Shown: one piece after another, positions 1-37,509 of the stretch
Numbering within the stretch: position 1 is the stretch's first letter
How the letters are laid out: every line of letters begins with the position of its first letter
From: Candidatus Azambacteria bacterium GW2011_GWA2_42_9
Lineage (GTDB): Bacteria; Patescibacteriota; Minisyncoccia; UBA10092
Reading direction: 5' to 3'
NCBI GenBank assembly: GCA_000994805.1
Contig: LCEQ01000004.1
Location: forward strand, 1 to 37,509
Length of the DNA stretch: 37,509 bases
Position numbers and translations under genes: made by a program
The notes under the pieces: model-generated
What the model was told of the DNA's origin: nothing
Database searches by the model: none
The model's input: the letters and a program-made list of their open reading frames with translations, nothing else

Positions 1-2
1 AC

Positions 3-749
3 TGTGGAATTTCAGTTGATTCTCTTGTGAATGGCGACGGCACAACCGATGGCGGCTGCGCTGGCTCATCGGGCTATTTTCCGGCGGTTGCCACCACCAC
101 GCCTCAAATCAGAAACAATCAGTTTATCAGAAATCGATTTGTTGCCGTTGAAACGAGAAACGGCGCGACTCCTATTTTAGACAGCAACATTTTTACCGAC
201 AACGGCTACCCGGTTAGAATTGAAAGTTCATATCCATCAATAATTAATTCTCAACTCGCCAATTCCACTACCAGTCCCAATATCTTAAATGGCATCGCCA
301 TTGATGGTTATACTCATTTCAGAAAAAATTTCACTCTTAAAAAAGATTTGCCATACATCTTAGAAACCAACGGGCCGGCGCTTTCGCCATATGTTGATTC
401 CGGTGCGATTTTAACCCTTGAACTGGGAACGATTTTAAAAACTAACAACACCAATTCAACACTTTTTGTTTATGGCAGTTTAATCGCTTCAACCACACCT
501 GATAATCCGATTGTTTTCACTTCTTTAAAAGACGATGCGCGGGGCGGCGACACCAATGGCGACGGTTCGCTTACCTCACCGCAAGACAACGATTGGGCAA
601 ATATCAAATTTCTTTCCGGCAGTGTTGGAACTTTTGTAAACACGATTTTTAGCTATGGCGGATTTGGCTACGTTGGACCGGAAGTCAGCGCGACCTCAAC
701 GGCGCCCATGTTCTCTATTGACTCCGGCGCTATAGTTGTTATTCAATAA
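3..749 (+). CDS. 3' part of a larger secreted/surface protein with parallel beta-helix-like repeats (5' end outside the window)
   Basis: This frame is open from the window edge, with no stop between nt 3 and the GTG at 27. Translated units such as NNQFIRNRF..VETRNG and LDSNIFTDNGYPVRI look like PbH1-type beta-helix repeats. There is a D/G-rich DDARGGDTNGDGS segment. TAA stop at 747-749. Confidence 0.55.
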   Translation, partial: CGISVDSLVNGDGTTDGGCAGSSGYFPAVATTTPQIRNNQFIRNRFVAVETRNGATPILDSNIFTDNGYPVRIESSYPSIINSQLANSTTSPNILNGIAIDGYTHFRKNFTLKKDLPYILETNGPALSPYVDSGAILTLELGTILKTNNTNSTLFVYGSLIASTTPDNPIVFTSLKDDARGGDTNGDGSLTSPQDNDWANIKFLSGSVGTFVNTIFSYGGFGYVGPEVSATSTAPMFSIDSGAIVVIQ

Positions 750-755
750 TACTGT

Positions 756-1337
756 ATGGATGATATTTTTAATACTGAACTTGGGAGGAAAATTTTGGCT
801 TTGACGAAAGCCAGTTTTAAGGTATCTGATCTGATATCCGATCTTGTTTTTCGGGGAAAAATTAAAGAACAGGTTATTGAGGTTTATAAAACATTTTTAA
901 TGTTTAACGCGGAAAAAAATCACGGTGAACTTTTAAAAGAAATTAATGTTTTGGACCATTATTTTTATTTGGGAGGCCATCTGAATTTAATAAAAGAGGA
1001 ACATTTGAAACAATTGCAAAACGGATTTTTGGTTTTCAAATCGCATATTATTTTGGCGATGAATGAAAACGATAAATCTGACACTGGTTCTCACAAAGGC
1101 GCCCGCCTGTCGGATGAGCGGGAACTAGCCTCTGGCGGAGAAAGTTTAAACGCGAAGCAGAAAAAAATTATGGAAAAATTTAGCAGTAAAGACACATTAA
1201 AATTAGCCGAGATATTAGAGCTTTTTCCCGACATTTCCGAAAGAACTATCCGCAACGAATTAACTTTTTTGATAGGCCTTGGGGAAATAACAAGAGACGG
1301 CCGGGGAAACGGAAGTTTCTACAGATTGTTAAAATAA
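756..1337 (+). CDS. Small protein with a helical N-terminal domain and a C-terminal DeoR/winged-helix-like HTH
   Basis: 193-aa ORF. The C-terminus LKLAEILELFPDISERTIRNELTFLIGLGEITRDGRGNGSFY has the typical wHTH pattern. The N-terminal half is predicted helical (KILALTKASFKVSDLISD...). The gene sits 6 nt after the upstream stop. Confidence 0.5.
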   Translation: MDDIFNTELGRKILALTKASFKVSDLISDLVFRGKIKEQVIEVYKTFLMFNAEKNHGELLKEINVLDHYFYLGGHLNLIKEEHLKQLQNGFLVFKSHIILAMNENDKSDTGSHKGARLSDERELASGGESLNAKQKKIMEKFSSKDTLKLAEILELFPDISERTIRNELTFLIGLGEITRDGRGNGSFYRLLK

Positions 1338-1343
1338 TGTTTC

Positions 1344-1380
1344 GGCAATATTGCGGCAATTCAGTTGCCGCAATATTGCC
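1344..1380 (+). terminator. Perfect 16-bp stem / 5-nt loop hairpin just after the 756-1337 stop (terminator-like, no clear U-tract)
   Basis: GGCAATATTGCGGCAA-TTCAG-TTGCCGCAATATTGCC read directly. It starts 7 nt after the TAA. The downstream sequence is GTATTATTGCC, which is T-poor, so intrinsic-terminator function is uncertain. Confidence 0.4.
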
Positions 1381-1441
1381 GTATTATTGCCTAAATATTG
1401 TCTAAAAATGCCGAAATATTTTTAAAAATTCTGTCTTGATT

Positions 1442-1559
1442 ATTCTTTCAAAGCGGGTTATGAGCCCGAAGCGGGCAGGGTGGTCGCCGAAGGCGACCGA
1501 GCGAGGGCGAATCCTCTTGCGCGCCTCGCTGGGGGCGCGCAAGAAAAGCGTGAAAGAAT
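1442..1559. ncRNA. GC-rich multi-hairpin island; candidate structured RNA of unknown family, strand undetermined
   Basis: Closing helix ATTCTTTCA (1442-1450) / TGAAAGAAT (1551-1559). Internal hairpins are 1464-1476 (5 bp), 1482-1498 (GGTCGCC-GAA-GGCGACC, 7 bp) and 1516-1543 (CTTGCGCGCC...GGCGCGCAAG, 10 bp). An alternative helix AGCGAGG (1500-1506) / CCTCGCT (1524-1530) excludes the 10-bp helix. The local G+C is far above the flanking AT-rich spacer. Confidence 0.3.
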
Positions 1560-1588
1560 GAGTGAGATAGAATTTTTATTAGATTGAG

Positions 1589-1728
1589 TTATCCACAATT
1601 GACCGGTTGTCTTGGTTTCAAAAGCGATATATAATGAAATTAAAGTTATCCACATTCAGACATAATAAAGGCAATATTGAGCATTTGCCTTTGATAAATT
1701 TAAGTGATATTATAGAGAATGTGGAAAA
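1589..1728. promoter_or_regulatory. Cluster of DnaA-box motifs
   Basis: Two perfect TTATCCACA 9-mers lie on the + strand at 1589-1597 and 1646-1654. TGTGGAAAA at 1720-1728 is TTTTCCACA on the - strand and fits TTWTNCACA. A weaker CGTGAAAAA lies at 1749-1757. A very AT-rich tract follows at about 1862-1928. Confidence 0.5.
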
Positions 1729-1743
1729 ACTAAATAATGCTGT

Positions 1744-1772
1744 TTGCGCGTGAAAAAACCAAATGATATAAT
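1744..1772 (+). promoter_or_regulatory. Sigma70-like promoter candidate for the surface-protein gene
   Basis: TTGCGC (1744-1749), a 17-nt spacer containing TG at 1764-1765, then TATAAT (1767-1772), giving an extended -10 TGnTATAAT. A second candidate is TTGACC (1779-1784)-17 nt-TATTAT (1802-1807). SD-like AAGGA lies at 1916-1920, 8 nt before the ATG at 1929. Hexamer matches are common in AT-rich DNA. Confidence 0.35.
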
Positions 1773-1928
1773 TTGCTATTGACCGCTGAATGGCCGTTTG
1801 TTATTATCTGAACTTCGGACTGAACCTTGACAATTTAACTCTAAAAATTCTCAAAAAACAATTATTGATGTTATTTAATGATTATAATTAATTAAATTAG
1901 AAAGCTCATAATTAAAAGGAAAAAAATT

Positions 1929-4900
1929 ATGTTTATATTGAAACGGGAGGCATTGCCAATTAAACTGGCTCTCATAGCGGGAGCGGCGGCAATGGCTCTC
2001 AGTTTGACTTTAGTGGTGCCAAAAGCTGGTGCCGTAACCATCGCAGAGTTAATGGTCCAGATTCAGGCGTTGCAAGCTCAGCTTGTTCAATTGCAAGCTG
2101 GCAGCACCACAGCAACAACTGCCTGCACTTTCACTAAAAGTCTTTATTTGGGGGTCAGCGATCCTCAAGTGAAATGTTTACAGCAGTATCTTAACAGCGC
2201 CGGTTATCCGGTTTCGGCAAGCGGCGCGGGTTCAGTTGGTAATGAAACAAATTATTATGGTTCTCTAACCAAAGCGGCCGTTGCCAAGTGGCAAGCGGCT
2301 ATGAATGTAAGCCCAGCCGCGGGTTACTTCGGTCCGATTTCACAGGCTAAGTATTCCTCAGTTGCCGGCACAACCGGCGGCACAACCGGCGGAGTTGTTA
2401 CTTCTCCAGTTGGCGGCGGTTTGAGTGTTGGCTTATCGGCCACAACTCCGGCTGCAAGATCACATGTCGTTGGCGCGGCTAACATGCCGTTCGGCCGATG
2501 GACTTTCACGGCCGGTTCCGGCAATGTGACTGTCACCTCTTTGAAATTCACCCGCTCGGGCATCTCTGCCGACGCGGAAGTCAGCAATGCTGAACTTTTC
2601 CAACAACCACACAATGGCTTGGGGTTTGAACGCGGCGGCTGATGTGGTTTCAAACGCTTCAAGCGTTTCCGGAACATTTCCGGCAACTTCAAACGCGATG
2701 ACCTTCGTTTCGGTTACCGACCCGGCGATTGCCACTTTGACCTCTGCCGTCGTTACAACCGGCTCCTCGGTCAATGCCGGTACCACCGGATATCTTGCCG
2801 GTTCATTCACTTTAGTGGCGGCAAACAGCGCGGTTTTGCTTGACAGAATTGTTATCACCCAGAACGGTTCAATAATTTCAGGCACCGATGTTACTAATGT
2901 TAAATTGGTAACCACCGGTGGCCAGCAACTTGGCAGTGTTTTGCCGAACTTAAGCGCTGACGGCAAGGGCACGTTTGTAATGTCTCCGGCTTATGAAATT
3001 CCTTCGGGCCAGACCATTCAGGTTAACGTTTATGCCGATGTTGTCGGCGGCGTTAATAGGACATTAATATTCAATGTTCTTAACCTTCGCGACCTTCAGG
3101 CGCGCGACAAGACCTATAATGTAGGCGTTTCCCCGTCAGCAACTCTCGCTTTAACAACAACCACAGTTGAAGCCGGCACATTAACCTTGACTCTTGACCC
3201 GTCAAGCCCGACTGGCAATATCGCCCCGAGCCAGACCAACGTTACCGTATTAAAGGTGAAAGTGGTCGCTTACGGCGAACAGGTTAAGGTTTTGTATATT
3301 CCGTTTCAGATTGTAACTGGCGGAGGTACAACCGATTTCACCGGCCAGGTTGACAATATCTATATGGTTGACGATGCCGGAAATCAGATTGGCACGACAA
3401 TTACTGCCGCTGACAGTTCGGTGGCCGCGGGCGGAACGTGGGACAATAATGACTCCACGGCTGCCACTTTCGGCACCTCATCTTCAAACATCAACTACCT
3501 GATTCCGGCCAACACGACCAGAATCTGGAGCTTAAAACTTGATGTCGTGTCAACGGCTTCGAGCACGATGACCACCAGCTTGGTGGCTGGCACCAACAAT
3601 TACCAGGGCCAGATTTCCAACGTTTCAACCGGCGACACGACCGCGGTTGGCGGCAACCAACTAACCATCACTTCCAGTCCGTTCCAGGCCAAGCAGAACA
3701 GCGCGTTCGGCGCGGGCAATATAGTGAAAGGCCAGACGGCCGCGAAAATCGGTTCATTCGTCCTTTCGGCTTCATCGGCTGAAGGCATTAATGTATCAAC
3801 TATTACCCTGACATCGTCTTCAACTTTCCCGTTTGCCAACCTTATGATTAAGGTAAACGGCGTCCAGTTTGGCGACAACAAGGGCTCGCTTCTGGCCGCA
3901 ACTGACTACACCTTTGCCGGCACTTCCCCGGTATTAATTCCTGCCGGCGGCAGCGTTACGGTTGACGCGTATGTTGACGTCTTAACCAGCGCTACCGCTC
4001 TCGGCTCCTCAACTTATGTTAAGTTGGACAGCGCTTCGGCTGTCGGCGCGCTCACCGCTTCTTCACAGACCTTGAAGACAACTGGCGGTGATAATGTTGA
4101 TAACAGCAACGACATTGCCGGCCAGAGCTTCACGGTTAACACAACCGGCGGCACAATGACGATTGCCAAAGACGCCGCTTCCCCGGCCTCTTATCAAGCG
4201 GTCATGGGCAAGACCGGTCAGTCGCTCGGTATCTGGAGGTTCACCGGCTCCGCGGTTTCAGACACCAACATCACCGATATGACAGTTACGGCCAGCACTT
4301 CGGTATCCTGTTGTTGTTTCCGGTACCGCTTCCGGCACTGCCGGCGCGGAAACCGGTTACTCTTACACCTACCACTTCACCAGTCCGCTTGTCATTCCGA
4401 TGAACACCGGCGTTTCTATGGAACTTCGCGGCAATGTGGCTTCGTTCCTTTCTGGCGGTTCCACTTCAAACGGGCAGTACATATTTAGAATTGAGAGTCC
4501 GGATGATGTAACGGCGTTATCTTCAGGCGGGTCGCTTTCCGTGACTGTTTCCGGTCCTAACGGCGGCTCCGGCATGGATGTCAACGCGATTACGGTTGTA
4601 AGGACAAAGTTGTCCGTAGCTTCGTCTGCCACTTATGGCGGCGGCGCTAACACTATAGCAACAACCGGCCACGCGCCGAGCGCGGCAGATGTCGTCGCGG
4701 CGTTTGTCTTTACCGCTGATTCGGCCAACGATGTTGTGATTAACACCGTTTCACTAAAGCTTGCCGGTTCAACTCTTGTTACTTTGACGGTTAAACTTAT
4801 TGACGACGAAACCGGTTCGGCGTGGGGTTCAACTCCTGCCGCTGGTTTGCAGCATGGTATTCCGACTAACGTCGGCGCGATTTCAACCGCTGCCGGAACC

Positions 4901-5194
4901 TCCACGGTTATCTTTAGGCCGGCCTACACCCTGTCGGGTAGCGCGACTAAGAAAGTTCGCGTTCAGGTTGACTCAACCGGTTTGACCACTACTTCAGGCA
5001 CCACGAATGGTTCATTAGTCCAGTTCTATCTGGATAACACCACGAGTGGTAGCGCGGAAGCCGGCAATGACGGTAACATTATTCAATGTTCAATAGTCAC
5101 TTGTAATGCAACCGGCTGGAACGATGGCGACACCGGCGGTCTCAACCTTGAGGCCAAGGTCTTACCGATCTATGCTCCGGCAGTTCGTTACTAA
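1929..5194 (+). pseudogene. Surface-layer-like cell-envelope protein of about 1,090 codons in three frames (two +1 frame changes: real pseudogene, population variant or sequence error)
   Basis: Three overlapping ORFs are 1929-2642 (start position mod 3 = 0), 2587-4488 (mod 3 = 1) and 4400-5194 (mod 3 = 2), with continuous protein-like sequence across both junctions. Features are an N-terminal signal/TM segment (LALIAGAAAMALSLTLVVPKAGA), the coiled coil AELMVQIQALQAQLVQLQ, a PG_binding_1-like segment (LYLGVSDPQVKCLQQYLNSAGY...YYGSLTKAAVAKWQ), then at least five T/S/G/A/V-rich modules of about 130-150 aa. Shift 1 lies near CTTTTCC at about 2598-2604. Shift 2 lies between 4283 (the upstream stop in the new frame) and about 4312. 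A strong terminator follows. Confidence 0.7.
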
Positions 5195-5242
5195 TCTGAA
5201 TTTTCCCCCGTTTCTCTTGCTTGTGACTTGAGAATCGGATTA

Positions 5243-5276
5243 AAACCAAAAACGCCCTTCGGGGCGTTTTTGGTTT
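5243..5276 (+). terminator. Rho-independent terminator of the surface-protein gene
   Basis: AAACCAAAAACGCCC-TTCG-GGGCGTTTTTGGTTT: a perfect 15-bp stem with a UUCG loop and a T-run in the 3' arm, 49 nt after the TAA. Confidence 0.85.
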
Positions 5277-5319
5277 GTCTAAATTTAAATCTTGAAATAT
5301 AGAAATATTTAAATATTAA

Positions 5320-5328
5320 TGTTATAAT
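5320..5328 (+). promoter_or_regulatory. Extended -10 promoter element (TGtTATAAT) 12 nt upstream of the 5341 ATG
   Basis: T5320 G5321 t TATAAT (5323-5328) read directly. No SD-like purine run lies between it and the ATG, which implies a very short or absent leader. Confidence 0.35.
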
Positions 5329-5340
5329 ATTTCGGTTATT

Positions 5341-7341
<2,001 letters not shown>

Positions 7342-7364
7342 GCTCTCTGTAGGTTGGATGGTTT

Positions 7365-8519
7365 TTAAAATAGTTTTTCATTTTTTTCCATCATTTCGGT
7401 GATATTGAATTTTTCTTTAACGACAATGGAGGCATTCTTAATGCATTCTTGCGCCAAGCTCGGATGCGCCAGCATTTTTTCTATGGCGTTTGCCAAGGCG
7501 GCGGGATCAGCCGGCTCCACCAGAAGGCCGGATTTTCCATTTTCTATCATTTCCGGAATGCCGGCAATATTGGTCGCCACAATCGGCACTTCGGCTGCCA
7601 TGGCTTCCAAAATAACCCAGGGCTGGCCCTCTTTGATTGATGGCAGGACAAACAAATCAAGGGCCTTTAAGTATTTGTATGCGTCGGGAATGGCGCCCAA
7701 AAGAAAAACATTATTTTTCAATTTGTATTTTTTAATCAGTTTTTCTAAGTTTTTTCTTTCGGGGCCGTCACCGATAATCATGAGCGTAACATTTGACATT
7801 TGACCCTTGATAACCGACATTGTTTTTACTAAAAATTCTAAACCCTTGTTTTTATAAAGATTGGCAATAGTGCCAATCAGGATAGAATTTAGAATATAGA
7901 ATTTAGAATATAGAATTTTTGAATTTATGAATTTTTTGGCTTCTTCTGTGAGGAAAAATTTTATTTCATTTAAAGATATGCCGTTATAGATTGTTGTTAT
8001 TTTGTTTGGTTTGGTGATTTTATTTTTTATCGCCAATTGCCTGTCAAATTCAGAATTGACGATAATAATATCTTTTAAAACAGATGAAAATTTTTCGCTC
8101 CACAAATAAATTTTTTTTATAAAAATATTATGTGGCTCTTTAAAAGCCCAGCCGCCTATCCGGTAGATGATTTTTAAATTTTCTCGCCAAAATAGCAGAC
8201 TGTAAAAACTGCCCGCCAAAGAACCTATAAAACCAGCTTCGGAACTCAAGAGGTAAAGAATATCCGGCCGGAATTTTCTTAACAGATTGAAAATTTCTAT
8301 AAATGCCAGAAAGTTTTTAATGCCTGGAATGTTGGAAAAATTTCTTATCCGCGCTGTTTTTATGTCTTTTTTAAACAGTTTCTCAAACAACTCTCCATTT
8401 CTGCCGGCGGCAACTAAAATAACATACATTTGAGCGTCCAAATGCGTTACAAGTTCATATAAAAATCGCTGGGCGCCACCCATTTCCGATTTTGTTATTA
8501 TGAATAATATCTTCTTCAT
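7365..8519 (-). CDS. GT4-family glycosyltransferase (Glycos_transf_1)
   Basis: C-terminal motif EGQPWVILEAMAAEVPIVATNIAGIPEMIENGKSGLLVEP (EX7E type). I prefer the ATG at 8519 (MKKILFIITKSEMGGAQRF, a typical GT-B N-terminus) to the ORF-track start at 8597, whose extra 26 aa are low complexity. Confidence 0.8.
   Translation of the reverse strand: MKKILFIITKSEMGGAQRFLYELVTHLDAQMYVILVAAGRNGELFEKLFKKDIKTARIRNFSNIPGIKNFLAFIEIFNLLRKFRPDILYLLSSEAGFIGSLAGSFYSLLFWRENLKIIYRIGGWAFKEPHNIFIKKIYLWSEKFSSVLKDIIIVNSEFDRQLAIKNKITKPNKITTIYNGISLNEIKFFLTEEAKKFINSKILYSKFYILNSILIGTIANLYKNKGLEFLVKTMSVIKGQMSNVTLMIIGDGPERKNLEKLIKKYKLKNNVFLLGAIPDAYKYLKALDLFVLPSIKEGQPWVILEAMAAEVPIVATNIAGIPEMIENGKSGLLVEPADPAALANAIEKMLAHPSLAQECIKNASIVVKEKFNITEMMEKNEKLF
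7882..7916. repeat. Heptanucleotide-periodic tandem repeat (ATAGAAT/TTAGAAT)x5 inside the GT4 CDS
   Basis: ATAGAAT TTAGAAT ATAGAAT TTAGAAT ATAGAAT, followed by degenerate units to about 7930. On the coding (minus) strand this reads TTCTATA/TTCTAAA units and encodes ..SKILYSKFYILNS.. just before the C-terminal Rossmann domain. Confidence 0.9.
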
Positions 8520-8557
8520 TGTATTTATTTTTGGCTTATTTAAGCCCAAAATATAGT

Positions 8558-8586
8558 TTGACTCAAAATAATATTTATTATATAGT
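8558..8586 (+). promoter_or_regulatory. Sigma70-like promoter candidate in the 78-bp divergent spacer
   Basis: TTGACT (8558-8563), a 17-nt spacer, then TATAGT (8581-8586). The only canonical start of the downstream ORF is the GTG at 8598 (in-frame TAG at 8583-8585), so the predicted leader is only about 4-6 nt. Confidence 0.35.
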
Positions 8587-8597
8587 ATATTATACAA

Positions 8598-9560
8598 GTG
8601 AAAGAATTACAAAAAAAACTGATTTTAATAATTACTCCTCATTTAAAAGGAGGACCATGGCAATGGGGGAGGGATCTTGTCGAAAAGATTAATGAAGCCG
8701 GGCAATTTCAAACCGAACATATTTTTAATGCCGGAGATAAGTTTTTAAGCCCGTTTCGCTTCGGAGCCAATGTTATCCATACAACGAATCCTTTGGCCTG
8801 GTCGGTTCTTTTCCAGCCGTTGATTTTAACCGTTCACGGCCGGCCCGGTAACCGGCTCTGGAGTTTTTTTTACTGTTTTAGCTATTATTGCGCTTCAATC
8901 GTGACCGTGCCATCGGAATTTTTAAAAACAACTCTTAAATTTAAAAAGGCTCTTGTTATTCCGAACGCTATTAATATTTCAAAATTTCCCGAAGTTAAGT
9001 TAACGGCGCGCGATTTTTTTAATATTTTAACAGTCACTAAATTCTGGTTTCCGGAAAAAACCCGTGGCTTATTTGAATTAGCGCGGGTAATTTTCGATCT
9101 TTCCAAAGATTTTGATAAGAGAATAAATTGGCGGATCATCGGTTATGGGCCGCTTTTAGAAGATATTAAAAAATCGATTGGGACTCTTGAAAAACCGGCG
9201 AATTTAAGCGTGCAATGGTTTGGGTTCGATATGCCTCAAAAATATTTTTCCGATTCCGACATCTTTGCTTATTTTTCTTATGAGGATAATATGCCGATTG
9301 CGATTATGGAGGCCATGGCTTCGGGGCTTCCCATTGTGACCAATCAGGTCGGGGCAGTCGGAGAATTAATAGACAATAACAAAGACGGATTTATAGCTGT
9401 AAAACACCGGGATTACCAAAATATTTTATTAAAACTAATGGGCGATTTTAATTTAAGAAAAGAAATTGGTCGAGCTGCACGGGATAAAATCAAGAATAAA
9501 TTCAGCTGGGAAGTAATTTTGCCAAAATGGGTTGAATTATATAATAAATTGATTAAATAA
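8598..9560 (+). CDS. GT4-family glycosyltransferase
   Basis: 320 aa with a GTG start. C-terminal motif EDNMPIAIMEAMASGLPIVTNQVGAVGELIDNNKDGFIAV. Confidence 0.75.
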   Translation: MKELQKKLILIITPHLKGGPWQWGRDLVEKINEAGQFQTEHIFNAGDKFLSPFRFGANVIHTTNPLAWSVLFQPLILTVHGRPGNRLWSFFYCFSYYCASIVTVPSEFLKTTLKFKKALVIPNAINISKFPEVKLTARDFFNILTVTKFWFPEKTRGLFELARVIFDLSKDFDKRINWRIIGYGPLLEDIKKSIGTLEKPANLSVQWFGFDMPQKYFSDSDIFAYFSYEDNMPIAIMEAMASGLPIVTNQVGAVGELIDNNKDGFIAVKHRDYQNILLKLMGDFNLRKEIGRAARDKIKNKFSWEVILPKWVELYNKLIK

Positions 9561-10319
9561 GTGGCAAAAATTTTTTTCAGATTGGACGACATTGCGCCTA
9601 ATGTGGATCGGGATAAATTTAACTTTATTGTTTCGGTTTTAAGGCGGCATAATATAAAACCTCTTTTGGCTGTTATTCCAGATAATAAAGACCCGGAACT
9701 TTTGAAATATCCGGCTAATTCCGATTTCTGGCGGACCATTAAAGAATTAAGCCGAGACGGATGGACAATTGCCCAGCACGGTTTTGAGCATCTTTATAAA
9801 ACCGGAAACGGCGGCGTTTTAAAAATCAATAAAAAAAGCGAATTCTCGGGATTGGATTTTAAAACCCAAAAGGCGATGATTGCCGGCGGGACTCGCATAA
9901 TGGAAGATCGGTTATCGTCGGCGCCCAGAATTTTTGTCGCGCCCGGCCATTCTTTTGACAGAAACACAATTAAAGCGCTTAAAGAAAACGGCTTTAATTA
10001 CATAAGCGACGGCATCGCTTTATATCCGTTTAAAAAACGGGGATTAATCTGGCTGCCTCAGGTTTTGTGGTGGCCGAGGAAAATTTGGCTTGGCCGAATA
10101 ACTGTTTGTCTTCATATAAACACAGAAAAGCGAGCGGATCTCGCCGAATTGGAAGAATTTATCGGTAAAAACCGGAAAATAATAGGAGATTTTTCAGAAC
10201 TTATGGCGTGGTATGATAGGCAAAACATTTTAACAAAATCCTTAACATTTTTAATTAATCAACCGTTCAAAATTTTTTGGTATTTAGCATTTAAATTGAA
10301 AAATGTTTTATCAAAATAA
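9561..10319 (+). CDS. DUF2334 / polysaccharide-deacetylase-like protein
   Basis: 252 aa with a GTG start abutting the upstream stop. FRLDDIAPN...HNIKPLLAVIPDN...GWTIAQHGFEH...FVAPGHSFD matches my recollection of the DUF2334 (CE4-related) pattern. Confidence 0.55.
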   Translation: MAKIFFRLDDIAPNVDRDKFNFIVSVLRRHNIKPLLAVIPDNKDPELLKYPANSDFWRTIKELSRDGWTIAQHGFEHLYKTGNGGVLKINKKSEFSGLDFKTQKAMIAGGTRIMEDRLSSAPRIFVAPGHSFDRNTIKALKENGFNYISDGIALYPFKKRGLIWLPQVLWWPRKIWLGRITVCLHINTEKRADLAELEEFIGKNRKIIGDFSELMAWYDRQNILTKSLTFLINQPFKIFWYLAFKLKNVLSK

Positions 10320-10995
10320 AAATTTTGAATATACCGATGCCCGGGCCTACGACCGCAGGGGTGAATTATCAATTCTGGAAAATTATGTTTTAAAGTTATG
10401 GCAGCCGTTTTTAAAAAATAAAATTGCCGGATTAAGCGGCGGCAAAGTCGTCGCCGATCTCGGTTGCGGTACCGGCGAGTATGCCCAAGGCGCGAAAAAT
10501 GCCAAAAAAATTTATGCCGTTGATATTTCGGCGCCTATGTTAAAATTATGCCGAGAAAAGCTAAAAGATTTTCCTCAAGCCGAAATCATTCAGTTGTCGG
10601 TATTTGAAGCAAATCTGCCCCAAGCGGATTTAATAATAACAATCGGGGTTTGGGAATATGTTAATCCGAAATTATTGTTTAAAACTATTGAAAAAATGAG
10701 CCAAAAAGGCAGTAAAATAATCGTTGTTTTTCCCAATATTTATAACGATCTTAATTTGGTTCGCAGTGTTTTTAAGATGAAGCGCGTCGCTTTAAGGCCG
10801 GGTTTCATTAAAAAGCTTTTCAAAGCGGATTTTAGGCTTATAGAGTCGGCAAATTTCGGAATGGTTTCATGGGTTCCAAAAAAATTGCAGTTTTTAGCTC
10901 TTCCGGTATGGAAATTCTGTGACTTTATATGGAGACCTTTCCAAAAATTTTTACCGCTCGGAATCAATATTTATTATTTATTTGAAAGAAAATGA
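10303..10995 (+). CDS. Class I SAM-dependent methyltransferase
   Basis: 230 aa. Motif I VVADLGCGTGEYAQGA, followed by IYAVDIS. It overlaps the upstream gene by 17 nt. Confidence 0.7.
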   Translation: MFYQNKNFEYTDARAYDRRGELSILENYVLKLWQPFLKNKIAGLSGGKVVADLGCGTGEYAQGAKNAKKIYAVDISAPMLKLCREKLKDFPQAEIIQLSVFEANLPQADLIITIGVWEYVNPKLLFKTIEKMSQKGSKIIVVFPNIYNDLNLVRSVFKMKRVALRPGFIKKLFKADFRLIESANFGMVSWVPKKLQFLALPVWKFCDFIWRPFQKFLPLGINIYYLFERK

Positions 10996-12104
10996 ACGTT
11001 TGTTTTATAGGAAAACATAAATATCCAAAAGACATATTTTCAAACGAGCAAGACATGAAAACTTGGCGCTCTATGGGTGCGTATTTTGGCAAACTTTTTA
11101 TTATTGCTGAGTCGCCGAATTTATTTTTTTATAGCGTTAAAGAAAATAATATCCGAATTTATTTAATACCGCGACTCGGTTATCCGGGTTTTGTGTTTTT
11201 TTCCGTTATTTTGGGATTTTATTTAAATTTAAAATACAAAATTAATGTTTTTGACGCTTCGGAAATTGCCGGAGGCGGCACCGCCGTTGCGGTGTTAAAA
11301 TTTTTTACCGGAAAGCCGACAGTTATTGAAGTGCAGGGAGAGGTCTTCAGAAAGCCCGGAAACGGGCAAAATCTGAAAAGCCGGCTGCTTAAATGGATTG
11401 GTTGCTTTGCAATGAAGCATGCGGCAAGAATCCGCGTTATAAGCCGTGCGATATTCAATCAGGTTCGGGAGCAGGGGATTCCGGAATCCAAAATCCGTCT
11501 CGTTTCTCTCCGTGTCGACCTCTATCTCTTTAATCCAAATTTATGGAAGTCCGACTTCTATACTTTTGGGGATAAAATGGGGATAACCATTGGATATATT
11601 GGAAGATTAATAGATGGCAAGGGGCTGGAAGATTTATTTGAAGCGATTTCCAAATTAAAGTTCCAAATTTTAATTTTTGGAAACGGGCCGCTGGAAGCGA
11701 AACTGAAAAAGATGGCGGAAGATTTGAATATCGCCGATAAAGTAGAATGGCGCGGATTTATGCCATACAGCAAAGTATCGGAAGCACTGGCACAGATTGA
11801 TATTTTTGTTTATCCTTCGTGGCACGAGGGCTTTGGCCGTTCTATTATGGAAGCAATGGCTATGGAAAAGCCGGTTGTTGCGACGAATGTCGGCGGCATC
11901 CCCGATTTGGTAAAAGACGGAGAAAACGGATTTTTAGTTGAACCGCATAAACCGGAAGAATTGGCGAAAAAAATAAAAATTCTTACAGAAGATAAAGAAC
12001 TGCGGGAAAAATTTGGCAAAGCCGGTCGCAAATGGGTTGCTAAAAATTTTGAATGGAACGAAGGAATTAAAAAATTCGCTCAGCTCTTCTTGGAGCTTAA
12101 ATAA
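10992..12104 (+). CDS. GT4-family glycosyltransferase
   Basis: 370 aa. HEGFGRSIMEAMAMEKPVVATNVGGIPDLVKDGENGFLVEP. ATGA overlap with the upstream stop. Confidence 0.8.
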   Translation: MNVCFIGKHKYPKDIFSNEQDMKTWRSMGAYFGKLFIIAESPNLFFYSVKENNIRIYLIPRLGYPGFVFFSVILGFYLNLKYKINVFDASEIAGGGTAVAVLKFFTGKPTVIEVQGEVFRKPGNGQNLKSRLLKWIGCFAMKHAARIRVISRAIFNQVREQGIPESKIRLVSLRVDLYLFNPNLWKSDFYTFGDKMGITIGYIGRLIDGKGLEDLFEAISKLKFQILIFGNGPLEAKLKKMAEDLNIADKVEWRGFMPYSKVSEALAQIDIFVYPSWHEGFGRSIMEAMAMEKPVVATNVGGIPDLVKDGENGFLVEPHKPEELAKKIKILTEDKELREKFGKAGRKWVAKNFEWNEGIKKFAQLFLELK

Positions 12105-12116
12105 TTCAAATCTACT

Positions 12117-13223
12117 ATGCGCATTGCAAGAATAATTGAATATTTTCCGCCGCATTTAGGAGGTATGGAGCGGCACGGGTTAATCCTTTCGCAAGAACAG
12201 GTTAAATTGGGCCATGATGTAGAAGTATTTATTGGGGTAGGCGAGCCGTCTTTATTTGAAAAAACTTTCAAGGCATCAATGCAGTTTCTGCCGCTTTACA
12301 GTAAAGCGCGCCGTTTTTGGTTTAATTTTTGGGCTGCGCGGCAGGTGAAAAATAACCACGGGAAACATCCCTATGATATAATTCATTTTCACGGCGATTT
12401 TATTGAGGCGTATTTTGGCGGCAGACTTTCTAAAAAGTTAAATATTCCGGCTGTTTTGACCATTCACGCCGGCCTTAACAAAAAATTATTAAAACCGGAA
12501 AACGCCGGATATTTTTCGGGTATTAAAAAAATTATCTGCGTCAGCAAGGAAATCGCCGGGAATTTAAAAAGCATCGGCGTTCCGGAAAATAAAATCACAG
12601 TAATTTCAAGCGGAATTTATCTGAATGAATTTAATAAAAAAGATGGTGGGATAGATGCCACAAAGAACCAATATTCAAAACCGATTATAATTTCCGTCGG
12701 CGTTTTAAGGATTAATAAGGGGTTTGACTATTTAATCGGCGCCTTCAAAAAAGTTCTGGAAAAATTCAATTCGACGACATTTTTCATAATCGGCGATGGA
12801 TCGGAAAAAACCAATCTGATGAAACAAGCGCAGGAAATTGGCCAAATTAAATTTTTAGGCAGGCAAGACCATGATAAGGTTATAGAGTATCTTAAAGCCG
12901 CCGATATTTTTGCATTAGCTTCGGTTTCAACCGAAGGCGACAGGGAGGGAACTCCGATTTCGATAATGGAAGCGATGGCTGCCGGCCTTCCGATTGTTGC
13001 CACAAAAGTCGGCGGCAATCCTTATTTGATAAAAGAGGGCGAGAACGGGCTGTTAGTTGAAGAAAAAAATAGTGAATTGCTGGCTAAAGCTATGATAAAA
13101 TTAATAGGCGATGAAAATTTAAGACAAAATATGCGGGAAAAAAATATTGAAGAGATAAAACAAAAAGATTGGCCGCTTATAGCCAAACAGATAACTGATC
13201 TATATATAAATGACCGAAAATAA
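12117..13223 (+). CDS. GT4-family glycosyltransferase
   Basis: 368 aa. N-terminal RIARIIEYFPPHLGGMERH and C-terminal REGTPISIMEAMAAGLPIVATKVGGNPYLIKEGENGLLVE. Confidence 0.8.
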   Translation: MRIARIIEYFPPHLGGMERHGLILSQEQVKLGHDVEVFIGVGEPSLFEKTFKASMQFLPLYSKARRFWFNFWAARQVKNNHGKHPYDIIHFHGDFIEAYFGGRLSKKLNIPAVLTIHAGLNKKLLKPENAGYFSGIKKIICVSKEIAGNLKSIGVPENKITVISSGIYLNEFNKKDGGIDATKNQYSKPIIISVGVLRINKGFDYLIGAFKKVLEKFNSTTFFIIGDGSEKTNLMKQAQEIGQIKFLGRQDHDKVIEYLKAADIFALASVSTEGDREGTPISIMEAMAAGLPIVATKVGGNPYLIKEGENGLLVEEKNSELLAKAMIKLIGDENLRQNMREKNIEEIKQKDWPLIAKQITDLYINDRK

Positions 13224-14469
13224 AAAAGTATTTTTTAAATGGTGGTTAGCGGCGGCGCTTTTATACCTGATATTTGCGGGGGTTATTACTTATTTCTATG
13301 GTACCGGATTTTTAATGCCGCTTGGTGACGACACGGGACACCACATTCGGTTGGCGAAAAATCTTATTGATTATGGTGTTTTTTCTTTAGACGGCCTTGA
13401 CAGCAAACATTCCACAATACCGCTGCGGCCGACTAATTTTTTGACTCCGGGGTATGCTTTCTGGCTGGCATTTATTTATATTATTTTCAAATCTTTCACA
13501 CCCGCAATTTTTATAGGTGTTTTAATTTTCGCCCTTTCTGTTCCTCTAACATATTTTCTGGCAGAGAAAATTATAAATAACAAAAAAATCGCTTTTTGGG
13601 CGACCCTGATTTTTATGTTTGAACCCCTCTCGATATATCACTCGGGACTTCTTTTTACCGAGCAATTATTTGTGCCGATATTTTTAGTGGCTGTCTATTT
13701 TTTTATAGCGCATCTAAGGCGCGACAATAAAAAGTTTTTGGCGGCCTCGCTATTATTATTTTCGGTTTCAGTTCTGATTCGCCCGATCATTTTTTATTTT
13801 TTACCCGTTTTAATTTTAATCAATATTTTTAAAGAAGCGAAAACTTCCTGGTGCAAGGCGTTGATTATGGGGATTGTATTGGCAGTTTTGGCGTATTCGG
13901 TGGCTGGGGTCTGGGTAATTCGCAATAAAATTATCCTTAACACATGGCAGATTTCGAGCAATCAGGGAGCGATTTTAGTGTCTCATTACGGACTGGTGGC
14001 AAGGAAATTGGAAAAAAGCAGTTTTGATCTTCCGTCTTTCGCGTACGAATCAAATAATTTTTTAACAGAATATAATAATAATCTGGGCAAAGCGGCGTTA
14101 AAGGAATTGGCCAAAAATAAACTGGCATATTTGGAGGTCAAATTTAGTTATCTGCCCGTTTTTTTTCTGACTAATGGCTATAACAACCTATTTAGCCGTT
14201 TAACCGGTCGTTCGGAAAATTTTGTTTTTTTAATCGGAGTGCTGATCTGGGTGGTGATAAGCCTCCTTGGTTTAATTGGTCTGTGGCGCTTATTTATGTC
14301 GGACCGAAAAACGCAAGTGATTTTTGCAGTATTTTTAATTTTATATTTTGCGCTTATTGCTTCACCGATAGTAACGTCGCGCTATCGTTTGCCGCTTAAT
14401 CCATTTATTTTTATTTTTGCTGTAAGCGGATTTTATTTTTTGCGCGATAAAATAAAACAATGGATATAA
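13210..14469 (+). CDS. GT-C-type (ArnT/PMT_2-like) polytopic membrane glycosyltransferase
   Basis: 419 aa with about 10 or more hydrophobic segments. After TM1 there is an acidic loop, GDDTGHHIRLAKNLIDYGVFSLDG...RPTNFLTPGYAFWLAFIY, typical of family 39/83 lipid-phosphate-sugar-dependent transferases. Confidence 0.65.
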   Translation: MTENKKVFFKWWLAAALLYLIFAGVITYFYGTGFLMPLGDDTGHHIRLAKNLIDYGVFSLDGLDSKHSTIPLRPTNFLTPGYAFWLAFIYIIFKSFTPAIFIGVLIFALSVPLTYFLAEKIINNKKIAFWATLIFMFEPLSIYHSGLLFTEQLFVPIFLVAVYFFIAHLRRDNKKFLAASLLLFSVSVLIRPIIFYFLPVLILINIFKEAKTSWCKALIMGIVLAVLAYSVAGVWVIRNKIILNTWQISSNQGAILVSHYGLVARKLEKSSFDLPSFAYESNNFLTEYNNNLGKAALKELAKNKLAYLEVKFSYLPVFFLTNGYNNLFSRLTGRSENFVFLIGVLIWVVISLLGLIGLWRLFMSDRKTQVIFAVFLILYFALIASPIVTSRYRLPLNPFIFIFAVSGFYFLRDKIKQWI

Positions 14470-15338
14470 GCAGAAAAACATTTATTTTGACAATCCTCGG
14501 GTTAATTCTTTTGAGAATCCTTCTTGTTGTTCTCGTTATGAACAATATTCCGTTTACCGGGATGACGGCTGGTGGGTTCAGACCGACTTTCACCGAATCA
14601 TATCAACCGGATGAGTTGCAATATTTTAAATTAACTGAAGGGTTGATAGCCGGTCGCTCGGAAAAATTAGTTCCCAATATTGGCGCCTCGCTGATTTTTG
14701 CGCCGTTTATTTATTTCACCGGCGCTTCTTTGCCGGATGAACTCGCCAAATCCGTTTTTATTTTTGAAGCATTTATACTGTTTTCTCTCGCATTAATATT
14801 GGTTGCCCTGATTGCTGAAAAATTATTTAATTCGCGAAAGTTGGCGGTTATAAGCGTTGCGCTATTTTCCGTCTATCCCTGGGTGTTACTCCTGATTTTC
14901 AATCTTGCGGGGTATAAAAATGCGATTCCGGCATTTCATTATCAGCTTTGGATTTTTATATTGTCCGACTATCTTTCGGCTTTTTTAGTCTATCTTGGCT
15001 TTTTCCTGATTTTTAAATGGTTTAAGAATATTTTTGAAAGCTTGGCAATAAATTGGCAAGAATTAATAATTATCGCGGTTGTTAGCGGGGCGGCGATTTT
15101 AACGCGGATGGGCAATTTTTGGCTGATTTTAATTATTTTTTCTACATTCTTATATTTCAGCCAATTCAAAAAAGCCGCCCTATATGGATTTTTCTTAGGG
15201 TTGGCTTATTTGCCTCAATTAATATTTAATATAGCGGCGTTTGGCGCGCCTTGGGCCTTTGGTTACAGAGATCCCCTGGTCGGCGCGTCGACATCGTCTA
15301 TTCCGCTCGCGCAATGTGATTTTCTGTTTCGGTTATAA
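14460..15338 (+). CDS. GT-C-like polytopic membrane protein (possibly truncated or frameshifted at its 3' end)
   Basis: 292 aa and multi-TM. An acidic first loop, YQPDELQYFKLTEGLIAG, follows TM1. The last ~7 codons (CDFLFRL*) may be out of frame; see the 15352-15528 entry. Confidence 0.55.
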   Translation: MDISRKTFILTILGLILLRILLVVLVMNNIPFTGMTAGGFRPTFTESYQPDELQYFKLTEGLIAGRSEKLVPNIGASLIFAPFIYFTGASLPDELAKSVFIFEAFILFSLALILVALIAEKLFNSRKLAVISVALFSVYPWVLLLIFNLAGYKNAIPAFHYQLWIFILSDYLSAFLVYLGFFLIFKWFKNIFESLAINWQELIIIAVVSGAAILTRMGNFWLILIIFSTFLYFSQFKKAALYGFFLGLAYLPQLIFNIAAFGAPWAFGYRDPLVGASTSSIPLAQCDFLFRL

Positions 15339-15351
15339 ATATCTTTCGAAA

Positions 15352-15528
15352 ATGAATAAAAAATTTGCTTTGATAACGGGGGCGTGGTTTTGGTCTTATT
15401 TAATTTTTTATGGCTTATTTGACGAGTCGTTGAGCCAACTTAGATACTTTCTTCCGGCCATTCCGGTCTTTATTTACTTTTTTATAGGATGTCTGCTATA
15501 TTTATGGAATAAAATTAAACTAAAATAA
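15352..15528 (+). CDS. Small 2-TM membrane ORF, or the displaced C-terminus of the 14460 gene
   Basis: This frame is open from 15241. From about 15312 it reads membrane-like sequence, NVIFCFGYKYLSKMNKKFALITGAWFWSYLIFYGLF...AIPVFIYFFIGCLLYLW. An internal ATG lies at 15352, and the ORF ends 2 nt before the next gene. Confidence 0.35.
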   Translation: MNKKFALITGAWFWSYLIFYGLFDESLSQLRYFLPAIPVFIYFFIGCLLYLWNKIKLK

Positions 15529-15530
15529 TT

Positions 15531-16301
15531 ATGTATAATGGCAAATTGGTTTCGGTGGTTTTTGCTACCTATAAAGAAAAGGGCTCGGTCAGGGAAGTGA
15601 TTGAGGATTTTTTTAACGCTACGCTGTTTGTTGATGAAATCGTCGTGGTTAACAATAATGCCGAGCCGGGCACGGTTGAGGAGGTGCAAAAGACAAAAGC
15701 CCGGATGGTGTATGAAAAAAGGCAAGGTTACGGCTACGCTTTCCAGCGGGGAATGAAGGAGGCGAGAGGCGATTATGTGTTTTTATGCGAACCGGACGGC
15801 ACCTACAAGGGGAAGGACGTTGAGAGATTTTTGGTTTATGCTAAAACCGGTGGTTTTGATGTTGTTTTGGGTTCTCGCACCGGCCAAAATACGCCGCTTT
15901 CCGCCGCTGATATGACTCTAGTGAGAAAATTTGCCAATGTTTTTGAAGCTAAGACAATGGAGGTTTTGTTTAACACTAACGCCTTAACCGATGTCGGGTG
16001 CACCTATAAACTTTTCACCAAAGAAGCAATCAGAAAAATCGCGCCTGTTTGGCGGGCCCGGAACTCGCTTTTTGCCACCGAACTGGTACTTTTGACCGTC
16101 AGTAGAAAATTGCATTTTATTGAAATCCCCGTGACTTTTAAAAAAAGAATCGGCATTTCCACCTTTGTGGGCACTTTTCCTAAGCAAGCCAAATGGGCAA
16201 TAAAAATTTACGCCCACATTTGGGCATTTTGGTTGCGCTGGATTTTATTCAACAATAAATCCAATCCCGATAATTTTAAAGAAGAAAATAAAATAATCTG
16301 A
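15531..16301 (+). CDS. GT2-family polyprenol-phosphate glycosyltransferase (Dpm1/ArnC/GtrB-like)
   Basis: 256 aa. VSVVFATYKEKGSV..VVVNNNAEPGT..GYGYAFQRGMKEARGDYVFLCEPDGTY (DXD-type EPD). It has no long C-terminal TM bundle. Confidence 0.7.
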   Translation: MYNGKLVSVVFATYKEKGSVREVIEDFFNATLFVDEIVVVNNNAEPGTVEEVQKTKARMVYEKRQGYGYAFQRGMKEARGDYVFLCEPDGTYKGKDVERFLVYAKTGGFDVVLGSRTGQNTPLSAADMTLVRKFANVFEAKTMEVLFNTNALTDVGCTYKLFTKEAIRKIAPVWRARNSLFATELVLLTVSRKLHFIEIPVTFKKRIGISTFVGTFPKQAKWAIKIYAHIWAFWLRWILFNNKSNPDNFKEENKII

Positions 16302-17218
16302 TGCTTGAATGTCCGATATGCGGAAATAATCGCGATGGATTCATAACGTCTTCGTTTTTGCCCAAATGCCTCCGTTGCGGAAATTGTGGAGGCAATTTTG
16401 TCACCAGTCTGGAAAAGGATATTTATAACGAGGAGTATTTTAGTGAAAAAACAAATCCGTCTATAATTGCCAAAATATCATCGCCTCTTTTGGATTTTTT
16501 TTATATTTTAAGAGTGAATAAAATTAAAGAATTAATAAGCGATAAAAAATCCCCGAAGGTTTTAGATTATGGCTGCGGCACGGGGAAACTAGTTGACGCA
16601 TTGATTAAAAATGGCATTGATGCGGTTGGTTTTGAACCCTCGGAAGGAGCGCGGCAAATAGCCGCAAGAAAAAATCTGCCGGTTTACGGCGAAATAAAAC
16701 CAATGAAAGGCGATTGTGATTTGATTATGTTTTGGCACAGCTTGGAGCACACGGAAACGCCGCTTGAAACGCTGAATTCAATTAAAAACAATCTGGCCGA
16801 TGACGGAAAAATTTTAATTGCCGTGCCCAATGCCGATAGCTTTGAAGCCAGGGTTTTTAAAGAAAATTGGTTTCATTACTCTTACCCATTTCATCTGATT
16901 CATTTTACGCCGAAATCAGCCAAAATTATGTTGCAAAAAGCCGGTTTTAAGCCAAGTTCAATTGATTTTTGGAATCCGGAATATACAATATCGGGACTGA
17001 TCCAATCGTTTTTAAACTGGTTTTTGCCGAAAGACACGCTTTACAGCGTTATAAGTCACAGAAGACAGACGATGCCGCTTTATAAAGCGGTTTTAATCTC
17101 TTTTATATCTGTTTTAATAATTTTAATTTTTTCGCCGTTTTTAGCCCTGTTTTTTATTTTCCAATTGATTTTAAAAAAAACCGGTGCTATAGTCATCATT
17201 GCGCAAAAAGAGGTCTAA
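16301..17218 (+). CDS. SAM-dependent methyltransferase with an N-terminal Cys4 zinc ribbon and a C-terminal TM helix
   Basis: 305 aa. CPICGN...CLRCGNCGG, then motif I VLDYGCGTGKLVDAL. The hydrophobic tail is VLISFISVLIILIFSPFLALFFIF. The start overlaps the upstream TGA by 1 nt. Confidence 0.7.
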   Translation: MLECPICGNNRDGFITSSFLPKCLRCGNCGGNFVTSLEKDIYNEEYFSEKTNPSIIAKISSPLLDFFYILRVNKIKELISDKKSPKVLDYGCGTGKLVDALIKNGIDAVGFEPSEGARQIAARKNLPVYGEIKPMKGDCDLIMFWHSLEHTETPLETLNSIKNNLADDGKILIAVPNADSFEARVFKENWFHYSYPFHLIHFTPKSAKIMLQKAGFKPSSIDFWNPEYTISGLIQSFLNWFLPKDTLYSVISHRRQTMPLYKAVLISFISVLIILIFSPFLALFFIFQLILKKTGAIVIIAQKEV

Positions 17219-17222
17219 ATAT

Positions 17223-18452
17223 ATGAAAACTAACGCAAATTGCAGGATGTGCAATAGCAGGAATCTAAAACCGTTTTTTGATCTGGGTGAAACGGCGCTT
17301 GCCAATTCTTTCTTAAAAAAAGAAGCGCTTGACAAGCCCGAACCCAAATATCCTCTGAAGGTGTTTTTCTGCGAGGATTGCGGATTAAGCCAGCTTGTCC
17401 ACGTTGTTGAGCCGGAAATTCTGTTCCGCGATTATGTTTATTTTTCTTCCGGAATGCCGACTTTGCCGGAGCACTTCAAAAAATACGCCAAAGAAGCGGT
17501 TAATGATTTTGTGTCGTCAAAAGACGATTTGGTCGTGGAAATCGGCAGCAACGATGGGCTTCTTTTGGGCGCGATTAAAAATCTGGGCGCGAAAGTTTTG
17601 GGCGTTGACCCGGCAAAAAATATTGCCAAGGTTGCCAATGAAAGAGGAGTAGAAACCTTGCCGGAATTTTTCAGCGAAAAATTGGCCGGAGAAATTGCCG
17701 CGAAATATGGGAAAGCCAAGGTTATGATCGGCAATAATGTGGTGGCGCATATAGATAATCATCACGATCTGGTAAAAGGAGTTTCTGCGCTGCTTGCCAA
17801 TGATGGCGTTTTTATGTTTGAAGCTCCTTATATTGTGGATATGTTTGAAAATTACACTTTTGACACCATTTATCACGAGCATCTTTCTTATTTGTCAGTC
17901 CGGCCCCTAGTAAATCTGTTTAAGCAATTCGGCATGGAGCTTTTTGATGTTAAGGTTTTTCCGGTCCAGGGCAATTCAATAAGGGGTTACGCCGGTAAAT
18001 CGGGGCAGCACGAAATTTCGCCGCGGGTTGCGGAGCTGCTCCAAAAAGAAAAATTGATGAAGCTCGATAAATTGGAAACTTATTTGAAACTTGCGAGCGA
18101 TATAAAGGAAATGAATCAGAAGGTAATTACCGTCTTGCGTGAACTTAAGGCGAAAGGAAAAAGAATCGCCGGCTACGGCGCTCCCGCCAAGGGCAACACT
18201 CTTTTAAGTTATTTTGGAATCGGCCCGGATATTCTGGATTATGCCACCGAAGCCCTGCCTTCCAAAATCGGGTTTTATACTCCGGGAACTCATATTCCGG
18301 TGGTAAACATCGAGGATGCGCGGAAAAATCCGCCCGATTATTTCCTGCTTTTGGCTTGGAATTATAAGGATGTGATTTTAAATAAAGAAGAATCTCTTCG
18401 GCAAAAAGGAGTAAAATTTATAATGCCGGTCGGAAAAATAGAAATATTATAA
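17223..18452 (+). CDS. NDP-hexose C-methyltransferase-type enzyme (TylC3-like; Methyltransf_13/14 architecture)
   Basis: N-terminal Zn-binding pattern CRMCNS..L.PFFDLGETALANSFL....CEDCGLSQL, a central SAM fold (VVEIGSNDGLLL), and a C-terminal domain ending YFLLLAWNYKDVIL. The ATG at 17223 is preferred because AAGAGG lies 7-12 nt upstream; the ORF track starts at 17199. Confidence 0.7.
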   Translation: MKTNANCRMCNSRNLKPFFDLGETALANSFLKKEALDKPEPKYPLKVFFCEDCGLSQLVHVVEPEILFRDYVYFSSGMPTLPEHFKKYAKEAVNDFVSSKDDLVVEIGSNDGLLLGAIKNLGAKVLGVDPAKNIAKVANERGVETLPEFFSEKLAGEIAAKYGKAKVMIGNNVVAHIDNHHDLVKGVSALLANDGVFMFEAPYIVDMFENYTFDTIYHEHLSYLSVRPLVNLFKQFGMELFDVKVFPVQGNSIRGYAGKSGQHEISPRVAELLQKEKLMKLDKLETYLKLASDIKEMNQKVITVLRELKAKGKRIAGYGAPAKGNTLLSYFGIGPDILDYATEALPSKIGFYTPGTHIPVVNIEDARKNPPDYFLLLAWNYKDVILNKEESLRQKGVKFIMPVGKIEIL

Positions 18453-18460
18453 AATTTATT

Positions 18461-19516
18461 ATGACTGAGTATAATAAAAACATCTTAATTTGCGGCGGCA
18501 GTGGTTTTATCGGATCAAACTTTGTCCGTTTTATTTACAATAAATATCCCAATTATCGGATATTTAATTTGGATTTATTAACTTATGCCGGAAATCCGGA
18601 GAATCTTTCGGATATTGAAGCAATGGAAGTTAAAAAAGACGTCAGTCAGAAAAGATACCATTTTATCCGCGGCGATATTTGCGACAATACGCTCTTGGCG
18701 AATATTTTCAATAAAAATAATTTTGACACAGTTATCAATTTTGCCGCCGAAAGTCACGTTGACCGGTCGTTCGTCAATGTTTTTGATTTTATCAGGACAA
18801 ACATTGAGGGCGTTCGTTCTTTAATCGAGGCGGTCAGGAGCCATAAGATTGCTAGGTTTATTCAAATTTCAACCGACGAGATTTATGGCTCGGTGTCAAA
18901 CGGTTTTTCAACCGAGGAAGCGCCTTTTAGGCCGTCTAACCCTTATGCCGCGTCCAAAGCCGCGGCCGATCTACTGGTTCAGTCATATATCAAGACGCAT
19001 CGCGTGGCGGCGCTTATTATCCGAGGTTCTAACAATTACGGCCCGTTCCAATATCCCGAAAAATTTATTCCCTTGGCGGTATCAAATATTATTGAAGACA
19101 AAAAAGTGCCGCTTCACGGTTCGGGCGAGCACCGGCGAAGTTGGCTTCATGTTGATGATTTTTGCAGCGCGATTGACGTTATAATCCATAAAGCGCCCAA
19201 TTACAGCATTTTCAACGTTTCGGGAGAAGAAAAAACCAATCTGGAAATTTTGGAAATTATATCAAAAAATCTCGGAAGGGATTTACGGGATTTTAAAGCG
19301 CACACCAATGACAGGCCGGGCGCGGATCTGCGTTACGCTCCCGATTCCTCAAAATTGAAATCGGAACTGGGGTGGCTTCGGCAACACCGCGTTGAAGAAA
19401 ACTTAAAAGACGTGGTTAGTTGGTATCAAAATAATCAGGACTGGTGGCGGAAAATTAAATCCACGAAGGAATACATGGACCATTACGAACGGCAAGTTAA
19501 GTCGGAATATTATTAA
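18461..19516 (+). CDS. rfbB: dTDP-glucose 4,6-dehydratase
   Basis: 351 aa. ILICGGSGFIGSNFVR..NLDLLTYAGNPENL..FIRGDICD..NFAAESHVDRS..YAASKAAADLLV..LHVDDFC are hallmark RmlB motifs. Confidence 0.85.
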   Translation: MTEYNKNILICGGSGFIGSNFVRFIYNKYPNYRIFNLDLLTYAGNPENLSDIEAMEVKKDVSQKRYHFIRGDICDNTLLANIFNKNNFDTVINFAAESHVDRSFVNVFDFIRTNIEGVRSLIEAVRSHKIARFIQISTDEIYGSVSNGFSTEEAPFRPSNPYAASKAAADLLVQSYIKTHRVAALIIRGSNNYGPFQYPEKFIPLAVSNIIEDKKVPLHGSGEHRRSWLHVDDFCSAIDVIIHKAPNYSIFNVSGEEKTNLEILEIISKNLGRDLRDFKAHTNDRPGADLRYAPDSSKLKSELGWLRQHRVEENLKDVVSWYQNNQDWWRKIKSTKEYMDHYERQVKSEYY

Positions 19517-19522
19517 TTTTTT

Positions 19523-20566
19523 ATGGCTCAAACAGCAAAAAAGATATTAGTCACTGGCGGCGCTGGTTATATCGGGGCCGTGTTGGTGCCGAAACTTTTG
19601 GAGCGGGGTTATGGTGTGCGCATTTTGGACACTTTGATTTTTGGTAAAGAGCCAATCAAAGAATTTGAAGATAAAATTGAATTAGTCATGGGAGATACGC
19701 GTACCGCCAGGCCGGAAATTATGGACGGCATTTATGCCGTAATTCATCTTGCGGGATTTTCCACCGATCCGACCTCGCAATACGATCCGCGACTCACCGA
19801 CATGGTGAATCATATTGCCACCGAACATTTGGCAAAATTAGCCAGAGCCAAAGGCATTAAAAGATTTATTTACGCTTCAAGCTGTTCGGTTTATTTTACT
19901 CTGAACACGCCTCTTGAACCGCCGCTTTACAGTGAAACCGATCCTATTAATCCGATATCGGCATATGCCTTGAGCAAGTGTTGTTCGGAACAGGTTTTGT
20001 GGGGCATGACCAATGAAGATTTTCAGCCGACGATGTTTCGCAAGGGCACTCTTTACGGCTGGTCGCCCAGAATGCGCTATGATCTGGTTTTTAACGCTTT
20101 TGTAAAAGACGCGTATCATAAGAGGCTTTTAATGGTTGATGCCGGGGGCGAAATATGGCGTCCAATGATAGACATACGGGATGCGGTGGATGCTTATATC
20201 AATGCCATAGAATTGCCACTTGAAAAAGTCGGCGGGAAGATTTTTAATGTCGCTCACGAAAATTGGAGCATTGGGAATTTAGCCAAGGAAATTCAAAAAA
20301 TTCTAAGTGTGAAAAAAGGAATAAATATTGAACTTGACATCAAGCCAATCAGTTTAACGAGAAATTATAAAGCTAACACTTCGGCTTTTTGTAACACTTT
20401 CAATTTTAAACCAAGCCGCAGCATAGAAGACGCGGTTTTTGAAATTTGGGACCATCTGGAAAACGATAAAAATCACGATCCGCATCATATAAGACATTAC
20501 GGAGACAAATGGTACAAGCAATATTTTGAAACGCCGGAAGGAATAGAGTTTAAAAAACATATTTAA
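19523..20566 (+). CDS. NAD-dependent NDP-sugar epimerase/reductase (extended SDR), specificity unknown
   Basis: 347 aa. ILVTGGAGYIGAVLVPKLL and catalytic YALSK. Confidence 0.65.
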   Translation: MAQTAKKILVTGGAGYIGAVLVPKLLERGYGVRILDTLIFGKEPIKEFEDKIELVMGDTRTARPEIMDGIYAVIHLAGFSTDPTSQYDPRLTDMVNHIATEHLAKLARAKGIKRFIYASSCSVYFTLNTPLEPPLYSETDPINPISAYALSKCCSEQVLWGMTNEDFQPTMFRKGTLYGWSPRMRYDLVFNAFVKDAYHKRLLMVDAGGEIWRPMIDIRDAVDAYINAIELPLEKVGGKIFNVAHENWSIGNLAKEIQKILSVKKGINIELDIKPISLTRNYKANTSAFCNTFNFKPSRSIEDAVFEIWDHLENDKNHDPHHIRHYGDKWYKQYFETPEGIEFKKHI

Positions 20567-20573
20567 TTTGCGA

Positions 20574-21458
20574 ATGAAAAAAATACTTATCATTGGTTCA
20601 ACCGGAATGTTAGCTTTTGATTTAACGCGGGTTTTTAAGGAGGATTATGAAGTAATCGGCGTTAGCCGCGCCGATTTTGATATTACGGACAAATCGGCGG
20701 TTGAAAATTTTACTAAAAATCATATGCCCGACATTGTGATAAACACCGCGGCTTACCATAAAACCGAAGAGTGCGAATTAAATCCTGAAAAAAGTTTCAG
20801 CGTTAATGCCATCGGCGCTTTTAATGCGGCAAAAGCTGCTAAAGAAATCGGCGCTAAAATAATTTTTATAAGCACCGATTATGTTTTTGACGGGCGCAAA
20901 GAACATTACTCAGAATCCGACGCTCCCAATCCGCTCAATGTTTACGGCGCGTCAAAACTTGCCGGAGAAATTCTTACAAAAATTGCCAATGATAATTTTT
21001 ATATAATCAGAACCAGCTGGCTTTTTGGGATTCACAAATCGGGCAAGGGGCATAATTTTGTTTCTTTAATGCTTGAGAAAGCAAAAAATGGCGAAAATAT
21101 AAAAGTAGTTGACGACCAGTTCGGCTCCCCGACTTATACTTATGATTTAGCGGCAAAAATAAAAGAACTGATTGAGAAAAACGCGCCGGCTGACATTTAT
21201 CACATCACCAATACAAGCTCCTGTTCTTGGCATGAACTCGCCGAAAAAATTTTTGAGCTGGTGAAATTAAATCCGAAAATTGAAAAAATAAAATCAAGCG
21301 ATCGGCCGTCAAGCGTCAAAAGGCCGAAATACTCGGTTTTAATAAGCGAAAATCTAAAAAAGCAGGGGATAGACAATTTGCGTCCTTGGCCGGAAGCCCT
21401 ATCCGCCTATCTTGACGAAATAAAAAAAGCGTGTAAAATGCTCATTACCGTAAAGTAG
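20574..21458 (+). CDS. rfbD: dTDP-4-dehydrorhamnose reductase family protein
   Basis: MKKILIIGSTGMLAFDL..DITD..VINTAAYHKTEECE..ISTDYVFDG..YGASKLAGE..IIRTSWLFG is the typical RmlD pattern. I prefer the ATG at 20574 to the TTG at 20568. Confidence 0.8.
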   Translation: MKKILIIGSTGMLAFDLTRVFKEDYEVIGVSRADFDITDKSAVENFTKNHMPDIVINTAAYHKTEECELNPEKSFSVNAIGAFNAAKAAKEIGAKIIFISTDYVFDGRKEHYSESDAPNPLNVYGASKLAGEILTKIANDNFYIIRTSWLFGIHKSGKGHNFVSLMLEKAKNGENIKVVDDQFGSPTYTYDLAAKIKELIEKNAPADIYHITNTSSCSWHELAEKIFELVKLNPKIEKIKSSDRPSSVKRPKYSVLISENLKKQGIDNLRPWPEALSAYLDEIKKACKMLITVK

Positions 21459-21499
21459 TTCGTTTTTAACTCAATATTACATCAGGGTGGAGGAGAGAA

Positions 21500-22132
21500 A
21501 TGGCCGAACGACGGGTTGTAGATACAAAGACGGCTTACAATCTTGCCGTTAGAGTTCTTTGCGACACAGAATCTCTTGTGAAACCTCGAATTGCCTATTT
21601 ATTTGGGGAAACAGAATTCAATCAAAAATCCGTTTTGGATGGGGCATATGAACTTTACAGGAAATTAAATAGCGCGATTTTTATTAGCATGATGGGTGGC
21701 GATCCTATAGTCGGCTATCCAGGTTTTAATAAATGGGAATTGGAGTTACGTTCTCGTGGAATTGCAAGATCAAATATATTTTCAGTTGAACCGTTGCCAA
21801 AACCGAATAGTTTCACCGAAGCTCAAGGAATAGTGCGTTTGGCTAAAAATAAGGGTTGGCCGAGCTTATACATTATTGCTCCGCCATTCCACCAAGCCAG
21901 ATTTTTTATTTCGGCAGTAACAGTCGCTCTTTCCGAATATCCGGAATTGAAGATTTATAATAAAGTTGGTGTAACTTTGGATTGGAATGAATGGGGAGTT
22001 CATTCACAAGGCGTTCTTACGGGGGCGCGGAAAGATTTTATAGACAGCGAATGGGACAGAATTGAAAAATATATGAATCTCGTTTCTCCGGAAGAAGCTC
22101 TTAGGTATTTGGAAAATCGTGACAAATCTTAA
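21500..22132 (+). CDS. YdcF/DUF218-like (SanA/ElyC-type) envelope-associated protein
   Basis: 210 aa. NSFTEAQGIVRLAKNKGWPSLYIIAPPFHQARF resembles the DUF218 pattern (T-x-E-x-A ... hydrophobic-V-T-x-x-x-H-x-x-R). A strong SD, GGAGGAG, lies 6-12 nt upstream. It is flanked by the only sizeable spacers of the long operon. Confidence 0.45.
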   Translation: MAERRVVDTKTAYNLAVRVLCDTESLVKPRIAYLFGETEFNQKSVLDGAYELYRKLNSAIFISMMGGDPIVGYPGFNKWELELRSRGIARSNIFSVEPLPKPNSFTEAQGIVRLAKNKGWPSLYIIAPPFHQARFFISAVTVALSEYPELKIYNKVGVTLDWNEWGVHSQGVLTGARKDFIDSEWDRIEKYMNLVSPEEALRYLENRDKS

Positions 22133-22235
22133 TTAGTATGATGAGCTCTATGGCAAATTGCCATGGAGTTTTATTTTGCTTGAAAATATTCGGTTTAAGA
22201 GTTATTATTCAATTATTAAGATTTATTTTAAATAC

Positions 22236-22625
22236 ATGCTTCAATTTTACGAATACAGGACCCATAGCGATCACAGAAGAAGCGGTTCTTATGATATTAT
22301 TCCCGGAGTGGAAGGCGATTTTAATTTTACCAAGCATCCGGCCGGCGTCATTCCTGAAGAGCTTCACATGCACAAAAGGCAGACCGACCATTTTGCCGTG
22401 GTTTCCGGCAAGGTGATGTTCCGGCTTGTTTCCGAAGATGGAAAGGAAGAAAAATTCGTAATGACCGATAAGGACAATAAAACCTTAATTATTCCGCCCG
22501 GCGTTTGGCATAGTTATATGGCGCTCGAACCGTCAATAATGGCTTTTTACTTAAGTCATAAATATGACGCGTCCGATGAATTTAAAAAGAAAACCGACCC
22601 GTCAGAATGGGCCTTGCCTAAATGA
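22236..22625 (+). CDS. Small cupin-fold NDP-sugar epimerase/isomerase (RmlC-like)
   Basis: 129 aa from the ATG at 22236. ELHMHKRQTDHFAVVSGKVMFRLV...LIIPPGVWHSYMAL is the cupin His/beta-barrel pattern seen in RmlC/FdtA-like enzymes. The upstream 26 codons of the track ORF are low complexity and overlap a promoter-like TTGAAA(22180-22185)-17 nt-TATTAT(22203-22208). Confidence 0.55.
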   Translation: MLQFYEYRTHSDHRRSGSYDIIPGVEGDFNFTKHPAGVIPEELHMHKRQTDHFAVVSGKVMFRLVSEDGKEEKFVMTDKDNKTLIIPPGVWHSYMALEPSIMAFYLSHKYDASDEFKKKTDPSEWALPK

Positions 22626-24208
22626 TGATTGAAAAAATAAAGACGCATAAAATGGAAATTTTCGGCCTTATAGCTATTTTATTAATGGCCGGTTTTTTCT
22701 ATTTTTACAATATTACCCAAAAAGGACTCTTTGGATACGATGAGGCGTTCCAACTGTTAACGGGTAATTCTTACGCCCAAATACCTAAAATAGGCGTTAA
22801 TTACTTGCTCGGCAGGGGCGCTCTCGGTGACTTAACCGCGAAATATTTGCCGGGGAATGTATTTTTTCAAATGAGCACGCGGCCGCCATTCGCGTTTTTA
22901 AACGCCCTTGGCATAATGATTTTCGGCTATCATGATTATTCAATATTCGTTATGGACGGCATCTTGGGCCTCGGGTCAATTATTGTTTTGTATTTTATCG
23001 CCCAAAAAATAACCAAAAATTATAAATTGGCGCTTCTTTCCGCGTTTTTATTTGGAATTTCCGGCTACCAAATTTATGCCGCGAGAGGCGCTTTCTCAAC
23101 GATACTGGCCGGTTTTTTCGCGCTTTGCGGCTCCTTTTTTTATATCCGGAATATAGACGATAAAAGTTATAAAGAGGGACTGAACTTAAAATCCGATCTT
23201 ATGATTGCCGGATTTTTCTGGGGGTTGATGTTCGCGTCTCATTATAGCAGCCTTTTCTTTTTGATGTCGGTCGGTATTTTTGAAATTCTGATGTTTTATC
23301 TTTCGGCGCCGGGATCTTTTAAGATTTTTTTCAAGCGCCTTGCGTTTTTAGCCATTTCGTTTCTGGGCGTTGTATTTTTTATTGAAATCCTGCTCCAATT
23401 AATATCCTATCTTTTAATGAAAGTGGGCTATCCGCATCGTGTTGTTTCATATTTCTACGAGCTTCGGAGATTTTTCAGAGGCGATTTGGTCGGCGATATG
23501 TACAATATCAAGCCGCAGGATTTGTGGTTTTATGGCCGGATGATTAACATTTTGAACGGCTTGCCGTACCTTATTTTATTTTTAATCAGCCCCGTCGTGT
23601 TTTTTTGGAAAAAATATCGGCATAATTTATCTTTAGTATTTGTTTTTTTTGTCGCAATGGGCATGTTTCTGTTTGCGAGTTTAAACGGGTTTGCGGTTCC
23701 AAGGGCCATGGTCCAGATAAATGGGCTTGTCAGTTTACTGGCAGCTTTGGTTTTTTGGGAAATTTTCCATCTCTTGAAAAAGAATTATAAGGGTTTTGCT
23801 TATTTTCTTTTTATAATACTGTTGATTTTTCAAATGCGGATAAATTGGGGGATTTTAAATCTTAAAAGCGGCTACAAAGAAGTGGCCGAGTTTTTATCTA
23901 AAGAAAATATTCCCGCGGAAGATATTTATACCGAGACCTGGCCCATTTTTTCATTTTACCTAAATAAAAAAACCCAAATTTTCAACAATAACGCTCGGAC
24001 AATTTATTATGTGGCCGAGTATCACGAAAACAAGTCTGTTGATTCTTATGATTTCAATATAATCAGCCAGGGAGAACTGCTGGCGACGTTTGACAATCCG
24101 ATAGGCAGATTTTCGCCGGTAAGGGCGGAAGTGTGGGTCCCGAGGCCCCCCACCAAATGGCCGGCGGCGGAACTGGATAAAATTAAAATCTATAAAGTGC
24201 ATAGGTGA
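22622..24208 (+). CDS. Large polytopic membrane protein, GT-C-like glycosyltransferase candidate
   Basis: 528 aa. TM1 is followed by the acidic loop GLFGYDEAFQLLTGNSY. There are more than 10 hydrophobic segments and a soluble C-terminal ~120 aa. ATGA overlap with the upstream gene. Confidence 0.45.
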   Translation: MMIEKIKTHKMEIFGLIAILLMAGFFYFYNITQKGLFGYDEAFQLLTGNSYAQIPKIGVNYLLGRGALGDLTAKYLPGNVFFQMSTRPPFAFLNALGIMIFGYHDYSIFVMDGILGLGSIIVLYFIAQKITKNYKLALLSAFLFGISGYQIYAARGAFSTILAGFFALCGSFFYIRNIDDKSYKEGLNLKSDLMIAGFFWGLMFASHYSSLFFLMSVGIFEILMFYLSAPGSFKIFFKRLAFLAISFLGVVFFIEILLQLISYLLMKVGYPHRVVSYFYELRRFFRGDLVGDMYNIKPQDLWFYGRMINILNGLPYLILFLISPVVFFWKKYRHNLSLVFVFFVAMGMFLFASLNGFAVPRAMVQINGLVSLLAALVFWEIFHLLKKNYKGFAYFLFIILLIFQMRINWGILNLKSGYKEVAEFLSKENIPAEDIYTETWPIFSFYLNKKTQIFNNNARTIYYVAEYHENKSVDSYDFNIISQGELLATFDNPIGRFSPVRAEVWVPRPPTKWPAAELDKIKIYKVHR

Positions 24209-25260
24209 AACTTTTAATTATTACCCAAAAATACGACACCAACGATTCGGTTTTAGGAGTCTTTAATGACTGGTGGGATAAATTGGCCGGAAAATTGGAC
24301 GGGGTGCGCATTTTAGCGCTTGAAAAAAAATCCGAGCCGATATCGCCGAACATTGAAGTTGTCAGTATGGGCAAAGAAAGAGGCGTTGGATTTTTTGGAA
24401 AAATTATTGGTTTTTATGTCGGTCTTTTTAAAACCGTCGGTAAAATTGACGCTATATTGGTTTCTATGATTCCCAAATACGTTATTTTAGCGGCACCCAT
24501 TGCCTGGCTTTGCGGGAAACCTATTTATCTGTGGTACACGGGAGTTTCTGTTCATTGGCAGTTGCGGCTGGCAGTTTTATTTTGCAAAAAAGTTTTTACC
24601 GCCCATGAGGCGGCGATGAGAATTGATACGCCGAAGAGGATTATTACCGGCCATGGAATTAACGTTGATAGATTTAAGATTCATGATTTAAGATTTAAGA
24701 ATGAAGATATCATTACAATTTTGTCGGTAGGAAGAATTACGCCAAGTAAGGGGCACGATTTAATCATTCGGGCCGTTTCGGATTTGATAAAATCCGGTTA
24801 TGATTTGAAACTTAAAATTATCGGTGGCAGTATTCAAGAATATCACCGGATTTACGAACAATCTCTTAAAAAAATGGCTCATGATTTTAGCATCGGAGAA
24901 AAAGTGGAATTTTCTGGCGCGATTTCTTACGATAAAATGCCCGATATTTTTGAAAAATCCCAAGTTTTGATAAACGCTGTTCCTTACGGCGGGCTTGATA
25001 AAGTTGTTTTAGAAGCGATGGCTTCGGGTATTGTGCCTTTAACTTCCAACAACGCTTTTCATTCAGTTTTTCCCGGAGATTTCGCCGCCCAACTTGTTTT
25101 TAAAGAAAATGATTCAGAAGATTTAAAAATGAAATTAAAAAATATTTTAGATAAAAAACTTTACCAAAATGACGAATTGCGCGACACGCTCAGAAATATT
25201 GTTGTTAAAAATCACAATCTGTATAATCTAATAAAGAGAATAGTAAAGGAGATGGCTTAA
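24205..25260 (+). CDS. GT4-family glycosyltransferase
   Basis: 351 aa with a GTG start. LSVGRITPSKGHD...GGLDKVVLEAMASGIVPLTSN. Confidence 0.7.
   Translation: MKLLIITQKYDTNDSVLGVFNDWWDKLAGKLDGVRILALEKKSEPISPNIEVVSMGKERGVGFFGKIIGFYVGLFKTVGKIDAILVSMIPKYVILAAPIAWLCGKPIYLWYTGVSVHWQLRLAVLFCKKVFTAHEAAMRIDTPKRIITGHGINVDRFKIHDLRFKNEDIITILSVGRITPSKGHDLIIRAVSDLIKSGYDLKLKIIGGSIQEYHRIYEQSLKKMAHDFSIGEKVEFSGAISYDKMPDIFEKSQVLINAVPYGGLDKVVLEAMASGIVPLTSNNAFHSVFPGDFAAQLVFKENDSEDLKMKLKNILDKKLYQNDELRDTLRNIVVKNHNLYNLIKRIVKEMA
24671..24705 (+). repeat. Imperfect heptanucleotide array (GATTTAA-like x5) inside the GT4 CDS
   Basis: GATTTAA GATTCAT GATTTAA GATTTAA GAATGAA read directly, equivalent to two 14-nt units at 12/14 identity. 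It encodes RFKIHDLRFKNE, just before the C-terminal Rossmann domain. Confidence 0.8.
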
Positions 25261-25854
25261 ATGGATTATTTTTCCACAAATTACAACGATGAAAAAAGAT
25301 GGATGAGTTATTGGCATCAAATTAGAGAAGTTGCGGCCTTCAATCCTCAAAACGTTTTAATCATTGGAAAGGGCAATGGATTGGTTTTAGAATATCTTAA
25401 ATTAGCCGGTATCAAAACCGCATCCTTGGATATTGATGAATCTTTGAAACCCGATGTTGTAGCCTCTGTTTTAAACATGCCGTTTGGCGAAAGTCAGTTT
25501 GATGTTGTGCTTTGCGCCCAAGTGCTGGAACACTTGCCTTACGAAGACTTCGGCAAATCGCTTGCAGAAATTAGAAGAACGGCAAAATTCGGCACTGTGA
25601 TATCCCTGCCCCATTTCGGGCCGGTAATCAAATTTTTCCTGAAAATTCCTTTTTTGCCGCCTTTAAGATTTATGGTCAAGCTGCCTTACCCAAAAAAGCA
25701 TGTGTTTAAAGGAGAGCATTATTGGGAAATAGGCAAAAAAAATTATCCGCTTAAAAAAATAAAGGCCGAAATCAAAAAATCCGGATTTTTAATCGAAAAA
25801 GATTATATCGTTTTTGAGAATCCGCTACATCACTTTTTCGTTTTAAAGAAGTGA
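25261..25854 (+). CDS. Class I SAM-dependent methyltransferase (Methyltransf_11-like)
   Basis: 197 aa. VLIIGKGNG (degenerate motif I) and FDVVLCAQVLEHLPYEDF. Confidence 0.55.
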   Translation: MDYFSTNYNDEKRWMSYWHQIREVAAFNPQNVLIIGKGNGLVLEYLKLAGIKTASLDIDESLKPDVVASVLNMPFGESQFDVVLCAQVLEHLPYEDFGKSLAEIRRTAKFGTVISLPHFGPVIKFFLKIPFLPPLRFMVKLPYPKKHVFKGEHYWEIGKKNYPLKKIKAEIKKSGFLIEKDYIVFENPLHHFFVLKK

Positions 25855-26993
25855 AAATCATATACATAACCAACAATCGGATGCCGAGCGAAAAGGCTCA
25901 CAGTTTTCAAGTGATAAAGATGTGCGAATCATTTTTTAATGCCGGCATAAAAATAGAATTATGGGTTCCAAAACGTTTTAATGCTATAAAAGAGGATCCT
26001 TTTATTTATTATAATATCCGCCCCGTTTTTAAAATCATAAAAATTCCGGTTATCGACCCGATTCCGCTTGAAATAATTTTTGGCCATGTTGCTAATTTGA
26101 TAGAATCGTTAACATTTGCCCTGTCTGGTTATTGGCGACTAAGAAAGAATAAAGAATGCTCGGTTTATTCTCGAGACCAATTTATTCTATGGTTTTTAAG
26201 TTTTTCTAAAAATCGGTTTATCTATGAGATCCACAGTTTTCCCGGCAAGCCGTTTTTTTACGATCGGATTTGGAAGAAAGCAGATAAAATTATCGCCATT
26301 ACCGCCGCGCTTAAACAAAAAATTGTTGAACGAGGTATTGATGGCGGAAAAATTTTAGTCGCTCCCGACGCGGTTGATTTGGCAGCGTTTGATGCCGTAA
26401 AGACAGATAAAGAGGAGTTGAAAATGGAACTCGGATTGCCGAAAGAATTTTTAGTCGGCTATGTTGGGCGATTCAAAACTTTGGGGATGGAAAAAGGAAT
26501 AAAAAATATGATTGAGGTATTACCGATGCTCGGTAGCGACATAAAAATGGTTTTTGTCGGCGGAGAAGAACAGGAGATTAAAGAATATAAAATGCTTGCC
26601 GGACGGCTTAATGTTTTGCCCCAATGCGTATTTATCGGTTATCAGTCGTATTCAAAAATTATAAAATACACCAAAGCAATGGACGCTGTAGTAATCCCTT
26701 TTCCTAATAAGTTACATTACGCCTATTACGCTTCGCCGCTCAAGCTTTTTGAATACATGGCCAGCGGCCGGCCGATTATCTCGTCGGATTTGCCGGCTCT
26801 TCGGGAGGTTTTAAATGATAAAAACGCTTTATTTTTTAAGCCCGAAGACGCGGCCGGACTGGCTAGGGCAATAAAAATGATAAAATCCAGCCAGATGCTC
26901 GGCTATCATTTGAGCCGTCAGGCGCTGGCTGATGTTAAAGAATATACCTGGGACAACCGCGCAAAAAATATTCTTAATTTTATTCAACAATAA
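25851..26993 (+). CDS. GT4-family glycosyltransferase
   Basis: 380 aa with a GTG start (MKIIYITNNRMPSEKAHSFQV). SPLKLFEYMASGRPIISSDLPALREVLNDKNALFFKPED. Confidence 0.75.
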   Translation: MKIIYITNNRMPSEKAHSFQVIKMCESFFNAGIKIELWVPKRFNAIKEDPFIYYNIRPVFKIIKIPVIDPIPLEIIFGHVANLIESLTFALSGYWRLRKNKECSVYSRDQFILWFLSFSKNRFIYEIHSFPGKPFFYDRIWKKADKIIAITAALKQKIVERGIDGGKILVAPDAVDLAAFDAVKTDKEELKMELGLPKEFLVGYVGRFKTLGMEKGIKNMIEVLPMLGSDIKMVFVGGEEQEIKEYKMLAGRLNVLPQCVFIGYQSYSKIIKYTKAMDAVVIPFPNKLHYAYYASPLKLFEYMASGRPIISSDLPALREVLNDKNALFFKPEDAAGLARAIKMIKSSQMLGYHLSRQALADVKEYTWDNRAKNILNFIQQ

Positions 26994-27868
26994 TGAAATA
27001 CAAGTTAGTTTTAATTATCGGCTCCACTGGTTTATTGGCATTTGATTTAATAAGAATTTTTAAGGAAGACGATAGTTATAAAGTAATTGGATCAAACCAT
27101 GATGATTTTGATGTTGCAGACAAACAAGCGACGGAAAAATTCATAGCGCTGATCAATCCGGATATTGTCATTAATACTGCCGGCTTTATCAAGGTTGACG
27201 AATGTGAACGGGATCCAAAAAAAAGTTTTAAAGTAAATGCCATTGGGGCCCACAATGTTGCTGCGGCGGCGAAAGCCATTAGTGCTGTAAATATTTACAT
27301 CAGCACCAGTTATATTTTTGATGGGAATAAAAAATCTTTTTCTGAAAATAGCGTCCCAAACCCAGTAAACATTTACGGCGCTTCCAAATTAGCCGGAGAA
27401 ATTCTCACCAAAATTATTGGCGGAAAGTATTACATAATTAGAACCAGTTGGCTTTATGGAATTCGACGTCAAGATTCTGATTTTATTGCGCAGGTTATTG
27501 AACCGGCAAAAAAAGGCGAAGCAATAAAAGTTATTATTGATCAATTCGGCACGTTGACATACACTTTGGATTTGGCGCTGAAAATCAAAGAACTTATTGA
27601 TAAAAAAGCGTCAAGCGGCGTCTATCATATTACTAATTCTGGTTCTTCTTCTTGGCGTGGATTTGCCGAAAAAATTATTAAATCGTGTAAAATCCATGCG
27701 AAACTTATTTCCGTAAAGCTTGCCGAAAGAAGTCCAATTATTAAAAAACCAAAATATTCAGTTTTAACAAGTGTAAATCTTAAAAAAGCCGGAATTCAAA
27801 AATTAAGGCCTTGGGAAGAAGCCCTAAAAGATTATTTGACTGAAATTCGCGACTCATTAATACTATAA
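26993..27868 (+). CDS. Second RmlD-family NDP-4-ketohexose reductase paralogue
   Basis: 291 aa, colinear with the 20574 product at roughly 55-60% identity by eye (LIIGSTGLLAFDL, VINTAGF.KVDECE, NAIGA, ISTSYIFDG, YGASKLAGEILTKI, IIRTSWLYG, KKPKYSVL). Confidence 0.75.
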   Translation: MKYKLVLIIGSTGLLAFDLIRIFKEDDSYKVIGSNHDDFDVADKQATEKFIALINPDIVINTAGFIKVDECERDPKKSFKVNAIGAHNVAAAAKAISAVNIYISTSYIFDGNKKSFSENSVPNPVNIYGASKLAGEILTKIIGGKYYIIRTSWLYGIRRQDSDFIAQVIEPAKKGEAIKVIIDQFGTLTYTLDLALKIKELIDKKASSGVYHITNSGSSSWRGFAEKIIKSCKIHAKLISVKLAERSPIIKKPKYSVLTSVNLKKAGIQKLRPWEEALKDYLTEIRDSLIL

Positions 27869-27875
27869 TTAATTT

Positions 27876-28895
27876 ATGAAATTTTTAATCACCGGAGGGT
27901 GTGGTTTTCTTGGGACGAATATTTCGGAAGCCCTTCTTAAGCAAAATAAAAAACTGATTATTTTTGATAATTTATCTCGGATTGGATCGGAGCAAAATTT
28001 AGATTGGTTGAAACATAGAGGAGAATTCAGATTTATAAATGGCGATATTCGCAACCAGAATGATATTGAGGCGGCTATTATTGCCGAACAGCCGGATGTT
28101 GTGATTCACTTAGCGGGTCAGGTTGCTATGACTACTTCAATTGAAAATCCAAGAAAAGATTTTGAAATAAACACCTTAGGATCATTTAATCTTCTCGATT
28201 CAGTTCGGAAATATTCGCCTCGCTCAATAATTATTTATTCGTCTACTAATAAGGTTTATGGCGACCTGGAGTGGGTCAGATATGAAGAAAAAGAAAAAAG
28301 ATATATTGCTCCGGACTTTCTCTTGGGTTTTGGGGAAGATACTCCGCTTCAATTTTCTTCCCCGTATGGTTGTTCAAAAGGAAGCGCTGATCAATATTTT
28401 ATTGATGCATATCGGATATTTGGCATTAAAACCGTAGTTTTGCGGCATTCTTCTATGTTTGGCGAAAGACAATTTTCAACATTTGATCAAGGATGGATTG
28501 GTTGGTTTTGCGAAAAAGCTCTCGAAACCAAAAAGGACATCCTTAACATACCGTTCACAATATCCGGCAATGGGAAACAAGTTCGGGACGTCTTATTTGC
28601 CGGTGATATGGTTAATTTATATTTTTTATTAATTGATAATATTGAAAAGGTTAAGGGTCAATGTTTTAATATTGGCGGGGGAATGAATAATAGCCTCTCT
28701 CTGTTGGAACTATTTGATATTTTAGAAAAGGAATTAAAAATTAAACTAAAATACACCCGCCTTGAAGCCAGGAAAAGCGATCAGAAAATATTTGTAGCCG
28801 ATCTTACAAAAATAAAAAACATGACCAGTTGGGAGCCAAAAGTGGATAAAGTTGAGGGTATTAAAAAAATACTTGAGTGGATTCAAAATAAATAA
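27876..28895 (+). CDS. rfbE: CDP-paratose 2-epimerase-like SDR (tyvelose-epimerase family)
   Basis: 339 aa. MKFLITGGCGFLGTN..IFDNLSRIGSEQNLDWL..HLAGQVAMTTSIENP..YSSTNKVYGDLE..SPYGCSKGSADQY..FDQGWIGWFCEKA..FTISGNGKQVRDVL closely follows the Salmonella RfbE sequence as I recall it. Confidence 0.75.
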   Translation: MKFLITGGCGFLGTNISEALLKQNKKLIIFDNLSRIGSEQNLDWLKHRGEFRFINGDIRNQNDIEAAIIAEQPDVVIHLAGQVAMTTSIENPRKDFEINTLGSFNLLDSVRKYSPRSIIIYSSTNKVYGDLEWVRYEEKEKRYIAPDFLLGFGEDTPLQFSSPYGCSKGSADQYFIDAYRIFGIKTVVLRHSSMFGERQFSTFDQGWIGWFCEKALETKKDILNIPFTISGNGKQVRDVLFAGDMVNLYFLLIDNIEKVKGQCFNIGGGMNNSLSLLELFDILEKELKIKLKYTRLEARKSDQKIFVADLTKIKNMTSWEPKVDKVEGIKKILEWIQNK

Positions 28896-28903
28896 TACGC
28901 ACC

Positions 28904-29599
28904 ATGGTAGTATTAAGCGTTGCCATTCCTTCTTACCAAGAAGAAAAAAACCTAAAAGTTATTTTACCTAAATTACTTTCAGTGTTGGATAAAATTGAAC
29001 CATCATACGAGGTTCTTATTGTTGATACCATGGAGCCAATGGATAAAACTAAAATTTTATGTTCTACTTTTGGCCTTCGTCTTAGATACTTAAATCGAAA
29101 AAAAGTAAATAGTTTTGGTAATGGCGTTAGAACCGGCATCGCAGAAGCTCAAGGAAAATATATTATTTTTATGGATGCTGACGGTTCTCATGATCCGGAA
29201 TTTATTAGTGAACTTTATAAATATAAGGATGAATTTGACGTTGTCATTGCTTCTCGCTATATTACCGGTGGTGCAACAAAGAATAGTAAAATATTAATTT
29301 TCATGAGTCGAGTGGTTAATTTAATTTATTCTTTTGTCTTAAATTTAAATTGCTACGACGTTTCTAATAGTTTCAAATTGTACAAAACCGGAGATTTAAA
29401 AAAACTTAAACTTTCATGTAGCAATTTTGACATTGTAGAGGAAATTCTTTTTAAGCTGAAAAGAGATAATAAAAATCTGACAATAAAAGAAGTACCATTC
29501 ACATTTGATAAAAGAATGTTCGGCAAGACAAAGAGAAATTTATTTATCTTTACACTAACCTATATATATACGTTGATTAAATTGAGATTTAGTAAATAG
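28904..29599 (+). CDS. GT2-family polyprenol-phosphate glycosyltransferase (Dpm1-like), second copy
   Basis: 231 aa. LSVAIPSYQEEKNL..YEVLIVDT..GNGVRTGIAEAQGKYIIFMDADGSHDPEFI. Confidence 0.7.
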   Translation: MVVLSVAIPSYQEEKNLKVILPKLLSVLDKIEPSYEVLIVDTMEPMDKTKILCSTFGLRLRYLNRKKVNSFGNGVRTGIAEAQGKYIIFMDADGSHDPEFISELYKYKDEFDVVIASRYITGGATKNSKILIFMSRVVNLIYSFVLNLNCYDVSNSFKLYKTGDLKKLKLSCSNFDIVEEILFKLKRDNKNLTIKEVPFTFDKRMFGKTKRNLFIFTLTYIYTLIKLRFSK

Positions 29600-29611
29600 G
29601 GTTAATCAGCA

Positions 29612-30712
29612 TCAATCCTTTGCCCACCCCGCAGATATCAGTTTAGCATCATGTATATAATCATATAAATCATTTTCACTTAGAATTTTTTTATTATCAT
29701 AATAATTTTTGTACCAGTTTATTGTTTTTTCAAGAGTCTTGTCTTGATTCCACACATTTTTCCACTTGAGTTTTGTGCGCGCCTTTGTCGAATCCAGCTT
29801 GAGAAAATTTGCTTCGTGAAAACAACTAGCATTTTTTTCTATTTTATATTTCACGGCGTCCCAATGTTTTTTGGTCCGTTCAACAATCTCGCTTACAGCC
29901 AAGGAAGAATCGTCTTTTGGTCCAAAATTCCAATTGTCTGAAAATTCTTTTTTTCCCTCTAATAATTTCCAACCCAATTGCAAATAACCGCTTAACGGTT
30001 CTAATACGTGTTGCCAAGGCCTTGTTGCGTGGGGATTTCTTACAATTACACATTTACCCACATTTGCCAATTTAACTATGTCCGGAATTAATCTGTCTTT
30101 CGCCCAGTCACCGCCACCAACAACATTCCCGGCCCTTACATTGGCAAGCAAAACATTATGGGTATTGCCATATTCGTTGCGATTAAAAAAAGAATTTCTA
30201 TATGAGTGGGCTATTAATTCCGCACATCCTTTTGAGGCGCTGTATGGATCATATCCCCCCATTGGATCATCTTCTTTATAACCCCGGGCCCACTCTTGGT
30301 TTTTATAGCATTTATCACTGGTGATGTTAATTATCGCTTTAACCGCTTTTGTTTTTCTGCAACTTTCTAATACATTGAGGGTTCCTATAATATTTGTTTC
30401 CAATGTTTTTGCGGGGGTTGCATATGACTCTATTACCAATGGTTGGGCGGCCAAATGAAAAACAATATCGGGTTTCTCCGTTTCAATTGTTTTTAATAGT
30501 CTTTCTTTGTTTAAAATATCATCGAAAACAGAAATTATATTGAGATGTAATAATTCAAAATGACTTGGATTTGTTGGTATACCCATTGAATAACCGATAA
30601 CTCGTGCGCCCAATTTGGAAAGCCACAATGAAAGCCAAGATCCTTTAAATCCCGTATGGCCGGTAATCAAGACCTTTTTCCCTTTATAAATATTATTAAA
30701 TAATTTATTCAC
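29612..30712 (-). CDS. rfbG: CDP-glucose 4,6-dehydratase
   Basis: 366 aa. YKGKKVLITGHTGFKGSWLSLWLSKLGARVIGYS..HLAAQPLV..YSASKGCAEL is the RfbG hallmark N-terminus and catalytic YxxxK. Confidence 0.85.
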   Translation of the reverse strand: MNKLFNNIYKGKKVLITGHTGFKGSWLSLWLSKLGARVIGYSMGIPTNPSHFELLHLNIISVFDDILNKERLLKTIETEKPDIVFHLAAQPLVIESYATPAKTLETNIIGTLNVLESCRKTKAVKAIINITSDKCYKNQEWARGYKEDDPMGGYDPYSASKGCAELIAHSYRNSFFNRNEYGNTHNVLLANVRAGNVVGGGDWAKDRLIPDIVKLANVGKCVIVRNPHATRPWQHVLEPLSGYLQLGWKLLEGKKEFSDNWNFGPKDDSSLAVSEIVERTKKHWDAVKYKIEKNASCFHEANFLKLDSTKARTKLKWKNVWNQDKTLEKTINWYKNYYDNKKILSENDLYDYIHDAKLISAGWAKD

Positions 30713-30716
30713 TATT

Positions 30717-31493
30717 TTATTCCCAGATTTTCCAGAAAGGTTTTCCCTCGCTCCACAATTTATTTAAATGTTTTAGGTCGCGTTCTGTATCTACGCATTC
30801 CCATTCGCCAATATGTTTATAAACCATAATTTCTCCCGATTTTGCTAATTCCCCAAAAACACCACTTTCCAGATCGCAATTTTCGTCTTCAGTTAAATAA
30901 TTTAATAATCTTTTATCAAAGACAAAAAAACCACCATTAATTAGACCGGCTGATGTTTGCGGTTTTTCGTGAAATGAAACTAATTTTAAATTATCCTCAA
31001 TTATTTCTCCAAAACGAGAAGGCGGATGCACGCCCGTGATGGTAAGTATTTTACCGTGAGATTTGTGGAATTTTATAAGTTCGTCAATATTAATATTTGC
31101 GACGCCATCGCCATACGTAAGCATGTTTAAACCGTCATCTAAATATTTTTCTAATTTTTTTAGTCGCGCTCCTTTTAATGTATTTAATCCGGTATCCACA
31201 AGTGATATTTTCCAATCCATTTCATCGTGGGAATTAAGAGTTTTTATTTCTCTTGGGCCCAAATGAATATTAAAATCATTATTATAAATATGATAATTAT
31301 GAAAATATTCTTTTATTACCTCCTGTTTATATCCCAAGCCTATAATAAAATCCTTGTGGTTATAATGCGAGTAAAGTTTCATTATATGCCAAATAATAGG
31401 CCTATGACCCACCATTGTCATCGGCTTTGGTATCGTTTCTGTTATGTTGCCTAGACGAGTTCCGTAACCCCCCGCCATAATAATTACCTTCAT
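30717..31493 (-). CDS. rfbF: Glucose-1-phosphate cytidylyltransferase
   Basis: 258 aa. MKVIIMAGGYGTRL....IPKPMTMVGHRPIIWHIMKLYSHY..KDFIIGLGYKQEVIKEYF is highly RfbF-like. Confidence 0.85.
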   Translation of the reverse strand: MKVIIMAGGYGTRLGNITETIPKPMTMVGHRPIIWHIMKLYSHYNHKDFIIGLGYKQEVIKEYFHNYHIYNNDFNIHLGPREIKTLNSHDEMDWKISLVDTGLNTLKGARLKKLEKYLDDGLNMLTYGDGVANINIDELIKFHKSHGKILTITGVHPPSRFGEIIEDNLKLVSFHEKPQTSAGLINGGFFVFDKRLLNYLTEDENCDLESGVFGELAKSGEIMVYKHIGEWECVDTERDLKHLNKLWSEGKPFWKIWE

Positions 31494-31504
31494 GTTCTTT
31501 GTTT

Positions 31505-32728
31505 TTATTTATAATTGGATAAAAATTCTATAAATTTTGTCTTTAGATATGCAATTTGGTTTGGCGCTAAACCTTGGTGGCAGCCAACCACAAGGGCGTT
31601 GCGCATTATTCGTTCGGCGTTCGGATAATTTTTCTGCGCTAAGCGGTGTGTAATTTTTTTAAAACCCGGCTGTTTTAAGACATTGCCGGTAAATATTGGC
31701 CGAGTTTGGATATTGTTTTTTTCTAAAAAGGTTATTAGTTCCAAACGCGTAAAAGGAGCGTTTTCCCTGATGGTTAGAGGAAAAGCCAACCACACCGTTT
31801 CAGTCTGCGGAGTTTGGGCTGCAAGGGTAAAATATTTATTATATTTACTGAAAAACTTATATAATTCGGAAAAATTTCTTTTTCTAATCTCTTTAAATGC
31901 TGGAAATTTTTTTAATTGTTCCAAAGCGAAAGCGGAGGAAAGTTCTAATGGTAAAAAATTATAGCCCACCTCACTAAATATGAATTTATTGTCATATGGT
32001 ATACCCGCGAGGTTTTGTGTAAATCGATTTTTCAAAAGTTCAGAATTTGTTTTTTCACCGAATAGGGAAGATTGCCTTCCCCATCCGCGCATAACCACCA
32101 GGCGATCTACCCAATTTGGATTGTTGACGCAAATCATTCCACCTCCGCCGGCGCCGTTTATAACATGAGAACCATAAAAACTTGTTGTTGAAATATGCGA
32201 ATATACGCCGGTCGGTTTTTTATTGTATTTCCCCCCTAAAGTGTCGCAAGAATCTTCAATAAACCACAATTTATATTTTTTAGAAAGTTTCGCCAATTTT
32301 TCCATATTGGGAATATTCCCCATCAAAGAAGGAATCATAAGCACTTTCGTTTTTTTGGTAATCGCTTTTTCTACTTGTTTTATATTTACCAGATATGCGC
32401 CTTCATCAACATCTACAAAGACGGGCACTAATCTTTTTTGGACAATTGGCGCAAGAGTAGTGGCAAAAGTTAAAATAGGAGTAATCACCTCACTACCCTC
32501 AGGTAAGTTTAAAAGTTCAAATGCGAGTAAATTTGCCGAAGATCCGGAATTGACCATTACTCCATATTTTTTTCCGAACATTTTTGCTATTTTATTTTCA
32601 AATTCTTTAGTATGGTCACCAAGAGCAGTATTATTTTTGAGTACTTTTACCACAGCACCAATTTCTTCCTTGCCGTGGCAGGAATGGCCATATGGTACTC
32701 TGATCTTGGATTGAGCTTGTTTATTCAT
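31505..32728 (-). CDS. rfbH: NDP-4-keto-6-deoxyhexose 3-dehydratase of the DegT/RfbH/ColD family (active-site His instead of Lys; no Fe-S Cys motif)
   Basis: 407 aa. KYGVMVNSGSSANLL, WFIEDSCDTLGG, SFYGSHVINGAGGGG (no Schiff-base Lys; His present), GYNFLPLELSSAFALEQLKKFP and TRPIFTGNVLKQP. The region aligned to the DCYCAPGCDNTCG motif of Salmonella RfbH reads GWGRQSSLFGEKTN and has no Cys. Confidence 0.75.
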   Translation of the reverse strand: MNKQAQSKIRVPYGHSCHGKEEIGAVVKVLKNNTALGDHTKEFENKIAKMFGKKYGVMVNSGSSANLLAFELLNLPEGSEVITPILTFATTLAPIVQKRLVPVFVDVDEGAYLVNIKQVEKAITKKTKVLMIPSLMGNIPNMEKLAKLSKKYKLWFIEDSCDTLGGKYNKKPTGVYSHISTTSFYGSHVINGAGGGGMICVNNPNWVDRLVVMRGWGRQSSLFGEKTNSELLKNRFTQNLAGIPYDNKFIFSEVGYNFLPLELSSAFALEQLKKFPAFKEIRKRNFSELYKFFSKYNKYFTLAAQTPQTETVWLAFPLTIRENAPFTRLELITFLEKNNIQTRPIFTGNVLKQPGFKKITHRLAQKNYPNAERIMRNALVVGCHQGLAPNQIAYLKTKFIEFLSNYK

Positions 32729-32774
32729 TGATAAAATTTATCATATAGTATAAATTAATTAAAGACAAGCTAAC

Positions 32775-34508
32775 GTGTTTTTCTTGAAAAAAATTAAAAC
32801 ATTAATAAAAAAACATTATTCAGCAATTATTTTGACGCTGCTTTTAGGGGCCTTGATGGTTTTGCCATTTTTTTATTTTCAAATAAACCTCGGAAATAAT
32901 TTCAAGGGGATTCTGCCGGCAGTTGTGAATGACGAGGATTTTTATTACGCGCGCGTAAAAGACGTTTTGGATGGACACCCCTTTTTAAGTAATGCCTACC
33001 TTTTTGAGCATAAAGACGGATTGCCGCAGCAATTATTTTTAGCCGAATGGCTTTTGGCCCAACCGGTAAAGCTTTTAAACATCGGTATTAATACGGCGCA
33101 TTTGGTTTATAACTTTTTATTGCCGGCCATTGCCTTTATTTTAACTTATCTCGCGCTGTATTTAGTATCAAAATCCCGATTTTGGTCTATTATTGCTTCG
33201 GTATTTCTGTTTTTTGGTTTATATCTCACAAGTTTTATCCGTCCGGTAAGCCCCCAATTTAATTTCATTTTCTGGCTCTCGCAGCTTATTTTTTTATGGC
33301 GTCTTTTGGAAAAGCCGGAATCTAAGAAATTATTATTTTTAAACATTTTTAATTTTGGACTTCTATTTTATATCTACCCATATTATTGGACGTTTTATTT
33401 AATATTTTTTGGTCTTTTGATTGTTGGTTATTTTTGGGAAAACAGAGAAATTGCTTTTAAAATCGCCGCTATTGCTGGCGGCGGTTTAATTCTAGCTATT
33501 CCTTATTTTTATCTTAATTATTTGGCCGCTAAACTGCCCTATTATGAAGAAACTCTCACGCGGTTGTTCATGATTTATACGCGGTTTCCTTCCGGATTCT
33601 GGATAGTTTTTTGGAGTTTTTTTGGGCTGGTTTTTTTGGGCTGGTTTTTATGGAAAAAAATTATAAATTTGGATATTAAGTCGCTCTTTTTCATTTCCGG
33701 CGTTTTGGCAAACGTTGTCGCGGTCAACCAGCATTTGATAACCGGCAAAAATTTTGAATTTTCCAGCCACTATGATATGGCCGCAATGTTTTTTTTGGTT
33801 TTTACCGTTGCTTACTTGATTGGAAATTATTTGAAGAAATTATCAAATACTGCAATACATCGCTGTATTGCAGTATTTGCAGTTTTAATATTAGCAGTCA
33901 CGGTGTTTTATGGAATATTTGATTATTCAAAAAGAGCCTTTGTCATTGATGAAAATGCGGTATATCGGCAAAATTATACACCGGTTTTTGAATGGCTGAA
34001 TAAAAATACCGAAAAAGACTCGGTTGTTTATGCCAATTCGGATTTGTCGCGGCTGATCCCGGTTTATACGGCCAATAATGTCTTTTACGTCCGCGAGGCC
34101 AATTTATTTTTCATTTCCGATAAGGAAGTTTTGGACAGGTTTATTTTGAATAATTTTTTTTCCGCCTTCGGCAAAGATTTTATTATTGAAAACGATCGTT
34201 CGGTTTATGGCGTTAGATATATTGATGCTTATGGCCACACTGTTCAAGCAAATAAACTGCGCCGGCTTTTGGGGCTAAAAACCGAGCCGGAAGTTTATTT
34301 GCCCGAAGAGGCAATTCAGAAAGTTATCGGCCGAGCCGCGGAATTACAAAAAGGGAATTTTGTGGAAGAAATAAAAAATTACCGTATTGATTATTTAATT
34401 TGGGATAAAAATAAAAATCCGGATTGGGAAGTAAATTCTAAAAATTTTAAACCCATTTTTTTAAGCGGCGATTTGATTATTTTTAAATCTGCGTATTTAA
34501 GTCTATGA
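32775..34508 (+). CDS. Large polytopic membrane protein, GT-C-like candidate, with a soluble C-terminal domain
   Basis: 577 aa with a GTG start. TM1 is followed by the acidic loop AVVNDEDFYYARVKDVLDGHPF. There are about 11 hydrophobic segments and a ~190-aa soluble C-terminus. Confidence 0.4.
   Translation: MFFLKKIKTLIKKHYSAIILTLLLGALMVLPFFYFQINLGNNFKGILPAVVNDEDFYYARVKDVLDGHPFLSNAYLFEHKDGLPQQLFLAEWLLAQPVKLLNIGINTAHLVYNFLLPAIAFILTYLALYLVSKSRFWSIIASVFLFFGLYLTSFIRPVSPQFNFIFWLSQLIFLWRLLEKPESKKLLFLNIFNFGLLFYIYPYYWTFYLIFFGLLIVGYFWENREIAFKIAAIAGGGLILAIPYFYLNYLAAKLPYYEETLTRLFMIYTRFPSGFWIVFWSFFGLVFLGWFLWKKIINLDIKSLFFISGVLANVVAVNQHLITGKNFEFSSHYDMAAMFFLVFTVAYLIGNYLKKLSNTAIHRCIAVFAVLILAVTVFYGIFDYSKRAFVIDENAVYRQNYTPVFEWLNKNTEKDSVVYANSDLSRLIPVYTANNVFYVREANLFFISDKEVLDRFILNNFFSAFGKDFIIENDRSVYGVRYIDAYGHTVQANKLRRLLGLKTEPEVYLPEEAIQKVIGRAAELQKGNFVEEIKNYRIDYLIWDKNKNPDWEVNSKNFKPIFLSGDLIIFKSAYLSL
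33617..33644 (+). repeat. Exact 14-nt tandem duplication (TTTTTTTGGGCTGG x2, plus a partial third) inside the membrane-protein CDS
   Basis: TTTTTTTGGGCTGG TTTTTTTGGGCTGG TTTTTA.. read directly. It encodes FFGLVFLGWF. The unit contains a T7 homopolymer and its length is not a multiple of 3. Confidence 0.9.
33845..33878. repeat. 34-nt hairpin palindrome inside a CDS, related to the 28-bp palindromes at 36943 and 37406
   Basis: AAATACTGCAATACA-TCGC-TGTATTGCAGTATTT has 15-bp perfect arms. The core TACTGCAATACA..TGTATTGCAGTA differs from TACTTCAATACA..TGTATTGAAGTA by a paired T>G / A>C change that preserves the stem. Confidence 0.8.
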
Positions 34509-36867
34509 GCCGAAATAAAGGGATTATTGTTTTGATATTTTTTATCGCTATTTTGTCGGGGATTTTTTGGAATCAAAAAATATTCGGCCAGCCGATAAGT
34601 TCCGATCAATTGGGCTATGACGGCATTGCCATGGACATATTAAGCAGCGGCCGGTTTACCAGTCAAGGCCAGTCGACATTCAGAGAACCGGGCTATCCTT
34701 TGTTTTTGGCGGCAGTTTATAAGATTTTTGGCCATAATTTTGATACTGTCAGATATATTCAGATTATAATTTTTGGACTATTGGTGGTTATTATTTATCT
34801 TTTTACCGAAAATATTTTTGGCCGAAATGTCGCGATTTTTTCAAGTTTAAGCGTGGCATTTTTTTACGGCCTTGCCAATCAATCCGGTTTAATTACGACA
34901 GAACTTTTATTCGCGTTTTTACTTAGTCTTTTTGCGTACTCTATTTATAAAGCGTCGGCGGAAGACGGTAATAACTGGCTGGTTTTTTCTGCGCTGGTTT
35001 TGGGAGGCGCGACTCTGGTTAGGGGTGTGGCCGAATTTTTGTTTTTTTTAGTTATTGTTAATCTTTTTATAATTTATAAAAACAAAATTTCGTATAAGAA
35101 GATTTTTTACAAAATCGCGATTTTTACTATTTGTTTTTTTATGGTTTTAACGCCCTGGCTTGTAAAAAATAAATTTAAAAACGGCATTTCCGTTTCATCG
35201 TTTACCGGCTATTATCTATTGTTGCAAACCGAACGAATAAAAGAATTGTATCCGCATTATTCCGGTCATTTTATAGGTTACTTTCTTGGTTATTATGTTT
35301 CGGAGCGGTTAAATTTTGATACCGGCCCCGGCGATAATAAATATTTTTCTTATTTTGAGAGCCCGATTCAGTCAAGGATAGCGCAGCTTATTGCCGCGGG
35401 CTATGATTACGGCGATATCAGCAATGTTTTTACCAAAGAAGCCCTGCCCCAAATTGTTAAGCACCCCGTGCAATTTTTATCGGTGTCGGCGCTGAATTTT
35501 TTCAGTTTCAATGGTCCGATTTTAATACGGGGGCCGCTTTGGCAAAACGGGGCCGATCTCTCTCCCCAGTTTGCCGACGGTCGCCATCCAGAAATTCCTG
35601 ATTATCTGAAACTGATTATCATTCTGACCCCGCGCCTGCTGTGGTTTTTATTTTTCTTTTTTACAATAAAATCAATAGTAAAAAATCTTTGCGACTGGGA
35701 AAAAGTCGGTTGGCTTGTTTTAATAATCATTTATTTTAATATTATATACAGCGCGTCTTCAGGACTCAATCGCTATGCTCTGCCGATTTATCCCTTTTAT
35801 ATGATTTTTGCCGTTGCCGGAATGCAGGATTTTTTAAGCCGGCGGATTGTCGTGAAATTAAAAAACGCATCGATTTTGGCGCTTGCGGTCGCTAAGTTTG
35901 TTTTTAAAGGCAGAGCCGATAAAAAAATAATCCCCAAAAAAATTTTAATAGTTCAGGAGGCTAGAATGGGAGATATGGTTTGTACAACTCCGATGTTTCG
36001 GGCTGTAAAGGAGAAATATTCAGAAATTCGGCTTTACGTGATGGGGAATGAAATAAATAGAGAATTATTATCTAGCAATCCCGACGTTGATGTTTATTTA
36101 ATCTATCCTAAAAATCTTTATGGACTTTTTAAAATAATCAAAAAAGAAAAGTTTGATTTTGCCTGCATTACAGCTCCTAATTTTACGGCTTTGGCCGCCT
36201 TATATTTAGCGGATATTCCTTTGATTGCCGCGCCCGTTATTGAAAATGGTTTCAGCCCGTATGAAACCCGTCCCTATAAAATTTCACGCAGTTTTGTAAC
36301 CACAAGTTCGCAGAGGCATTTTTGGCAAAAAACGGCATAAACTTCGATTCAGATTTTATTGTTGGCATAACTCCGTCGGCCGGAAGTAAAATTAAAGAAT
36401 GGCCTTGCGACAGGTTCGCCAAGCTTGCTGACTATATTTATAGTAAATATCAGGCTAAAATCATAATTATCGGCGGACCCGGCGATGTTGAGGTTGATGA
36501 AATGATAAGTTTTTTGGCGGAGAATACGAAGTTTGTCAACGCCAAGGGGCTTTTTGATATTGAAGAGTTGAAAGCATTGGTGTCAAAACTGCATCTTTTC
36601 ATCAGTGTTGACACCGGTCCAATTTATATCGCCGAGGCCTTTAATGTTCCGACCATTGATATTATCGGGCCTATGGATGAAAATGAACAGCCGCCTATGG
36701 GCAAATTCCACAAGATTGTCGTTGCTCAAAGGTTAAAACCAGCGTTACATATAATGAACGCCCGCGTTTATGACGCCAAGGAAGTCCGTCGGCAGGCCGA
36801 ATCAATCACGGTGGAGATGGTCATAAAAGAATTGGATAATTTAATGGATAAAATCTCAATTTCATGA
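34505..36867 (+). pseudogene. GT-C (ArnT/PMT_2-like) membrane domain fused in frame to a GT9 (heptosyltransferase-like) domain; the GT9 part is split by a -1 frame change near 36280-36300
   Basis: In ORF 34505-36340, aa 1-~445 are polytopic GT-C-like (SSDQLGYDGIAMDILSSGRF...FREPGYPLFLAAVYKIFG). From about aa 470 comes the GT9 N-terminal half, KKILIVQEARMGDMVCTTPMFRAVKEKY. ORF 36322-36867, in another frame that is open from 36280, carries the GT9 C-terminal half (IVGITPSAGSKIKEWPCDRFAKLADYI..IIIIGGPGD..LFISVDTGPIYIAEAFNVPTIDIIGP). An internal ATG at 35822 could start a separate GT9 product. Confidence 0.65.
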
Positions 36868-36942
36868 AAATATCTGATAAGGGATATTTGAAATTTGAGA
36901 AATAATACACCAATGTTATATAATAAACATTATGTTATAAAC

Positions 36943-36970
36943 TACTTCAATACAGCGCTGTATTGAAGTA
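36943..36970. repeat. 28-bp perfect palindrome 12 nt upstream of the YerC/TrpR-like gene (operator or 5' hairpin candidate)
   Basis: TACTTCAATACAGCGCTGTATTGAAGTA equals its own reverse complement. It lies downstream of TTGAGA(36895-36900)-18 nt-TATAAT(36919-36924). Confidence 0.9.
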
Positions 36971-36981
36971 AAATAAAAATT

Positions 36982-37398
36982 ATGCCGCATGTATCGCAAA
37001 ATCCAATAGACAAAAATACGCTATATAAAATAAGCGAAAAATTATTTAAGGCAATTAAACATTTAAAGCGAGAAAAAGAAGCGGCGCAATTTTTATCAGA
37101 TTTATTGACAAAAACAGAACGCATCATGCTTGCCAAGCGGTTGGCGATTATTATCATGCTGGACGCAAACTATCCATTTAAAGTTATAAGCAATGCTTTA
37201 AGAGTGAGCGAAGCCACAATTAGTGTTATGAGAGACAGATTTGATCGCGGTGGAGGCGGTTATAATTTAGTTATCGGCCGTCTTAAAAGGGAAGCAATGT
37301 GGCGGGAATTTTTTAAATCTTTAGAAAAAATACTGCAACCGGATTTTTTACCGCCGATAACTGGCAGGGGTCGCTGGCGCCACGTTAAGAAAATTTGA
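36982..37398 (+). CDS. YerC/YecD-like TrpR-family DNA-binding protein
   Basis: 138 aa. FLSDLLTKTERIMLAKRLAIIIMLDANYPFKVISNALRVSEATISVMR matches the TrpR-like YerC/YecD pattern (DLLT..E....A.R......L..G.....I......S..TI.R). Confidence 0.7.
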   Translation: MPHVSQNPIDKNTLYKISEKLFKAIKHLKREKEAAQFLSDLLTKTERIMLAKRLAIIIMLDANYPFKVISNALRVSEATISVMRDRFDRGGGGYNLVIGRLKREAMWREFFKSLEKILQPDFLPPITGRGRWRHVKKI

Positions 37399-37405
37399 AA
37401 ACAAA

Positions 37406-37433
37406 TACTTCAATACAGCGCTGTATTGAAGTA
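37406..37433. repeat. Second identical copy of the 28-bp palindrome, 8 nt after the YerC-like stop (terminator-like; T-run 5 nt downstream)
   Basis: TACTTCAATACAGCGCTGTATTGAAGTA is followed by AAGCGTTTTTAT. Confidence 0.9.
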
Positions 37434-37509
37434 AAGCGTTTTTATCTAATTTATCCAAGTTTTGGTTTTAAAATTAAGTAAGGTTAAGTTATGAAAATTT
37501 GTTATCTGA

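Follow-up and report, generated by a model that had tools for sequence, protein, structure and literature searches.

GtrA/B/C and ArnC/ArnT are three-step extracytoplasmic glycosylation systems. In the form described for monoderm bacteria, a cytoplasmic GT-A/GT2 enzyme makes a C55-P-sugar, followed by a flippase and by a GT-C enzyme acting outside, as in the case of Listeria LTA (PMC4944223). Here we describe a locus of Candidatus Azambacteria bacterium GW2011_GWA2_42_9 (GCA_000994805.1) that encodes a GT-C membrane module joined in frame to a GT9 module. The window, by which we mean the whole stretch of DNA analyzed, comprises 37,509 nt (contig LCEQ01000004.1, positions 1 to 37,509, forward strand). 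The best explanation of the observations as a whole, to which we assign a probability of about 0.8, is that this locus encodes one bifunctional membrane glycosyltransferase derived from merged genes and that its split into two open reading frames (ORFs) is an artifact of the contig.

Layout of the locus

The features of the locus are as follows, with coordinates given in the window.

28904 to 29599, + strand: 231-aa GT2 protein (Pfam Glycos_transf_2)
32775 to 34508, + strand: 577-aa polytopic membrane protein, whose stop overlaps the start of the fusion gene by 4 nt
34505 to 36340, + strand: ORF1, 611 aa, PMT_2 (GT-C) plus the N-terminal half of GT9
34505 to 35839, + strand: GT-C (PMT_2-type) module, approximately aa 1 to 445, approximately 10 transmembrane helices (Pfam, AlphaFold2, hydropathy)
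35768 to 35908, + strand: junction, running from the last transmembrane helix into the N-terminal extension that stand-alone GT9 proteins usually have
35822 to 35824, + strand: internal ATG (Met440), matching the position of the ancestral GT9 start codon
35909 to 36304, + strand: GT9 N-terminal Rossmann domain, aa 469 to 600, with the motifs 'MGDMVCTTP' and 'SPYET'
36304 to 36867, + strand: GT9 C-terminal (nucleotide-sugar binding) domain, with 'PSAGSKIKEWP', 'VDTGPIYIAEAF', and 'EQPP'
36306 to 36307, + strand: breakpoint, at which 115 nt (38 codons plus 1 nt) are missing relative to sibling assemblies (blastn)
36322 to 36867, + strand: ORF2, 181 aa in another frame, called from TTG 36322, C-terminal half of GT9

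Both ORFs named in the preliminary description of this DNA are present in the ORF list; the frame of ORF2 is -1 with respect to that of ORF1, and the two overlap by 19 nt. In the sibling assemblies the gene is unbroken and specifies a protein of 825 aa (GenBank KKS44910.1, "Glycosyl transferase, family 9"), and we refer to this intact form of the fusion as P0001; other P and L numbers denote related proteins and loci, respectively.

The GT-C module and its topology

Residues 62 to 215 of ORF1 match Pfam PMT_2 (PF13231) with 55.9 bits (55.9 to 58.2 overall; cut-off, 26.1). An AlphaFold2 model of the stand-alone protein P0003, which is 85% identical, has a pLDDT of 90.9 and a pTM of 0.90, and its structural matches at an E value of <1e-3 are all GT-C enzymes (STT3, AglB, PglB, ArnT, Pmt, and ALG3). 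A sequence-level search of solved GT-C enzymes gave a marginal match to STT3 alone (E value, 0.011), ArnT models were absent among the NCBIfam matches of P0001 at an E value of ≤1e-5, and ArnT was not retrieved in the PDB profile search. We therefore rejected an assignment to ArnT (GT83) proper, the resemblance being at the level of the fold. Among 56 homologs, D34, Y38, and R423 are invariant or nearly so, and 'SSDQLGYDG' (aa 32 to 40), in the first outside loop, contains the putative catalytic Asp. Helices are predicted in this loop at residues 33 to 48 and 63 to 75, and an approximately 145-residue helical loop (aa 222 to 365) is also predicted to lie outside. From the fold and the neighboring GT2 gene, we infer that this module may use a polyprenyl-phosphate-linked donor on the extracytoplasmic face.

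The preliminary description had asked on which side of the membrane the GT9 domain would land. A topology prediction, combining crude hydropathy, the positive-inside rule, and AlphaFold2 secondary structure, places it on the cytoplasmic side. Loops following the positive-inside rule were found in the hydropathy scan at residues 192 to 201, 389 to 400, and after 445, and DSSP analysis of the AlphaFold2 model assigns a single 47-residue helix (aa 422 to 468) to the last transmembrane helix together with the GT9 extension.

The GT9 module

Pfam Glyco_transf_9 (PF01075; cut-off, 22) scores 67.3 bits on ORF2 alone and 68.7 bits on P0001, so that the GT9 half of the intact fusion clears the threshold at which the earlier proposal could have failed. 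Stand-alone GT9 proteins of approximately 385 aa, more than 900 in number, align to 96 to 98% of P0001 residues 440 to 825. In the full-length AlphaFold2 model (pLDDT, 89.9; pTM, 0.72), the top Foldseek matches of the GT9 part are 3TOV, 1PSW (WaaF), and 2H1H/2GT1 (WaaC), with a probability of 1.0 and target-normalized TM scores against 3TOV, WaaF, and WaaC of 0.72 to 0.80, and the PDB sequence search also matches GT9 to 3TOV (E value, 2.7e-22). Homology to the stand-alone proteins and the match in fold bear out the earlier reading of the C-terminal third of ORF1 as the N-terminal Rossmann half of a GT9 enzyme. G489-D490, K669-x-W671, and D741-T742-G743 do not vary among the seven fusions aligned; the GT9 motifs (G-D in the N-terminal part, PGAxxxxKxWP with its Lys, and D-(S/T)-G in the C-domain) are presumably equivalent to the catalytic and donor-binding residues of WaaC. 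In the window copy, these motifs are split over two frames and 38 residues are gone.

The NCBIfam heptosyltransferase equivalogs score 80 (cut-off, 170) for TIGR02201, 74 (cut-off, 135) for TIGR02195, and 45 (cut-off, 185) for TIGR02193. Because these scores are far under the cut-offs, an assignment as an LPS heptosyltransferase I, II, or III equivalog (WaaC, WaaF, or WaaQ) was rejected, and the donor may differ from heptose.

Fused and unfused relatives

P0002, an orthologue 77% identical to P0001, is likewise a single 825-aa ORF. Five more full-length fusions were found in other Patescibacteria, with 47 to 56% identity in the GT9 module and 23 to 41% in the GT-C module. These were accepted on both Pfam thresholds or on both custom profiles made in this analysis; P0167, P0168, P0170, and P0171 are above both Pfam cut-offs, and L015 (the locus of P0167), L027, and L029 each carry one stop-to-stop ORF with both domains. 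The search for co-occurrence suggested earlier thus shows that full-length GT-C plus GT9 fusions recur. Our literature search found no paper discussing this fusion, which agrees with the earlier impression of an undescribed architecture; that impression does not extend to the databases, since GenBank and UniRef have listed the intact protein, annotated with both Pfam domains, from the 2015 groundwater genomes onward.

In L012 and L016, GT-C and GT9 are separate genes that overlap by approximately 40 nt in different frames, and in L011 and L018 they are separated by one gene. The GT9 region of P0001 is 68 to 83% identical to stand-alone proteins, compared with 47 to 56% to the other fusions, and fused and unfused proteins interleave by identity. 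Since closer relatives have separate and sometimes overlapping genes, fusion or fission has occurred repeatedly. The overlapping pair in L012 and L016 shows that the fusion derives from neighboring genes, probably by in-frame merging. GT-C is fused or adjacent in just 5 of 80 species-level GT9 loci, so the two are not functionally coupled as a general rule. Other fusion partners of this GT9 subfamily are GT4, a methyltransferase, and a heptose kinase.

The frame separation in some relatives had been named as a possible sign that two genes were joined here by a sequencing or assembly error. The separation exists, and a single-base error could join genes that overlap in different frames as those of L012 and L016 do, in a contig with demonstrable assembly defects. 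An error of this kind is nevertheless extremely improbable, because the single ORF also occurs in an NCBI genome contig and in k127, k141, NODE, and Logan contigs, in orthologues of 77% and approximately 47% identity, and with GT-C subfamilies that share as little as 23 to 26% identity with this one. With the intact protein in independent assemblies, P0002, and the five further fusions, the in-frame fusion is genuine, a real, uncharacterized two-enzyme protein that recurs in ultra-small groundwater Patescibacteria.

The same relatives bear on whether GT9 is made separately from ATG 35822, with the read-through fusion minor or irrelevant. This internal ATG, pointed out in the preliminary description, is present, and stand-alone GT9 homologs start at the position equivalent to Met440; Shine-Dalgarno motifs precede only 3 of 27 genes in the window, so the absence of one here is compatible with initiation. 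We consider separate synthesis quite improbable all the same. The modules are not separated by a stop codon, and every ribosome translating GT-C therefore runs into GT9; in addition, whereas genuine starts in the window have AT-rich leaders, ATG 35822 follows 12 nt that are GC-rich. Moreover, P0002 has Phe in place of Met at position 440, with ATG, GTG, and TTG absent from the junction segment shown, and other fusions also lack the Met.

The missing 115 nt

The frame change noted in the preliminary description exists, but it lies at 36306/36307 rather than at 36280 to 36300, and it results from 115 missing nucleotides rather than a 1-nt shift. The segment absent after 36306 corresponds to positions 7803 to 7917 of L001 and is present in all four sibling loci (L001 to L004; blastn), to which the window is otherwise approximately 99.85% identical over 28505 to 37509 (approximately 9 kb). 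It encodes P0001 residues 601 to 638, 'RPHRMGNYAAREYLRLLEPIGIFSKDTEKYLYFSEMAM', which in an alignment of the seven fusions include the most conserved motif of this GT9 subfamily, so a simple -1 reconstruction yields a protein without these 38 residues. The 611-aa product was found in this one contig only, and the 825-aa form is present in seven other cluster members, drawn from NCBI, JGI, and ENA assemblies. The contig has three further gaps (140 nt at 2598, 59 nt at 4308, and 92 nt at 15316), none of a length divisible by 3, and each disrupts a gene that siblings 99.85 to 100% identical carry unbroken; two gaps of the contig lie within a stretch otherwise 100.000% identical to L096, L097, and L099.

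Four out-of-frame gaps of 59 to 140 nt in one contig make collapsed scaffold gaps likely. On sequence comparison, the 115-nt gap is most likely an assembly artifact, probably such a collapsed gap, and the gene in the organism is most likely the intact 825-codon form, as in the sibling assemblies. If the deletion were instead biological, the GT9 module would have been knocked out in this strain, with domain loss in progress: the HxMGxYAxREYLRLLEP segment would be removed and the frame shifted, leaving GT-C with a dead-end tail of the GT9 N-domain. Many close relatives do have GT-C alone (P0003 to P0011, 72 to 85% identical, approximately 450 aa), and the GT-C gene in L007 is adjoined next by an epimerase gene. 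The gap junction has no flanking repeat and just 2 nt of microhomology, which fits illegitimate recombination, and 12 SNPs in 7.8 kb set the window apart from L001, so the two sequences are not identical. A deletion in the organism, if only in a subpopulation, is still decidedly unlikely, as four out-of-frame gaps with almost zero substitutions would be an implausible mutational spectrum and the gene is intact in all other assemblies of the population. Programmed -1 ribosomal frameshifting linking the two ORFs would suit the -1 frame of ORF2 and its 19-nt overlap with ORF1, yet we give it practically no credence: no X XXY YYZ slippery heptamer occurs in the part open in both frames (36280 to 36340), a frameshift could not restore a protein from which 38 conserved codons are gone, and the siblings carry the protein in a single frame. 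A -1 frameshift site was therefore rejected.

Genomic context and the heptose question

The window contains many GT4, GT2, GT-C, Wzy_C, and nucleotide-sugar modification genes, and the fusion gene ends a large surface-glycan cluster that fills most of the 37.5-kb contig; the protein is a fusion of neighboring genes within this cluster. Pfam scans of window ORFs of at least 90 aa found no lipid A, Kdo, or other LPS-core genes, in keeping with the preliminary description. Given this result and the teichoic-acid-type Glyphos_transf genes that relatives carry nearby, a Kdo2-lipid A acceptor is unlikely.

Neither the window nor the adjoining 6 kb (L001) contains heptose-pathway genes (GmhA, HldE, and GmhB), and we did not find a close orthologue of an HldE-type kinase attributable to the lineage of the window. 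Relatives tie this GT9 subfamily to an HldE-type heptose-7-phosphate kinase. In L012 the gene immediately after the unfused GT9 gene encodes an rfaE_dom_I kinase (336 bits; cut-off, 345), and P0172 is a GT9-cupin-kinase fusion. A two-sequence kinase profile detects a PfkB gene in L005 (214 bits over a 148-aa fragment), 5.5 kb downstream of the fusion, and PfkB-type kinase genes that match this profile lie within 4 kb of approximately 8 of 80 GT9 loci.

The 577-aa membrane protein has no Pfam or NCBIfam matches, and its position directly upstream of GT-C is kept in L001, L005, and L007. The 231-aa GT2 protein shows weak NCBIfam similarity, far under the cut-offs, to AglJ, ArnC, and dolichyl-phosphate hexose transferase. 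The order GT2, approximately 566-aa membrane protein, GT-C is kept in L005 and L007, and in relatives P0018 and P0025 a GT2 is fused to this GT-C. The 231-aa protein is a candidate polyprenyl-phosphate-sugar synthase that could supply the GT-C donor. No GtrA-type flippase was detected.

A proposed function and comparison with known systems

We propose that the GT-C module, with approximately 10 transmembrane helices, both ends in the cytoplasm, and a catalytic Asp in the first outside loop, would act at the outer face, passing a sugar to a surface polymer from a polyprenyl-phosphate-sugar that the small GT2 nearby would make. The GT9 module, a GT-B enzyme, would hang at the cytoplasmic face on the helix continuous with the last transmembrane helix and transfer a sugar from a nucleotide sugar to a membrane-bound intermediate of the same pathway. 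ADP-heptose, suggested by the relatives, is a candidate GT9 donor for this lineage. Fusion could tether an otherwise soluble GT9 to the membrane and fix a 1:1 ratio with its pathway partner. A more specific possibility, tentative and rather unlikely in our view, is a two-sided machine in an LPS-free bacterium, in which the membrane-tethered GT9 would load heptose or another sugar on a polyprenyl carrier on the inner side and the flipped product would be the donor or acceptor of its own GT-C on the outer side. If so, this would be the first GT9 known to act on a non-LPS, polyprenyl-linked substrate, and it would provide direct evidence of heptose-containing surface glycans in Patescibacteria.

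The locus resembles the three-step systems in having a small GT2 and a GT-C together in a cluster (L005, L007, and the window) and differs from them in that the fused partner is a GT-B GT9 and not the GT2. The GT-C module shares PMT_2, the GT-C fold, and the first-loop Asp with ArnT (GT83), the GT39 protein O-mannosyltransferases, and STT3/PglB/AglB (GT66), but it is short (approximately 445 aa), has a helical outside loop rather than a large soluble domain at the C terminus, and bears a second enzyme on a cytoplasmic C terminus. The GT9 module shares the GT-B fold, PF01075, and the G-D, PSAGxKxKxWP, and D-T-G motifs with E. coli WaaC/WaaF and Veillonella parvula 3TOV; in contrast to these, with which it has 14 to 22% identity, it scores far under the cut-offs for heptosyltransferases I, II, and III and RfaQ, carries an approximately 30-residue N-terminal helix, and is here fused to a membrane enzyme. 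Finally, like Rosetta-stone fusions such as HldE (kinase plus adenylyltransferase), it has unfused, overlapping orthologous pairs in close relatives, whereas here an integral membrane enzyme of the outer face is joined to a soluble enzyme of the inner face.

The fusion gene lacks 115 nt in this contig

In the window, the GT-C + GT9 gene is read as two ORFs:

34505..36340, + strand: GT-C and N-terminal half of GT9, ATG start, 611 aa
36322..36867, + strand: C-terminal half of GT9, TTG start, 181 aa, in a frame other than that of the first ORF

ORF listing and translation confirmed these coordinates, as the preliminary description had them, together with the internal ATG at 35822 (Met440). By Pfam, the first ORF contains PMT_2 at aa 62 to 215 (55.9 bits; cut-off, 26.1) and the second contains Glyco_transf_9 (67.3 bits; cut-off, 22); Pfam gives no separate match in the final third of the first ORF. 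The top database match is P0001, an 825-aa protein of Candidatus Azambacteria GW2011_GWB1_42_17 recorded as "Glycosyl transferase, family 9" (KKS44910.1), in which both Pfam domains are present. Since more than 900 stand-alone GT9 proteins (~385 aa) align over 96 to 98% of P0001 residues 440 to 825, this final third is, judged from the alignments, the N-terminal half of the GT9 module.

We found that the sole difference between P0001 and the window product is a block of 38 extra residues in P0001 (601 to 638, RPHRMGNYAAREYLRLLEPIGIFSKDTEKYLYFSEMAM). In DNA comparisons, window 28505-37509 is ~99.85% identical to four sibling loci (L001 to L004) with one exception, a segment of 115 nt (L001 7803-7917) that is absent from the window after 36306. 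A loss of 115 nt removes 38 codons and one further nucleotide, which changes the frame. The preliminary description had read this change as a -1 shift, which the siblings do not bear out, and a simple -1 reconstruction gives a product of 787 aa, 38 residues short of P0001. Neither a 1-nt correction nor ribosomal frameshifting restores the enzyme, since the lost segment holds the most conserved motif of the GT9 subfamily; no slippery site is found at the frame change.

Because the upstream surface-protein gene is also read as three ORFs, we extended the comparison with sibling loci to the remainder of the contig. The sibling assemblies take their names from PRJNA268031 runs, SRR1658343 and SRR1658466 among them.

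Gaps in the window relative to sibling loci
After 2598: 140 nt missing; breaks the PG_binding_1 surface protein, 1154 aa intact in siblings
After 4308: 59 nt missing; breaks the same surface-protein gene, 1154 aa in siblings
After 15316: 92 nt missing; breaks an unnamed protein, 386 aa intact in siblings
After 36306: 115 nt missing; breaks the GT-C + GT9 fusion, 825 aa intact in siblings

No gap length is divisible by three. The siblings used for the gaps at 2598, 4308, and 15316 are otherwise 99.85 to 100% identical to the window, and the flanks of the first two gaps are 100.000% identical to three of them (L096, L097, and L099) over 9 kb. These gaps split the surface-protein gene (window 1929-5194) into three ORFs and the gene for the 386-aa protein (window 14460-15528) into two, and there is no N in the window sequence. 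The 611-aa product is recorded from this contig only, and the seven other members of its cluster are 825 aa. From these comparisons, collapsed scaffold gaps are the best explanation for four gaps on the scale of a read length that come with virtually no substitutions, and the apparent frameshift in the fusion gene is almost certainly an assembly defect. Caution is needed, as each of the four gaps gave split gene models that are now in NCBI and UniRef.

The GT-C + GT9 fusion is genuine

The fusion itself, as proposed in the preliminary description, is borne out by single ORFs in the siblings, in an orthologue, and in further full-length fusions. A single fusion ORF is present in an NCBI genome contig, in k127 and k141 contigs, in NODE contigs, and in a Logan contig. 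The orthologue P0002, from another Azambacteria MAG, is 77% identical and retains a single 825-codon frame. At the junction, AG-FEKIVVVSRLKN, Met is lacking, and ATG, GTG, and TTG codons are absent from the segment shown, so the GT9 of P0002 can be made only as a fusion. HMMER, run exhaustively against 1.84 billion representatives, identified P0167 (821 aa, 47% identical), P0168 (845 aa), P0170 (813 aa), and P0171 (803 aa) as further full-length fusions, all four of which pass both Pfam thresholds. When 80 species-level genomes with this GT9 subfamily were surveyed with an alignment of seven fusions as the query, both domains were found in one stop-to-stop ORF at 3 of 80 loci (L015, which encodes P0167, L027, and L029); the genomes surveyed are essentially all Patescibacteria, with a few differing record titles. 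We considered and rejected two other readings, a fusion made by error and programmed frameshifting.

The 655-aa protein P0012 was considered as a third fusion and set aside, since its GT-C lacks the N-terminal, catalytic half, and it was used as junction evidence only. Its contig (2.9 kb, low coverage) is too short for that half. This protein (L010 173-2140) consists of the C-terminal membrane half of a GT-C, from approximately residue 185, and a complete GT9; upstream there are stops in all frames of this single contig, which has ~4.5x coverage. From this one 2.9-kb sequence, the GT9 of P0012 may need just a membrane anchor.

Fused and unfused forms are interleaved among relatives

Three other Azambacteria loci (L012, L013, and L016) encode GT-C (465 aa) and GT9 (386 aa) separately, in different reading frames and with an overlap of ~40 nt. 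In alignment, these stand-alone GT9 proteins begin at the position of Met440 in the window protein. At L011 and L018, one gene lies between GT-C and GT9. The closest GT-C relatives, such as P0003 (85% identical), stop ~12 residues past the fusion point, and an epimerase gene comes next. In its GT9 region, P0001 is 68 to 83% identical to stand-alone proteins, compared to 47 to 56% to other fusions; identity to its GT-C module falls to 23 to 26% in P0168, P0170, and P0171. This interleaving of fused and unfused forms by identity argues that fusion (or fission) occurred several times, and the identity matrix predicts three events or more. GT-C + GT9 is a lineage-restricted, recurrent fusion of neighboring genes.

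The same GT9 subfamily is fused to GT4 in P0195 and P0212 and to a methyltransferase in P0221, and in P0172 it is linked via a cupin to a kinase; the GT-C relatives P0018 and P0025 are fused to GT2. Glycan-pathway genes of Patescibacteria seem unusually prone to fusion.

The GT9 module is predicted to lie on the cytoplasmic side

An AlphaFold2 model of P0001, built from a 79-sequence alignment, had a pLDDT of 89.9 and a pTM of 0.72. Its C-terminal part matches 3TOV, WaaF (1PSW), and WaaC, with target-normalized TM scores of 0.72 to 0.80, and a PDB sequence search found 3TOV at an E value of 2.7e-22. Fold comparison was needed for the GT-C half because PDB sequence and profile searches with it gave only a marginal STT3 match, and since GT-B matches crowded out GT-C in the full-length Foldseek list, we modeled the stand-alone GT-C P0003 separately. 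At an E value of <1e-3, this model (pTM 0.90) matched GT-C enzymes exclusively, namely, STT3, AglB, PglB, ArnT, Pmt, and ALG3.

Hydropathy and the helix list give ~10 transmembrane helices in the GT-C module. In the predicted topology, the N terminus is inside, the loop at 25 to 86 with a nearly invariant D34 is outside, the Lys/Arg-rich loops at 192 to 201 and 389 to 400 are inside, the large loop at 222 to 365 is outside, and the C terminus is inside. In the model, the last transmembrane helix runs into the N-terminal extension of GT9 as one 47-residue helix (422 to 468), followed by a short basic linker and the first beta-strand at 479; this extension is also present in stand-alone GT9 proteins. 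The GT9 module is thus predicted to be on the cytoplasmic side, as GT9 chemistry requires.

The fusion gene lies in a surface-glycan cluster

Genomes of Patescibacteria (CPR) are tiny, and these bacteria rely on host-cell contact. The contig consists almost entirely of surface-glycan genes; among the window ORFs that match a family, most are assigned to surface-glycan synthesis.

Glycan genes in the window
Wzy_C+TPR
Six GT4 and two GT2
Three PMT_2-type GT-C and a 577-aa membrane protein without a family match
RmlD-like reductases, dehydratases, and a sugar C-methyltransferase
RfbF/RfbG/RfbH-like CDP-hexose genes

The first is a 666-aa protein (window 5341-7341) with a Wzy_C (O-antigen ligase/polymerase-type) membrane domain and C-terminal TPR repeats, whose gene adjoins that of the surface protein. 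The latter region (window 1929-5194) is 52 to 55% GC, compared to ~38% elsewhere, and its product has a signal peptide, a Thr/Ser/Gly/Ala-rich composition, and a PG_binding_1 domain; it is possibly an S-layer protein or the main glycoprotein substrate of the cluster. We considered whether this GC-rich stretch at 2 to 5 kb was rRNA, and it encodes the surface protein instead; scanning the window for Rfam families and tRNAs gave no match. A database look-up of window 20568-21458 returned no record, and the called start probably differs.

Three CDP-hexose-pathway-like genes (window 29612-32728, minus strand) are interposed between the GT2 and 577-aa membrane-protein genes, a position at which the related loci L005 and L007 lack them. 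RfbG (CDP-glucose 4,6-dehydratase) scores above its cut-off at 481 bits, and the RfbF-like and RfbH-like genes score just under theirs; by homology, these genes suggest a 3,6-dideoxyhexose. The 577-aa polytopic protein (window 32775-34508) has no Pfam or NCBIfam match and is conserved directly upstream of the GT-C, whose start it overlaps by 4 nt in the window, L001, and L007; the two genes adjoin without overlap in L005. Candidate identities for this protein are a flippase and another divergent GT-C. The gene order of small GT2, ~566-aa membrane protein, and GT-C is conserved among relatives and fits a three-step model of extracytoplasmic glycosylation, in which C55-P-sugar made by a cytoplasmic GT-A is moved by a flippase and then supplies the sugar that a GT-C transfers (PMC4944223).

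Beyond the window, sibling contigs contain GT4, methyltransferase, NUDIX, and phosphonate genes. The phosphonate pathway (L001 11615-14478, L005 8515-12044, and L007 10829-13359, just past the window) includes a PEP mutase-cytidylyltransferase fusion and a TPP_enzyme_N/C + Fe-ADH fusion protein, with only a separate Fe-ADH gene called in L005; its gene content suggests phosphonate-decorated glycans. In the clusters of relatives (L012 8086-11638 and L014 8685-11746), genes for one or two large carbamoyltransferases (Carbam_trans_N/C) and for a teichoic-acid-type Glyphos_transf protein sit beside the GT-C/GT9 pair.

Relatives of the GT9 module point to heptose as a possible donor

The gene directly after the unfused GT9 of L012 matches rfaE_dom_I at 336 bits (cut-off, 345), P0172 fuses GT9 to an rfaE_dom_I-type kinase, and a PfkB gene 5.5 kb downstream on the P0002 contig matches the same kinase profile. 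Taken from sequence, these GT9 relatives point to heptose as a candidate donor, which for the lineage of the window is only a possibility. Kinases of this HldE type occur in P0172, L012 (7139-8089), L016 (6461-7411), and L024 (3021-3980), and their association with GT9 implies heptose metabolism in bacteria without LPS. Heptose genes are absent from the window and from the 6 kb that follow it. In a search for HldE-type kinases, identities of at least 78% were confined to the L012 and L005 lineages, beyond which they dropped to 59%, and no close orthologue was attributable to the lineage of the window.

Comparison with known glycosyltransferases

Literature searches on GT9/heptosyltransferases in CPR/Patescibacteria and on GT-C/GT-B fusions returned nothing relevant, and we found no paper discussing the GT-C + GT9 architecture, which is already in public databases. 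The recurrent fusion of an outward-acting GT-C to an inward-acting GT9 places the two steps in one pathway and takes GT9 past LPS core synthesis. Together with the links between GT9 and heptose kinases in relatives, it offers a testable handle on the makeup and assembly of CPR surface glycans. Both modules belong to known families, with agreement of HMM, fold, and motif for GT9 and of HMM, fold, and catalytic loop for GT-C. The GT9 part scores far under the equivalog cut-offs for LPS heptosyltransferases. The fusion protein is neither an equivalog of WaaC/F/Q nor ArnT proper.

Follow-up and report, generated by a model that had tools for sequence, protein, structure and literature searches.

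Paired lineage-specific palindromes enclosing a YerC/HisR-type TrpR-family gene in Patescibacteria as candidate sites of the encoded regulator

TrpR and HisR bind 20-bp palindromes and often regulate their own genes (PMC9413887). HisR, which is the protein known as YerC, has the consensus operator cacTTTA-N6-TAAAgtg, and in about half of genomes a HisR site is found upstream of hisR, which points to autoregulation (PMC9413887). Patescibacteria are largely uncultivated and their gene regulation is almost unknown; at the locus analyzed here, the sequence itself points to a regulator, to the site it likely uses and to a few candidate targets. Full-text literature searches returned no papers linking CPR with TrpR/YerC palindromes or describing a paired-palindrome layout, and the Southlakia Tn-seq paper includes no TrpR-like gene among its listed genes. 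In this work we describe a YerC/HisR-type gene bordered on either side by the same perfect palindrome, follow this layout across Patescibacteria, and weigh the reading that the palindromes are sites of the encoded protein against readings in which they are transcript structures, mobile elements or marks of chromosome organization.

The window, by which we mean the whole analyzed stretch of 37,509 nucleotides, is the entire contig C4 (LCEQ01000004.1) in the 548-kb genome of Candidatus Azambacteria bacterium GW2011_GWA2_42_9 (31 contigs, 89% complete, approximately 40% G+C); Candidatus Azambacteria MAGs belong to the same family as this source genome. A preliminary description of this DNA had reported two identical, perfect 28-bp palindromes around a 138-aa helix-turn-helix gene, forming a 491-bp unit, and both observations were recovered with exact coordinates (Table 1): the 28-mer TACTTCAATACAGCGCTGTATTGAAGTA, perfectly self-complementary, occurs on either side of the gene, and the stretch from copy through gene to copy (36943-37433) spans 491 bp. 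The upstream copy is separated from the ATG by 11 nt and the TGA from the downstream copy by 7 nt, the 12 and 8 nt given earlier being end-to-start counts of the same gaps, and the full stretch of identity between the two copies is 30 nt. The 28-mer can be read as TACT-tcaa-TACA-gcgc-TGTA-ttga-AGTA, that is, as four TAC(T/A) quarter-sites with 8-bp spacing.

Across the 548 kb of the genome the 28-mer occurs exactly twice, together with one variant carrying three mismatches (33848-33875), all on this contig, and a whole-genome search for isolated half-sites with up to one mismatch found none. The proposal that the palindrome is specific to this gene, and not a generic REP, is consistent with this count of three; a REP-like generic element can be ruled out for the source genome on the strength of the three copies and the lack of isolated half-sites. 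In 100 dinucleotide shuffles, no match to the 28-mer was obtained with up to three mismatches allowed, and the layout repeats across dozens of independent assemblies, which rules out chance or an assembly artefact. An Rfam search of 33700-37509, with E values up to 1, returned no match.

Table 1. Coordinates of the features discussed in the text (positions in the window)
Feature	Coordinates	Strand	Basis or remark
Third, diverged palindrome copy, CAAATACTGCAATACATCGCTGTATTGCAGTATTTG, 16-nt arms	33844..33879		In frame in a 577-aa membrane-protein gene (32775-34508)
P1, sigma-70-like promoter candidate, TTGAGA-18-TATAAT	36895..36924	+	11/12 consensus positions; consensus match only
Upstream palindrome copy	36943..36970		Proposed autoregulatory operator; position kept in 64/77 homologous loci
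P2, alternative -10 element TAAAAT, candidate leaderless promoter	36969..36974	+	7 nt before the ATG; putative, read from sequence
YerC/HisR-type TrpR-family helix-turn-helix gene, 138 aa	36982..37398	+	ORF, Pfam, NCBIfam, fold model
Downstream palindrome copy	37406..37433		Putative second cognate site; bidirectional-terminator-like in the window
Next gene, GT4-like glycosyltransferase, MKICYL...	37492..37509	+	Cut by the contig end; starts 58 nt past the downstream palindrome

The enclosed gene encodes a protein that begins with MPHVS, the conserved N-terminus of its family, and matches the Pfam Trp_repressor model (PF01371) with 52.8 bits against a cut-off of 27 (E = 4e-14). The NCBIfam YerC/YecD model (TIGR02531, cut-off 42.2 bits) is passed narrowly both by this protein (45.3 bits) and by its paralogue on contig C1 (43.4 bits), and the cut-off of the TrpR equivalog model (TIGR01321) is missed (24.3 vs 67.25 bits). 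A profile built from 24 homologues matches the YerC/HisR-like structures 3KOR, 3FRW and 3G1C with E values of about 1e-12, against about 1e-2 for E. coli TrpR. The AlphaFold (AF2) model of the protein (pLDDT 79.8) fits these three structures best (TMt 0.81-0.88), and its top 42 PDB matches are made up of the same entries and TrpR chains, identifying an all-helical TrpR fold with a helix-turn-helix. Compared with relatives of about 100 aa, the protein carries some 40 additional C-terminal residues with a basic tail, PPITGRGRWRHVKKI, which the AF2 model renders as two additional helices (93-118) followed by a disordered basic segment. The family signature consists of the near-invariant N-terminus M-[PSTA]-[HQ]-[VI]-S and the motif LLTxTERIMLAKRLAI. 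Pfam and fold searches of the 138-aa protein gave only TrpR/HTH matches and no nuclease, recombinase or other catalytic domain. Its sequence places the protein in the YerC branch, but we predict that it is not a functional HisR, because a search for histidinol dehydrogenase, the only his gene sought, gave no match in the 89%-complete genome; for the same reason, its regulon and effector would have to differ from those of HisR.

To compare the layout across Patescibacteria, we compiled 80 loci from one-genome-per-species contigs of Paceibacterota/Parcubacteria, Microgenomates lineages and Saccharibacteria, and scored for each gene the best ungapped match between its 150-nt upstream and downstream flanks, with a threshold of 14. 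Scores at or above this threshold were obtained for 64 of 77 family genes versus 11 of 326 control ORFs from the same loci (Mann-Whitney p = 8e-35), and the element common to both flanks is almost always palindromic. The association of the palindrome with YerC-like genes in related genomes, which the preliminary description suggested testing, exists as lineage-specific pairs at these 64 loci. Several of the control ORFs that scored as hits are neighbours fenced by one more copy of the same palindrome. The spacing is tight at both ends, with a median of 8 nt (IQR 4-15) from the end of the upstream copy to the ATG and of 7 nt (IQR 2-21) from the stop codon to the start of the downstream copy, and the centres of the two copies lie 420-554 bp apart. 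Family-wide, the palindromes measure 26-34 bp and average 26% G+C. Of 301 sampled Patescibacteria genomes, 89 contain the family by a profile search, with a maximum of eight copies in one genome. The gene neighbourhoods of the unit differ by genus: a glycan cluster here, the position after copA in Azambacteria, and a location elsewhere in a third genus.

The sequence of the palindrome follows the protein. Azambacteria-like genomes, a second genus and the C1 paralogue each have a palindrome of their own at both gene ends, and paralogues inside one genome, including that on C1 in the source genome, carry differing palindromes. Palindrome class tracks the sequence of the recognition helix: VSEATIS pairs with ACTTCAATAC-N6-GTATTGAAGT, VSPSTVAR with TACGATATATCGTA and VTPPTIA with ACTTTAATGATATATATCATTAAAGT. 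A homologue from Sungiibacteriota with 50% identity is flanked by a 28-mer nearly identical to that of the window, with one mismatch per copy.

The reading that we favour, and consider probable, takes the palindromes for the cognate sites of the YerC-type TrpR-family protein encoded between them, with an autoregulatory operator upstream of its gene and a second site downstream. A homodimer would bind the upstream copy, and two dimers could occupy a single 28-mer in tandem by way of the quarter-sites 8 bp apart, although the quarter-site reading does not extend to all lineages. The upstream copy would overlap the promoter region, be it that of P1 or of P2, and its occupation would repress transcription of the regulator's own gene. 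An autoregulatory operator for a dimeric TrpR-like protein had already been proposed in the preliminary description; comparative evidence (rarity, conserved positions and recognition-helix tracking) now argues for it, with binding itself a prediction.

As described earlier, the upstream copy sits between the TTGAGA-18-TATAAT candidate and an ATG that lacks a Shine-Dalgarno motif, none being found in the spacer from palindrome to ATG, AAATAAAAATT. Promoter-like matches in the region overall are no more numerous than in shuffles. If P1 is used, the transcript would carry the upstream palindrome from about +11 to +38. P2, the first two bases of which are the last two of the palindrome, would instead place it at -39 to -12, over the -35 and spacer region, and give rise to a leaderless mRNA. 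Both geometries fit autorepression. SD-like motifs precede 4 of 79 family genes versus 27 of 152 neighbour genes, and TANNNT-N6-ATG has a frequency of 26% among family genes and 19% among neighbours, against about 3% at other spacings; because TANNNT is enriched at exactly 6 nt before the ATG in both sets, leaderless starts seem common in these genomes. In many palindromes the -10 element is furnished by the right arm.

For the downstream copy, the syntenic genome G002 (locus L009) and the metagenomic locus L202 are informative. In both, 10-14 nt separate this copy from the ATG of the gene that follows, and the geometry of the copy relative to this glycosyltransferase gene is that of the upstream copy relative to the regulator gene. 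The favoured reading takes the downstream copy as a further cognate site tied to the gene's 3′ end, and in the window this copy could form a hairpin with T-runs on both strands; from this hairpin, and from the operator position before the next gene in syntenic relatives, the site would probably link the control of the adjacent envelope-glycan gene, the glycosyltransferase, to terminating or insulating the regulator gene. A role solely as operator of a co-directional next gene is ruled out, as 28 of 76 loci have a convergent gene downstream and retain the copy nonetheless. DNA looping between the copies finds no support, since no helical phasing of their distance was seen in what is a weak test at about 480 bp. 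On the sequence evidence, we regard the downstream copy as a conserved cognate site with a role that may bring together insulation, regulation of the gene next to it and, in the window, termination.

The three sites of the source genome involve the regulator gene itself and the envelope-glycan cluster. The third copy, in the membrane-protein gene 3 kb upstream, would constitute an extra binding site, possibly acting as a roadblock. It matches the 28-mer at 25 of 28 bases, with a T>G change mirrored by an A>C change, shares flanks with the other copies and falls in an indel-prone loop, where orthologues (64-76% identity over matched segments) have unrelated sequence of differing lengths and no palindrome. 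Because of this match and the shared flanks, set against the unrelated loop sequence of the orthologues, the third copy was evidently acquired by copying and not by point mutation. Searches for their own palindrome in three other genomes yielded 9, 3 and 7 sites, and such numbers (3-9 per genome) fit a small regulon. In a Levyibacteriota genome, solo sites occupy six places: intergenic ones are located between gatA and gatB, 20 nt upstream of tsaE, ahead of an MGMT-like gene and behind a HAD hydrolase gene, and intragenic ones at the domain junction of a LysRS-B3_4 fusion and in a membrane-protein gene. BLASTP detected no relationship between the membrane proteins with in-frame copies in the window and in this Levyibacteriota genome, which argues against a target gene shared across phyla.

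A scan of metagenomes for ACTNCAATAC-N6-GTATTGNAGT retrieved at least 120 loci with at least 106 unique sites, and most of the same-arm sites among the matches listed do not adjoin a TrpR-like gene. Intergenic sites among the matches listed divide into 36 tandem, 14 convergent and 1 divergent, compared with a background of 246, 72 and 47; divergent spacers accordingly hold 1 of 51 of the sites listed versus an expected 13%. Among these matches, ORF starts and ORF ends occur within 25 nt of a site about equally often, with ends showing the stronger enrichment relative to control positions, and 18 of 105 sites fall within ORFs of at least 80 aa. Such placement of solo sites, rare in divergent spacers, enriched after stops and in some cases within ORFs, is unlike that of usual operators.

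The arms of the palindromes are also symmetrical copy by copy. At positions that differ between the two copies of a gene, self-complementarity within the copy is found in 280 of 560 cases, versus 176 of 560, the chance level, when arms are swapped between copies (p = 3e-10); the paired T>G and A>C changes of the third copy are an instance of this copy-specific symmetry. Among the metagenomic matches listed, the free position and its mirror are Watson-Crick paired in 95 of 106 sites, with all four pair types represented, against a shuffle baseline with mean 46 and maximum 59, and symmetry runs 3-5 nt past the 26-mer. Covariation across genomes can reflect shifting protein specificity, but symmetry of each copy within a gene cannot. 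Identical half-sites read by a homodimer would not require it either, and a plain operator model leaves unexplained the copy-specific arms, the solo copies at gene 3′ ends and the in-frame copies. Template-switch correction of quasi-palindromes is a known mutational process that can symmetrise arms. Possible causes of the symmetry and of the solo sites are this correction, selection for hairpins on two strands, and REP-like copying.

One broader proposal, which we put forward as doubtful, is that of a REPtron-like system in Rho-less, compact CPR genomes, in which hairpin-dependent copying would have placed palindromes mostly behind genes and occasionally in frame, the protein-bound sites would serve as bidirectional terminators or insulators, and the twice-fenced regulator gene would be the founding example. 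Taken as a straightforward selfish palindrome system of the REP/RAYT ("REPtron") kind, or as a descendant of one or a small cassette, with the helix-turn-helix protein as specificity factor and hairpin-dependent copying, the unit appears unlikely. Tight symmetric borders (8 and 7 nt), the differing gene neighbourhoods among genera and the possession of its own palindrome by each protein clade and paralogue are what such a system would produce, as are solo copies mostly at gene 3′ ends and at times in frame within genes, and the copying of the window's third palindrome into an indel-prone loop. The copy-by-copy symmetrisation of the arms may be counted in its favour too, but is explicable by ordinary template-switch correction. 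The protein, moreover, is a TrpR fold with a short tail and without a nuclease or recombinase domain, the sole tyrosine recombinase of the genome (PF00589) is encoded on contig C7 with none on the window contig, and the 3-9 copies per genome are below REP scale. When the two copies are compared, asymmetric centres are in some cases direct and in others inverted. Target-site duplications were not seen, and the search for an empty site among Azambacteria-like relatives without the gene met the flanking SDR gene in other surroundings, or found the gap filled by another small membrane-protein gene. On the mobile or recombining cassette suggested in the preliminary description the evidence is divided: the contig shows no recombinase, the protein no catalytic domain and the relatives no empty site, but the third copy was evidently acquired by copying.

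A further alternative is that the palindromes act as structural hairpins in transcripts, either as intrinsic terminators, possibly bidirectional, or as stability elements at the 5′ and 3′ ends that insulate the gene, with no involvement of the protein. The downstream copy of the window lends itself to this view: it forms a 12-bp stem with 3 G-C pairs, has an A-rich run before it and a T5 starting 5 nt after the stem, is followed by AAGCGTTTTT on the plus strand and by TTTGTTTTCA on the minus strand, and fits a lenient terminator pattern on both. It folds with its flanks at -17.4 kcal/mol, and the upstream copy, which has no T-run in the window, at -14 kcal/mol as RNA; folds overall range from -14 to -21 kcal/mol, with z from -4.4 to -6.9. 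Sites among the metagenomic matches listed are enriched right after stops and in convergent spacers, and 36 of the 106 same-arm sites listed have a T-run on one strand, about twice our own estimate of chance. The compensatory symmetry specific to each copy would likewise be expected of hairpins, and the Rho RNA-binding domain was not found in the source genome or in 40 relatives (36 of them at least 90% complete), a circumstantial indication that there is room for protein-assisted termination.

Several features nevertheless make a purely structural role improbable. Family-wide, a T-run accompanies just 11 of 64 copies downstream and 7 of 64 upstream, and the ordinary terminators of the source genome are G+C-rich stems flanked by A/T runs, unlike the palindrome. 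A general intrinsic terminator is ruled out by this rarity of T-runs, and termination cannot explain the conservation of the second copy, because only 11 of 64 have T-runs and the mean G+C content is 26%. The terminator-like reading of the downstream copy in the preliminary description may therefore apply to the copy in the window, with its hairpin and T-runs on both strands, and not to the family. A hairpin, furthermore, needs neither identical 5′ and 3′ sequences nor tracking of the recognition helix nor differences between paralogues. A strand-specific RNA hairpin gains no support from the mismatches between arms (G:T 20 vs A:C 18), which show no G-U wobble bias, a count that is blind to hairpins used on both strands, as a two-strand terminator would lack such bias too. 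That the sites serve chromosome organization in the manner of parS or matS, with the pair at the regulator's own gene as incidental autoregulation, is very improbable, for although the sites are few perfect palindromes per genome, dispersed over contigs and in some cases within coding regions, they do not cluster, the family comes with neither a partner ATPase nor a known condensation domain, and the tight coupling to the ATG and stop codon of the regulator indicates control at the level of the gene.

Read as cognate sites of the encoded regulator, the palindromes include a conserved second site at the stop codon that is absent from textbook TrpR/HisR autoregulation and that may show how a regulator gene is kept insulated from its neighbours in Rho-less, densely packed genomes. 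In addition, the numerous pairs of protein and palindrome offer natural material from which the DNA-recognition code of the TrpR fold could be deduced.

Among known systems, HisR (B. subtilis YerC; 3KOR, 3FRW, 3G1C) is the closest family to the window protein by sequence and fold, and one Levyibacteriota palindrome, CACTTTA-N14-TAAAGTG, consists of HisR half-sites set 8 bp further apart. The window protein differs from HisR in its length (138 aa vs less than about 110 aa), with two more helices and the basic tail, and its site in spanning 28 bp, as opposed to a 20-bp operator, and in having a second copy by the stop codon. E. coli TrpR (operators trp, aroH and trpR) shares the fold, and a palindrome at its own promoter mediates its autoregulation. 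TrpR half-sites repeating every 8 bp allow tandem dimers, as in 1TRR, and the TAC(T/A) quarter-sites of the window 28-mer are also 8 bp apart. The kinship with TrpR is distant, however (TIGR01321, 24 vs 67 bits), no tryptophan link is evident, and trpR has no operator at its 3′ end. REP/RAYT systems (REPtrons) resemble the present one in that a gene is flanked by its own clade- or paralogue-specific palindromes, with solo copies mainly behind genes, but RAYTs are HUH/Y1 nucleases where the window protein is a plain helix-turn-helix, and REPs number tens to hundreds per genome, against 3 here and 3-9 in other genomes. Integron attC and dif-module cassettes differ in that the contig here has no cognate tyrosine recombinase (PF00589 being on C7) and no empty site was found. 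Finally, with lambda cI (OR/OL) and the looping systems of GalR and DeoR the locus shares a regulator or target gene enclosed between a pair of cognate sites separated by a few hundred bp; what sets it apart is that helical phasing is not seen here and that, irrespective of which way the neighbouring gene points, its second site lies against the stop codon.

The genome that holds the window (G000) encodes a second YerC-type protein, and its gene is flanked on both sides by a palindrome of its own (CTCCCGTAAT-CCGA/TCGG-ATTACGGGAG), the two copies being exact reverse complements of one another; no further good copies of this palindrome were found elsewhere in G000. Additional long perfect palindromes that are not terminator-like, exemplified by the 44-bp TATATCGATGTCCGACATCTATATAGATGTCGGACATCGATATA, occur on three other contigs of the genome and may be sites for other regulators. 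The coordinates of these and the remaining features are compiled in the table.

Features in the window, in G000 and at relatives' loci
Feature	Location	Strand	Remarks
GT-C/GT9 fusion gene, first frame	window 34505-36340
GT-C/GT9 fusion gene, second frame	window 36322-36867
Overlap of the two frames	window 36322-36340
Contig remainder past downstream palindrome	window 37434-37509		76 nt
YerC-type paralogue, 143 aa	G000 C1:3263-3694	minus	within locus L015, C1:3222-3731
Long perfect palindrome	G000 C8:1359-1402
Long perfect palindrome	G000 C2:9685-9722
Long perfect palindrome	G000 C14:10903-10938
Stretch between downstream palindrome and SDR gene	L020, L021, L032, about 3430-4050		Azambacteria-like loci
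In-frame palindrome	L097 (G041:C1:68400-71500), site 1567-1592		Levyibacteriota
Region with two palindrome copies	L103 (G043:C2:51200-54800), about 1512-2160		528 bp apart

At three Azambacteria-like loci (L020, L021 and L032), the stretch between the downstream palindrome and a conserved SDR gene contains a conserved promoter-like leader and, behind it, a small ORF that differs from genome to genome (sizes 98, 173 and 123 aa). In one genome a third palindrome lies behind the ORF, so the stretch looks like a small variable slot. Palindromes were also observed in other settings. The Levyibacteriota copy in L097 falls where a class I lysyl-tRNA synthetase meets the B3_4 domain fused to it, and each of the two copies in L103 is followed by the same ~60-nt repeat (GGAAAACCGCCAGTCGTGCTGGGCTGGCGGAATTCCGCACAGCGCCACGATGGCGG), with no clear ORF, Rfam match or tRNA between them.

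Upstream of the regulator unit in the window, the GT-C/GT9 fusion gene is split over two overlapping frames. Downstream, the contig stops shortly past the second palindrome, the syntenic contig of a relative (G002:C39) stops inside the orthologous regulator gene, and many homologues come from metagenomic contigs that are very short; the repeats may therefore tend to break assemblies.

Searches for the Rho RNA-binding domain (PF07497) returned no match in any of 41 genomes (G000 plus 40 relatives from its class; 37 of the 41 are at least 90% complete), while all nine control bacterial genomes expected to carry Rho were matched. With regard to start signals, a TANNNT hexamer lies exactly 6 nt 5′ of the ATG in 19% of ordinary neighbouring genes at the 80 family loci (L016-L095), compared with ~3% at other spacings, and its frequency at this position suggests frequent use of leaderless mRNAs by the Patescibacteria sampled.
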